From Marsupella aquatica (taxonomy: Eukaryota; Plantae; Marchantiophyta): a stretch of DNA of 64,000 bases. The notes under the pieces were generated by a model. The model searched no databases. It had not been told where the DNA came from and saw nothing but the letters and a program-made list of their open reading frames with translations. Below, piece by piece: positions 1 to 64,000 of the stretch. Position numbers and translations under genes: made by a program. Location of the stretch: positions 684,751-748,750 of the forward strand of contig OZ316898.1 in assembly GCA_973895155.1 (NCBI GenBank). Direction: 5' to 3'. Each line of letters begins with the position of its first letter. The first letter of the stretch is position 1.

Positions 1-636
1 CTTGCTTTTCTAACACTTCAGTTCTACGCACGCGTGTTGCAGTTAATTATGAGTGCTTTGATAATGAAGGAACATTTTTGTCTTCAAGTAGTCTCATTAT
101 GTGCAACGGGTCTATACATGTTCCAAAATGCTGGGAAAACCTCCACTGATTTTGCCATTGCAAGACTCCTGTGATGTTAGGAATCCAGAGCTAAACTGTC
201 TGGGGAATGAGATGTTCCTCAGTGATTTTCTCTTAGACTCCTGGCTATCCCATGTCGAGGTTCATTCACAGTAGTACCAGACATACAAGCCGAAGTTGTA
301 ATTCATTTGGAGAAAAAGGAGTTTCGCCTGGGACTGAACGAATGAGTTACCAGGGAACCCAATGTGCCACTTGGCTGCTCGTGCAGACAGTTTCATCGGT
401 TTAATGGTGCAGATTCAGTTCCCAGTAGCACAAATATTATTATATCAACGCTCTCTGTCAGCCCTACTATTGTAAATGGGACAACGACAATACTAGGGCT
501 GGAATGGTTTTTGCCCTGAAATTCAACTTTAATACGTAAAGGACAGTATACAGAGAAAATTGTTCACATTTGTTACCTCTAATCCAGTATTGGTCCTGCA
601 TGTTTGACCAGGAGGTGATTTAGTATTAAGATATAC

Positions 637-2540
637 CTTTAATTAAGACAATCGGGTCGTTCTTCCCTTTAGCTCGCTTCAGCATTTTATCTTTACGAGG
701 TATTCAAAACACTACAAAAATTCCAAAGTTGCTGATTCTCTCTTCTTTTGCCTCGGTGTAAGTTTCACGAGTTGTAGCAGGATGCTCCTGCTTCAGAAAG
801 CCCGACTCCCAAGACCCAACATGGTCAAACATTCGAAGCCTCTGTTCTGTTGTAGGTCTGTCTTCCGAGCCAAGTCTACCATTTCTAGCAGGATCATTTT
901 GCTCCAGAAAATCCGACACCGAAGATCCACCGTCCGCAGAACTTTCAGGGCTCTCTTCTAGACAAGTTTTTGCTATTGATCTAACTTCACAGCTTCCAGC
1001 AGGTTTGTCTAGCTCGAGGAAGTTCGATTCCCAAGGTTTAAGATCATCTTCAAAGCTTTCAAACCTCCTTTCAAAAGAACTCTTATCGGCTAAACCAATT
1101 TTACGGCTTCCAATAGGATTTTCCTGCATCACAAAGCCTGAATCCCAATATCCACCAACTTCAAAACTGATGAGACTGTCTTCTGAACCTACTCTTCCTT
1201 CAGAGCCATCAAGAATGGTTCCAACAGTATCATTCTGTTCCAGAAAGTTTGGACTTCTAGATCCAGAAAATTCTTCGAAACTTGCTAGCCTCTCTCCTGA
1301 ACGCTCTGTTGACCTGGAGGTAATTTCAAAGGTTCCAGCAGGGTTAACCTGCTTCAGAACGTCTGAGTCCCAGAATTCTAAATCTTCAAGAATTGTAAAG
1401 CCCTCACCTGGAATGGTCCCTCCCTTTGCACCGCGTTCAAAGGTTCCAAGAGGATATTCCTGCTCCCGAAAGTTTGAGTCCCAGGATCCAATATTATCTT
1501 CAAAACTGGAAAGAGGCTCTTCTGAAATGGATGCCTTACTACCGAATTGACAGGAATGAACAGGATTGTCAACCTCCAGAAAGTCTGAACCCCAGGACTG
1601 ACCGCCTTCAAGATTTGGGCACATCTGTGCGGAAGATTGGCAGCGGCTCAAATCAGTACCGTCGAGACCATCCAAAGATATGAATCTTATATTGGCCGTG
1701 ACCGGCACGTTCCAGCTCGTTTCCAGGAAGCATTCGGGGGAATTAGTAGCTCCGTTTTGAGAAGAAGTGTTCAAGTTTCCACTGTCAGGTTTCCGTGGAA
1801 TTGTATCTTGCATTCGCATGAAGTCCAATGTTGGAGAGGCAATTCGCTTAGGATTTTCTTGTGAGGCTAACCGCCAGCTGGCATTAGAAACCATTGGAGA
1901 ACTACACGAATAGTTTCTCTGCAGTCGGCAGGAAACGTTATTTTCCGATCTGGCAGGACCAAAAAGAGTACCCAAAAATGAACTGGATTCGCGTAGCTTC
2001 GGATTGACTCTACAAATCTAAGGCTTTTGATGCTTTCCTGAATTGATGAAACATGTATTAAAGTGAAGTCAGCCACTCCAGACAAACAGATTCTGTGATT
2101 CTATTAGCGTAATGGAAACTGAAGTGCTTGTCTCCATCGCAGTTGTCCTGACCTGCATCTGAAGTTGAGAAATTCGGAGCTCCTGGTCAGCAACCTCAAC
2201 AGTAGGCAGAGTTCCTATCTTGGATAAAGATGTAGCACGAGCTCTGGCAATACGACACTTCAGAGATGAGCTGGCGTAATTTTCACCAAGACAATTTCGC
2301 CTACATTGTACACTACGGACTTTTGAAATGACAAAGACATGCAGTGAAATGTTATGCCGAGAGTGACGGAAAGCATGTCCCAAAATTACACTTGCTGGAT
2401 ATTTCAATCTTTTCGCCAACTACTGCCCTAAATTCTCGTCCGGAATTTGGAAAACCTTCACCAGGATATCAAGAACCAGGAGAGCATTCTGTTGTGACAA
2501 CCTGTCTGAGGCGTTCACGGTTAGAAGATTTCATCACTGC
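637..2540 (-). pseudogene. Decayed large exon encoding a protein with about 8 tandem 37-38-aa repeats (consensus GSW[DE]S[NDG]FLEQ[ED]NPxG[TS]); function unknown
   Basis: ORF 704..1975 contains GQSWGSDFLEVDNP, IGSWDSNFREQEYP, LEFWDSDVLKQVNP, SGSRSPNFLEQNDT, GGYWDSGFVMQENP, LKPWESNFLELDKP, GGSSVSDFLEQNDP and VGSWESGFLKQEHP. ORF 2069..2419 is in the same frame, separated by in-frame stops. The frame also continues past the stop at 704 (IPRKDKMLKRAKGKND) to a possible AAAG|GTATAT donor near 637. Boundaries are approximate. Confidence 0.55.
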
Positions 2541-2554
2541 TTGAAGCATTGTTA

Positions 2555-2638
2555 CTCCCTCCTTGTCGGAAGTTCTTCAAAATAAAGGACCCCCGGGCAT
2601 TACGGTCCTTTATTTTGGAGAACATCCTCAAGGGAGGG
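2555..2638. mobile_element. Miniature Stowaway-like (Tc1/mariner) MITE forming a hairpin
   Basis: TA followed by CTCCCTCC (Stowaway TIR signature). Arms ctccctccttgtcggaagttcttcaaaataaaggacc and ggtcctttattttggagaacatcctcaagggaggg are near-complementary. Confidence 0.6.
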
Positions 2639-5600
2639 TTTTTACCTTAACCTTTCCGGAGACTGGAATGCACAATATACTTATCTCCTCACAACAATGA
2701 AAAACGAAGGTACTTATAGCTCGGTGTTGTCTAAAACTTGGAGGGAGCTTTGAACCTCACCTTTTCGATCGGACAGAAATTGGTGCGCTTTGGAGTAGAT
2801 TTTCCAGCATGGGTGGATCAGTCCTGCCATATCCTGCAAGGTCACCTACTTATCTCAAGAACGCTGTAGAAACATTCGTTGCGGAATGTACAAACTAGAT
2901 CCTGCATCATCGGCATGATTGTAGAATACAAGCAATTGCTTCTAGACCTTTCGAGGCAAAGGCAGCATAGGGCTCAGTTGATGGCTTCTGTTTGGATTCA
3001 TCTTCGTTCTTGTCAGTGAGTATGTCAAGAACCCTGAAGCCTGCACAGCAATTTCGCCTGTTATTGTGCTCCTAGTCTTTCCTGACTCTCCTTATTACCA
3101 GAGCACCAACGTTACTGTACGTTCACTGGTGTAGAGATAACCAAAATGTTGAAAAGTCACGCTGTCAAATGAAAACCATCTCACAATGGTTTGGATTCGG
3201 TAGAGGCTCGGCTGCTGTCCGAGGTGGTTGAGAGGACAGCGACTGCCTTGGAATGTTGATGGACTTCTCGGCTTGCCTTGCCTGGGCCAACAACTCTTGA
3301 GGCAAAACATTGGTGGTCGATGAATCTCTCTCTGGGGCCCACTGCCGTTTTGCATAACCTCTGCAATTGTAAACGATTATACGAAAGAATAAGAAACTAG
3401 ATCTGCTCCGTCTGCGCGCTTCATCCCATCTTTACACCGCCTTTTCAGATTATAATGTTCCGCCTCGTCCTCTTTCCGCAAGAAAGTTGTCTTCACGAGG
3501 ACGAAAAAATGACAAACACCTGATGGGCACTCTCAAGCAACGTACTTCACTCTTTGGAGACCAGTAGTCCTTGGCATTCCCGTTCTGGACTTTCCCAGCG
3601 ATGCAACTGGATGTCAATATGAAGTAAAATAAATGTCAGAAACCTCAGGAAACGGGTCAGGAAACAATATTTATCGAAGGCCAGCAACACATCCGATGCT
3701 TAATTGGAACGTGTGACAAAATGTTCCCAACATCGGAGGGTTTAGTAAATACTAGGAACCTAAACTACTCCTGTTTCGTGTAGACCATGCAGTAATCCAT
3801 CTAAGAACAAAGACATAACACAGAGATTTCACAAAACACAAAGAGATTTGACAGAGGGTGAAATAGAGATCATGTAACAGAGAGAGATACATCAGCGAGA
3901 AATGAACGAGTGACATAACAAAGAGATTCAATGCGGAACAAGTCGGACGATGTCAAATGCCACTTGCCAGATTGAAGGAATTCGAGGCCACCATGCGACT
4001 TTTCATTCCTCGATGCGAGCCTCGATGTCGCAACTAAGTCTTTTCCTGGCGATCCTTGACCGGCTTCCCTGTCCTCCACTACACGGTTTTCTGCTTTCAC
4101 AGTCTTTAATACTATCTCAATCATATGAATACAATACAGACTATTCATACCTGATGCTCCAGCCAAAATGGAGGCTCAACGTAAAAACTAGCGCTCTAAC
4201 CCGACCTATAAGACTAGTCACTAATACCATATGAACATGATTTGACCATTACTAATCAATGACTGCCTTGTAAATACTTCCAGATATCTGCGACTAGCTT
4301 TGAAAAACGAACGGCGCCAGATTGTCGGCAGGACGATTGGAGACAGACAGGGGACAGACATGACTTATCAACGAAATCGGCGCTTTTACCTGAGTTTTCC
4401 GAAGAGCTCTCGGTGGGAGCTCTCTCCTTCGGGCACAAGAGTTCCAGGCCTAAAATATCAAGTGATTGTTCTTGCGAAGTCGGATTATTCGATCGTCCGC
4501 CTTTGAACTCACTGCGAACTACTTGGCGATGGTCATGGAAATGCTCCGGGAACTTGGACAGATTTCTCCAGCAGGGAACCCTCGTGATCGTCCGGCCCTC
4601 TGTTTTCTCGGCCAATACCTTAAGTCGCTGCTCAAAATATTGATGTTGTCTACAGCAGAAATAACAATTGGAATCGGTAATGTGCAATCCACCTCAGATA
4701 ACTTTACTTAAAAACTGCTGCAAGTGTGCTAAGCATTCTACTTCCAAGTTCAGGCTGCTGGAAATATTCATATATGCCTTCGTCCCAACGCAAGTTTAAG
4801 AAAGAACACAAAAAACACCCTCCGATTACAGTGACTCACATATTTTTTGTTGAACGTTTTTTCTGTCGATAGTGAAGCGATAGTCGACGTATGGTCATGC
4901 GACAACAGCACGGCGTCAGCAGCTAGCTTCGATACGAGATACTTTCTAGAGATAAATTAGGTACGTTAACCCGAAGATCCTCAAGGCTCACGCCTTCATA
5001 AATTATGGAGATTCAATTACGTCCAAAATGTTCGTATCAAAGTTGTCGCACTGGTATCTCTTGAAATTGGCGGGCATATAACGTGGATGAGAAAACTGAC
5101 GAGCATTTCATGTTTCATGTAAATAGTTCTCTCGCCCATCGTGATAAGATTTGCTATCTGACAAATTTTACGACTCTGAGACACACTGGAATGAGGAAAC
5201 AGACTGTCCATTTCGATATCCCTGGCCAGGCTATCCAACATGAGATGCCGGAACGCATCGGTCCGCCATGCAAACGAATTTTATAGAGAGTATTTTCATG
5301 ACAATGATACCGGAGACCACTAAGTCAGAGCTCGGAAGGATGATAAACAGAGCGTCCGTTTCTACATCGACGTCCAATTCAATCCGTGCTGCTAAAACTC
5401 TATATTCAGCGTTGAGAGGAATTTGACGACGATTGTCCCCGTAAACACTCATTGCGTGGACCATATTATTTTCCATAAATCCGGTCAGTGCACCTTTGGT
5501 TCAGATAACATGACCGGGAACATGACACTGACATTTAACATCCGCATTTATGGTGGTGACGATGACAGAAAAAGGAGCGCGCTGTACGCCTGTTAGCGCT

Positions 5601-6103
5601 GCCAACAGGGACATCGATAGAACAACGTATCAATGGATTCACAAGAATGAATACTTGGACGGAAAGGAAATGAACAGACGAATGCATGATTGTCGATAGA
5701 TTACAAGCTGGCACTGACTTCCCTGAGCTTTCGTCGAGATCCGCCCATCCAGTGCAACATTTCGCCGATCAATAGACAAAAGTCCCGTCCGTCCAGTGTC
5801 TTGAAGATGGAACCCGATCGGTTGATGCAAGCTCGAACCTGGTGAAGGTTAACGTTGAACAGTCAGTCCGAGCTACACAATGTTGCGTCGGAGGCGGGGT
5901 GAGAGAGATCGTTACACGGCATGAGGGTGAACCTCAATCGCTTCGTGCATCACTTCAATAAGTAGTGAAAAGTAAATGTCTAGGATGATGGTGGTCTGGG
6001 TTATTAGCCAGAAATGGAGGAAAACCTGACCTGCTCCACCAGGGAAGCTTTCTTTGAGCAAAGCTTTCCTCAGCTTTCTTTGAGCAGAGAGTTTAGGCTA
6101 GAA

Positions 6104-6214
6104 CCCTTGCCAAGAACTCCATTATAGTACCTAATTATACCCTTGCCAAAACCTTCATTAATCATAGTAACTAATTATATCCTTGCCAAGACCTCCATTA
6201 TAGTACCTAATTAT
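6104..6214. repeat. Tandem repeat, about 36-40 bp x3
   Basis: cccttgccaag(a)a(c)ctccattatagtacctaattata repeated three times with small indels. Confidence 0.85.
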
Positions 6215-6383
6215 TGTTTGTGAAATGGTTCCTTTCAGGCAAGAGATTATGGGAATACATAACTAGGAAGATGGTTACAAACTAATAACCTTGCCCTCAG
6301 GACAGGAACTACTATGAGGACTTACTATGAGTATGTCATTCTTGTCCATCACTAGCCTGAGTGCCAGTTCTTTTATTGACTTA

Positions 6384-6722
6384 ATGGTGCGTCTCAAAAA
6401 AGGCCAATAGGTGAGGTACTTTTATGGCCGGGATAGAAACCTTATGGGTTACCTATTATGGCGTATCAAAACACTATCATAATCAAGGTCTTATGACTAT
6501 AACAATTTGGACGTCTGATCCTTGCGGAGCCGGGCTTGATTGTATAAAAGTACCTGTAAGGTTTTATCCCGACCATAAAACCATTTTCTTTCCTTGGCCA
6601 TACCATTTTCTTTCCTTGGCCATACCTAGGGTATGTAGATAGGTAACGCCTAAGGTTTTTGTCCCTGCCCTAAAACCATTTGATGTCTACCTCACTTATG
6701 ACTCTGTTTTGAGACACCCCAT
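6384..6722. mobile_element. Tourist-like (PIF/Harbinger) MITE, about 339 bp
   Basis: Imperfect TIRs of about 35 bp (atggtgcgtctcaaaaaaggccaataggtgaggta / tacctcacttatgactctgttttgagacaccccat) flanked by TTA at 6381-6383 and 6723-6725. Confidence 0.65.
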
Positions 6723-8725
6723 TTACATGCCCAGTAAGGATCAGACTTCCAAAAAGTCACAGCCATAAGCTCTGACTTGCTAATGGGAGTGCTTTGACAC
6801 TACTTAATGCCCTTCATAATTTTTTGTCCAACAATCACATGAGTACTGGTTCTTTTAAGTAAGTTAATGTCTGGAATGATGAGCTCGTGCCTGTTCTTTT
6901 TAAATTAGTCGATGCACAGATATTCAGAGCATTCTTGGAGAATAAGAATGCACAGGCAAGATTTGGATAACTCAAATTATTAAGATTTTCCTCGCATTCT
7001 TGGAGAAAAAGAATACACAGTCAAGATTTTACTCGCCTTCTCTAAAAATAAGAACCGGATACTTTCATAGCATATTATATAGATGTGAACTTGTAAGGAC
7101 TATTTTGAAATGAAAAGTACTCTCGTTGCAAAATGTGGAGTGCGCCGTGAAGCTCCTTAAAAAGTCAGGTCAGCAAGCAGGCTATGGCGGTAGCTATCGC
7201 TTAGGTTTTCTTTTTTGTTTCCGAGGTACGAAATTTCGCAAAAGGAGCAGCTATAGGGAATTATGTAACAAACATCTAATAACGAGAGTCGGAGAATGGC
7301 TGGATTAGCGGGGGATTCGAGGCCAGCCAACGGTAAGTGGGACATGTCACATGTTGTTAGGAGCAGGTACGTCGGATTCGGAAGGGAGCGGCGGAAAATA
7401 GGCTATAGGTACTTTCCCTCGGCAGGCGTGATGTCAGGACTCAGGAAGAAAAAGAATATCGCAATGCAGGTACCAGAATGGGAGAATGGCTGAATGGGAC
7501 AGAAGCGAGTGGGAGCCGCAAAATATAAAGAAAACGTACTGTACATTATTATTGGCAGTGAAATCGCCAGAGCTTTAAATCTTATCTCCACTTCTCTGTC
7601 GATATGTGCGGCAACGAGGCTGCCCGTTGCATTTTGCGCTCCATTTCTGTTCGTCTTGAGAATACTCAAGATACTAGCGTCTTTAGATTCCTGCGTTTTG
7701 TTTGTGCTCTTGTTGCGATCCGTGAACTGTTTTCGCTCAAGACCTTCTCTGTGACTCACACTGGTGTCGACGGAAGCGCTTTCTCAAATTGTTGCTTTAG
7801 ATCCTCCGCGATGTACTTAACTAGTTCGACCGTGAGTTCGGGTTTTTCGTTTTCACCCTACGTCCTGCCCCTTTTAGCAAAAATTATATTCTTCCGTTCT
7901 GATCCTGTGGTGCTGGTGAGCTTTTTTATAATCGATGGCACTGGAAACACCAGTAATCGGGGCCTAGGTATCTGCTTGGTCTAAGCCGATTTAACTGCTT
8001 CTGTTCAGACGTTAAACTTTCACCCTCAATGCAAACTCCTTTGTTCATGTCGACATCGTCTCCAATCACAGTCAGGCTTGCAGCTTAAAAGGCTACCGTT
8101 CTGTTGAACAACATGTGCTGCCAGCCTAAGGAGCCCGAAACAGAGACGCTATAGAGATCCATGTGAGAAGATGTGTGTTTTCATTTGGCAGCATCCACCC
8201 CGGTTTGCATTATCTCTATTCCTTGATTCGTTCGCCAGATTTTCATTACAGGAAGCCAGGGGATGGGCGCCCTGAGATGAGATCATTCTAGACTTCCCCT
8301 CGCACCGCTCGTACACAGTTCGAATAGATTCCATATAGTTTTTAAGCTCTCACGTAGATGGATGGCCAGTGTCCATAACCTACGACGCCTTTGTAAAATC
8401 CACCATTCTAAGTTTCACATTAATGCCCCCAGTCATCTCACGCATCTGGACGAATCGTGCATCTTCAGTAGATGGCCCCACTAGCCAATCTGTGGGAGCG
8501 ATTCTCATTACCGTGTACGGAGTCTCCGGTTGCCCGTGCCCTTATTTCGGCATCTGGAGTGACGAATTCCTACTGTTATATTTACAAATTATAGTAATGC
8601 TAGGTGTACAATCTTGCAAGGTCGACTCACAATAAAACCATCCTGGTGTTCCGTAACATTTATTCGGGACAGATGTTGAAGTGCTTACGAAATTTTTAGT
8701 GTCTTTTCGATTCCGGACTAAGTGG

Positions 8726-8811
8726 TTTGCTTTATTTTGCCGCTGTTCCTTGTAGACGAGAACTGACATTTGCTTTATTTTGCCGCTGTTCCTTGTAGAC
8801 GAGAACTGACA
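8726..8811. repeat. Perfect 43-bp tandem duplication
   Basis: tttgctttattttgccgctgttccttgtagacgagaactgaca x2. Confidence 0.95.
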
Positions 8812-9374
8812 ACCATTCTTTTGGAAGTACCGCAGATTGACTCGTGGTTGGAGGGTATCGCTCTTCTTGCGTTTTAAAGTCGAAGCCCATGCAGGAAAGT
8901 AGTAGAAAGGAGGGATGACGAAGGTTAAGTCAGGGCGGCGAGTGGAGGAAGAAGAAGAAAGAAAAAGAGTTTTGAAGGGGCAGGAGAACCAGGAAGGCGG
9001 GAGGGCACCGCAGAAAATGGGAATCTCCTCAAGCGAGCATTGGCGAAATGGCCGGGACTGTCATGTTTCTCCTCTTCTTTCCCCTCCTCTTCCTCGAGTT
9101 TCATCCCGCAATGATTATCTCATCGTCCTAATTTGCGGCATCACTTTCCCTCACTTCCCCCGACTCTCCCGAGCCTCCGAGCGTGACTTCCGGACAACAG
9201 AAAACGGCTGGATCGGTTGGATATGAATGAATGAGTGTTCTTTGCAATCGAACTCCGTATGGGATGGCTGATGGCAGCACCTTTTTGAGTACTTGATCTT
9301 CCTTCCCCGTATTTCAATGTTATTCGAGTAAATTTGCATCAGATTATTACTTCTGCCAGTAGAGGGAGCCATCT

Positions 9375-9530
9375 TCTCAAAGAAAACACTAAACCCTTAA
9401 ACCCTTTCTTATCGAGTACATCTCGAACCACGACCTGTTTCTTCTATCCACATCTCAAAGAAAACACTAAACCCTCAAACCCTTTCATCTCGAGTACATC
9501 TCGAACCCCGACCTGTTCCTTCTATCCACA
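9375..9530. repeat. 78-bp tandem duplication
   Basis: tctcaaagaaaacactaaaccct...cgagtacatctcgaacc..acctgtt..ttctatccaca x2 with a few substitutions. Confidence 0.9.
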
Positions 9531-10027
9531 ATTATTTAGTGGGATTGAAAGTACAATGAGTTTGATACCCGCAAATATATCGCCATGATGAGGCAAGGCG
9601 AATAGACACGAGTTCTACGCATTCCATCTGAGTCAGTTGTTCTTGTACGGTGGATCACCGATGGTCATCGATCACGGACTCCTTATATCGAGCTATACAG
9701 TACCACCGATGTGCTGATCCATTACGACATCATGATGATAAAACGTAGAGCACAAGGGGCGGCTGGACTGATAGAATGGGAACGATCTCCACGTCGTTCC
9801 GGGTCGAAGTATGATATGTTCTGGATATGTTCAAAAGAATCCAGTACTGTTCACCTTTTTCTTATTGTTAAACGAGTAGGTTTAGTTGAGTATGGAGGAA
9901 AATCTCGACAATGCTAAAACGGAGAACTGCATTGCACCGTAACGAATGAGTGGATTGAAGGCCAATACTGGGTCGAGAACGAGTCCACTATGTCTGCCCC
10001 AGCGTCTCATATACTACTGTAGGTCTT

Positions 10028-10330
10028 GATCAGTATCCAAGGAATGTAATATTTTATCAAATAGTTTGATAAAATAGGACAGGCAAGGCAGTTGATTAGT
10101 ATCCATGGAATTGTAGATATCTTATTAAATAGTAAGCGCATTGCAATGGTGGAAGAGACAGGCAAGGCTGTCGATTAGTATCCAAGGAAAATGTAAATAT
10201 TTTATCAAATAAGAAATGCACAGTTATGGTGGAAGGGACAGGCAAGGCTGTCGATTAGTATCCAAGGAAATGTAAATATTGTATCAAATAAGAAATGCAC
10301 AGTTATGGTGGAAGTTTCAGGACAGGCAAA
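10028..10330. repeat. Minisatellite, about 78-80 bp x4 (degenerate toward the left)
   Basis: Recurring gattagtatccaaggaa(a)tgtaaatattttatcaaata...atggtggaag..gacaggcaaggc units. Confidence 0.85.
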
Positions 10331-13300
10331 GCGACAGCTGCAGTGTATATATACTGTGTGGGATATGCAGGGCAAATTCAAGACACTAATCTATATTTGA
10401 GCACAAAGAAGACGCACGCTGCAGTATTGTGGTAGCGAACACAACACTGTTGACCAGTACAAAGACTTCTTTCATGCTCACTGGAAAACACTCGTAACGA
10501 AAGCTCTAGTTCCTCAGGTTGGTGAGAAGTCAAACGTGCGGATATCTTACCGATTTTTGTCACGAAGTAACAACTTTGGTCAAATCGAATTTAATCACAA
10601 ACCGTATTATTTCATGGTGATCTGATATATATTATGGGTGTGGAATTCAGGCACTGTCGATTTGGATCCTGGTAAAGCAAAGATGTTGGCTGCCCTGGTT
10701 CATCGTTTCTCACATGCCCGAGTACTATTGACAGAATCGGATGGCCTCATGATTTGGGGACCATGTGTGGCGTGGGAAGCTTCAAAAAGCAAAACATGTG
10801 CGTATATTTCCAGTTTGCTGATATCCACTTCTACCTCTCTATGGAAGATAATGTTGACAGCAGTAGCTACGAAATCTATTTGTAGAGCTCCCACTGCACT
10901 TGTAGGTATGTACAGTATTTGATGTGTGGTGGAGACTCCTTCCATTACCTCCAACTTGGTGATTCGGGCCCAACTCTTTCTGAGATAGGTCTGTCCATAC
11001 TGTTCCAAGAAACCAGATTATGCACCACTGACTAATACGGTGTCAAGAAACCAGATCCGATATGACTTTCTCTTATTGTGACCCAAAGAACAGAGACCTC
11101 AAGTTCGCTGTTGTTGGCTTGGCTGTGATGAGACAGCCAAAAGCTCCTACCTTTCTCTTTTGCCATGATAAGAGCAGAGGATTTGAATTCACTCCGTTCT
11201 GAAGAGAACAATGACCTTCACCATTCAAGGTGTTTCAGGACTGATAATCAATATTGTAATGGCTTACATACTCTTCGAGAAAAGAAGAAGGCCAGGGTAA
11301 TAATACGTCAGCGCTAGTCTGACAATGATAATGAAACATTTTTAAGTCTGGTCAAACCTTCTAGTGCTTTTTGCTACACGGAATGAAATCAATTTCCCAA
11401 TTTTGACAAGCTGCATTAAAATGATAGGGTTTCCTTTGTCATTAAAACTGCTTCATAATATTGAAGCCAAATGTTCTAACAAATTTATGCAATGTTCTAA
11501 CAAATTATTCTCGAAGGGACTGGGCCAGTCGACTGGTGTCCAACTCCTTTTAAGACGTAAATTATGGTCATATTTATCTCGATTGTCAAGGTTTATTTGT
11601 GGAGCCTAGTCTAAGAGTTTCTAAATATTTCTTTGGAGCCGACATACTTGAAGAAGAGGCTGTCTGGAAAGAACTTTGCTGTTGCTTTTGTTGTTGCTTT
11701 TGAAACCTCTTTATGGCATACCATCGACCACCACGGAACCCCAAGCCATACCTGCATTCAAGAATTTGTTTCCCAGCCAATTGTAGCTCCAATTAGTATC
11801 AAGGTTCACTTGAGAGTATGCTTTGAAGGCATGAAGAAAAGAAAAAGGATAACAGGAAGCAAGAAGAAGGATTCAAGGCCTTACCCAATTACGAGTGTGG
11901 TACCAGCAGTTGCGACACATGCAGTGTAGCTTACACCCACATTTTTAGTTAGGGCCTTGACTTGTTCCTCTTCCAAATTGTGGACGGTAGTCATCTGGAA
12001 CCATCCACACAGAATGCGCCCAAAGGTTAGTTGCTACCTCTGGGCCTACATGGGCAACCCTTGATTGTAGATAGGAAAGCCAGAGGGCCAGGCGTCTGTG
12101 CGAACACAAATATAAAGAGAATGAGCTTTCTAGAAAAAAATTCGCCATTGTAACAGAGCAAATGATGTCAACAGGAAGTCCAGTAAAGTAGCTTACAACA
12201 TGTTCCAAGGATTTCAGCCGATCTTCAACCTTCTTTTGGTGTACTTGACGCGCAGTGTATCCTGTAGAACAACATGATGTAAGACTGTGAATTCAAGTAC
12301 ACTCTGAGAAAAGATTGAGAATTTCGCAGCTAGAGTTGAGTTCCTACTTTCCCGCAGTCGAAACTATGCATCACACAAAAATTGTCCGTGCTTTGTTCTT
12401 GCAGCTATGCAATTGGATATCGAACAGTGAGAGTGCTCTGCTAGTGCTCTGTGATCAGTAACATCAGGAAAATTAGGGATGCCTACCGGCCCAAGCAGCT
12501 CCAGCTGACGCAAGAGATGCTCCGATAGTGAAGACCACATTGTGCTTCTCGAACACAACCTGGAACAGATGAGCAAACTTTCCTCAACATCTTGACGCAG
12601 ACAGACCATACTAATTGCGTACCTTCCGGACACGAACAATCTCGACTAGGGCCTAAAAATCCCTAACTTAGAAGTTGACATCCCTGTGAAGAGAATTATT
12701 GCTTCACTGGAGGATCCGACCACGTAACCGCAACGAAGCGCAATATTTCAGATTACCAATAGTAAATGAGGATCCTGATTGAGCTAGGAATGCAATTGAG
12801 AAGTGAGTTCATTGGAATTGAGGAAGATAAATCTTCAAGCTTACTCTCTACTCTTCTAGATCACAGGAAGAATTGAATTCGACGAGTTAACATATTTCAC
12901 CTTGACTGATTCGAATGTGTCCACCACGGATCGTTTCCCGTGGACTAATTTAGAGCGCAGGTGCTGCATCCTGTCACCGATGTCCCTCTCTTGCGAGAAG
13001 CATTTCTCTTGGGTACCGTATGTCTCATTCAAGTCTCTGAAATTAGGGCAGTGTCAAGGGGTGCAAGGAGAGATATGCTTAGTAGACCCCATTCTGGAAA
13101 ACGTTTCTCCAATCTGGATTGTTGATGGACCTTTCAATCTCAGATCTGGACCATTCATAGACCTCAAGGGGTAGATCAAGTAACAACTTTCATTTTGGGG
13201 GTTGATCAAGCAAAAGTGGTAAATAAATAAGATTGCACTTTTCTTTACTAAAATTATATATTTACAAAAAGGGCCAAACTAAGTACAAAGAAGTCCAGGG

Positions 13301-13449
13301 TAACACTTAGGGAGCAAAGGAAACTCCAAAGAAGGAAAGAAACAAGGGATAACAAGTAGGGAAAGAGCTACCTTTGCCACAATGTAAAGGAGTTAACAGT
13401 CCACATGTGCTCCACAATGGGATGAACTAATTATGGTCTACATTGAGGG

Positions 13450-14810
13450 TCCTAACTAGATATGCAGGTGGGGTGTGGAGGTCCTTTAAGGGGGCAAGCG
13501 GCTGCGGAGGCGCACTAGTACCCACGGCTAGAGATGTATGATAGGTCGCTCAAGCTTGAGCACATTGTAGCATCATGGAAACTCTAACAAAAGTGTGTGG
13601 TCAGAACGGAAAGTGGTGGGCCAATGGAACCCGCCCCTTGATCCATGAATGTCTCAAGTTGTCTGGCTCCCAAGTGAGTCTCCCAAAGATCTCAATCGCA
13701 AGGGGTAGTAGACAATCTGATGACGCTCATGCTGCACATTTTGCACTGTTGGTCATTTGCTGCCCCTGCCTATGCTGTTGCTATCCTGATGATGTCCCGA
13801 CATAAAGGATTGGTCAGCACAACAGCACCTAGGGTTTGCCTGAGTCGTGGACCTCCCCACATAGCACCCTTGTCAAGCTCGCTTCCCTCTCCTTGGACTA
13901 GCTCAACCCTTAGCACTAACATGGAACTTTGAATAAACCAACTCCAGTGACCTCCATGATAATAGGGAATTAAAAAGCTTGCCTTGTAAAAAGGGGAGTT
14001 GTTTACCCAGCTCAACTCCGCCTCGGCAATGGCCTGCACATACATATGGATCCCCAAGCTTAATACTTTATTCAAGGTAGCAAGGGCCAACATAACCATT
14101 GTCTTATTTTTAAGCTCAACATCATGAGTATGTGGTCAGCAAATATAACCTCCTTGACTGTGCCAGTCTTGCCATAAGTAGGAACCAAGGGTTGACGTCC
14201 GTTACTCATCCAAGGTAACTCTAATCTCTTGATCTTGGACTGCCTTGCCTCCAAGATATGCTTATGGTCCTAAGCAACTAGTTTAACCCGAGTTTGTTTC
14301 AATACGTCGGGGCCAGCCCATTCTCGACTCTAGTGTCCCTTCCAATGGGTCCAACTCAACTCAGCACTCAATAAGTAGGTCTACTTGCTCCCCAACATGG
14401 AGACCACTTGGGAACTCAACCTAGCTTGGCAAGAGGGTTCAATTCCCTGCAAACTGTGAGGACCAAATACATCCTTAGGATCCAACTGAGATTATTTGGG
14501 GGTAGTAATCCGAGAGAGCTTTCTAACAAGTCCAAAAAGTCTCCCAATGGCCTCCTGGTGGCGCAGATGTCACACTTTCCATATGGTCTCTTCCTGTGAT
14601 TGTACAATTGTTGTGCCCCATACCTTGGATTCAGCACCTAGTCACCAAAGAAGACACCACTCTCGATCCTCATATATGTATTTTTGGAAACCTGTTGCCT
14701 CCCAATCAACTCTCGGATCAACTTTGGTCGTCTATGTTTTGGCCTTCAACTTACGCCCAATTGATCAAGCTACGAACTTGGAAAGCACTTGAGTAGCTCG
14801 GACACACTTG
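13450..14810 (+). mobile_element. Possible highly degenerate LINE ORF2 3' remnant
   Basis: Fragmentary frames such as LLCPIPWIQHLVTKEDTTLDPHICIFGNLLPPNQLSDQLWSS resemble the Trp/Cys-rich C-terminus of plant LINE ORF2. Many stops; no RT core recognised. Confidence 0.25.
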
Positions 14811-15629
14811 TAGTGTTTGTACCGATGGACATCTGAGCTAAGAGTTATGCCCATGGCACCATTCTGGTCCAGGCGTGCTAATTTAAGCAACTTCAGCTTC
14901 ATGCCTCAATCTCTTTTTCTTCTTCTTTTCTTATTCTTTCTTTAAAAGGGGAAATCTGTGAAACCCCATAGAAAGGGAAGAGTCAGCCACAATAGTTGGG
15001 AAGAGTCAGCCACAATAGTTGAACCCAAGACCTATCAATCTCTACTCAAGTGAGCTACCACAAAGTCATGCCTCTCTAGGCTTCATGCCTCAATCTTGCA
15101 TGGGCCATAAGTGGAGATCTACATGTTCATTCAGGACACTGCCTTACATGGTTGTGACCGGGCTTGTATGGTGCTCCAGGTGCTACTATGGGTTCTGCAT
15201 TTTCTATACTTTCATTGTCCAATGTTTACACGTGCTCCAATGATACCAATATGCAAGCGTCCACTTTCTTTAGCAAACTCATGAACATTTCTAAATACTA
15301 TCAATGGTCTGAACACAACCATGTGCTCAGCTAGTATCATCTTTTGAGCTCTCTATGTTTAGTGAATCCGTAACTTTAGAATCTAAAGATCTTGTCACAA
15401 GCTTGTGCCTAAGTATATATGTTGAACATGTACAATGATCCCTACTTGTCCCATTTAAGCTCATCATTGTCTCCTCATCCTTAGCCAAATCTTGGATAAG
15501 CCAATCCAATAAAGAATCTTAGAGGGACCCAACATTGGAATTAGGCAACGCTAGTCAAGCATATATGAGCAAGGCATGATTGTCTGACACTGCCTCCCAT
15601 CTTGTACCAAAAACCCAGAGAGAACCTAA

Positions 15630-16011
15630 TGTTAGGGTAACTAACTTTAGTCTTGGGTTAGCTTCTTGATACTTAGGCTAAACCGCCCATTACGATGTTA
15701 TTGGCTATTAGCCGCCACTCTTGCTTCTAGCATATAGAGGGGCTAGTGAGAGCTCATCTTGGAGACTCATGCTTATTGTTGAGGGAACTAGCTAGGTGCT
15801 AGGAGGAAATCTTGGGCAAGGAGGCTTTGTGTGGCCATGGTGGCAAATGCTTAGTAAAGCTCTTGTGTGTTCCCGTGGACGTAGCCGTGTTGAAGGTGAC
15901 CCACGTATCTTTTGGTGTCAATGTGTGCATGCTTGTTGATTGTTCTCCTGGTTGTTTAGTGACGGTTTTGAATTCCCAACAACTATGGTCTGCACTCTGA
16001 TTGTACTACAA
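15630..16011 (+). mobile_element. Possible Copia-type LTR remnant
   Basis: TGTTAGG start, ...CAACA ends, and an internal cccgtggacgtagcc...gtgacccacgtatct motif typical of plant Copia LTR R/U5 regions. No matching TSD or PBS found. Confidence 0.3.
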
Positions 16012-19000
16012 CAAAGCGGATAAAAGCTTTTGTCATCCAATTCTTTCTATGTGCAGGAAATAGGGAGGTCCACAAGAAGGGGATGTTATAACCCCAAATA
16101 GAGAGTGACGCATATCAAAACCTCCTCTAAAGACATCCCCACTGGAGGGATTGCAGGAGCAGCCTAGTTGACGCTGACTCATGCACCCTTTAATTTCCTC
16201 CTAATTAAAGAAAGACTTCAAACTTGGTCCATTGTAGGTCTATTGACAAGCATGTTACATGAAGTGAAAATCTACATATGCTTGTTGAGGTCAGTTTGGA
16301 GACAGACAGGGTCCAAGGACAAAAACTTCAAAAATATAGATAACATGGCTTGAACGACAGGGTCAAGGAGTGTGATAATAACCATGTGTTGTGGCCATGC
16401 TCAATACTTGTACATTGCAAAAAAGATGTCATTGCGTAATAGATGTTCACGTCAAAAAAATATTGTTACAAAGGTGATAAGGGAGATAGATGATGACAAC
16501 ATAAACAAACACATTCACACAACCCTAGAGTAGGTGGAGGTTGACATCCCCCCTCCTCCTCGTGGCCTCCTCTTCCCCTTTCTCTTGGGCTGCCTCTCCC
16601 TTCTCTCCCCCCTAACAAAAGGCAAGGGTGTCCCTTTTCCCCCTCTTTTTTCCTCTTATTGCCTTATTATTATCTTCTTTATTTTCACCTTCCTTCACTC
16701 CACTTTGTTTCATCTCCTATCTTGTACTTATGGGAGGGTATAATACTATTCATCTCTTCACCCATGGATGCATCATTAATTCCCCTCCCTACTTTGAACT
16801 CTGTGTCTCCTAGCCCCTATCCCCTCATAATGGTGTCCCAAGTGCCCCCATTCTAATGGCAACACATGGCACTCACATAGAGTCCTATGCCATCATTCCC
16901 CTCTTAGAATCTTTGTGCATACCAAAATACTTTGTCGTGTTTGCTTTGGGTTAGGGAGATAGTCGTTTTACTAATGAAAGACGGGGATAAAAGAGGTTAT
17001 AAATCCAATGGTCATGGAATGTTCACTCCAAAAGTGATTTTATAAACAGACTGTAACCCACCACTTTTGGTGGGATAGGGTATTACAATAATAACTAAGA
17101 TATATATGAACAGTAAATCTGGTTTTTTTGTGGTCTATCCAGTTTGCATAAGTTTATCCAATCCATTTGGCAAAGATAGGGGTCCATCCAGGCTTCATTT
17201 TGGATGAATGCCTGAAGGGTCTAGGATGGGAATATGTGCAACTGACCTAAATGTTCATAAAGTTTTGGAAAGCCTTCAAATCTTGTCTGATCTTCTGGAT
17301 AAAAAGTGTCACTCTGATAAATGAAATGCAAATAGTAAGCAAACTAGTATGTTGGCCTAAAAACAGTGGCAATGTAACAAATCTCAGATGATTCATGTAA
17401 AGTTCAAAACTTTACCCATAACAGAAAGAAGCACAAAAACATTTCAAATCCAAACTGTTTTGCCACTACTGTAGGATGCCAGATAGTTCTCTAAATTCTA
17501 GAAAGGTGCACCACTCATGCACCATCATGTGAGTTTCTCAATAGATCTATTGTAATTTGCTCTTTTGAGACATTCCATTCCTTAACAAAGAATTGATATT
17601 TAGAATATCAGTCAGTTTTCTAATTTTTGCATACAAATGAGCTGAGAATTTGTTAAGAATCACATTCGATGACATAAGATAATTGGCAGTTCTCAGTGCA
17701 AAGTGTGGTTTCTCTACACTAGGTACGTACAAGAACCTCTGGATTGAAAATTGACTGCAGATTTCTTACATGACTGGCATCTTCCCCAGCCATGAGTCCA
17801 AACTATATAGTTTTTTAAAAAGTTTTTTTTGCCTGTTTTAAAAGGAGAACCAGAACAATACATAGATCCTTGCCTGGGAGTGGGAGGCAGGAGAGAAAAG
17901 CCACAAAAAAGCCGCTAAACAAAGGAGCACGCCAAGAGAAAAGGGAAGAAAGAAATGAAGAGGGGGAAGCCACCTGACCAGACCACCATAGGGGAGAAGG
18001 TGGAAAAGAGAGGAAGGGGGAGTCCCAGAGAAGCTATAGTGTGTTTTGAGCCTTTGTGTTTAGGGTTTAGGATTCCCAAGGGATGATGCCTGGAGAAATG
18101 TCTTGTTATTTTTATACTGAATATGATTGATGGTGACTGAGCTCTGACTTTCACCCTTTTGAGAATTGCCAAGGGTCAAGAATCACCCAAAAAGCATTCA
18201 GCCTCCTCACTGCCAAAATCTCTAAGTTTTATTCTGACAAAGACCTCACACACAATTGATTTTATATTATTTATTTTATGTGCAACGAACCCAAGAGGGG
18301 CTGGCCATAGGCTGTCACATAATTTTTACACATGTTACATAGGATGACATCTAGGGAAATTGAAGCCCCTATGGACCAAAACTTATAGTGCATGAGACTT
18401 GCATGGACTGTGAGTTAATATTAGTAGATTCAATTTGAATTTTATTTTGGGATTTATGCAAGATGAGTAGTTAGGAGACCAATTTCATCATGAAACGGAT
18501 TTTCATAATTACATTTCCAATTTGATCAAGTTTTTATACTACAACGTGTAGGAATAACTTTTGAAAAACAGTTTTTAGTATACAAATATATTTTCATGCA
18601 CATTTTTGTAATTTTCTTCTTCATCTTTTATATCAAAGATGACAAAATCAGGAATCAATCTAGATTGGATCTATGACCATGAAACCACAGGAAAAATCAT
18701 GAAGGGGTAAAGCTCTAGAAATATTTTACGTTGATTTTTTAATAAAGGCCTGAATTTTCAAATTGAATAGTTTTTGGTACCAATGGTTTATTTATCTTCA
18801 ACCTTTGACGTATTTATTGACTTTGTTTGGCACCTTTTTCAGTAAATTGATCCTTTTTGTTCTGACCTATTGACTAAATTTAAAAATGTAAGTGGAAGTG
18901 CAAGTGATGGGGAGCCCACACTATTGCCAGCCTAGCGTGAGGTGGGCATTTATGAAAATAATAGGATACTGCTTGTCAATAGGATCAGTCCATTGTGACC

Positions 19001-21180
19001 AACACTATAAATTTGACATACCCTACCAGCTGATTAGGTTTTGTGTTTCTTAGTTAGTTATAATTGTAATGTTCATCAAGAAACTAAACAGAGATAGAAG
19101 GCATTCTATCTAATTTGAAGTCATTCAGTCTCAATGGAGCTACGCGTACCATAAGTCAGCCTATGAAATAATCTTTCCTAAACGGGGCAAGCACTCCTTA
19201 AATCATAATATTATCATCTAATTTAAAACTTCCTATGTATCATACACTAGAATAGCATGTTGGGGTGTCATGCCTGAATGTCACCCAGGACTTTGTAGGA
19301 GGAAATCATGAGTGCACAGCGTAGCGACTCAACAAAGGAAGGAAGAAAGATTGCAGAATATGAATAAGCTGTCATTGGGAGCTTGCATTGGCACAATTTT
19401 TGAAATCAAAATTGGATTGCAACCGTGCATTTAGCTATCATTTTATTATTGCAGCTAGCTTATCTGATATGCTCTCATTTGAGCATAATTTGAGTATGTC
19501 AAGAAGATTGCTTGGTTGCTTGGTGTCCACAACTCATATGCAAATCTTGAGTTGAGGATTCAATGAAACAAAACGTTCCATTTTTTCAGTTTTTAGGTGG
19601 GTTTTTAGGTTTCAATATCAAAATCAGCTTTGCATGATTGTGTTCATTGTCTTCAATCGCTTGAAGAATTTTGGGTGTCCAACAAAAAGACTGCGTTGTA
19701 TAGCAATTGCTGAGATGAAATTGGACTTTGAAAGGGAAGGATGAAACAAGAAGACATTAGATGAAACAAAAATCAACAAAGATGAAGCAAAGTGAATCCA
19801 AACAAATTTGTAATCTATGGAGGCCTAACAAGGGAGTCTTTTGGGTATGGAAACCAAGAGATTTGCTGAGCATAGGTGGTGATCAACCGAGAGACACCCA
19901 AATTGATTTTGAAGCACACACAGACTATTGTTTTGATAGTATACAAATGAAATTGACTGAGGATAAACTTGTTTGCGGAAGAACTGCAAAAATTATTGCA
20001 GATGAATTGCAAATAAACAATTTAGTGCAGACACAAAAAGCTCCCAGTGTAAATTGAAATGTGATTGACCTCTTTCAGATGATCAGGAAGGCTAGCATGT
20101 CATTGGAGTTTGAAACTAACTGCTTCATCATGCGGCTTACTCCACACACAAAGGGGTACATGTGACAAGACTGTTTTTGAGATTCCATGGAAGAAACAGA
20201 AAAGACCGTCAAATGGAGCCAATTTGGAATGACCTAGAACTGAATGGACTGAGTTCCATTTCAAAGAGGAAAGACATAAGATATGGACATTTTTGAATTC
20301 AAGTGGACAAAATTCTGTAAGGAATGAATTTCTTTTGCAGTGAAGGGAGATAGAATGAATGAAGATGTTGTAATTAAGTTCAGGCCTGATATTTGAAGAC
20401 TGTCTTCGATGAATGGACAACGACAATGGGAAAGTATTGATATTCAATTGCACAAGGACAAAGGAAGGGAAATTACATAACATGTGAAGGGAACCCTGGA
20501 TTTGAAAGTTTACTGAGGGAGAAAAAGTTGTACTAGATTATGCAGCAACACATTCTTTCAAGTGAAAATATGACAAGGGCTTCTTGTCTCTTACCTCTTT
20601 CAGGTCAAAATTCAAGATAATCTGGACATTATAAGATCCTTATAAGTGTTATGATCAAATTTTTTTACTGCAATGTGCAGCCTGTTGTGGTATGCACCAG
20701 TAAACAATTGGACTTATTGTACAGTCATAAAGCTCCTCTGTAGCCTTTGAGGCAGAAAGAAAGGTTTTGGGTGCTTGTTGGCTGGGCTTAGCTGAAATTT
20801 GGTACTTGGTAGAAATTCACTCGCCTGGTTCAGAGTATTGGCAGAAAAAGAAAGAGCATGAAAAGGGAAGAACTGTGTCTAAGATCTTCCATGGGACGAA
20901 TGCACAAGGACTGTGTTTGAATGCCACAAATGAGTCGCCTGTGGCACGTGGCAGTTCAAATAGACGAGACTCTATTCCAATTTCAACATCGTCAAGTGGT
21001 TCAAACAACCTCACGGGGTCGGCAGTATGTCTGTCCTCCTACCTCAACGAGCAGCAGTGGACGAAGACAAAACAACAACAGCAAGAGAGGTCAGAGCCAA
21101 CAGCTTGAAAGAGAGACCATCAACGACGAAGACAGAAGAATCTGTACAGCTTTCAAGTTTGAGGCTGAGGGGGAAGTATA

Positions 21181-22485
21181 ATGAGAGGGTCGTTGCACAC
21201 CCAAAAACTTCTCTCAACGCTACTGATCTTCATTTCTTTTATGGTCAAAGGCACTGTCGGAGATGTCAACCTTGGAAAACCTATCAACCTGGTACCCAAC
21301 GGTGACTTTGAGTATGAACATTTTAATTGGGATTCAATGAAGTCGAGCTCTGTGGATGTTACAGTTGATAGAATGGACTATATTCCTTTCTTTAGGGTGG
21401 TACATAAAGGAATCCAGATTTTGACATCCTATGCATACCATGCACCAGGAGTGGTCGGTGGTGCACACGGAACTATGGTGTGCCACTTGAACACCAATCA
21501 AGGCCCAGGTGTGCTTCAAACTACACCCTTACGAATCCCTCGCAAGGGTGCACCATACATCCTCCAGTTTATGATGGCAGATAATCCTGATGGTGGTGAA
21601 CTCATCAAAGCTATGAGAGTAAGCATCCTAGTGAACAACCGAATCTCATATCCCAAGCTCAAGCCCTTCCAAATCAGCAATCCATACAGCAGTCAGGGTA
21701 CGCTTGACTGGAGCATAAAAAATATCAGCTTGGTGGGTACAGGAGAGTCCACCAAATTACAATTCGAGAGCCTTATGCCTGGACCTTACGGGGTTCTCAT
21801 TGACAATATTTCTGTCTCAATACAAACTCTCATTGAGAATGGGAGTTTTGAGAATACCACAGTTACTCAAAACCTCCTCACAGGTGTGGCAGTAATTTCT
21901 GCTCCAAGCCAAGAGATCCCTGGCTGGTTTGTGAAGTCTGGGCGGATAAAGTGGAGGGCTGCCTCCAATGGGTATCAATTCTCAACTGACAAATCCTTGA
22001 ACTTCATTGATCTGAATGCCGAAGCCACAGCTGGGACCATTGCCTCTAGCACATTCATCACCAAACCTGGTAAGAAATATGCGGTACTCTTTGACACGGC
22101 AGCCAATGCTGCAGACATCCCAGAGCAAAGAGGTTACATATCAGCTTCGGTTTTCAGCTATCCAGGAGGTAAACTGTTGGCATCTAGATCTGTCTTTGTC
22201 ACCTCAGAAGGATATCATCCTAGGAACTTGGGATGGACAACATATGTTTTGGAGTTTAAAGCCCATGAGACTCAAAGTTTTGTCCAGTTCTCAAGCCAAA
22301 TAGAGGGTACTTGGGGTGGTCCCTTGCTAGATAACGTTGTAGTATATCAGGTCCACAAGCCTGGTCATTTTAAGCATATTTCTCCCACTTGGAGTGCAGG
22401 GAAACATCTGAAGCCCTCTTATTGGACAAATAGCTTGACGACTGCTCTATTAATGTGTGTGTTTTGGGCATTTTGTAATATCTGA
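21181..22485 (+). CDS. Secreted DUF642-like (tandem galactose-binding-like domain) cell-wall protein, probably GPI-anchored, 434 aa, intronless
   Basis: Hydrophobic N-terminal signal (LLSTLLIFISFMV). Two repeats beginning NLVPNGDFE and TLIENGSFE and ending GVLIDNISV and GPLLDNVVV, with IPGW and IDLN motifs as in DUF642 proteins. Hydrophobic C-terminal tail ALLMCVFWAFCNI. Confidence 0.85.
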   Translation: MRGSLHTQKLLSTLLIFISFMVKGTVGDVNLGKPINLVPNGDFEYEHFNWDSMKSSSVDVTVDRMDYIPFFRVVHKGIQILTSYAYHAPGVVGGAHGTMVCHLNTNQGPGVLQTTPLRIPRKGAPYILQFMMADNPDGGELIKAMRVSILVNNRISYPKLKPFQISNPYSSQGTLDWSIKNISLVGTGESTKLQFESLMPGPYGVLIDNISVSIQTLIENGSFENTTVTQNLLTGVAVISAPSQEIPGWFVKSGRIKWRAASNGYQFSTDKSLNFIDLNAEATAGTIASSTFITKPGKKYAVLFDTAANAADIPEQRGYISASVFSYPGGKLLASRSVFVTSEGYHPRNLGWTTYVLEFKAHETQSFVQFSSQIEGTWGGPLLDNVVVYQVHKPGHFKHISPTWSAGKHLKPSYWTNSLTTALLMCVFWAFCNI

Positions 22486-25400
22486 AATACTATTGCTTCT
22501 TGGTCTTGATAGCCTCGCATGGATGAATTTCCTTGGCTTGTAGGACCAAATCTCAACATTGGAAATACTGCTCAATGGCAAAGAGCATTAGGACAGTCTT
22601 CAGGATTCCCATCTCACTGCTTCTTCCGACTTACCCAATTTCAGGATGACCACATTCACTTCCCTCACAGAAAAGTTATCAGTTGGAGGCAGCTGAAATC
22701 TTGTTTGGAAATCAAAACTTTAATTGAAGGACTGCAGTAATTATGACAAAATCCATCCAACATAATAGCAGGACTCTGCACCATCATTGGTTGCATGATT
22801 CAACTGCAAACATCAAATGTCAAAAGTTGGCCTGAAACCCAATTTTCCAGCTGGATGTAAAACTCCCATCATATGAGAATGATGCTGCCCATTATGTAGG
22901 CAAGGATGATGTGTGTGGAGATTTCTGAGAGCAAGAAGTTTGCGTATGCATGCGCCTATGTCGAAGCTCCTTTTGCTAGAGGAATGCAGGGGATGGAAAG
23001 ATTTTGTTCCATGGAACCTAAGACAAATCCAACTTATCTGGATTCTGTTCAGCTGCAAAGAATCTGTAAATATTCAGTCTCGTGGTAAAGTTATTTTGCC
23101 ACTTCCAACTTCCCACCAGTTTTGACAATATACAACATCTATAAATTAACTTTGATTCCACATGCAACTTACAGTCAAGTGCAATGCACCTACTTTAGAG
23201 TGTATGATTTGCACTGATCAAAGCATTTCACCATCGTACCTTCATTCTATTTTACATTTTAACACAAAAATGAACTGGGATTGCAGTATAATGTATGAGA
23301 TGCTGCTTTATGCTTTATTTATGCGTGGAGGGCACCCATTTGGTAGTGCACCTCATCTGACTAAATTTCAGTTTGCTCTCTTTCAGGATGTTACACTTTG
23401 TTTCTTCTTGACCAACTTCTGGAATTATGGTTGTTGAAGAAGAGATACACAAGATCTGATGATGAAAAGATGTACACCATGCCGGATCCGTGACATTAGT
23501 TTGGTGTTAGTTGCCATGAATACATACTGTTAATGCAAGTATTTTGAGAGCTGATAGAGGTCACAATATCATCTGTCCATACTTGACAATTAAAAACAGT
23601 AAGAGCTTTGATGTTGAGGGTGTTGTCGGAGAGTGGCGGAGTACTTAAAAGAATACAGGCATAACCCTTGAGCGGGGTATTGAGTGATGAGTCCCTAACT
23701 GGAAATTTTTTATGTTGTACTTTACTGTAGACTATACATTCCTTCAACATTCTTATCTGGAAGTTTGAAGGCTCTCATTGAGGTCATCGTAGTGATTGTA
23801 ATCACATTGAGACTGAAAAGAATTCAGTGCAATAAGACATTCCAGGACATCTGAATTGTGTCTTGCTTGTACACTACCAACCACTCCTGTAGATCTGGAG
23901 GGCTCATAATCACTAATTTTCACTGGCCTCCAACTGAATCACACGATGTTGAGAGGTGCTGCATAGTTGTATTTTACAGCTTAAATCACTATGTATAATT
24001 AAGAAACTGTGCCCACTGAATAATTTGCTTTGCATCAACACAACTTATTGTTCTCTTCGGCAATAAGAGAGACTAGCTCAATATTCAACAAGGTTGAGAT
24101 TTTTTCATTAAATTCCCAAGAGTTCCAACTTGGACATCGTGTACACTAGTGAATATTAATTTCAGAGTCAAAAGGTTTGTGTGCAACTCATTCAGATTTC
24201 TACCATTGAGAAAACTACTTGAAGCGGTGTAAGTAAAATGTGAAGGATTCAATCTACTCAAAGTTTCATCAACCATGAAGGTCAGATAAGGTATTTTAGG
24301 ACCTAAATGTACTTTGCATTTTACATTGATTTCTTTTAAAAACTCTAAACAACTGTTAGAGTAACTATGTGGAGGCAAAAGAGCATTGGGGGAATGGAGT
24401 GAAGCTCGTAATCAAAAGAGTGCTCTTACCAATGACAAATATCTTTAAGGACAGAAGTGGTGAAGACAGAGTTAATGACAGGGAAATATTTTGAACAAAA
24501 ATGATGATTTGGTTAGTGAGAGTGTAACTTTTGGACAAAAATGTGAATAGAAATATCCAAGCATATGTCTTAATGTCTTAATCCAGTCCATGTAGGTTTG
24601 GTTCAACCATCAGGGCTTCATGGACTAGGTGCAGGTTTATCCAGGATTTAACTTTGACATGCAAAGGTATGATGTTAATTAGAAATGATATGACACATAA
24701 GGGATAAAAATAATATTACACAAGTATATGTTTTAGTAGAGTCTGTTTTGACCAAACCTTCCTTGTTTGTGTTCCATGATTATATAGAATGGTGTTACTC
24801 AATTCATGTAGGGCTGTAGCCAAACTTGAACCCAAGCCTGATTCGGATTATTGGTAGGTACACTATGAATCTTCCACCTTATGTGCTAGATTTCACAATT
24901 GAAAACTCTTCACAACATTGAGCATGAAGTACAATGAGCCTAACTAAGATTTTCCAATCTAGGGCTATTATTTTGGAGCTCATTTTGGAGTCCCTTCCGT
25001 ATTTACACTTTCTGAGTTTTGATTGAACAATGTGGAGTAAGTTTTGATTGGGATCTTCAGCATTGGAACCTCGATGGCAGGTTAGGGTTATCTAGAATTA
25101 CACCGAGAGCCTTGAAATTTTTCTTAAACCACTAGTGCACTTATAACGAGCTCCCATAGCTCCCGTCATAAACTTCACAGGTTCAGGAATGGGTTTGAGC
25201 TCCACAAAAGGTGGTGAGTGCATAATCTTTTACTTGCAAGTGCTCCACCTTTTCTGGTCAGACAATGTTCACCATAAGACAGGAATGAGGAGTAGTGAGG
25301 GAGGGAATGAGGCTCTCATATGGGCAGGTGTGGTTTAACAAAACACAACATCAAGCATGTTTTTAATTATATGACAACCATAAACAATTAGATGACAACC

Positions 25401-27245
25401 AGAAACTACGGTGGATGATCAGGTTAGCCATGCACTCCACTATTTTTCTAATATTCTCTAGATCTAGTCTTTACTTTGTAAGTACCGTCAGACATGAAAA
25501 TGCTCATAACATATGCATTGTAAAGATTTCTAAAGTTTCACATAGTCTAGACCTACTGGCAAAGGTTCTGATTATTTTAGTGCAATCTTTACAAAAGTGA
25601 AAAATATATTTATCCACAAACTTGCTTAAATCACCAAGCATGACTAGTGATTCTTTCTTAACAATATGTGCTTGACATGGTCAAATCACCAAATAGGCAC
25701 CAATATATACTAAGAACATGAGAGTTTAAGGATAGGTATACAACATCAAATTGTGCGTTTGCTGGTTTAGGCCCTCAGATTTACTGTTTTCCTCTGATTA
25801 GTCTTTTCTCAGTGGGTGATGTTTGGGGTACTTTTCACTCTTGCTCTTGCAGTTGCCCTTGTTCTTGGGTTTGAATGTGCTTGGGCTCTGGGTGACTTTT
25901 GGTCCTTCGCTTGAACGCCTGTGATTTGGCCATTTTACTCTCCCTTTTATTACATTCCAATATTCTCATAAGTGCTCATTTAGAGGAAAAAAAACAGCCT
26001 CAATTTTTTGTTGGGTTGACTCAATTTTTCAATAATCGATCATTTTTCAGCGAGCCTAACGACTCCTCCTGTACTTTGTTAATGCACCAGAAGCATAATT
26101 AAACCACAACTATGAGTATAAGGGGCTCCGGGTATAAGTCCTCATACCCAAGTGTATCCTGGGCCTAAACCATCAGGCAGCGCAGCAGCGCCTCCCTTGA
26201 GCTGTCTGATATGCACTGATATCTGTGCCTACCCTCTGCCATCAGATCCGATCTATGGCTCAAATAGTAGGTCTCGTTGAGATCTACGTCTGTTAAAAAG
26301 CAGGCAAAATGGTTGGATATTTTTTGAGAAATAAAAATACAAATGATGCAATCTGATTGGCCGAATTCAAAATTTGAATTTTCAAGGGGGAAGGGTCGAT
26401 CTGAGCCGTCTACATTTCTTGTTTCCAGAAATCTCGTCCGTTCATCATAGTGGCCAATCTATGGCTCAAAGAAAAAATCTCAAATAGATCTATGGATTGG
26501 TTTTTTCCATTTTGTAAATGAGTTCACATTTTTTAAATGAAAAATAAAACAAATCCAAGCTCTCCCAGCCATTGATTTTGTAAGTTTTGCAATATTTGCC
26601 GTCTATTTGGTATTGCTTTTAGAAATCTTATCCATCCATGTTAGAAGACCATCTAGGGTGGAAAAGAAATAGGTATTTTTCATTCCAAAAATGAGTAAAT
26701 AGTTTTTAGAATAAAATTAAGTGAACTTTCAAGTTTCCAGCCATTCTTCCTCCCGGATCCTCGGTTTCTATGCGCCCTCCCCTGCCCAGCATTAAATGGC
26801 AGTACAATACCAAAGGTCCTTATATACCGGGAGTAGTGGTCTAATAATAATAATACCACCGGCGAAAAAAGTTTTCCTGGTGTGCCGCTTCCCAAAAACC
26901 CTGACCTGCCCAGGCAATGGCAATTCGGACAACGACGGGGGACCGACTACGTACTGTGGTAGTGTGGTGTACCCAATGGGAAACCCGTGAAGTACGGTAC
27001 GGTGGTGTCCTTTGTACTTTGTACTTCGTACTCCTCTACTCCTGTTTTTGGGTAGCTCGACTCTCCCGATCTCCTCCTTAGGGAATATTACAAAGGCGTA
27101 GATCGTATCATGCGTCAGCCCCCAACGGCCAAGCCCCATCCTGCTGCCCTTCCGTGAGCCCCACTCCAGACAAGTCCAGATTTACCTCGAATGATGTTTT
27201 TTATTGAGCCAATTTAACAAACCGAGATTTAGTACTCCGGACACC

Positions 27246-27318
27246 CGGTTTGGACTTGTCGGACAAATAATAATATTTACACTCGGTTTGGATTTGTCGG
27301 ACAAATAATAATATTTAC
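27246..27318. repeat. Tandem duplication of about 35-38 bp
   Basis: cggtttgga(c/t)ttgtcggacaaataataatatttac x2. Confidence 0.85.
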
Positions 27319-30300
27319 GAAGACAAAAGACCGGACACGTCCATATTCACATCGAGAGATGTTTTATTTTTTATTCAATCAATTAAAACAAACTAAGATT
27401 TACAGTAGTAGTCCAGGCAAGTCCAGATTCACCATCTTTTGTTTTTGGTTCAACTAATTTTTTAAAACTGAGATTTATTAGGGCATCTCTAAATTTTAGT
27501 CCACTGAGGATGATTTGCGACAGGAATGTTGTGGGTTGGGTAGTGGGTCAAAGAATTACTCTTACTCTGGTCCAAAATAGGTTCCTCCTCTTGCATGGGC
27601 GCCACAAAGAGCCCAATAAGCCCAAGAATCCCAACAAAAGCAAAAAGAACTAAAATACACCTACAGTAAGTAGCACAGCAAAACTAGTAATGGAACACAG
27701 TGCACGAGTACCAAGGCTGCAAGAGTCAGGACTCGCTCCAGGCCCTGTGTGATGCAACATCACAAAGGGCTCCAAGAGTCTAGACTCGTTATCGGCCAGT
27801 GTTCCACAGTGCCCAACTGCCGGTATGATATTATTTAGTCCAATAATGCAATTAAACTCTCTCTCAGTGCACACTCCCGGGAAGACTGATCCAGCATGAC
27901 TAAACCAGGTGTGCATTCCTTGATAAGTGCACTTATGGATAATAACATGATTTACATCCGTTTGTTAAATGTGTAAGGGGCCCCTCTGTCAGTGATCATC
28001 CTGGTACCTCATATGCCTGCCCTAAATCCGTGCTCAAACTCCTAAGTGCATTTTTAACTCAGCTAAGAATGGGCTTGCATTTATCAGTAAATGCAATCTT
28101 ATGGGATTGTGGGTTTAACCAATAAGTGCATATGAATGCTTATAAAGGGTAAGCACTTCGAAAGTTTCATTTAGCAAAGTAATTACAGGCTTCTGTGCAC
28201 CTAGATTCTTAAAAAAGTGCTTATTTTATTTAAAATCAAAGGGAAGAACAGGATGCCCTGCACTTAACCAGGTAATGTGCTTATGGAGTGTGCGCTTAAA
28301 TAGGGCCGAATGTACTGGCATGTGCCTGTAGCTCTTGTAACTGTAAAAACTATGGAAAACAGAAAAGTAACACTTCAAATAAACAAAGAAAGGGGTGGAA
28401 AGGGGTAAAAGAAAACAACCTTTAAATGGGTTGTGATTGATATATCAATGTTTTAAAGTAAATTATATGATTTTTCTACTTAGTTAGCAGTTTTTGAAAT
28501 AACTATGGGTAGAATGAACTCTTCAACTATTGTAACATTTACCAAGGTAAGGTAAGAAACCTTAGTTTATGTTAGTATGGACAAAGGAATACCAAGGGAA
28601 CATAAAAAACCCTTTGGCTACTATAAATATAAGAATACTAAAGGAACATAAGAAACACTTTGACTTTTATAACATTTTGCATGGACTCTATCATTCTGAT
28701 GTTACATGGACTATATGAATATAGGAGTACCAAGGGAACATGTGTATGGGCTACTACCATGAATAATCTCCTTTTTTTTCCCTTACTTCTCCCTGTTCAA
28801 ACCTGATCCAATATGCAATTCTTCACGTGCTCTAACTTGCTAAATAACATCAAAGTTACATATGGGCCAACTAAAAAATCACTTTGATTGGTCAGAGGTC
28901 TGGAGATTTCTCTCTCTGTCTTCAAGGGCACAAGTTGGCCCCCTTTTCTTTTTCAGGTCCTATGCAAGAAGGAGGCAATGCACTTTTGGGTGCTTTCAAG
29001 GTAGATAAGGAGGCGGTGCAACAGTGTGACTCAATGTTTAGTTTCTGACTGAGACGGAGGCTAGGAGGTGAGTGTGATACCACTTTGCCCCTGGGTATTC
29101 TCCACCTCCAACAAGATGTTAACAAGTTCCTGACCAAATGTACTTTGGTCACACCAAGACTGAACAAAGCATATAAGTATGCCTCTTTGTATTCTACCTC
29201 CCAAGAGCATTTGGTCACTAGATTGAGATAACCATCCCCACATGCACCTCCATATTTTCTGCCTCCTCGGTGTATTTACTACCAAAAATACCCTACCGTA
29301 GCTACTCTTTAATCAAGATCAATTAATGTTGCCTCCAGTACCTTTTGCTACTTTACTATGTCATTTAGTTGATGATTGATTACTTTGGGCTCTACTACTT
29401 TCCTCAAAGCAAAATATAATAAATGGATTGATTAGCATGGAAGACTTTAGGAGTTCTTAGTTATTTCTCATGTCGATGTGATAGGGTTGGGTTACCAGTG
29501 TATTTCCTTGAATTGATGGGCCACCATCCCTTTTCCCAACCACATTGGCCTTTCCTTTTGGTCTTTTAACGAGGTCATTTCTGCATCATTAAAGTTCTTC
29601 CATAGTTGTTTTGCTGAATTGTTTGTTTTAAGGTGCCAGGGTATAATAACTTTTCTGTGTTTTCGTGACAAGGAAAACAACAGTAGAATATTTTATATGA
29701 TCCCCCCCCAAAAAAAATAAAATTAAACTATTGTCTGGCAATACCAAAAGTGTTCTAAGCACAACCAATCTAACCCACCAAAGAATGCTACATTAGAAGT
29801 GCTTGACTGGTCTCACATTCAAGGCCAACTTGGATCTTAGATGTCACAAAGATAATCCAAAGACAGCAGAGTAATTTGGGTTGCAACAATGGAGACGCTG
29901 TAACTCTGTAAGTTACTACAGTCGTATGTGTGTTGAATCTGTTAACATAGCTTGCATTATATTATATGTGGCTCATAATGAGCAAAACCTGGAAACATTA
30001 CCCTCATGAGCACAATCACCCTCATGTGTAAGTAGTGTAACTAGCCTTGATTGTTGTCTCACGAAAGTACTCTTGAAAAGAGAACCTTGAACCTATAATT
30101 ATTTTTTTAAAATGTTGACATAAATGGATTTGAGTAGATATGTGGCGACTTGGCTAGTTATGGCTGTTCGACATACATTGACTCAGATGAGAATGAGGTG
30201 GGTGTGAGCTCAAACCACCTCAAACGAATTTAAGCTGAAATTAAGAAAGTCCATTAATATATTGAAAGAAAATGAAAGAAAATCTGGCCATCAAGCACAT

Positions 30301-30544
30301 CATTCAGCAAAAAGTTTGAATAGAATCTGAAAACAGAGTCACATCAAGACAGATTTTTACAGACATTAGATTTTCTTGAAGCAAACTTTTGGCCTACGGG
30401 GGCTTCAATTTAGTGGCATGGTGTTAGGGGGAATTTGGTACGCGGGGCTTAAGTTTGGTGTCCTGGTGGCAGGACTGGGGAAACGTTGTTAGGTCCCTGG
30501 GGGCTTCAAACTGTGGTCACAATGTAGTAATTATAAGATCACCT

Positions 30545-30716
30545 TTGGGGACTGCGCAATATATCTACAGGAGAATAAATTCATTTTGTTTGGCACCAAA
30601 CTAAAATATGTGATGTTCTAAGATGAGTGGTTGGGGACTGCGCAATATATCTACAGGAGAATAAATTCATTTTGTTTGGCACCAAACTAAAAATGTAATG
30701 TTCTAAGATGAGTGGT
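30545..30716. repeat. Tandem duplication of about 86 bp
   Basis: ttggggactgcgcaatatatctacaggagaataaattcattttgtttggcaccaaactaaaa...tgttctaagatgagtgg x2. Confidence 0.9.
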
Positions 30717-31195
30717 CGGGAAAGACATGAGGGCAATTTTGGGGGAATGGGTAGGAGATTAAATTCTAGAGACGAGGACATTTCATGTCAAAAAATTCCA
30801 CTGTCTAGCACATGTGTTGTTTGGCTATGTGTCAATTAAAATATCAAAAACTAGGCTGAGAAAACCTTTTTAGTCAAAAAAAGGCCACTAAGACATCTTT
30901 TTTTCTAGCCAGGTGTCACCCAATACCGAGAAAGTCGACTGAGAATAACTTTTACGACGACAGAGGACACCAACACATCTTTTTCTGGGCGTCAACCAAA
31001 TACCAAAAAAGTAACTTGAGAGAACCTTTTTGGCTGAGAAAAATTACAATGGTCACCCCTGGAAACAAACTAAACAATGTTTTAGCAATCAAAATAGCAA
31101 TCCAAGTGACTACTACAATAGGGCTTTTTTAAGCTTCAAATTTGATTGAACTTAACTCGTTCGCCAAGATTCAACAAATCAAAAATTGGTCATAT

Positions 31196-31449
31196 GCCAT
31201 GATAAAAAATCATTGTAGAGGCTAGGGAGAAAAACCCCCCAAAAAAACTTTTTCATAACCTGTGAAGCAAATGGTCAAAAGATCATCATTCCTGACTTTG
31301 CAGCTTTGAGACGCCCATGCCATGATCACAAGTCATTGTAGAGGCTAGTGAGAAAACCCCCCCCCAAAAAAAAAACAAAACTTTTTCATAACTTGTGAAG
31401 CAAATGGTCAAAACATCATCATTCCTGACTTGGCAGCTTTGAGACGCCC
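31196..31449. repeat. Tandem duplication of about 125 bp upstream of the kinase gene
   Basis: gccatgat...tcattgtagaggctag.gagaaaaccccc...tgtgaagcaaatggtcaaaa.atcatcattcctgactt.gcagctttgagacgccc x2. Confidence 0.9.
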
Positions 31450-33830
31450 CAGCAGAAAAGAGAACTTCCTGTAAACTACTGCTGAAGCAAAAACTGGACA
31501 ACGCATGTCGAGCAGTCGAGCCGGTGACGAGCGACCGGTAACCGGCGCCGTAAACTGAACCGTTCGGTGACAGCGGCGCTCGCTCGTTTCCTCGTCGGGC
31601 GCGTTCGCAGGTACGATGTCGTTGGTTGGCACTTTCATCGTTAATTTACGCGCCAGAATCGACAGGATGTTCGGCCTGTGTGACAGCATCGAGCAGGCGG
31701 CGAAGAAGGCGGGGACGGAAGCCCAAAATACGACCTCACGCACCCGGCTCAGTGCTCACGCAGGACTGGCTTGACTCTTGATTGCATGCATCCACGCAGC
31801 GTAACTAAAATTGTTAAGGAGAGAGCGAGAGACGGGAGCAAGATTGTGCAATCCCGTGCACACTATATGCCCGGTTGGTGTGTGTGATGGCTGCACAGAA
31901 ACAAGTACAGCTCGAGCGAGCGCATGGCGCTTGTGGTTGGTGGTAGCTTCTCTCGTCGACATCCACCACGGCAGCAGGCTTGTAGCAGATCGGGAGCGAG
32001 CCAAAGAACGGAGGAAGCAAGTGTAAAGAAAGGGAGCGGAGCAAACGGATTGTCATTTTGCCGTTACCGTTGATCTCACTGAAGTGTGTACCGCATTCCG
32101 TACTGAGAAGTACTGGAGTAGTAAGTAGCAGCGCGGGGAAGGAGATAGATTGTTGAGAAAGAAAGGAGGAAAGAAATGGGGATTCTCTCTCGTCGGTCGA
32201 TACAGCGGGGGAAGGGGTCATCGTTTGTTACAGCTCATTATAGATTCGGTGGTCATCGTTTTGTCGTTGCAGTTCGGTATAGAGTTTAGTGAGTCCCTTT
32301 TAAGCGAGGAGGAGGTTCGTTACCGGGGGAAACCGAAATCGTGAGAATGGAGTCCCCGTGGTTGCTGGTGGACAGCTGATACTCTGTAGACAGCTGATAG
32401 GACTGGTGGGTTCTCTATAGAAGGCTAATGGGTACGGTGAAGGATGCGATAATCATGTTTCGATCAGCTTGTGTGGACGGAAGTAAATGTTCTGCGTTGC
32501 TGACCAAGGGGAAGTGAGATGTGAGAGCTGAGCACAGAGATGAGGTTAGGTGGTAGTGTCCTAGCGGAAGAAGCAAAAAACTGACTACGAGCCAGCTGAT
32601 GGATTGGAGAAGGAGGTGGTTTTTGTCTCGTCGTTGGCATGTATCTTGGTGGAATTGAATGAACAGCAGTGTGGCCACTGGAAGTGGTTGAATAATCTGT
32701 GACAGACGAGGCACACAGGGAAGGGGTGTCGCTTGTTCCCCCTCCCCCGAGAGTTTGGGCCTGTTTCTGTGGTGTTTTAGTCGGAGCATTGTGCGTTTTT
32801 GGTGTTGGGAATTTGCTGGCATTCAAAGGTGACTGAGACCTGGCTTCTGGAGAGAGCTTCGCTTGACAACACAGGGAACTATAGGATATAAGTAGGCGGA
32901 TGAGTGGGGCCGTAGAATATGCGTTCCTCGTTCTTTCTTCTTTTCGTTCTGAAATGATGTGACGGTGGGCAGTGGAGGAATGGACGGCGCTTACGTTTAG
33001 AAATTATGGCTTGGCTCTGGCTTTCCGAATGGTAACCTTTCTGTAGCGTCAATTGTTAAAGAGTCCTATCACATGGACAGATTCCGGATCTCTCCGTGGA
33101 TATCAGTAATTTCCTAATGTCGCGAACGTGCCTACGGGGAAGTGTTCCCTACTGCAAAATCATCCAGTGACAGCCGTGCTGTTCTTAGCAAGTCGTTCGT
33201 CAGGGATTAGTAAGGTCACTGGTCAATTACTACAGTGCTTCGTTGATGCGGAATGTCCCAGGATGAGGATGGGCGCAATTTGCTGGCGCGAAATGCCAAA
33301 GAAGATACTCTGGGTGTATCCAAAGTAGATAGGCGACATTGAGCCTGATGCATAGCTGAGTCCCGAGTTGAGGGAACTGAATTGCAGGATGAAGACGTTC
33401 CTCAGGTTGTGAACACTCTGGTGGTCATCGACGTTGCCCCTGCCCACTGTAAATATAAGTTGAGACTCGCTTGATTGTAAAGTTTTTCCATGAGCAACTC
33501 TTTGGGGACCGCAAATGGGAATGAAGCCCTTTGCCATGAGGGAAAAGAGTTACTGCATCGTTTCGGCCTTGACAACTGTCATGGCGCACTGGAGCCCCAC
33601 TAATGCCTACGTAGCTTGCTACATTCCTAGTGTCGGATATTTCATGACGAACGTTTGGCTCTTAGGATTAAAATTGTCAGGGGACGTTCCTGATTATCTC
33701 CGTCTGCGCAAAGCACAATTATTGAGAGTTCTCCAGAGGTTTGAATCATTGGAGAGGAAGGATATCACGTAAGCTAAAAACAGCGAGCCTGATGGAGAAA
33801 TTACGAAGCATGATAGACCAATAAGTTCTG

Positions 33831-36800
33831 ATGGAAACTAGGAAGGAAATCTGTCGGGGTTGTCCTTCCTCAGTTCTCCAGTCTCTAGCTGCCATCAACT
33901 GGAGAGTAAATATAAGCAAGGTGCAAGATATGGCTCTGGAATTGCTGCTGAAGTTGAAGCGCAGCATCAAGATTGGAAATCTGCGGTGGGTTCTGATGAA
34001 TCTCTTAACAGCTAGTCTGTACGTTGGAACTGGTAAGGTATCAGATACTCTTGCGGTCGTCAAAGAGCAGGCATCTCCCATATGGGCACCATCGGGGATT
34101 ATGGTCGCATTTGTACTCCTGTTTGGTTACAACGTCTGGTTTGGCGAGTTTCTCGGTACAGTAGCCATTAATATATGGTATTTTCACTCTGCTCAATATC
34201 ATCAAGCCCTTCCCGCATCGATTGCATTTGGTCTCTTTTCATCGCTGGAGGGCATTGTCTGCGGATGGATGATTAACCACCGCCCGAAATTCAATCACGG
34301 GCGAATGATTTTTCCTGTAAAGGTGACGTCTCTAGTTCACTGAGGCTTCAATTGTCGTCAATTTCGATGTATTTGTTGTGCACGGTGTCCAGTTGAATAT
34401 AACCATCTTAATTAAATTGCTTAATTTTGCAGGAAGTTAGAAGGGGTGCCAAATCTGTAGACACACTTCATGATGCAATGTGGCTATTTATAGCAGCCCC
34501 GGTTACTAGCTTTACCTTCGGAACGGGCAATGCTGTTGCTTTATGCATATTCCGGCTCGCAAACTGGAAGCAATTCTTAGACATATGGCCAACCTGGGTT
34601 CTAGGAGATTTGTCTGCCATCCTCTGTTTTACTCCCTGCATTCTTCACTTTTGGAATTATGTGGATCCTAAAACTGGACCAATTTGGGGGCTGTATCCTA
34701 CAAGGGAATGGTCATTGAGGTCAGTGACGTTTCAGCGTGAAGGTTCAGAGGACATTCAGGATACACTTGAGGGAGACAATTATGAATTTGCCAGCACTGG
34801 GATTAAGGAAGACTCTTTGCATGGCATTGATCATTTGCATGTAAAGGACCAGGGACCTGAAGAGACTCATTCGAAGTGGAGATCAGGACTACCTCAAGAT
34901 TCGGAGAACTGCATTGGCTCTCCGTTTCAACAAGTCTCACCATTGGATGGCAGGGTTGATTTGGAAAGTGGTATCAGTGAATTGAGAAGTTCACCCGAAG
35001 CCTCTCCAGAGAAGAGACCCCACTATTTTCGAAGGGCAGCTAACTCCTTCAAGAAGGCAAGGAGCGAGTGGTTCTTGCACAAACGAAACAGTGCTAGTGG
35101 AACAGAAAACCCCCTCTTTGTTGTGGATCAATCCAGTAGACCTGGGAATAGAAGAGTCAGTTGGAAGGCGGAGACTAGTGATTCTACCGAGAGAGCTCAG
35201 GAAAACGTGAACTCTCCAAGTGACCCTGTAACTCAGTCAGAGCAACTATCAAATACACCTCTGCTGGATACAGAGGCCCCACTTGGGTGTTCCATCAGGG
35301 AAATGATTATCAAAACAGCAGAGTGTGTAGCGTATTTTGTTGTTCTTATTGTCCTGTCATTGGTCATTTTCTTCAACGTGGGGATTCAGGACACTAGTCT
35401 TGTCCAGCGACTTTCATACCTAGTCTTTCCAGTGGTTATCTGGGCAGCTTTTCGGTTCAATCGCCTGGGATTACCTTTGTCAGTTCTTCTGATTGCATTG
35501 ATTGCAAGCTCCGGAACGGCACACCGGAAGGGTCCGCTTTACCGGAAAAATGACAGCCACTCATTGCTACAGGTGGGGGAAGCTGGAAGGCTTAACTTGA
35601 ATACAAGCTGCGTGATTCTGTAAATCTGGTGTTAGCTTCTACACGACAGAACACAAATCCATACTAATGTCTGGGATTTGAATGTGTGACGAGTTTCATT
35701 TCTCACAAGGAACGATGGAACTTGCAGGTGCAAATGTTTGTTTGTGTGCTTGCTATGGTGGCCTTAACTCTGGCAGCAATTGTGCATGACCGCAAACAAA
35801 TGGAATTGAAGCTGAACTCTTTAAACGAGAACCTTGAGACACAGGTATAGACCATAATTTCGGCCGTCGGTTGTATTTTTGTCATTTCCTTCTATGTTGG
35901 TCTTCCCCATCAGAAAAAGCAAGCGCGGGAGAGCTCCAAGAAACATGGCCGGGTTATCTATCAATAAATGGATGAACCTGAAAAAACGGCCTGTGAGGGA
36001 TACTGGTTAAGTTCCAGTGAAACTTAAGATTTCAGTTGAAATATCAAAGTTTTCACTTATCTTGCTAATCTTTCGCGAATATCTTACTGGCTAATCAAGG
36101 ACCTTGCTGATCGGATCTTCGGTCACGTATAGTTGAAGCCAGTATGGCAAACGTAGATTGTATGCACCTCCGTCCATCTTCTAGCTATCCCGGGGTCAAA
36201 GCCGGAGAGCCTCAATGGCCCTTATGGTTCTCATCCGATAGGTTTGATCATGATTGCAGGTTCGAACCCGTACAAATGAGCTGGAGTGCGCCAACCGAGA
36301 CCTGAAACTTTCACAATCAGCTGCAGAAGAGGCGAGCCGAGCTAAGTCAGAGTTTCTGGCAAATATGAGTCATGAGATTCGGTATGGCCGTGAACTGTAA
36401 TCCGTGGAGGAGACTGGAATCATCTCCTTTGATGCTAAATCTACTTGAAGGATAGTGTTTTAAGAACTGGTTGGTTTACCAACGTGAGGTGCTGCTTTCT
36501 CATTCTTGCATACCCGCCATTTTTCTTTCCGTTGAGGGACGAGCTCCCATTTGGGCCTAATTATTCGAGAGAGTTATGCAGGACGCCAATCCACGGCATT
36601 ATTGGGATGACCTCTCTTGCATTAGACACTAAATTGACCCAAGAGCAGCGTGAGCATCTTGAGACGGTCTCACAGTCTGCGGACTGCCTGCTTCACATTG
36701 TCAATGCCATCCTGGACCTTGCGAAAATTGAAGCTGGTCGACTGGAGCTGGAGCATGTCCCTTTCAGTATATCTGATACTATTGGCTCAACAATGAAGAT

Positions 36801-39800
36801 GTTGCAAGTATGCTGCAACGGCTTTTGTTTTTCTTTGAACTGTTCTTGAAATTGGTTTCTTTTCTTAGCGGCCAGGTCTTGGTATATCAAGGAATCGCTG
36901 TTCATATTTCTCGAATAGTTTGTTGGCAGCGAATCATGTTAAAGTCACTAACTTGATCAATTAGCGCGTAAAAGGATTCTAAACTGGGACCCTGTCATTG
37001 GTCAGGTCAGAGCAAGCCAGAAAGAGCTGGATCTCTCCTGGGAGGTTGCTCCCGATGTCCCAGAGCATGTAGTTGGTGATGCAGCCAGGCTGCAGCAATG
37101 TATTCTCAACTTGGGTATTTTTCGTGAAGATTTTCTTGCTACTACCTGCGGATTGGTTCCTCGTTTGTCCCATGTCCAAATTCGAACCGGTAGCCTAAAA
37201 CTCATCAATTCATTTCTTAATTGTGGCATCTTGTTCAATGTCACCTCAAATGTCTTTGGCCTTCATCCAGAGCTTTCGGATCTGGTTAAATTTTTCCAGA
37301 CAAACTATATGTGAATTGTTCTTCTCTTGATGCGCTGTGCAGTGGGGAACGCGGTTAAATTCACCCAGGAAGGTTCTATATTCCTTTCTGCGAAGCTCTA
37401 CGTAGAGAATAGTCCAGAAGTTTTATCTAGGAGAGAAAGTTTTGGACCAGGTCGAGCAATAGAGAAGACCCAAAGCATTGGGCATGCGGAGAAGAAGTCG
37501 GGAAAATTGTACATACCTGGGTACAATGGGAACCCTCAAATAGTACAAGGGTGTTCTCCTGCCGAAGGAAGTCATGCCGTGGATGTTAGTGAGAGGCCTG
37601 CAGGCGAGAATAGATGGATGCGGCCCAGTCTTGAGAGTCTCAGAGGTTCTTTCAATGGCACTTCGACCACCGGCACTAGAGAGGATAATAGATTGGAGAA
37701 CCATCCAGAGGAAGGACGCGAGGAAGGTGGAGATGGCATACTCAGTATACTCTTTGCAGTGCGGGATACGGGCATTGGTATCAGTAAGGAAAAGCAAGCC
37801 GATGTTTTTAAGGCCTTCTCACAGGCAGATAGCTCAATTACAAGGCTTTACGGAGGCACTGGACTTGGCCTGAGCATTGTGGAACGGTACCTCTGCTTTT
37901 TCCTCTCCGGTCTTCCTTGGACATGAAACTTCGTTCATTGTATTGCATTATTTCTCAGTCCCCTCCTGCATAGATTGCTTTTTTTCATGTTGGGCGGGTC
38001 TACGGCCAAAGACTATGACAAATAGTGCGGAATGCAAAGTCTCCCTCTTTAGGCGAATCCCCTGGAAACTTTGTTTCAACCTTATATCAGGGAGAGACGA
38101 CCATGTCGTATATAAAGAGACCCCTGCTTAGGTTCTTTTACTCTCATTTGCTGGCCATCAGCTGTTTCATGCTTTGCCCCTGGTCCTTAAACCCCCCGTT
38201 TTGCGAGTCACTTCAACTGCTGAATTTGAGAACCATATATATATATGACAGTTCCTGGTAAACCATAGGGTACCTACTGTCCCGCAACTTAGTTTCTCCC
38301 CCTCTTTGGTTTTAAGTAGGCGTTTTTCACCCTCTTGAATCCTTTCACCCAATCCCTCTTCGTAGTCCATATAGAGTGTGGCCTAAAGGCTACAACGGGT
38401 ACAAATCAACAGTGTCTCAATGCAATTCATTTTTTTCTCTCGCACGAGGATAATTAGTTTGGCTGGAGGTTCCACTTAAAGCAGTCTCAACTTTTTCCAC
38501 TAGCAGGAGTGCACTGTTGCTGCTATCGTGAGGAGCAAGTTAGACTAGACGTCTCAAAGTATGATGTCAGTATACTACTGTCTTTTTTCGGCTCTCAGCA
38601 CTTAGCCCAGTCTCTAATTTTTCTTATCCTGCTTGCGGTCTCTTGGCTGTTCATCCACATCTCGTTGGTTTTTTGCGCCTCTTTATACTTGGGAACCCGT
38701 CTGATTCATGCCTTTGGTGTGTCTCGGTCGTCATTGGTCAAATTAGGAGTATGTCTGGGTTTGTTTTAGTCTTATTTGTTCCAGCCTAGTGTGACTGAAA
38801 CCCTAGTTCTCAAATGTATTGATTGATTTTTGGTTTCTTAATACCACATATTGATGTTGTTTTGAAGGTTGGTCGGAATGATGGGTGGACGAATTTGGCT
38901 AGAGAGCGAGCCAGGCCAAGGAAGTACTTTCTACTTTCTTGCACGCTTTGAGAGAGGCATCGCACCACTAGGAAGAACCGACGAAGATATTCAAGTAGAT
39001 GCCCCACTCGATCACGTGGTTACCTTGGGCCCTGTCCAACAAGTACGCGGGGAAACTAAACGGTCTGAGAATATCTTAGGTGAAGTGGTAGAAGCAGCTG
39101 TACCTAGTGAGATAGGGTCTCCAGCCACTGAGAAACAGAAATCAGGCTTGGTTGGTAATGATGGTCAAAGTCTACCCAGTTTGGTGGCGTTCAAAGATCC
39201 AGCTAAAGGGAGGGATGCTGTCCAACATAAAGATACAGTAAATGCAAAGCCACCTTCTGGTACTCGTGGAGGAAAAGGCCACGAACTTACCATAAACAAC
39301 AGCAATGATTCTCTGCAGCTTCTGAAAGGCATGAAAGTCCTCCTGGCGGAAGACAATGTAGTCAATCAAAAAGTTGCATGCCAACAGTTACGAAAGTTTG
39401 GTACTGTGGTTCAAGTAGTTGGTGATGGACAACAGTGCATAAATATTCTGGAGCAGCACCGCGATGAATTTGATTTGATCCTCATGGATGTTCAGGTTCA
39501 GATCCTTCCCGTTTTTCCTGAGCACATGCATCAATTACGCTCTGAGCTTTCCTATAGTACCTTTTCTTTCTCTGGGCACTTGTGTACTTGCTTGCGTGTT
39601 TTGCATGTCTAATGTATACTCGAGACGCTTATCAAGGGTGGAGACTAATCGACTATGATCGTGTTTGGACAGATGCCAGTGCTGGATGGCCTTCAAGCTA
39701 CCAAGATTATAAGAGCTGAAGAGCTAGAGTTGAACTATCCCCGCAAACCAATTATTGGCCTTACTGCCCATGCCATTCAAGGTTATAAAGATAAGTGTTT

Positions 39801-39885
39801 GGAAGCTGGAATGGATGCTTATGCGTGTAAACCATTCCAAGCGAAGCAACTAGTTGAGGTTATTCAAAGAGTGATGTCTGATTGA
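33831..39885 (+). CDS. Hybrid sensor histidine kinase: MASE1 membrane sensor + HisKA + HATPase_c + receiver (about 1196 aa, 9 coding exons)
   Basis: Exons joined by hand at GT-AG sites with consistent phases: 33831-34322, 34433-35572, 35728-35844, 36260-36381, 36582-36807, 37006-37114, 37343-37886, 38868-39495, 39673-39885. Motifs: MASE1 (SPIWAPSGI, TWVLGD, YLVFPVVIWAAFRF), H-box AKSEFLANMSHEIRTP, N-box LNLVGNAVKFT, G1 DTGIGI, F-box FKAFSQAD, G2 GGTGLGL, receiver AEDN...MDVQMP...TAH...KPF. The start codon is uncertain; a downstream ATG (MALELL) is an alternative. Confidence 0.93.
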
Positions 39886-42800
39886 ATTAGACCAGGGCTA
39901 GGCTCAAATTTTTGTTAGTGTCATCACACAGGGTGTGATCTTCCACTGTAAAATGTCCATGGATAGGAGATAAAGGTTGTCGAGAAATCTAAGGAGATAG
40001 GGCTAAGTTCCGGTGCATCAACTTCAGAAATATGTAGTGTGTACAGTCTGTCACGAAGTGCTCGGGCAAACTGCCCCTCCCCACACAAGTGATATTAGTC
40101 GGCTGAATTGGTGAGGCTATTGCGTGTGTTTTTTAAAAACTCAATTTAGGATGTGCCTGCCCTCGATGTCATTCCCCGTTTTTTTGGGTTTGCAAGGAAA
40201 TATCCTACAAGGATGCAAGTAATATTCGTGCTTTCAGGAGCTTGTGATGGATCCTCAGTTTCCGGGGGCTTGAATAACCGTCCTTGATTAAGTTCTCAAT
40301 GCAGAGTCCAGTTATAAATCAAACTGTGTCTTCACTCTCCATTCTTTCCACCGACATACCAGAGTGATTCCATAGACTGCACGTCAGCGTGGAACGGAAG
40401 ATGTAATTCGCATGTGCAGTACTGGAGCAGTTGACAGAGGCAGCTCTTCGTCCATAAACACATCTGAAGCAGTGTATATGGAGCTTTATTTTATATTGAA
40501 GCCAGATGTATACTGACATCCGGGAGCGTCAACGGATTTATGTCCAAAGGTAAGGATTTTTAAACTACTGAATCTTCATTGACAGCCGCGAAAGGTAAGA
40601 TATTACCAGGACGCAAGGAACATTCTACTTCAGTGTGCTCTGAAACATTGGTGCGAGGGTCCCGTCAACATCTTGGGCAATGTTGTGCTTGGTTATAGCG
40701 AATGATCCTCTATCTTTTTACCTCCAAGCTCAATAGCATCGGATTTACTAAGTTTCCTCGGTGTGGACAGAATAAATGTTCCATCCATAGCAACACTGAA
40801 GAAGATTTCATCGCTCCAGCTGCAGTGTCTTATTGAGTTCCTACGATTGTCGAGTACGGCAGAAACAATTGTGGGGAAATTTGGTAGCTCACAAAGATCG
40901 TGGCGAAGCAGAGTGGGACGGCCATTCTTCCTGGATGAGCTACTTCACTTATGGCCCATAAATTGTGACGCCACTTCAAGGCAATTGTTTAAATGCACAG
41001 CTCTAGAGCCGTTTCCACCTTGCGTTCCAGCCGGTCAGATCCCATTGAATACTTGTGGACCCGACCTATATGGGATCGGCCATAGCCGCTACCTATGATT
41101 TTTTTGTGTTACTGTTAGATTGAAATCATACAATAGGTGTAAAACCGATCCTGTTACACTTAAAACTGTTACACTTCAATTATGGCGCTCTGTCAGACTT
41201 CTTTTGATAATTGGAATGTTCAAGGGAATTTTCTATGGAGTTGATAATTTCAAAGATCTACTCGAAAGTAATCCATCTCGTGATGGTTATTCATCATCGG
41301 CACTTTCGCAACTTATTTTGTCGATCGTGATCTGTATTATTGCCATACTGTACTTATATTTTATATAATTCAGTAAACTGATATACATTTGATGTCCCGA
41401 TATGTGTAGGATCACGATTGATTTTGAAGCCCGGGTGTTTTCTAATAACGACATATCTGGCACGAAAGAGAAACATGGGGCGATCATTTCTTTACAGCGT
41501 AATGATCTGGATCATGACGGATCTTTCAAGACTTGCTGGTCACGACTAAAAGGTGATCATTGGTAATCTTTGAAGGAAGAATTCGATACTCATCAAGGCG
41601 AAGCAAGATCGTCTTCATACTCTAGGTTCTACTGCTCCTGAGAATGTCAACAATGCCTGGATGTCTTACATGCCACCTGCATATAGTGAGTCAACTATCG
41701 GGTGTGATCTCACTAGTCATCAGGATACACAAAGTAGAATGCACGGTGTGTATCGTGAAGAGTTGAACTCCATGATTAGGCATGATGGATGATCAAGAAC
41801 AGATATCTATTCATTCTCACCTCTAACAACGTGTTATAGATAAATATTTTTATAGCAATCATAGCAGAAACCAGTATGTCTGGTGAGGATGTTGTTGGTC
41901 TATTCCTGCAAATCAGGCCGGTCTGAAATTCGATCATACACTCTACTTGTGCACTGGACAGGAAATTATGCCGATAAGTGTAAAGTGTGTATGAAGACAC
42001 TGGATCCAATGCATTATTATGGTCATGTTTGCAAAATGTCTACAAAGTAAGGCAAAGGCTATGGCCTCCCATATGTTCGAGGCATATGCTGATACACTAA
42101 AATAGGAGGTGTAAAATGATGATCAGACCCGAGTTGACTTGTGGACTAAGATTCAAAGATGGAGCTAGGATGATGGATCAATTCCATGTTGCAACAGTAT
42201 TAAAGACCAGAATGCACGGTAAATAGGTGTAAAAGTGATTTACCAGAGTTCGAGTCAAAAGTTGATCGGATGTACTATATACTTTTCGAAAGAAACAATG
42301 CCAGCTGTTTCTGTCAAAGGGAACAATGCCAGCTGTTTCTGTCAAAGGGAGAATTGATTCGTCATCTATTGGACCATCACAACATTGCATTGAATCCTAC
42401 ATATGATAGCATGTATGCATTCTGTCATTCGTGTCACAATTAGAAGATGGAATTGAAATATTCGATTGAATGTGCTAACCATATGCATGATCACATCAAA
42501 GAATCTTTGAAAGAGTGCAAATTATAGGGGTACAGAGGTGTTTGGGTCAAATCTGCTGGTGGACATTAGTCAGAAATTACAGACAGAAGTATGTCTTGCA
42601 GGTTTTTTTAATAATCACTTTCAAGTGTATATTCTGCATTCATGACCAGCATATTTGGGATGAACTGAGACTAGGACCTGTTAACTACTTTTGTCACATT
42701 AGGAGTCACTTAAAGATAATTTCACTAGACAACTATGAGCGGAACTCTTGTCACTTTATACAAGTACAATCGTAAGATGACACGGAAAGAGTTGATTGAA

Positions 42801-43079
42801 CACTTGCAAAGTGTACATAATATATACTAGAGGTGGTTAACTAAGACGTAAATTTGCAGATTCAAGACCTTTAACATCCATTATTCGTTGAATGCTATAC
42901 TTGAGATTTATGTTCTTTCAATTCATGATAGTGTCAACTTTCTATCGTTCAATACGAATCACAGAAATTGCAAGCATATACATTATGTCGATTTGAGTAT
43001 TTTTAGTTTTGTTACTGGAACAACATACAAAAGAGACAATTTCATTCGGCAATCTTCCCTTGTGACAGTCACATCTTAA

Positions 43080-44466
43080 CCACTTACATGACAAGCAAGC
43101 GAAGTGCCTTTCAAATCCACAGAGGAGAATCCGTAGAGCTGGCTTCATGTTTATGAAAGATGTTCTCACCAGAGCAGGGGAATTTCTATCTTGGGAAGAG
43201 GGGCCTGGTCAGTGTCTCCCCCGGAATTGTGAGGAGGCTTACAGGAAATTGATCGCCAACCTCAGAACTGTACCAGAGTTTGACGCTGGTAGATATCAGT
43301 TGGATTCCCTATTCTTAGAGGCTACTCTTCCTGACACTTGGTATGAGAATTCAAGGTGCAAATGAAACATATCACCTCAAATTGGCAGCTATTTCATGAT
43401 ACCTTGAAGCCATTGCACACTTTCAAGGTACTTAATGGCTACCTATTCTGATCAGATCACTCTGCTCCCCCTGCTGCTGATTTACTGCTACCTCGTGTGT
43501 TGATTCGGAAGCCGGATTCTAGCACTTCACTCAGACAGTGCATCAGCAACGGGACATGTGACTTTACTATTCTACTGCAATACCATTGGAGAGACGGTAC
43601 ACCATTCCTTGACATCTGCACAGGCCACCTACGGAAGCTACAGGGACAAGCACGTATTGGAATGCACAAGGCCTTGACTAAATGGGCTCGGATTCTGGAT
43701 TGGTACCCTAACCCCAAGGTCCTCTGGAGTAATACCTGGATGCCTTTCAGGGCAGCGACGGAAAATTGTTACTTATGGCAGCTCATCTACAGAATCCCTG
43801 CAACCCAACACTGCCAGAATCCCCAACTCCCAGTCTTTGATGAGACAACTTGGTGCACCCATTGTAATCTGCAGCAACAGAAAGACATCATGCATTGCAT
43901 TTGGAGCTGCCTGGTCTCACAACTCATCTGGAATTGGGCACAATACACTCTCACCTTGGCATCAACCACTGGTAAATAATTTGAATGTCAACTTGTAGCC
44001 AATCCACATTTTTGTAGCTAAACCTCTGCCTGATGAGTGGGGTGTACCAGATAAGTTATGGCATATCATGCGTGCCGTTGTTTGCTGGAATGTATGGAAA
44101 GACCAAAGCTCTCACTTTATTGAACACACTAGGTCCAATCCACATGCTCTCATACAAAAGGCTTGACACCGGCTTGGAGTTTACCTTTGCATGGACTGGG
44201 CCAAACAACAGGCAAAGGTGAGGGCAGGGAAGTCCACCATTGCAAAGGCCTACCATGCCATGTGTTTTGAGTATGGGACACACTCCGGTCTCTGGGAAGT
44301 ACATGGAGACATACTTCAGGTTCCCCAGTCCCACCCTGCCCGCCTTGAATTTGACTTGTTTCACAAGAATTGATTCTTCACTGCAGGTTAGACCAATAGA
44401 TAAGTAAACCTATCACGGACCCACTTAATGGAACCTTGCCAGAACCTGAGCATTTGCCAGTCTCAC
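43080..44466 (+). mobile_element. 5'-truncated, degenerate L1-like LINE (zf-RVT-like C-terminus of ORF2); its 3' tail probably resumes at 58642 after the Gypsy insertion
   Basis: LWSNTWMPFRAATENCYLWQLIYRIPAT...WCTHCNLQQQKDIMHCIWSCLVSQLIWNW matches the zf-RVT pattern (W..W...W.....P T...CxxC...H...C...W), followed by LWHIMRAVVCWNVWK. Stops and frameshifts are present. Confidence 0.75.
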
Positions 44467-47400
44467 TGTGGTGCGTCCCATGGCTCCCTAAACCCAAGAA
44501 ACCCCCCAGCTCAAGCCGATTCCCGCAGGTTTCGTGCTTGGCGAGGCCGTTTCCGCGGCTTAGCGGCATGGGACGCTGCTAACCTTCTACTACTACTATT
44601 AACATTTTACACACATATACTGGACAGATCCTTCATCGGGTCATGAGATACGTAGCCGGCCTAATATAGGCCTTCCCCTGTCTTCCCCTGTCTTCCCCTC
44701 CGTCTTGTTAGGTATGTTTGGATTCCGCCGCCGGAATGATCCCCAATAGGCTTGGTTAAGCCGCTAAGACCTCTCTCAGCTCGACACATCCAACTCTCAC
44801 TCCCCTGCTTACTTTCCTTCCTTCTGTTGATGTGGGCACTCTTCACACAAGTTAATGCGACACACAAATAGCAAAATGACTCATTCTGACTGAGTCATAC
44901 CATGCACTTGCCATACAAACAGTACATCTCATACACAAGTTCTGCGAACTAAGCCGTGAGGCCAACTCTATTCAGCTCTTAGGCATGAGGAAACATGAAT
45001 ATACACAAGGGTCACTGTATGACTAACCGAGAGCTTCTCGTACTACTTGATCCCAGCCCGGCTGGTGCAAACTAAAAACTTGCTAAAGAAGAGGCCCTGA
45101 GCTCCCCGCTGCCCAGGTACTTATCCTGGTAGTGGATCCGCCATTCTTTGCATCGTAAGCCTAATCTACCTGATAGTAATCTACTTGCCCGAATCTACCT
45201 ATGTACAGCAAGGCAGGAGCACAAGTGTTGCTCCTACCAGTGGAACCGCAATCCCACTAAGCTAAGTGTCAGGGCCGCTCCTGGTTCTGATCCTAATCCT
45301 AAACGTGGAGATCCGCGCCCGCCCTGCCCACTCACGCCTCCTCCCTCCACGTCCGCCCTCCCTAAAAGGAACGGCACCCTTGCACCGTCACGACACCGGT
45401 GGTGGATCCTCAATGGACGCCCCCAACACTTCCTCCTTAGCCACTGCCGTTGGCCCGCCTACTGACAAATTACCTGCCCTTGACCGAGTCAACTCTCCAT
45501 CGGCCTGACTGGGTCCACCTTCGGCTTCAGCCTCGACACCGGCCTCGGCAATACCCACGGCTTCGGCCTCAGCCACTCCAACGGCTTCGGCTTCAGCCAC
45601 TCCCACGGCTTCGGCCTCCCCTTCCCCTAGGGTAGTTGGATCCTTAGCCGTGACCCTGTCTGGGGTCGGTGCTGGGTCTACCTCCTTGATCACCACGGCC
45701 TGTGAAGTCGTATTACTCCTTGACCCTGAAGGTTTCCGCTTCTTCTTCGTTGGTGGCTCGGCAGCTGGTCCCTTCCCCTTCCCACTTACTTCCGGCACTG
45801 GTGCAGTTGACGCGGCTTGTCCTTCGGCAATTACCACCCCTGGTAACTGGTTTGTCCCAACGGGAGATGGACCTGCTGCAGCTAAGCATTTAAATAATGC
45901 GGCTTGTTTCTTCAGCCGCTCTGTTTGGTTGTCGGCCCGCCGCTGTAGGTTCTCCATCTTCCTCGTGATTTCCTCCAACTCCTCTTGGGTTTCATCCAGG
46001 TCCTTACGTGCCCCCTCCAGCTCGTTTTTGGCCTCCTCCTGCTCCCTGTGGGCTTCCTCCAATTCCTTCTTCAAGGTAGCCCTCTCCTCCTGGGTTGCTC
46101 TTAGCTCCTTGTCGAGCTCTGCAATGATGACAGACTCCATCTGGTTCATCTTGGCGTAAGTCTGTTCGAGCATCTCGTCCTTCTCCCTTAGGTCGGCCTT
46201 GAAGCTGGCCGTCAGGGACGCAAGCTCCTGCTGCAGCGCCATAATCCCTTGATAGGATTTCCCTAACTCGACCTCCTTCTGCTCAAGGGCTCCGCGGATT
46301 TTCTCGAGCTCCCCTTTCAACGCCCATTCCTTTCTTTGGGTCTCTGCCATGGCCCGACTGTTGGCTGTTATGTGGGCCTCCTCTGTATTCTTCAGCTCTT
46401 GCTTCCACTTCTCCCTCTCTTTGATCGTGTCGACCAACTCTTCCTGCGTCTGAGTCAGTTTATCCTTGATATTCTGATTATCAGCCTGCGCGGTGTCCAA
46501 CTGCCCCTGCATGATGTTCAGCTCATGTCGTTTAATCCGCAGTTCATCTTGGGCTTTCTTGGCCGCCCTTAGATCTTCAATCTTGGCTTCCATCCTCCTA
46601 AGCCGCCGAATGACCTCGTCCTTCTTGCTTCTCTCTAAAGCCACCGCTTCTTCTAATTGGTGCTTCTCCAACTGCTCCCTATGGAAAAAGGGTCCTATCT
46701 CCAACTCCTCTCCAAAGATGCCGAGCGCAAGTTCCCCACACATCTCACCATACTCCATGGCTCTATTCTTAGCGTAGGTGGAGTAAGTAGAAGTGATCGG
46801 CATCGCCCATCGTGGCCTCTGCTCCCAAGCCGTCCTGCGGATCTCTTCAATCGTGGCTAGAGGTTTGCTTCCTTTTTCGGCTAGCCGCCTGATGTCCTCC
46901 GGCCAATCTCCTCCTGGTAAATCCTTTTCCTTAGCCAGGGCGGCCTCTTCCTCCTACTTGATTCGCTCCTGAAATTCCTGCACCGTCTGTTTTATGCCGT
47001 CGAAGCTCGGGGGAGCAACATCTGGTGGGGGAGACTCAGGGCTACTCTGCTGGTTGGGGTCCCCTCGCACTACCCTTGGAAGTGTGGGGACAAACCGGCC
47101 ACAGGTCCTTACTCCTGGAACGTGATGGTCCGACCCATAGCCGGAATTATCATGGCTGCAGTCCTCCACTGCCTCCTCTACCTCTTGGACGTCCGGCTTC
47201 TCCCTCTCCTCTTCGTCGGTAGGAGCTTCAGGCAATTCTGCCTCAGATTCGGAGCTTGAGGTTCCCACGTACATTCGAACACCTGGCTTGGATTCCGGCC
47301 TGATTCTCTCCTTGTTTCCAGCAAAGGGGTTTTCTCTTGTGAGCAGGTGTAGGCCTACCTCTGTAGTAGTGTCCTGCATTGTTGCCGTTGCCGTTGTTGT

Positions 47401-48279
47401 TGCCGATGCCGATTTCTTTTCTTTCTCCAGTAGTTTCAGCAGACTCTGCATGCCTGGTTGCTGCATCGGCAAGTCCTCCTTCCTGGGCCTAAACACCTGC
47501 TCGATCGTAGGACTAACAGGTGGTTGAGGCTTCTCAGCCAACGGCCTCGGCGTTGGAGCTTCCTCGGGTGCCCTTACCTGCAGGGGAAGTACCGGGGCAA
47601 AAGTCTGACCTCTGGCATACCGGCACAACAGCGGCATGTGATAGCCAAGCCGCGACACGCTCCCCATGCCGATTACCTGCTGCTCCTCCTTTAAGATCTT
47701 CTTCAATTGGTTGAGGAGGTACCCGTTGTAGTCCCGGCTTGGGTCTGGCCTTTCTGCCAGATAGACCTGTGCCTTGCCGATCTCTGCCCTCGGCAAGTTA
47801 CAATGCATGGTCACCCGCAAGAAGTCGATCATCTCTCCTATGTGCGGGTTGGTGCAGGTGTTCCGGAAGAAGACATTCTTCGTTGATGGCCCGGGGAACG
47901 ACCGGAACTCCTTGTCAGGCAAGGTCTTCCTGGTATCAACTTTGGTCTTATTGCCTATCGGCAGGCCAAACACTTCGGCAATTACCTTGGGAGTAAGATA
48001 GAAATCCTTCCCATATATCCTCGTGCAATTGGTCTCGGGTTCCCATGACCCCACGAATTCTAATAGGTCTGACTCCGGTACCTCCGGCTTCAGCCATGGT
48101 AATCTTACAAAGGCCTCCAAGCCGGATCCGGCCATGAAGCCTTGGTACTTCTTGGTCTGCATGGCCGTAAAGCATGCATCCTCCTCCCATGCAAAATGTA
48201 GTTGCACCTCCACCGGTAGGGTTGCCGCCCAGCCCTTTCAGGTGTCATCCCTGGTTGGAATGGCCTTGATGGGATCGAC
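44467..48279 (-). repeat. 3' LTR, missing its first ~847 bp because of an internal deletion
   Basis: Near-identical to 53980-57789 (about 16 substitutions and one 3-bp indel counted by eye). Identity stops abruptly at gggatcgac|aatttatc, where integrase sequence begins. Confidence 0.9.
45388..48279 (-). pseudogene. Second, disabled copy of the LTR-encoded ORF in the 3' LTR
   Basis: Same sequence as 54901..57789, but the N-terminus is deleted and a CAG>TAG nonsense change at 46954-46956 splits it into ORFs 46954..48213 and 45388..46803. Confidence 0.9.
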
Positions 48280-50986
48280 AATTTATCATCCCAATCGAGT
48301 TTGTTCTGAGCTACTGTCTTGTTCAATATCTTTCCTATGATTCCGTTTGCTCGTTCTGTCAACCGTTTGCCTTTGGATGGTAGGGAGTAGTAGGCCTATG
48401 TTTAACTAAATACTGCTCATTTAAACGACTAATTATATCATTCAAAAAATGGGTTCCTCTGTCACTAACTAATTCTAGGGGTGCTCCATACCTGGTGAAG
48501 ATCTGCTCATACATGAATCTAGCCGTAGTAATTGCATCATCCTTCGTTGTTGGTCTGGCCTCTACCCATTTAGTTGCATAATCCGTAGCCAGGATTATGT
48601 ACTTGTTCCGTCGAGGGTGGGTCAGTGGTTTCAGAGGTCCAATGTAATCAATACCCCACTTCTCGAATGGTGCCAGAGGTAGAATAGGGTGCAGTGGATG
48701 CCTGGTGGACGCCCTTGGTCCTCCCGCTCGTTGACAAGGATCGCATTGTTTGATAAACTGATAGACATCTTTGTGCAAGGTGGGCCACCAGTAACCGGCA
48801 TTTAATATCTTCTTAGACGTGGTTACTGGGGCAAAATGTCCTCCGGCCTCCTCTCCATGCATGGCCCGTAGGACTCGTTTTACCTCTCTCTTTTCCAAAC
48901 ATCTTTGAATCATGCCGTTGATTCCATGCTTGTGCAGTATGCCTTTAATGCACTGATACTGTCTGACCTTCCACACAAAGACTGCGGCTTGCTCTCGGCT
49001 TAATCCTGACTGTAATCTGGAAGTGCTGAGAAATTGTAAAATCTCAGGGTACCATGTACCAGCTATTTCCACAACGAATAGCTCCTCGTCGGGGAATCGA
49101 TCATCGATGCAATCCGTGGCAGGTTTACCTGTGATCCTTGAAAAGAAGTCGGCATTGGCATGTAACTTTCCCGGCTTGATCCTCAGCTCATAGTCAAACT
49201 CCTGTAATAGCAAAATCCATCTTGCTACTCTGCCTGTAAGGTCCGGCTTATTGACTAGGTACTTCAAACTTTCATGATCAGTATGAAAGATTACCTTGTA
49301 CCCTAGTAAATAATGCCTAAACTTTTTACAAGAATAAATGACTCCTAATGCTTCTCTTTCCGTGGTAGAGTAGTTCCGTTCGGCATCGGCAAGCTGACGG
49401 CTTGCGAAGTATATGGGATGGTCCCTTCCTTTCTCATCCAACTGACTTAGTACTGAGCCAATACAGAAGCCCGAGACATCTACAAAAACATGAAAATCTT
49501 TGTTCCAGTCCGGTGCTATCATGACTGGGGCCTCTACTAACATCTGCTTCAATTCTACCACCGCTGTGACTCGTTCGGGTGTGGGTTCGAAGTCTGCTCC
49601 TGCCTTGAGCATATTGGTTAATGGTAAAGCCAGCTTGGAAAAATCCTTGATGAACCGGCGATAGTAACCAATGCATCCCAAGAAGGATCTTACATCCTTT
49701 ATGTTCTTAGGTTGCATGATATCTAGCCATACTGCTAGCTTACCTTTGTCAATCTCAATGCCCTTCCTTGATACCTTGTGGCCTAGTAGCACCCCCTCGG
49801 TTACTGCAAAAAAACATTTATCTGGGTGTAACTTGAGACCCACCTCTCTACATCTCATGAAGGTTTTCCTGAGGTATTTAGCATGTTTCGATGCCTTCCC
49901 GAATACTGCAAAGTCATCAATGAAGATTTCCATGAACTTTCTCAAGTAATCATGAAAAATGTTCACCATTAATCGTTGGAACATAGCTGGTGCGTTGCAG
50001 AGTCCAAACGGCATACGATTGAAGACATAGATCCCCCATTCCGTGATGAAGGCCGTCTTGATTTGGTCTTCCTGCCGAATCCTGATTTGGTTATAACCAG
50101 AGTATCCATCCATGAATGAATATAGTTCATGACTGGCTACCATGTCTAGTACCATATCAGTAAACGGTAAAGGAAAATGGTCTTTTAATGTTGCTTCATT
50201 CAGCTTCCTGTAATCCTGACAAACCCGGATCTTGGGTTTACCATCGGGTCCAGCTTTCTTGGGAACTATCACAATTGGAGACACCCAGTCTGAATGCAGG
50301 ACTGGAGTGATGAATCCAGCTTCCACTAGTTTGTCGATTTCTGTTTTGACCAGCAGGGAATACTTCGGGTTCATCCTTCGAATTGGTTGTCGAAATGATT
50401 TGGCTCCTAACATGAAATCAATTCGATGTTCCCCTAGTGTTGGATCTACTCCCTTTAGATCTTGGTGACTCCATGCAAACACATCCTGAAATTCAATCAA
50501 TAAGTCACTGATCTCTTTCTCGAGCTCAGGTGCTAGGTTTCTCCCTAAGTTCAGTTCTCTTCCCTCTCCTAAGTCGAGCTTCCGATATTGCCGTGCTTGG
50601 ATCATATTAATCTGCTTCTTCAAATTCGGGTCCAGTTCGGCTTCCAGTCTCTCTAATCTCATACCTCCATAAACTGGGATCTCGGCTGGACTAGCCGAGT
50701 CGGTCCCTTCCTTGGTGTCCATAGATTGTCCCCTTACCGGTCTATTCGGTTTTGAATTAGTGGTCGGCTCCCCTTCCTGCCTTGGCTCTAGATCGTGTCT
50801 GTCCATCTCATCCACTTCTTGCTCCTGAGAGTTAGGCCGCTGTGCTCTCTCGGCTTCTAATAGGGCCTCAATTTGTTCTGCCCTCGTAATCGGCTTGTAT
50901 GCCGATCCCTTGGTATTTAATTCCTTGCCGATGATCGATGGCGTTGTGGACCCCGTCGGCTCTGCCACAACGCCTGCAGAAAATCC
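48280..50986 (-). CDS. pol: Pol (RT - RNase H - integrase), in the -1 frame relative to gag-PR; integrase frameshifted near 48360 and truncated at 48280
   Basis: RT: WVSPIVIVPKK, RVCQDYRKLN, MDGYSGYNQI, MPFGLCNAPA, FIDDF. RH: DVSG, ERNYSTTEREAL, TDH. IN: H..H..CDPC, GIDYIG, SDRGTHF, then PYHPKANG / LTERANG in different frames. Confidence 0.93.
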
Positions 50987-53910
50987 ACTGTCCCTGCTAC
51001 TGCTCCCCACTTAGCCGTTTCATCCAATTGGTCTACATCCTTTACTTCCTCCGGAATTGCAGCTAAAAAGGTGGATTCTATTGTAAAGCAGTCCTCGACC
51101 TCTTCGTCTTCTTCTTCCAAGTCACCTTCCATTGGTTCTTGCCATAATCCGCTGGGGGGTACCTCTGGTCCAAAGACACCTTCTTCGGTTAGGTTAGTGA
51201 GGCATTCTAACCAACGTACTTCATCGGCTGACTCCAGTCCACTGTCGTACCCATCTACTTCCCTTATGCTTTTCCTACGGTCATCCTTAGTGTCCCAGGA
51301 TACCGTGATAGAGGGGGTCCCGAAAGTGAACTGCTTTTTACCCCAATCTTCTATTACCTCGGCTAGGTATAGCCATGGCCTACCAATCAATAGCCGGAAT
51401 GACGTAGGATTTACCGGCTTCATTACTACATAGTTAATGCTAAAGAAGATACCTCCTATCTCTGTCTTGATGCCGGTTAACACTCCCGTCGGAATGACCT
51501 GATATCCATTGGCCATGTTCAACACTCTTCCAGTCATCTCCGGTGTTAGACCCCACCCTTTTGTTGTTGAATCAATCATAATACATACCCCTGATCCTCC
51601 ATCGATGGGTACCCGTAGTAATAATTCTCCTTGAATCATTAATGGTAATGCTGGGGCTCCTTGATCTTCTTCTATCATTAGTACGTCGGATCTGGTTGCT
51701 ACCTTGGGTAATCTTGGCTTGCCGAGAATAGCCTTCCTTAATTGCTTCCGGAAGTACGGGCTATTTTTCAATAGTTGACCTACTGTTGCCGAGACTCTAG
51801 ATTCTAGTACATCTTTAGCCAGGTCATAGGGAATAATCGGCTTCTCTTCTGGTGGTGTTTCCGTCTTGGATTCGGCCAGTTTTGCCACGCTAGTCTCCAC
51901 AACTGTTGGGTCTTCCGAAGCAAACAATGCTTTTGCTCGTTTTACATCCTTGGCAATGGCTTCGGTATTCTCCAGGGTTTCTAATTCTCTTAGTTGTTCC
52001 TTAACACTAGCCGTAACAGAGGGGTAGAACAACTTAGGATGATCTCGATTGAAGTCGCTATCTTGTGAAGGATTGGTTTCACTGGTGGGCTCATGGCTTA
52101 CCTGTATTGCCGGAGCCCTCCCTTCTCCTTCTGTTGATGTTGACGAAGAGTCGATCCTTTCCTCCGTAACCTTCCCTTTATTTTTGGCCAGCCCATCCCA
52201 CCTTTCCTTCCTTCTGGTAGATCGAGTAGAGACCCGGTAGCAATCATGATCTAAATCCTCCTCTGAGAAGGTTGATAGGGCTTCGGCCTCATCATCAGAT
52301 GGTACGAACTCTGCCTCGGCATCCTCTTGCCATCCTAGTTCGATGTGGTTGATTTGAACTCCTCCGGGGGTAGTACCTGGCGGTAAGATCTTGATCGGCA
52401 AAAGCTTATGATTTGCGGCCAGGCCTGCCAACCAAGTAGGACATTGCCCTAGCATATGACCTTCCTGTCGGCATCCCATACATAGCTGAGCTGGTTGTCC
52501 ATCACCCTGTTTGCGTGCATTCGGGCATTCTCTAGCAAAATGGCCAGGTTGACCACAATTATAGCACGCCGCAAATCTTTGCACATTCGGCCTAGGAGGT
52601 ACTGACGGGTTCTGAATAATCCGAGGATACATCTCTCCTGGATTGTTCCTTAACCCTGACCACAGAGATGCAGGTCTGTTGGATAGGTCTCGTGCTCCAG
52701 TCTCACTGATGCCGAAAACACTATCAACGGCATCTCCCAAAAAGTACTCTACTTCTCCCTGACATGGTCTGATCTCGGCCACATGCCGAACATGATTAGT
52801 ATTAAGCTTAGGACACGCATCTTTATGGTGTCCGGTTTTATAACATAAGGCACACCATACAGAGCTATCCTCCTGTACTACCTTCTTCTTTGGTTTTACC
52901 TCTGCAATGATAGCCTTAAGTTGCTCGGTAAGGGCTACGATGTTATCTGGTGGCTTAGCCTCCATCTTGACTTTCGTCTTCCCTCTCCTTCTGCCCTTCC
53001 TTTTCCTAGTTTTTTCTTCTTCAGAACTAGAAGATGACTCACTCTTGCTACTTCCACTATCCGAGCTTGACTTATCACTTCTAGACTTCTTGGAATGTTT
53101 CTTCTTCTTATCTTTTTTCTTATGGGGTGATCCCTCCTCTGATGAGGAACTCTCAGACTTAAGCTGTTTCTTCCGGCTTGTGATATCTGCATTAATGTAT
53201 AATTGAATATCCTTAATTGCTTCGGCTAAAGTCTCCGGGTTCTCCTTCCTAATTGCAAAACTCATCTTCTGTGGCAAAGCATTCACCAACCATTGAAGTT
53301 GCATACCTTCAGATGCATTGGTCTTTGTACGTCTTACCAGTTTCTGAAAGCGTTGCAAGAACTTCCTGAAGGATTTGTTCTCCTTGAACCGAAGTTGTCC
53401 CAACTTTAGCACTGCTAGTTCTGAAGTTCCAATGGGTCGAAACTCCTTAACAAAGAGTGTTTTGAAGATATCCCAGATGGCTTGATCTTCCACATCTAAT
53501 GCTCTGTACCAAGGCCTAGCCTCACCCTTGAACAGGCCGGGAAGAATCTGCATCTTGATGGCCGATTCTCCATTTGCTGCAGCGGTTCCCTCGAAATCAT
53601 CCAACCATTCGTCCGGATCCTCATCTCCTCTCCCATGAAATGCCTTGTAATGTATGCGCGACCGCTGGCTCAATCTGGTCCCTGGCCTCTCGTCTGGCCG
53701 TGCCTCTGGTTCCCCCATGTCGGTTGGAGACTCACTTCTCCTTACCGACTCTTCTTCTGGTATGTCTTCTTCGACGCCACTCCCAGTTTTGGAGCTACCA
53801 GCTCTTTCTGCCCCTCTCAGTCGTTGTGTATCATGCCACCCGGCGAGCTGCTGCAGTCGAGCTCTCTCCCGTTGAATCACTCTTTCTTCCCTCGGCGTAA
53901 GGTCAGTCAT
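50917..53910 (-). CDS. gag: Gag-protease polyprotein (997 aa): retrotransposon capsid, three CCHC zinc knuckles, aspartic protease
   Basis: FHGRGDEDPDEWL...FKGEARPWY capsid signature. Knuckles CALCYKTGHHKDAC, CYNCGQPGHFAREC and CMGCRQEGHMLGQC. Protease VPIDGGSG...LLIGRPWL. Confidence 0.93.
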   Translation of the reverse strand: MTDLTPREERVIQRERARLQQLAGWHDTQRLRGAERAGSSKTGSGVEEDIPEEESVRRSESPTDMGEPEARPDERPGTRLSQRSRIHYKAFHGRGDEDPDEWLDDFEGTAAANGESAIKMQILPGLFKGEARPWYRALDVEDQAIWDIFKTLFVKEFRPIGTSELAVLKLGQLRFKENKSFRKFLQRFQKLVRRTKTNASEGMQLQWLVNALPQKMSFAIRKENPETLAEAIKDIQLYINADITSRKKQLKSESSSSEEGSPHKKKDKKKKHSKKSRSDKSSSDSGSSKSESSSSSEEEKTRKRKGRRRGKTKVKMEAKPPDNIVALTEQLKAIIAEVKPKKKVVQEDSSVWCALCYKTGHHKDACPKLNTNHVRHVAEIRPCQGEVEYFLGDAVDSVFGISETGARDLSNRPASLWSGLRNNPGEMYPRIIQNPSVPPRPNVQRFAACYNCGQPGHFARECPNARKQGDGQPAQLCMGCRQEGHMLGQCPTWLAGLAANHKLLPIKILPPGTTPGGVQINHIELGWQEDAEAEFVPSDDEAEALSTFSEEDLDHDCYRVSTRSTRRKERWDGLAKNKGKVTEERIDSSSTSTEGEGRAPAIQVSHEPTSETNPSQDSDFNRDHPKLFYPSVTASVKEQLRELETLENTEAIAKDVKRAKALFASEDPTVVETSVAKLAESKTETPPEEKPIIPYDLAKDVLESRVSATVGQLLKNSPYFRKQLRKAILGKPRLPKVATRSDVLMIEEDQGAPALPLMIQGELLLRVPIDGGSGVCIMIDSTTKGWGLTPEMTGRVLNMANGYQVIPTGVLTGIKTEIGGIFFSINYVVMKPVNPTSFRLLIGRPWLYLAEVIEDWGKKQFTFGTPSITVSWDTKDDRRKSIREVDGYDSGLESADEVRWLECLTNLTEEGVFGPEVPPSGLWQEPMEGDLEEEDEEVEDCFTIESTFLAAIPEEVKDVDQLDETAKWGAVAGTVDFLQALWQSRRGPQRHRSSARN
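50927..50986 (-). promoter_or_regulatory. Candidate -1 programmed ribosomal frameshift signal
   Basis: G_GAT_TTT (50986-50980) is in the gag frame, followed by a 5-nt spacer and a perfect 10-bp stem GGCGTTGTGG/CCACAACGCC. Loop GCCGA can pair with downstream TCGGC. A -1 slip gives the pol frame (SGFSAG). Confidence 0.8.
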
Positions 53911-53957
53911 TACCTACGCTTCCGTTCTAACTTCATATCTCACGGCTTAAGAAATGC

Positions 53958-53975
53958 CCCCTCCATCTAGCGCCA
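53958..53975 (-). promoter_or_regulatory. Primer binding site, probably tRNA-Asn(GUU)
   Basis: Minus strand TGGCGCTAGATGGAGGGG, 4 nt inside the 5' LTR. It is complementary (1 mismatch) to the plant cytosolic tRNA-Asn 3' end CCCCTCCTTCTAGCG-CCA as I recall it. Confidence 0.8.
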
Positions 53976-54301
53976 AAAATGTGGTGCGTCCCATGGCTCC
54001 CTAAACCCAAGAAACCCCCTAGCTCAAGCCGATTCCCGCAGGTTTCGTGCTTGGCGAGGCCGTTTCCGCGGCTTAGCGGCATGGGACGCTGCTAACCTTC
54101 TACTACTACTATTAACATTTTACACACATATACTGGACAGATCCTTCATCGGGTCATGAGATACGTAGCCGGCCTAATATAGGCCTTCCCCTGTCTTCCC
54201 CTGTCTTCCCCTCCGTCTTGTTAGGTATGTTTGGATTCCGCCGCCGGAATGATCCCCAATAGGCTTGGTTAAGCCGCTAAGACCTCTCTCAGCTCGACAC
54301 A

Positions 54302-54318
54302 TCCAACTCTCACTCCCC
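54302..54318 (-). other. PPT-like purine tract followed by TGTGTCG inside the LTR (copy at 44789..44805)
   Basis: Minus strand GGGGAGTGAGAGTTGGA|TGTGTCG..., 322 bp before the LTR 3' end. Confidence 0.5.
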
Positions 54319-54900
54319 TGCTTACTTTCCTTCCTTCTGTTGATGTGGGCACTCTTCACACAAGTTAATGCGACACACAAATAGCAAAATGACTCATTCT
54401 GACTGAGTCATACCATGCACTTGCCATACAAACAGTACATCTCATACACAAGTTCTGCGAACTAAGCCGTGAGGCCAACTCTATTCAGCTCTTAGGCATG
54501 AGGAAACATGAATATACACAAGGGTCACTGTATGACTAACCGAGAGCTTCTCGTACTACTTGATCCCAGCCCGGCTGGTGCAAACTAAAAACTTGCTAAA
54601 GAAGAGGCCCTGAGCTCCCCGCTGCCCAGGTACTTATCCTGGTAGTGGATCTGCCATTCTTTGCATCGTAAGCCTAATCTACCTGACAGTAATCTACTTG
54701 CCCGAATCTACCTATGTACAGCAAGGCAGGAGCACAAGTGTTGCTCCTACCAGTGGAACCGCAATCCCACTAAGCTAAGTGTCAGGGCCGCTCCTGGTTC
54801 TGATCCTAATCCTAAACGTGGAGATCCGCGCCCGCCCTGCCCACTCACGCCTCCTCCCTCCACGTCCGCCCTCCCTAAAAGGAACGGCGCCCTTGCACCG

Positions 54901-57900
54901 TCACGACACCGGTGGTGGATCCTCAATGGACGCCCCCAACACTTCCTCCTCAGCCACTGCCGTTGGCCCGCCTACTGACAGATTACCTGCCCTTGACCGA
55001 GTCAACTCTCCATCGGCCTGACTGGGTCCACCTTCGGCTTCAGCCTCGACACCGGCCTCGGCAATACCCACGGCTTCGGCCTCAGCCACTCCAACGGCTT
55101 CGGCTTCAGCCACTCCCACGGCTTCGGCCTCCCCTTCCCCTAGGGTAGTTGGATCCTTAGCCGTGACCCTGTCTGGGGTCGGTGCTGGGTCTACCTCCTT
55201 GATCACCACGGCCTGTGAAGTCGTATTACTCCTTGACCCTGAAGGTTTCCGCTTCTTCTTCGTTGGTGGCTCGGCAGCTGGTCCCTTCCCCTTCCCACTT
55301 ACTTCCGGCACTGGTGCAGTTGACGCGGCTTGTCCTTCGGCAATTACCACCCCTGGTAACTGGTTTGTCCCAACGGGAGATGGACCTGCTGCAGCTAAGC
55401 ATTTAAATAATGCGGCTTGTTTCTTCAGCCGCTCTGTTTGGTTGTCGGCCCGCCGCTGTAGGTTCTCCATCTTCCTCGTGATTTCCTCCAACTCCTCTTG
55501 GGTTTCATCCAGGTCCTTACGTGCCCCCTCCAGCTCGTTTTTGGCCTCCTCCTGCTCCCTGTGGGCTTCCTCCAATTCCTTCTTCAAGGTAGCCCTCTCC
55601 TCCTGGGTTGCTCTTAGCTCCTTGTCGAGCTCTGCAATGATGACAGACTCCATCTGGTTCATCTTGGCGTAAGTCTGTTCGAGCATCTCGTCCTTCTCCC
55701 TTAGGTCGGCCTTGAAGCTGGCCGTCAGGGACGCAAGCTCCTGCTGCAGCGCCATAATCCCTTGATAGGATTTCCCTAACTCGACCTCCTTCTGCTCAAG
55801 GGCTCCGCGGATTTTCTCGAGCTCCCCTTTCAACGCCCATTCCTTTCTTTGGGTCTCCGCCATGGCCCGACTGTTGGCTGTTATGTGGGCCTCCTCTGTA
55901 TTCTTCAGCTCTTGCTTCCACTTCTCCCTCTCTTTGATCGTGTCGGCCAACTCTTCCTGCGTCTGAGTCAGTTTATCCTTGATATTCTGATTATCAGCCT
56001 GCGCGGTGTCCAACTGCCCCTGCATGATGTTCAGCTCATGTCGTTTAATCCGCAATTCATCTTGGGCTTTCTTGGCCGCCCTTATATCTTCAATCTCGGC
56101 TTCCATCCTCCTAAGCCGCCAAATGACCTCGTCCTTCTTGCTTCTCTCTAAAGCCACCGCTTCTTCTAATTGGTGCTTCTCCAACTGCTCCCTATGGAAA
56201 AAGGGTCCTATCTCCAACTCCTCTCCAAAGATGCCGAGCGCAAGTTCCCCACACATCTCACCATACTCCATGGCTCTATTCTTAGCGTAGGTGGAGTAAG
56301 TAGAAGTGATCGGCATCGCCCATCGTGGCCTCTGCTCCCAAGCCGTCCTGCGGATCTCTTCAATCGTGGCTAGAGGTTTGCTTCCTTTTTCGGCTAGCCG
56401 CCTGATGTCCTCCGGCCAATCTCCTCCTGGTAAATCCTTTTCCTTAGCCAGGGCGGCCTCTTCCTCCTGCTTGATTCGCTCCTGAAATTCCTGCACCGTC
56501 TGTTTTATGCCGTCGAAGCTCGGGGGAGCAACATCTGGTGGGGGAGACTCAGGGCTACTCTGCTGGTTGGGGTCCCCTCGCACTACCCTTGGAAGTGTGG
56601 GGACAAACCGGCCACAGGTCCTTACTCCTGGAACGTGATGGTCCGACCCATAGCCGGAATTATCATGGCTGCAGTCCTCCACTGCCTCCTCTACCTCTTG
56701 GTCCGGCTTCTCCCTCTCCTCTTCGTCGGTAGGAGCTTCAGGCAATTCTGCCTCAGATTCGGAGCTTGAGGTTCCCACGTACATTCGAACACCTGGCTTG
56801 GATTCCGGCCTGATTCTCTCCTTGTTTCCAGCAAAGGGGTTTTCTCTTGTGAGCAGGTGTAGGCCTACCTCTGTAGTAGTGTCCTGCATTGTTGCCGTTG
56901 CCGTTGTTGTTGCCGATGCCGATTTCTTTTCTTTCTCCAGTAGTTTCAGCAGACTCTGCATGCCTGGTTGCTGCATCGGCAAGTCCTCCTTCCTGGGCCT
57001 AAACACCTGCTCGATCGTAGGACTAACAGGTGGTTGAGGCTTCTCAGCCAACGGCCTCGGCGTTAGAGCTTCCTCGGGTGCCCTTACCTGCAGGGGAAGT
57101 ACCGGGGCAAAAGTCTGACCTCTGGCATACCGGCACAACAGCGGCATGTGATAGCCAAGCCGCGACACGCTCCCCATGCCGATTACCTGCTGCTCCTCCT
57201 TTAAGATCTTCTTCAATTGGTTGAGGAGGTACCCGTTGTAGTCCCGGCTTGGGTCTGGCCTTTCTGCCAGATAGACCTGTGCCTTGCCGATCTCTGCCCT
57301 CGGCAAGTTACAATGCATGGTCACCCGCAAGAAGTCGATCATCTCTCCTATGTGCGGGTTGGTGCAGGTGTTCCGGAAGAAGACATTCTTCGTTGATGGC
57401 CCGGGGAACGACCGGAACTCCTTGTCAGGCAAGGTCTTCCTGGTATCAACTTTGGTCTTATTGCCTATCGGCAGGCCAAACACTTCGGCAATTACCTTGG
57501 GAGTAAGATAGAAATCCTTCCCATATATCCTCGTGCAATTGGTCTCGGGTTCCCATGACCCCACGAATTCTAATAGGTCTGACTCCGGTACCTCCGGCTT
57601 CAGCCATGGTAATCTTACAAAGGCCTCCAAGCCGGATCCGGCCATGAAGCCTTGGTACTTCTTGGTCTGCATGGCCGTAAAGCATGCATCCTCCTCCCGT
57701 GCAAAATGTAGTTGCACCTCCACCGGTAGGGTTGCCGCCCAGCCCTTCCAGGTGTCATCCCTGGTTGGAATGGCCTTGATGGGATCGACCTCCTCCTCTT
57801 TGGCTTCTCCTTGCTTCCTGCTCTGCTGCTCGGCTGGCTTCTTTGGTGCCGCCGACCTCGTTCTTTTTGCCGGGGTGGCTTCATCGTTGATGGCTCCCTT

Positions 57901-58560
57901 CCTCTTCATCTCTGCTGCCGTGGAGGTTTCTCCTAGCACCGTTGCCTGGGCCCACCTTTCCGTGCTACCCTTTAATTCCCAGTGTATGTCGTTGTAGTTC
58001 TTGATGGCCTCTCGGATGCCGACGACGCTGTCTTTGCAAAACAGAAGATCGTCGAGTTGATTGGAAGTAGGCGTCCACAGGAACTCGTCCTTGATGAGTT
58101 CGCCTCCTAAGAAAGCCGTCTTCTGCAGCTCCCACAATCGAGCGAGCTCCTGCCGTTCTCGAGCTGCCCTTTCTGACTCCTCGTCCTCGTAAGTCTTGAT
58201 GTACTCAGTTGCCCGTTCGAACAGGCATCCCCAGAAATGTGCCGCTTGATTGACGTTGCTCATACCCTCCTTAGGTCGATCGTCGGTATCTACTCTCTCC
58301 CCGAGTGCTTGCCTAAGCAGCTGACAGTAGTTGGCCTCCCGTAGTCGTCTGCCTAGTTTGTGCTCGCAAATGAGCCACCATCTCCTGCAAGCGCTCCTTA
58401 CCCCTCTCCTTTGCCGGTCCTTCTTCCCGTTGATCCTTCCTAGCCGCCGACGCTTAACGCGCCCTAACCCTAATCGGGTTTTCACCCTTAGCCTTACCTC
58501 CGGCCTCGGCCCGGGTTCCATGGTTGCCCCTAATTGTTTATATTTTCCTTGTTTTGTCAC
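54901..58560 (-). CDS. LTR-encoded extra ORF, 1219 codons (first ATG at 58521): basic N-terminus, PMD/plant-transposon-protein-like motif, long coiled coil
   Basis: Uninterrupted 3660-nt ORF fully inside the 5' LTR. Contains FVRLPW...LLEFVGSW...IYGKDFYLTPKVIAEVFGLPIG, an E/K/L-rich heptad region, NLS-like PPTKKKRK and EAEAVG[VI]A repeats. Confidence 0.85.
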   Translation of the reverse strand: MTKQGKYKQLGATMEPGPRPEVRLRVKTRLGLGRVKRRRLGRINGKKDRQRRGVRSACRRWWLICEHKLGRRLREANYCQLLRQALGERVDTDDRPKEGMSNVNQAAHFWGCLFERATEYIKTYEDEESERAARERQELARLWELQKTAFLGGELIKDEFLWTPTSNQLDDLLFCKDSVVGIREAIKNYNDIHWELKGSTERWAQATVLGETSTAAEMKRKGAINDEATPAKRTRSAAPKKPAEQQSRKQGEAKEEEVDPIKAIPTRDDTWKGWAATLPVEVQLHFAREEDACFTAMQTKKYQGFMAGSGLEAFVRLPWLKPEVPESDLLEFVGSWEPETNCTRIYGKDFYLTPKVIAEVFGLPIGNKTKVDTRKTLPDKEFRSFPGPSTKNVFFRNTCTNPHIGEMIDFLRVTMHCNLPRAEIGKAQVYLAERPDPSRDYNGYLLNQLKKILKEEQQVIGMGSVSRLGYHMPLLCRYARGQTFAPVLPLQVRAPEEALTPRPLAEKPQPPVSPTIEQVFRPRKEDLPMQQPGMQSLLKLLEKEKKSASATTTATATMQDTTTEVGLHLLTRENPFAGNKERIRPESKPGVRMYVGTSSSESEAELPEAPTDEEEREKPDQEVEEAVEDCSHDNSGYGSDHHVPGVRTCGRFVPTLPRVVRGDPNQQSSPESPPPDVAPPSFDGIKQTVQEFQERIKQEEEAALAKEKDLPGGDWPEDIRRLAEKGSKPLATIEEIRRTAWEQRPRWAMPITSTYSTYAKNRAMEYGEMCGELALGIFGEELEIGPFFHREQLEKHQLEEAVALERSKKDEVIWRLRRMEAEIEDIRAAKKAQDELRIKRHELNIMQGQLDTAQADNQNIKDKLTQTQEELADTIKEREKWKQELKNTEEAHITANSRAMAETQRKEWALKGELEKIRGALEQKEVELGKSYQGIMALQQELASLTASFKADLREKDEMLEQTYAKMNQMESVIIAELDKELRATQEERATLKKELEEAHREQEEAKNELEGARKDLDETQEELEEITRKMENLQRRADNQTERLKKQAALFKCLAAAGPSPVGTNQLPGVVIAEGQAASTAPVPEVSGKGKGPAAEPPTKKKRKPSGSRSNTTSQAVVIKEVDPAPTPDRVTAKDPTTLGEGEAEAVGVAEAEAVGVAEAEAVGIAEAGVEAEAEGGPSQADGELTRSRAGNLSVGGPTAVAEEEVLGASIEDPPPVS

Positions 58561-60674
58561 TATACTAAGGTGTTCCTAGGGTGCCTTCCTGCTTTACCCA
58601 CTTAACCGGCCGAGTGATTCCTGTCTAGGCATCACACTCACGGAGTGTGCATCTCCTGCTACAGTAGTTAAATTACTTATTTGGCTGCTTCCCTCTCGGG
58701 AGGCTTAGTTTCTTTCCTGGTACCGGCCGCACCAGTTTGTTTTTGCACTTCTGACCTCTGGTCCACCTTTGGCGTTGCCTTTGTGGCCGCCTCTTTGTAT
58801 GGTGTCTTTGTGAATGGAATTCAAAAATATCTTTCAAGGCAAAAAAATTAACCCAAATTTAAATTGTCTTCATGTATATCACCAATAGCCAATCAAATCT
58901 TAACTAAATGCATATGCAGATAGTCAAAAGTCACCCATTTCTTACACTAACTGAATCCATATCATCAATTCCATGTGAGTAATTCATTTGTCCATAATGG
59001 CACTGTCAATGTCATCTTGTAGAGATTCATCCAAGGGTAGTTGCACATAACCCTGTCGCCACGTCTTCCCTACTGTTGTTATCATCATCTTTTGTATTTT
59101 TACCACTATTGTGCCTAACATCTATATCATGCTGATCACCAACACTTTTACCATTTTCAATACAGGCAGAATTATTGAAATCAACATTATTATTGATACC
59201 ACACTCATTTCCATCAAGTGTTCCAACATGATGAACTTCTTGAACGGTAAGAACATTCACCTTTTTTGCATTTGTCTTTCAATCTATTCATTAAAAGTGA
59301 ATTATTATTCAATTTATGAGCATTTGGACAACATAAAGTGTACATTTGGCTTTCAAAAAGTGTACAATTGGACAAAAAGTAAATATGTTGGCCATCAGAT
59401 GTACCACCATGTTCATCCTTTGTAAATGAATTAGGATGAGACTCCTTCTAGTAAAGAACATTTTTGCACCCTCAATTTTACAATTGACTATTTAGGTGTA
59501 GAGTTTGTACTATAGTGTACCTTTTGGAGTTAAAAAGTATACATTTAGAGGCCTAAAAGTGAACAAAATAAAATACACTTTTAATGAATAGGGTGATAGT
59601 CTTCTTCTTTCTCTCCATTGTGTACAACACCTTGAGTTGGTTATGTTCTGCTTCTCTCTTACATTTTAACGGTCTAGATTCTAATTCCTCAAAGATACAC
59701 CTATACAAAGTAATATATATGTCCCTCAAAACAACATTGAGTAGCATATCAACATGTTTCGATGGTCAATCCGCATGTTTAACTCCATGGGTTGAACAGT
59801 CATGCCAATACTCTTCCTGATATGTAATGCTCTAATCATTGGACACTACATCGACCAAATTTCTCATCACTGAGGATGTCTTCAAACACGATGCTCATGA
59901 TAAATCCTTTTCAATTTCAACATCAGATCCTATTTCCAATACGTTCCAATATGCTTCAGACATACCTTCTTCTCACACTCTCTCATTTCTATAAATCTAA
60001 CAAGATATCTCTTTTGTCTGTTGAATTTTTTGGTGCCCATCTGGAGGGATTCAAGTGATTCCATGTACACTAGGATAACTCTCGTGGGCAACTTGCCTAA
60101 ATCTTGCAAGCTCTCAATGATATGCTCAGTGTTTTGAAAACTCTGCTCAGGTCGATATACATTGTATTGGTCAATTCCATTGTTCTCCAACTCTTCATGC
60201 GCAAGCTGAGTATTAAAGGTCAACTCCAGCTGAGGTTGCTGACCGATGATCCCAGTTGATTCCACAAGACTATTCTTGATTGTGAACATCTTCTTCCTTT
60301 AGATGGCATGAGATCACCCTATTCATTAAAACTGGAATTTCTCTAGTCCAGAAGTTGACCTTCAAATTTCTTATTTTACCCCCAAAAGTTCTATAACTTG
60401 TTCCCCAAAAGCATACAATTTAGTGGCCAAATATACACTTTTTGAGGTCTAAAATTACAATTCTAATGCCCAAATTATTAATTAAATAATTCAATTATCA
60501 ATTATTAATACTTATTAATTAAAAGACAATAAAGTGTTCTTATTATATACAATATAAACAATGAAAAAATAGAATAAGACAATATAATAAATTCAAATGA
60601 CCCGTGATAACCAAGTTACACAAACACGGAAGGTAAACCGGTGATGTATTATAAAAGTAAAAAACCTATTTTTA

Positions 60675-61032
60675 CAGGGTCGAGACCACGTCTGCCCCAA
60701 TGCAGGCTCTAGATGGTTTTGACCGGTTACAAGTTGAATGTATATCAATTACTATGTAAAAATTTATGTCGAGATTATCTCGACCCAAATGTAGGGTCCA
60801 CATAATTTTGACCCCTTGTTGAATCTATATCTCTAGCTATTCCCTTTGTATAGGGTCGAGACCCAAATAACCTTTTTCTGAGAACATATCTACAAGTAAA
60901 AGAGGATCAACAACATCTAGACTCAAATGGATAGTACGCATAGCTTCACTCTTTTTTCGAGTAAGAATATGTATATCTACAACTCACATCGTAACTGTTC
61001 AGTGTAGGGTCGAGATGATCTAGACCCAAATC
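60675..61032. repeat. Cluster of degenerate palindromic GGGTCGAGAT/ATCTCGACCC motifs
   Basis: agggtcgagac (~60676), gtcgagattatctcgacccaaatgtagggtc (~60768), tagggtcgagacccaaat (~60851), tgtagggtcgagatgatctagacccaaat (~61003). Confidence 0.6.
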
Positions 61033-62074
61033 TCATGCTCCACCCCGCATAATTCATTTGAGCAAGTAAATCTAAACCCTGACGGGTCATATTTCATATC
61101 GCGATTGCAGAAATTGAGAGGCTTTCTATTCCAGAACTTTGTGGTGAGGTCCCTACACCTCAGGACTTTTGAAACAAATCCCTGATGATTGTCTCTGTAG
61201 GGTCCTGTGTACTGATATCCAATTAATGTCTTTGCAAGGTCGTTGATCGCCTCCTCCGTCAATTCCTCCATTGGTGGTAATTGTTGCACTTCATTCTTGA
61301 CATCCCAAGGAATTTCGTCCGCTGTGACATCCAAGATTGTATGGATAACCGAATGAACCCATACCATACTACCCCATCGCTCCGTCAACAATGCATAAAT
61401 GGCAGCCTGTTGATCTCTGTCCGCTAAAACATTTATCATAGACCACTTTGGATGATTGATAAAAAGGTAGTGCTGAAGATTGAAGGCATGATACAATTTC
61501 CTGAGCAGAGGCCACAGTATTTCTGGAAAGAATGTATCATCCGTGGAGTGATGCGAAAATGAGGAAGGAAACAACCCACAATTCTCTGGATTTGCAAATG
61601 CCTTCATTGGAGTGTCATCAAGAAGGAGTGTATAAGTTTTGTCGTATAATCCACCATAACGTTTCCAAACAACCCTCAAATCCTTCAAATGAATATTTGC
61701 CTTCCCATCGGTAATGTCAGGCCTCTGGATTCCAGTATCAAATGTATCTTCTTATGTGAGAATAAACTTGAATTGCTCTCGCTCTTCTTGACTGAAGATC
61801 AAATGAATCATTTCATCCGTCCTGGGTTTCCTTGCACAAGTCCAAATGGCAACATCAAATAACGAAAAAGTTGCGATTAAGAACTTGTGAAGATGGGGTC
61901 ACTCAACATACATAAAGTTAAACCCTCCACGTCTCCCCCAGTGGACACCCTTGACACTTGTCGCACTACGGCGCGGTCCAGAACTTGGCGTTTTGACAGA
62001 ATCTCAACACATTTTGTTGAGGTCAAGAATCAATAGCTTCCGTCTGATCGGACCGTGAAGTGGAGGCAAGGGTC
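61020..62074 (-). pseudogene. FCP1-homology (NIF/HAD-family) phosphatase-like domain, disrupted
   Basis: RRKLLILDLNK (motif I, DLN variant), PHLHKFL...FDVAIWTCA, KDLRVVW, TLLLDDTPMKAFANP. Stops or frameshifts lie between 61690 and 62030. Acceptor ttctttgcag| precedes 62074. Confidence 0.75.
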
Positions 62075-62641
62075 CTGCAAAGAAGGAACACCAATGTTAG
62101 AATTGTGAGAGATAAAATAGAGGAATGTTCGAGATAATCTCAAGCATCACAAGTGAATGTACAACAGTCAACATCATACCTATTGTTGGTTGAAGATTAG
62201 TAGTTGAAGAAATCTCAGGACATCTTCGGAGATTATTGTTGACGCACTCCACAACTGGTAAGGGCCCGCCTATTTCTGTGAAGATAGACATAATAATTTA
62301 GACAACTGAATTTCAGGACTGTTCAAACTAACTTGGGTTTCAACCTCACGTGCTGAAAGACCCAAATTCATCTAGAAGGTTATCTCCTAGTTGGTTTTGG
62401 ATGTCCAAATTTATCCCTTCGGGAAGGGTCTCAACAAGAGCTGGCTCAGACCAAAGTGGCACTAATTTGAACTTATCCTTCCTATACTTTCTAGATCAAA
62501 TAATCTTCTCAGACTGCTCTATACTGACTTATTGACCTTTTGACAGTCCATCAGTCCAGACATAATGAGTAGCACTTGCTTTGAGTGATTTGTAACCAGT
62601 TCTACCGATTTCAGTCCCCGGTTTCCTAACAAAAGGGAGAA

Positions 62642-64000
62642 TTACAGGGCTTCCAATAGAAGAATCTGTGAGAACAAGCTTATTCTCTGAAGCGCAAAAC
62701 ATTTGGTCCAAGGGAGAGGACGATGCACCTGCCTCGTCCTGAGGGGGAGTATGGCCCAGCGACTAGCTTTCTTAGTAGAGAGAATCTCATCCAGTTGAGG
62801 AGGGCTTGGAATTGGTTGGCTAACTGCGTCCTGCAAGGTGGATTCCCAGCCAACATCCAAGGTTGAAGACTGTTGTTCACGTTGTGCGTCTCCAAGGCCA
62901 CCCGATGAAGGAACACCTGGAAGGTCAAGATCATCTCGAGCATCATTTCCAAATTCAGGCAATATTTCACCCTCCTCTTCCATGTAGCTTGGGATTTTCA
63001 GGCCCTCCATTTTGCGATGCTCTAAATTCTTCGCAAATACTTCCTCAAAAACACTGGCTTCCACCGGAGCTATGTCTGAGGCAAGGCCCCAAAGGCCTTT
63101 GAAGGCCCCAAGGCCTTTGAAGGCCCCAAGGCTATTCAAAGGCAAGACTGTGAAGTCTTTGTCCCACTTCTCACTGTAGTTCCAAAACGCATAAAAGTCA
63201 TCAAAGAAAATTTGGGACCAGTCTGGTTCCTCTTCACAACAAATTCCCCCAAAGATGATTGAGTCTCGGGCTCCAATGAGAAAATCTCCCTCCTCCTTGG
63301 GCAGCTGATCACGGTAGTAGCTCCCGTACTCCAACTTTGTGTGGACTTTCTTCTCACGACGAATATTTTCAAAGACACTCTGAATCTGGCCTATCAATGG
63401 GCCTTGACGGAAAAAAAACATTACCAAGAGCTCCGTCGAGTTTGCCATCTGTAAACAATACTCCAGCAAGACAAAAATTTCGGCATTTGTCCACTGCCGT
63501 TGTCGAAGATGACCAAAATTGACAATGGAAAGTGGGCACGTCCTTTGCACCAAGTCAACAATCTCAGGCTTCATTGTCCTCATCAAATTATCGCTAAAAA
63601 ATGTGCGATAAGGAGTATCCTCCATTGAAGGCATCCTACCAAATACCTTGCAATATATCTGCTCAAGCCTAACAATGAGACTTTGCGGAAATGGGTCTTT
63701 TGGCCTATTTCTTTTTAGGAGGTTGGAAATCCAAACCTCTCCAGCAAGTTGTCTAAGTTTGGGCAACTCACCACGATCCATAAATGCAGACAAATATTGA
63801 GTTAGCTCAAACTAAGTGAGTGAATTGGCAAACCGATCCGGATACTTCAAGATGAAGTTCTCCACAATTTTTGCCCTCAACTTGGTCATGACTTTGAAAG
63901 TATGAGCCATATCACTCATTGATTGAACATCAGATTTGTTGTCTAGGTCTTTCTTCAATAAAACCTTCTGATGTTGAACGGCAGTAAAAACTTTCAGAAT
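62642..64000 (-). pseudogene. Large unknown coding region running off the window edge, possibly upstream exon(s) of the FCP1-like gene
   Basis: 383-aa ORF 62642..63793. The frame continues upstream across one stop (…KIVENFILKYPDRFANSLT*FELTQYLSAF). Contains an internal 18-bp duplication (LGAFKG). No family recognised. Confidence 0.45.

Follow-up and report, generated by a model that had tools for sequence, protein, structure and literature searches.

A 1,206-codon open reading frame inside the long terminal repeat of an Athila-like Ty3/Gypsy retrotransposon

Results

The 64,000-nt stretch of DNA analyzed here (the window, to which all coordinates refer) contains a 14.2-kb Ty3/Gypsy element with a large extra open reading frame (ORF) located inside the long terminal repeat (LTR), 78% of which is coding sequence. 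This is very probably the layout of the family as a whole. As a complete account of the locus we lean towards one in which the gene came to lie in the LTR by a shift of the polypurine tract (PPT) and in which its product is a predicted anti-silencing DNA-binding protein.

The element is on the minus strand and reads from 58636 to 44467. Its 5′ LTR (53980..58636, 4,657 bp, read from 58636 to 53980) starts with TGTGATGC and has TG..CA ends, and the inverted termini match in 7 of 8 letters. The target-site duplication (TSD) CTCAC lies at 58637..58641 on the 5′ side and, as read in the sequence, at 44462..44466 on the 3′ side; at any one position CTCAC would occur by chance with a probability of about 9e-4, and among the 22 window sites that match the terminus in at least 7 of 8 letters, 58636 is the only one it follows. 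An empty site was found in one of four runs (X2), in which two contigs join 44461 to 58637 with five letters shared. The listed X2 contig is about 13% diverged from the flanks of the element, so it represents a homologous empty site and not necessarily the allele. A 376-nt contig from run X6 matches the element up to position 58636 and no further; the final 106 nt of this contig do not follow the flank present here. The primer-binding site (PBS; 53958..53975, minus strand), a TGG run that we take to resemble the 3′ terminus of tRNA-Asn from plants, starts four nucleotides behind 53980; the preliminary description was right that a PBS is present, and placed it directly against the LTR. The same description had proposed that CTCAC is the TSD, that the TG..CA ends carry inverted termini and that 53980..58636 is a single LTR, and all of this is confirmed by the agreement of termini, TSD, PBS and empty site. 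An Rfam scan of 44000-58200 gave no match, and no tRNA genes were found in the 64-kb window.

Between the LTRs, gag, protease (PR), reverse transcriptase (RT), RNase H (RH) and then integrase (INT) follow in Ty3/Gypsy order. A gag-protease ORF of 997 aa (50917..53910, minus strand, ATG at 53910) includes a Retrotrans_gag domain and a CCHC knuckle, and pol (48280..50806, minus strand) encodes RT, RNase H and an integrase that is truncated at 48280 and carries a copy-specific frameshift near 48362. The native RNase H is intact (D-E-D-D present); for an additional RNase H there was neither a match nor room between PR and RT or between RH and INT, and the region after INT is deleted. The 3′ LTR (44467..48279, minus strand) is joined directly to the truncated integrase, the PPT region is also gone, and the first 847 bp of this LTR, corresponding to codons 1-244 of the ORF, are missing. 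We infer that the copy lost about 1.4 kb (the end of integrase, the PPT and these 847 bp), and did so after insertion, since the 5′ LTR retains the 847 bp. What remains is 99.5% identical to the 5′ LTR (44467-48279 versus 53980-57789; 16 substitutions and one 3-bp indel). The ORF was earlier said to be duplicated in the other LTR; a second copy is indeed there, incomplete because of this deletion and with nonsense codons at W258 and Q685. The element likely belongs to an Athila-like Ty3/Gypsy family of high copy number, probably one of liverworts, and is likely a recent copy.

The intact sense ORF (54901..58521, minus strand; 3,621 nt including the stop) lies wholly inside the LTR, as had been reported, and encodes 1,206 aa from a first ATG at 58521 in the strong context ACCATGG; the previously given length of 1,219 codons counts from a GTG. 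Across 1,224 codons the frame contains no internal stop, for which the probability by chance is about 6e-24, while the other five frames hold 24-62 stops. The protein consists of a basic N-terminus, a conserved region (approximately aa 90-190), a conserved domain (approximately aa 255-470; 57112..57759, minus strand), an acidic, proline-rich spacer, a proline-free coiled-coil-like stretch (approximately aa 780-1020), a basic KKKRK motif and a low-complexity tail. No transmembrane-like segment was found in it, the top 19-residue Kyte-Doolittle hydropathy being 1.11, in an Ala/Val/Glu repeat. The conserved domain is 24-48% identical to 14 database proteins, one of them from Calypogeia fissa. Seventeen of 18 phmmer matches to the ORF protein are credible and represent divergent homologs; the remaining match, P0132, is a bacterial repeat protein that we set aside as spurious. 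The 21 listed within-family variants of the ORF comprise 8 synonymous, 13 missense and no nonsense changes, with 23% synonymous expected over all changes, and give no clear sign of purifying selection. Word-index protein searches found nothing, locus scans with the ORF against metagenome, viral and prokaryote contigs yielded no relative, and the complete ORF had no match among 79 loci and 120 proteins by tblastn and blastp.

In the contigs of runs X1, X2 and X3 (X6 was left out as too shallow) the depth of the ORF is 3.4-4.5 times that of gag, compared with 3.4-5.1 times for the non-coding LTR end and 2.2-3.2 times for the first 453 bp of the LTR, where depth is a sum over contigs and not a copy number. 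ORF depth thus matches that of the rest of the LTR and not that of gag, which is what points to a family layout. The family-wide arrangement suggested in the preliminary description accordingly gains indirect support, from the depth ratios in three runs and from the X6 contig, whose match likewise stops at 58636. Since the ratios exceed 2, solo LTRs bearing the whole gene probably exist as well.

Distant relatives (pol 41-57% identical) carry an internal ORF in all five readable cases. Locus L001 reads pol, PPT-like tract, 743-aa sense ORF, PPT, LTR of about 1 kb and PBS, with the same PPT motif present both behind pol and behind the ORF, and a PPT behind the ORF is also found in L005, L009, L021 and L029. 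The L001 ORF is a weak homolog of the LTR-encoded ORF (hhalign 48%, E 1.8e-4). L005 was considered as a second case on account of its 6.19-kb repeat with a 1,267-codon ORF and was rejected, since a PPT and a PBS bound a 1.43-kb LTR behind that ORF. In the element studied here a look-alike of the L001 PPT motif (54860..54892, minus strand; an unscored, by-eye, side-by-side comparison) lies directly behind the ORF stop and is likely an old, disused PPT, and the non-coding 3′ part of the LTR (53980..54860, minus strand) is likely the ancestral LTR of about 0.9 kb. Taken together, the internal ORF of the relatives and the PPT look-alike behind the ORF make a shift of plus-strand priming the route that we favor for entry of the gene into U3, its presumed location. 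Priming would have left the PPT that follows an ancestral 3′ accessory ORF for a purine tract after pol; the doubled PPT motif of L001 could be raw material for such a shift. The RNA would be of the usual Athila kind, with a single accessory ORF on its 3′ side, and possibly made from a candidate genomic promoter at the TATA-like words at 54516 and 54181; reverse transcription would then write the accessory ORF into both LTRs, so that each complete copy would carry the gene twice.

Above gathering score, neither the ORF protein nor its 17 homologs matched Transposase_32, ATHILA ORF-1, PMD or DUF1985 in Pfam. Below threshold, the Atlas leads for the ORF protein were Transposase_32 (0.88) and ATHILA (0.87), and those for its Calypogeia homolog were PMD (0.86) and DUF1985 (0.85). 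A structure search of 48,161 chains placed the VANC21-DNA complex 9lnk at the top (Z 4.0, rmsd 4.9, 166 residues aligned), the sole entry with more than 92 aligned residues, although this Z is within 1 of unrelated EF-hand-type entries and under the typical chance best. The model has a pLDDT of 52 and a pTM of 0.36; a single-sequence fold (pLDDT 35) was unusable. Foldseek against PDB and BFVD returned nothing at E<=0.001 (top BFVD entry, E 0.018), and a second structure comparison (VIA) covered 39 chains, with 9lnk not among them. The score of the ORF against a profile of relatives was reached by one of 1,000 shuffles, and hhalign to Transposase_32-type relatives gave 10-18% only. A histone H2A match (PDB sequence search, E 0.035) was rejected, other PDB sequence searches being blank or at chance. 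A target-motif scan gave no significantly enriched candidate: CGGCTTA occurs four times, and in 41 of 300 shuffles some 7-mer attains that count. VANC and PMD have a common fold (PMC13547354; bioRxiv 2024.09.27.615353), and these weak, converging leads suggest, on balance, that the region of approximately aa 255-470 adopts a predicted DNA-binding fold of the Transposase_32/ATHILA/PMD/VANC type, combined with a coiled coil through which the protein would oligomerize. The protein likely belongs to the known Athila/PMD accessory class; a role as a nuclear DNA-binding protein that shields the element from silencing is our tentative prediction.

The RT/RH region is 71% identical to that of Calypogeia elements and forms one clade with them (SH-aLRT 100). 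In the RT tree, a quick tree built without labelled reference elements, a clade of 13 entries holds the element, Calypogeia, Riccia and L001 and stands apart from angiosperm and L005/L009 entries with Athila-type features; it may be a basal liverwort branch. The sense extra ORF that Athila elements carry in the internal region 3′ of pol lies here inside the LTR. The additional RNase H and degenerate native RH that define Tat/Ogre/Retand elements were not found; aRH-less Tat elements are represented by Z1/Z2 of Marchantia (PMC10508981). Phygy/Selgy elements are short and without an extra ORF (PMC6317226), unlike this element of 14.2 kb with its large extra ORF. The LTR-encoded protein has no transmembrane segment of the env-like kind.

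Discussion

We think it very unlikely that the family is an ordinary Athila-like one in which the 3′ ORF is internal and the LTR short (about 0.9 kb, or else 322 bp), this copy being a cDNA once misprimed at an upstream purine tract or a rearranged tandem. This layout is that of all five readable relatives, PPT-like tracts precede both 54860 and 54301, and the two LTR starts are not comparable because the upstream end of the 3′ copy is deleted. Against it, ORF depth stands at the LTR level and not at that of gag in all three runs computed, the contig from another run stops exactly at 58636, and the 58636 end matches the other terminus in 7 of 8 letters versus only 4 of 8 for 54301. The equality of ORF and LTR depth likewise makes improbable the case named in the preliminary description as fatal to its proposal, namely a one-off locus in a family with 322-bp LTRs and an internal ORF. 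The layout is known from one assembly, but an assembly artefact is exceedingly improbable given that the two LTR copies differ by 16 substitutions and one indel, that a TSD and an empty site exist, and that six runs from four studies contain 0.57-0.80 of the words of the stretch.

Placement of the ORF in R/U5, or behind its own promoter at the 5′ edge of the LTR, as a 5′ extra ORF of the Ogre/Retrosat2 type or a free-standing gene possibly starting at Met87, is unlikely in our judgment. In its favor, a TATAAA word lies 21 nt before the first ATG, the start of the LTR is followed by a telobox-like repeat and by GTAAG donor-like words, and the initial Met of homolog P0128 aligns close to Met87. 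A minus strong-stop of 4.5 kb would, however, be unusual on general knowledge, TATA-like words are also present about 200 bp before the LTR end, the first ATG stands in a strong context, and a promoter of its own inside U3 fits an LTR gene acquired by PPT shift too. Under the favored layout the protein might, as a less probable option, serve a different purpose, be it as a particle or RNA chaperone, in nuclear import, in the targeting of integration or in an env-like role. Athila-type 3′ ORFs have no assigned function in the literature (PMC7264820), and the long coiled coil, the basic stretches and the weakness of the fold leads are compatible with such jobs. Yet the lack of a transmembrane-like segment argues against env, and four leads agree in pointing to a DNA-binding fold family.

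The MMTV sag, HIV nef and foamy-virus bel ORFs overlap U3. They resemble the presumed layout of the gene described here in that coding sequence in U3 is duplicated by reverse transcription, and differ in belonging to animal retroviruses and in encoding far shorter, unrelated proteins. For plants we found no description of LTR-encoded ORFs in the literature, and the accessible part of a fission-yeast paper (PMC10085805) describes no LTR ORF. For extra ORFs just two classes are distinguished, 5′ and 3′ of the polyprotein, both within the internal region (PMC6317226, PMC11728184). With the Athila clade (non-chromovirus OTA Ty3/Gypsy; PMC6317226, PMC11728184) the element shares the gag-PR/RT-RH-INT order, the intact RNase H without an extra one, a tRNA PBS, a 5-bp TSD and an extra ORF in sense orientation whose domain is likely related and which has an NLS-like motif and a coiled coil. 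It departs from that clade in that the ORF, at 1,206 aa, is of greater length and sits within the LTR, downstream of where the LTR starts; whereas the 3′ extra ORFs of Athila correspond to ATHILA ORF-1 (PF03078) and Transposase_32 (PF20167), the one here matches no Pfam model. Ogre/Retrosat2-RIRE3 elements (PMC6317226; PMC3485330) similarly have LTRs of 3-5 kb and, in linear order, a large extra ORF upstream of gag, with a PMD domain in 57% of Ogre; in contrast to the ORF here, which precedes the PBS, theirs is upstream of gag-pol and analyzed apart from the LTR, and our element lacks their extra RNase H. VANC, which counters silencing for VANDAL transposons, and the PMD proteins MAIN/MAIL (PDB 9lnk; PMC13547354; bioRxiv 2024.09.27.615353; PMC5418596) may share the fold, the role of a transposon accessory gene and the coiled coil, but VANC is encoded by dicot DNA transposons and does not resemble the ORF in sequence.

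Since plant LTRs count as non-coding and pipelines for annotation seek extra ORFs in the internal region only, a layout with a gene in the LTR would be missed or mis-called. Relocation of the PPT offers a concrete route by which giant LTRs could arise, and relatives likely still show the ancestral arrangement. A more far-reaching proposal, which we regard as doubtful, is that the lineage brought a VANC-like, sequence-specific anti-silencing gene into the LTR by PPT shift and equipped it with a promoter at the edge of the LTR, so that LTRs and solo LTRs in their hundreds would each be an anti-silencing gene complete in itself. If true, solo-LTR formation, normally the means by which a host removes elements, would raise the number of copies of a factor that sustains the activity of the family, and PMD-type host genes could be domesticated from it directly. 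The role of Athila-type extra ORFs becomes testable in a tractable plant group, the specific prediction being a VANC/PMD-like anti-silencing factor that binds DNA and would be amplified by solo LTRs.

Boundaries of the element and its LTRs

The retrotransposon lies on the minus strand, running from 58636 to 44467 with CTCAC on both flanks. Its TG..CA termini match as inverted repeats at 7/8 bases, and sequence inspection places a minus-strand PBS-like run 4 nt behind 53980, followed by the gag start at 53910 (minus strand, from ORF reading). The flanks, termini and adjacent PBS-like run thus bear out the LTR at 53980..58636 proposed in the preliminary description. In a pairwise comparison of the two copies, 53980-57789 and 44467-48279 are 99.5% identical; the repeat ends at 57789 because the 3' copy is fused directly to an integrase truncated behind its DWDDKL motif. 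Since the 3' copy is truncated, the 5' LTR boundary rests on the TSD and the terminus. The chance of CTCAC at this boundary is p ~9e-4; the window has 22 terminus-like sites, and the word follows only one of them. The insertion is young, given a divergence of 0.42% between the LTR copies.

The LTR holding the ORF is real. The ORF runs on the minus strand from an ATG at 58521 to a stop at 54901 (1,206 aa; the frame spans 1,224 codons from one stop to the next), and a stop-free frame of this length has a chance probability of ~6e-24. An intact ORF of 1219 codons, duplicated in the other LTR, had been claimed: the frame is indeed intact but measures 1,206 aa from its ATG, and the second copy is only partial, lacking codons 1-244 and carrying two nonsense codons as well as a 3-bp insertion.

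Lineage of the element and its surroundings

Pfam matches comprise gag, zinc knuckle, RT, RNase H (retaining D-E-D-D) and integrase; an additional RNase H is absent both ahead of RT and ahead of integrase. Among named relatives, pol is most similar to that of Calypogeia fissa (62-65%), followed by Riccia sorocarpa (up to 56%) and Marchantia (48%), with 42-51% for angiosperm rows. A quick maximum-likelihood tree built from 39 RT/RH rows, without labelled reference elements, groups the element with Calypogeia (support 100) inside a 13-row clade with Riccia and L001, a locus from our pol-based scan. The element is likely Athila-like and probably from a liverwort.

Elsewhere in the window, 33831-39612 (+) holds multi-exon host gene pieces with a MASE1 domain and histidine-kinase/receiver-like text (a MASE1-type hybrid kinase), and 21181-22485 (+) a single ORF for a 434-aa DUF642 protein. 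ORFs of 195 and 379 aa (61020-61607 and 62642-63781, both minus) and of 396 aa with recurring W-D/E-S-x-F-L words (704-1894, minus) have no Pfam match. Several short repeats, tandem or direct and 43-133 bp long, lie in 8726-10327 and 30545-31449.

Independent sequencing runs

Among sixteen runs listed, six, from four studies, contain 57-80% of sampled words; contigs of four (X1, X2, X3 and X6) were compared over 43000-60500. Two X2 contigs connect 44461 with 58637, omitting 14,175 bases, with 5 letters common to both sides: this junction is an empty site carrying one CTCAC. One of these contigs differs from the window flanks at 14/105 and 18/131 letters, and it therefore represents a homologous site, perhaps a paralog. 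A 376-nt X6 contig matches as far as exactly 58636 and continues for 106 letters without a match to this flank.

Depth of the element exceeds that of the left flank several hundred- to about thousand-fold (X1, X2). Relative to gag, the combined depth of the two window copies (X1, X2 and X3 respectively; X6 was too shallow) was 3.4, 5.1 and 3.9 for the non-coding LTR end, 3.6, 4.1 and 3.4 for the duplicated ORF part, 4.5, 4.4 and 4.4 for 57790-58183 and 2.7, 3.2 and 2.2 for the first 453 bp of the LTR, against ~1 expected for an internal ORF; as summed contig depth is not copy number, these ratios support the layout and do not count copies. The LTR-borne ORF is likely the layout of the whole family, and ratios exceeding 2 point to solo LTRs or to derivatives with deletions.

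One X2 contig links 54834 back to 53980, which probably reflects an insertion nested within an LTR, though the position is near the proposed old LTR start. Adjoining the insertion, 58768-59935 is another repeat, with depth far over the single-copy flank in X1-X3; it contains an ORF (59051-59422, +) with a weak match to the ORF-domain profile (E 0.29).

Position of the extra ORF in relatives and a proposed route into the LTR

The pol-alignment scan yielded 79 loci, 17 of which were screened for ORFs and repeats and nine for a PPT behind the extra ORF. The closest, L001 (57%), reads pol, PPT-like tract, 743-aa sense ORF, the same tract again, TGTGATG.., a ~1-kb LTR and PBS; the motif lies at 3745-3770 and 6545-6574 of that locus, one each side of the extra ORF. 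Homology of its ORF to the window ORF is weak (hhalign 48%, E 1.8e-4; hmmsearch E 0.16). A G-tract and TG follow the extra ORF by 5-400 bp in L005, L009, L021 and L029 and at greater distance in L023 and L016. No extra ORF lies within an LTR among the loci checked for a PPT (L012 and L059 were unreadable). L005 has a 1,267-codon internal sense ORF (1037-4840) whose stop is ~35 bp ahead of the PPT and whose architecture resembles that of the window ORF (Transposase_32-like start, acidic repeats, coiled coil). A tract resembling that of L001, judged by eye, is present in the window directly behind the ORF stop, ~0.9 kb from the LTR end.

On the simplest reading of L001 and the others, an internal ORF would be the ancestral state, and plus-strand priming would have shifted to the tract behind pol, after which all sequence between both tracts would become U3. 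U3 in both LTRs is copied from the 3' end of the RNA; as the 5' LTR is intact, the deletion in the 3' copy would postdate insertion. It would have removed ~1.4 kb, estimated via the L001 integrase tail, from an element of ~15.6 kb. Upstream (central) PPTs start plus strands in plant elements, according to the available part of PMC7197481, and non-chromovirus LTRs of up to ~5 kb replicate, according to that of PMC6317226.

The ORF protein and its family

The protein has no Pfam match and no PDB sequence match. HMMER with aa 75-480 against 1.84 billion representatives gave 18 matches, 14 over aa 250-470 at 24-48% identity and three over aa 90-245; one was discarded as spurious, and another is a 744-aa Calypogeia protein. 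Conservation despite such low identity shows that the coding family is genuine. Of 21 ORF variants listed from within it, 8 are synonymous and 13 missense, with no nonsense change among them. The domain resembles Athila-type ORFs, its string EF-x-x-W..IYGK-x-F-x-LT..I-x-EVFGL aligning with L005, L009 and L029, but the scores are weak (1/1,000 shuffles; hhalign 10-18%). Atlas leads, each below 0.9, are Transposase_32 and ATHILA for the ORF; for its Calypogeia homolog they are PMD and DUF1985.

A structure model from 19 sequences (pLDDT 52) found VANC21-DNA (9lnk) as the best of 48,161 chains (rmsd 4.9), with a Z of 4.0 that alone is not significant; it aligns over 166 residues, versus at most 92 in every other row. 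In the portions available, PMC13547354 gives VANC and PMD a common fold and models coiled-coil pentamers for VANC and the Athila domain, bioRxiv 2024.09.27.615353 describes VANC as an anti-silencing factor binding DNA, and PMC5418596 has PMD-A encoded by Gypsy elements. These leads, together with a charged Pro-free stretch of 240 residues that is coiled-coil-like, basic motifs and no transmembrane segment in the protein, lead us to predict a nuclear, oligomeric DNA-binding accessory factor, whose role would most likely be anti-silencing.

Expression and standing of the LTR-borne ORF

The 5' edge of the LTR has a TATAAA word and what we take to be a telobox-like repeat and donor-like words; one homolog begins near Met87. 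CGGCTTA occurs four times in 53943-54469 (non-coding LTR end and 5' UTR) versus twice in the 44-kb left flank, which is not significant after shuffling. Athila makes a spliced subgenomic RNA, as the accessible text of PMC7197481 has it; an RNA of that style would here lead to the first ATG, which has a strong context.

No LTR-borne gene came to light for any plant retrotransposon in the parts covered of the literature, which also include PMC11963269, PMC10508981, PMC3485330, PMC10085805, PMC11728184 and PMC12885004; cases could be present in the element tables of PMC6317226 or of Steinbauerova 2011. As far as the accessible parts of PMC7264820 and PMC6317226 go, extra ORFs are placed solely in the internal region. 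The LTR-borne ORF is a new form of the Athila-type accessory-ORF arrangement. Judging from its sequence, it may have its own promoter at the LTR edge, and solo LTRs would then be self-sufficient genes.
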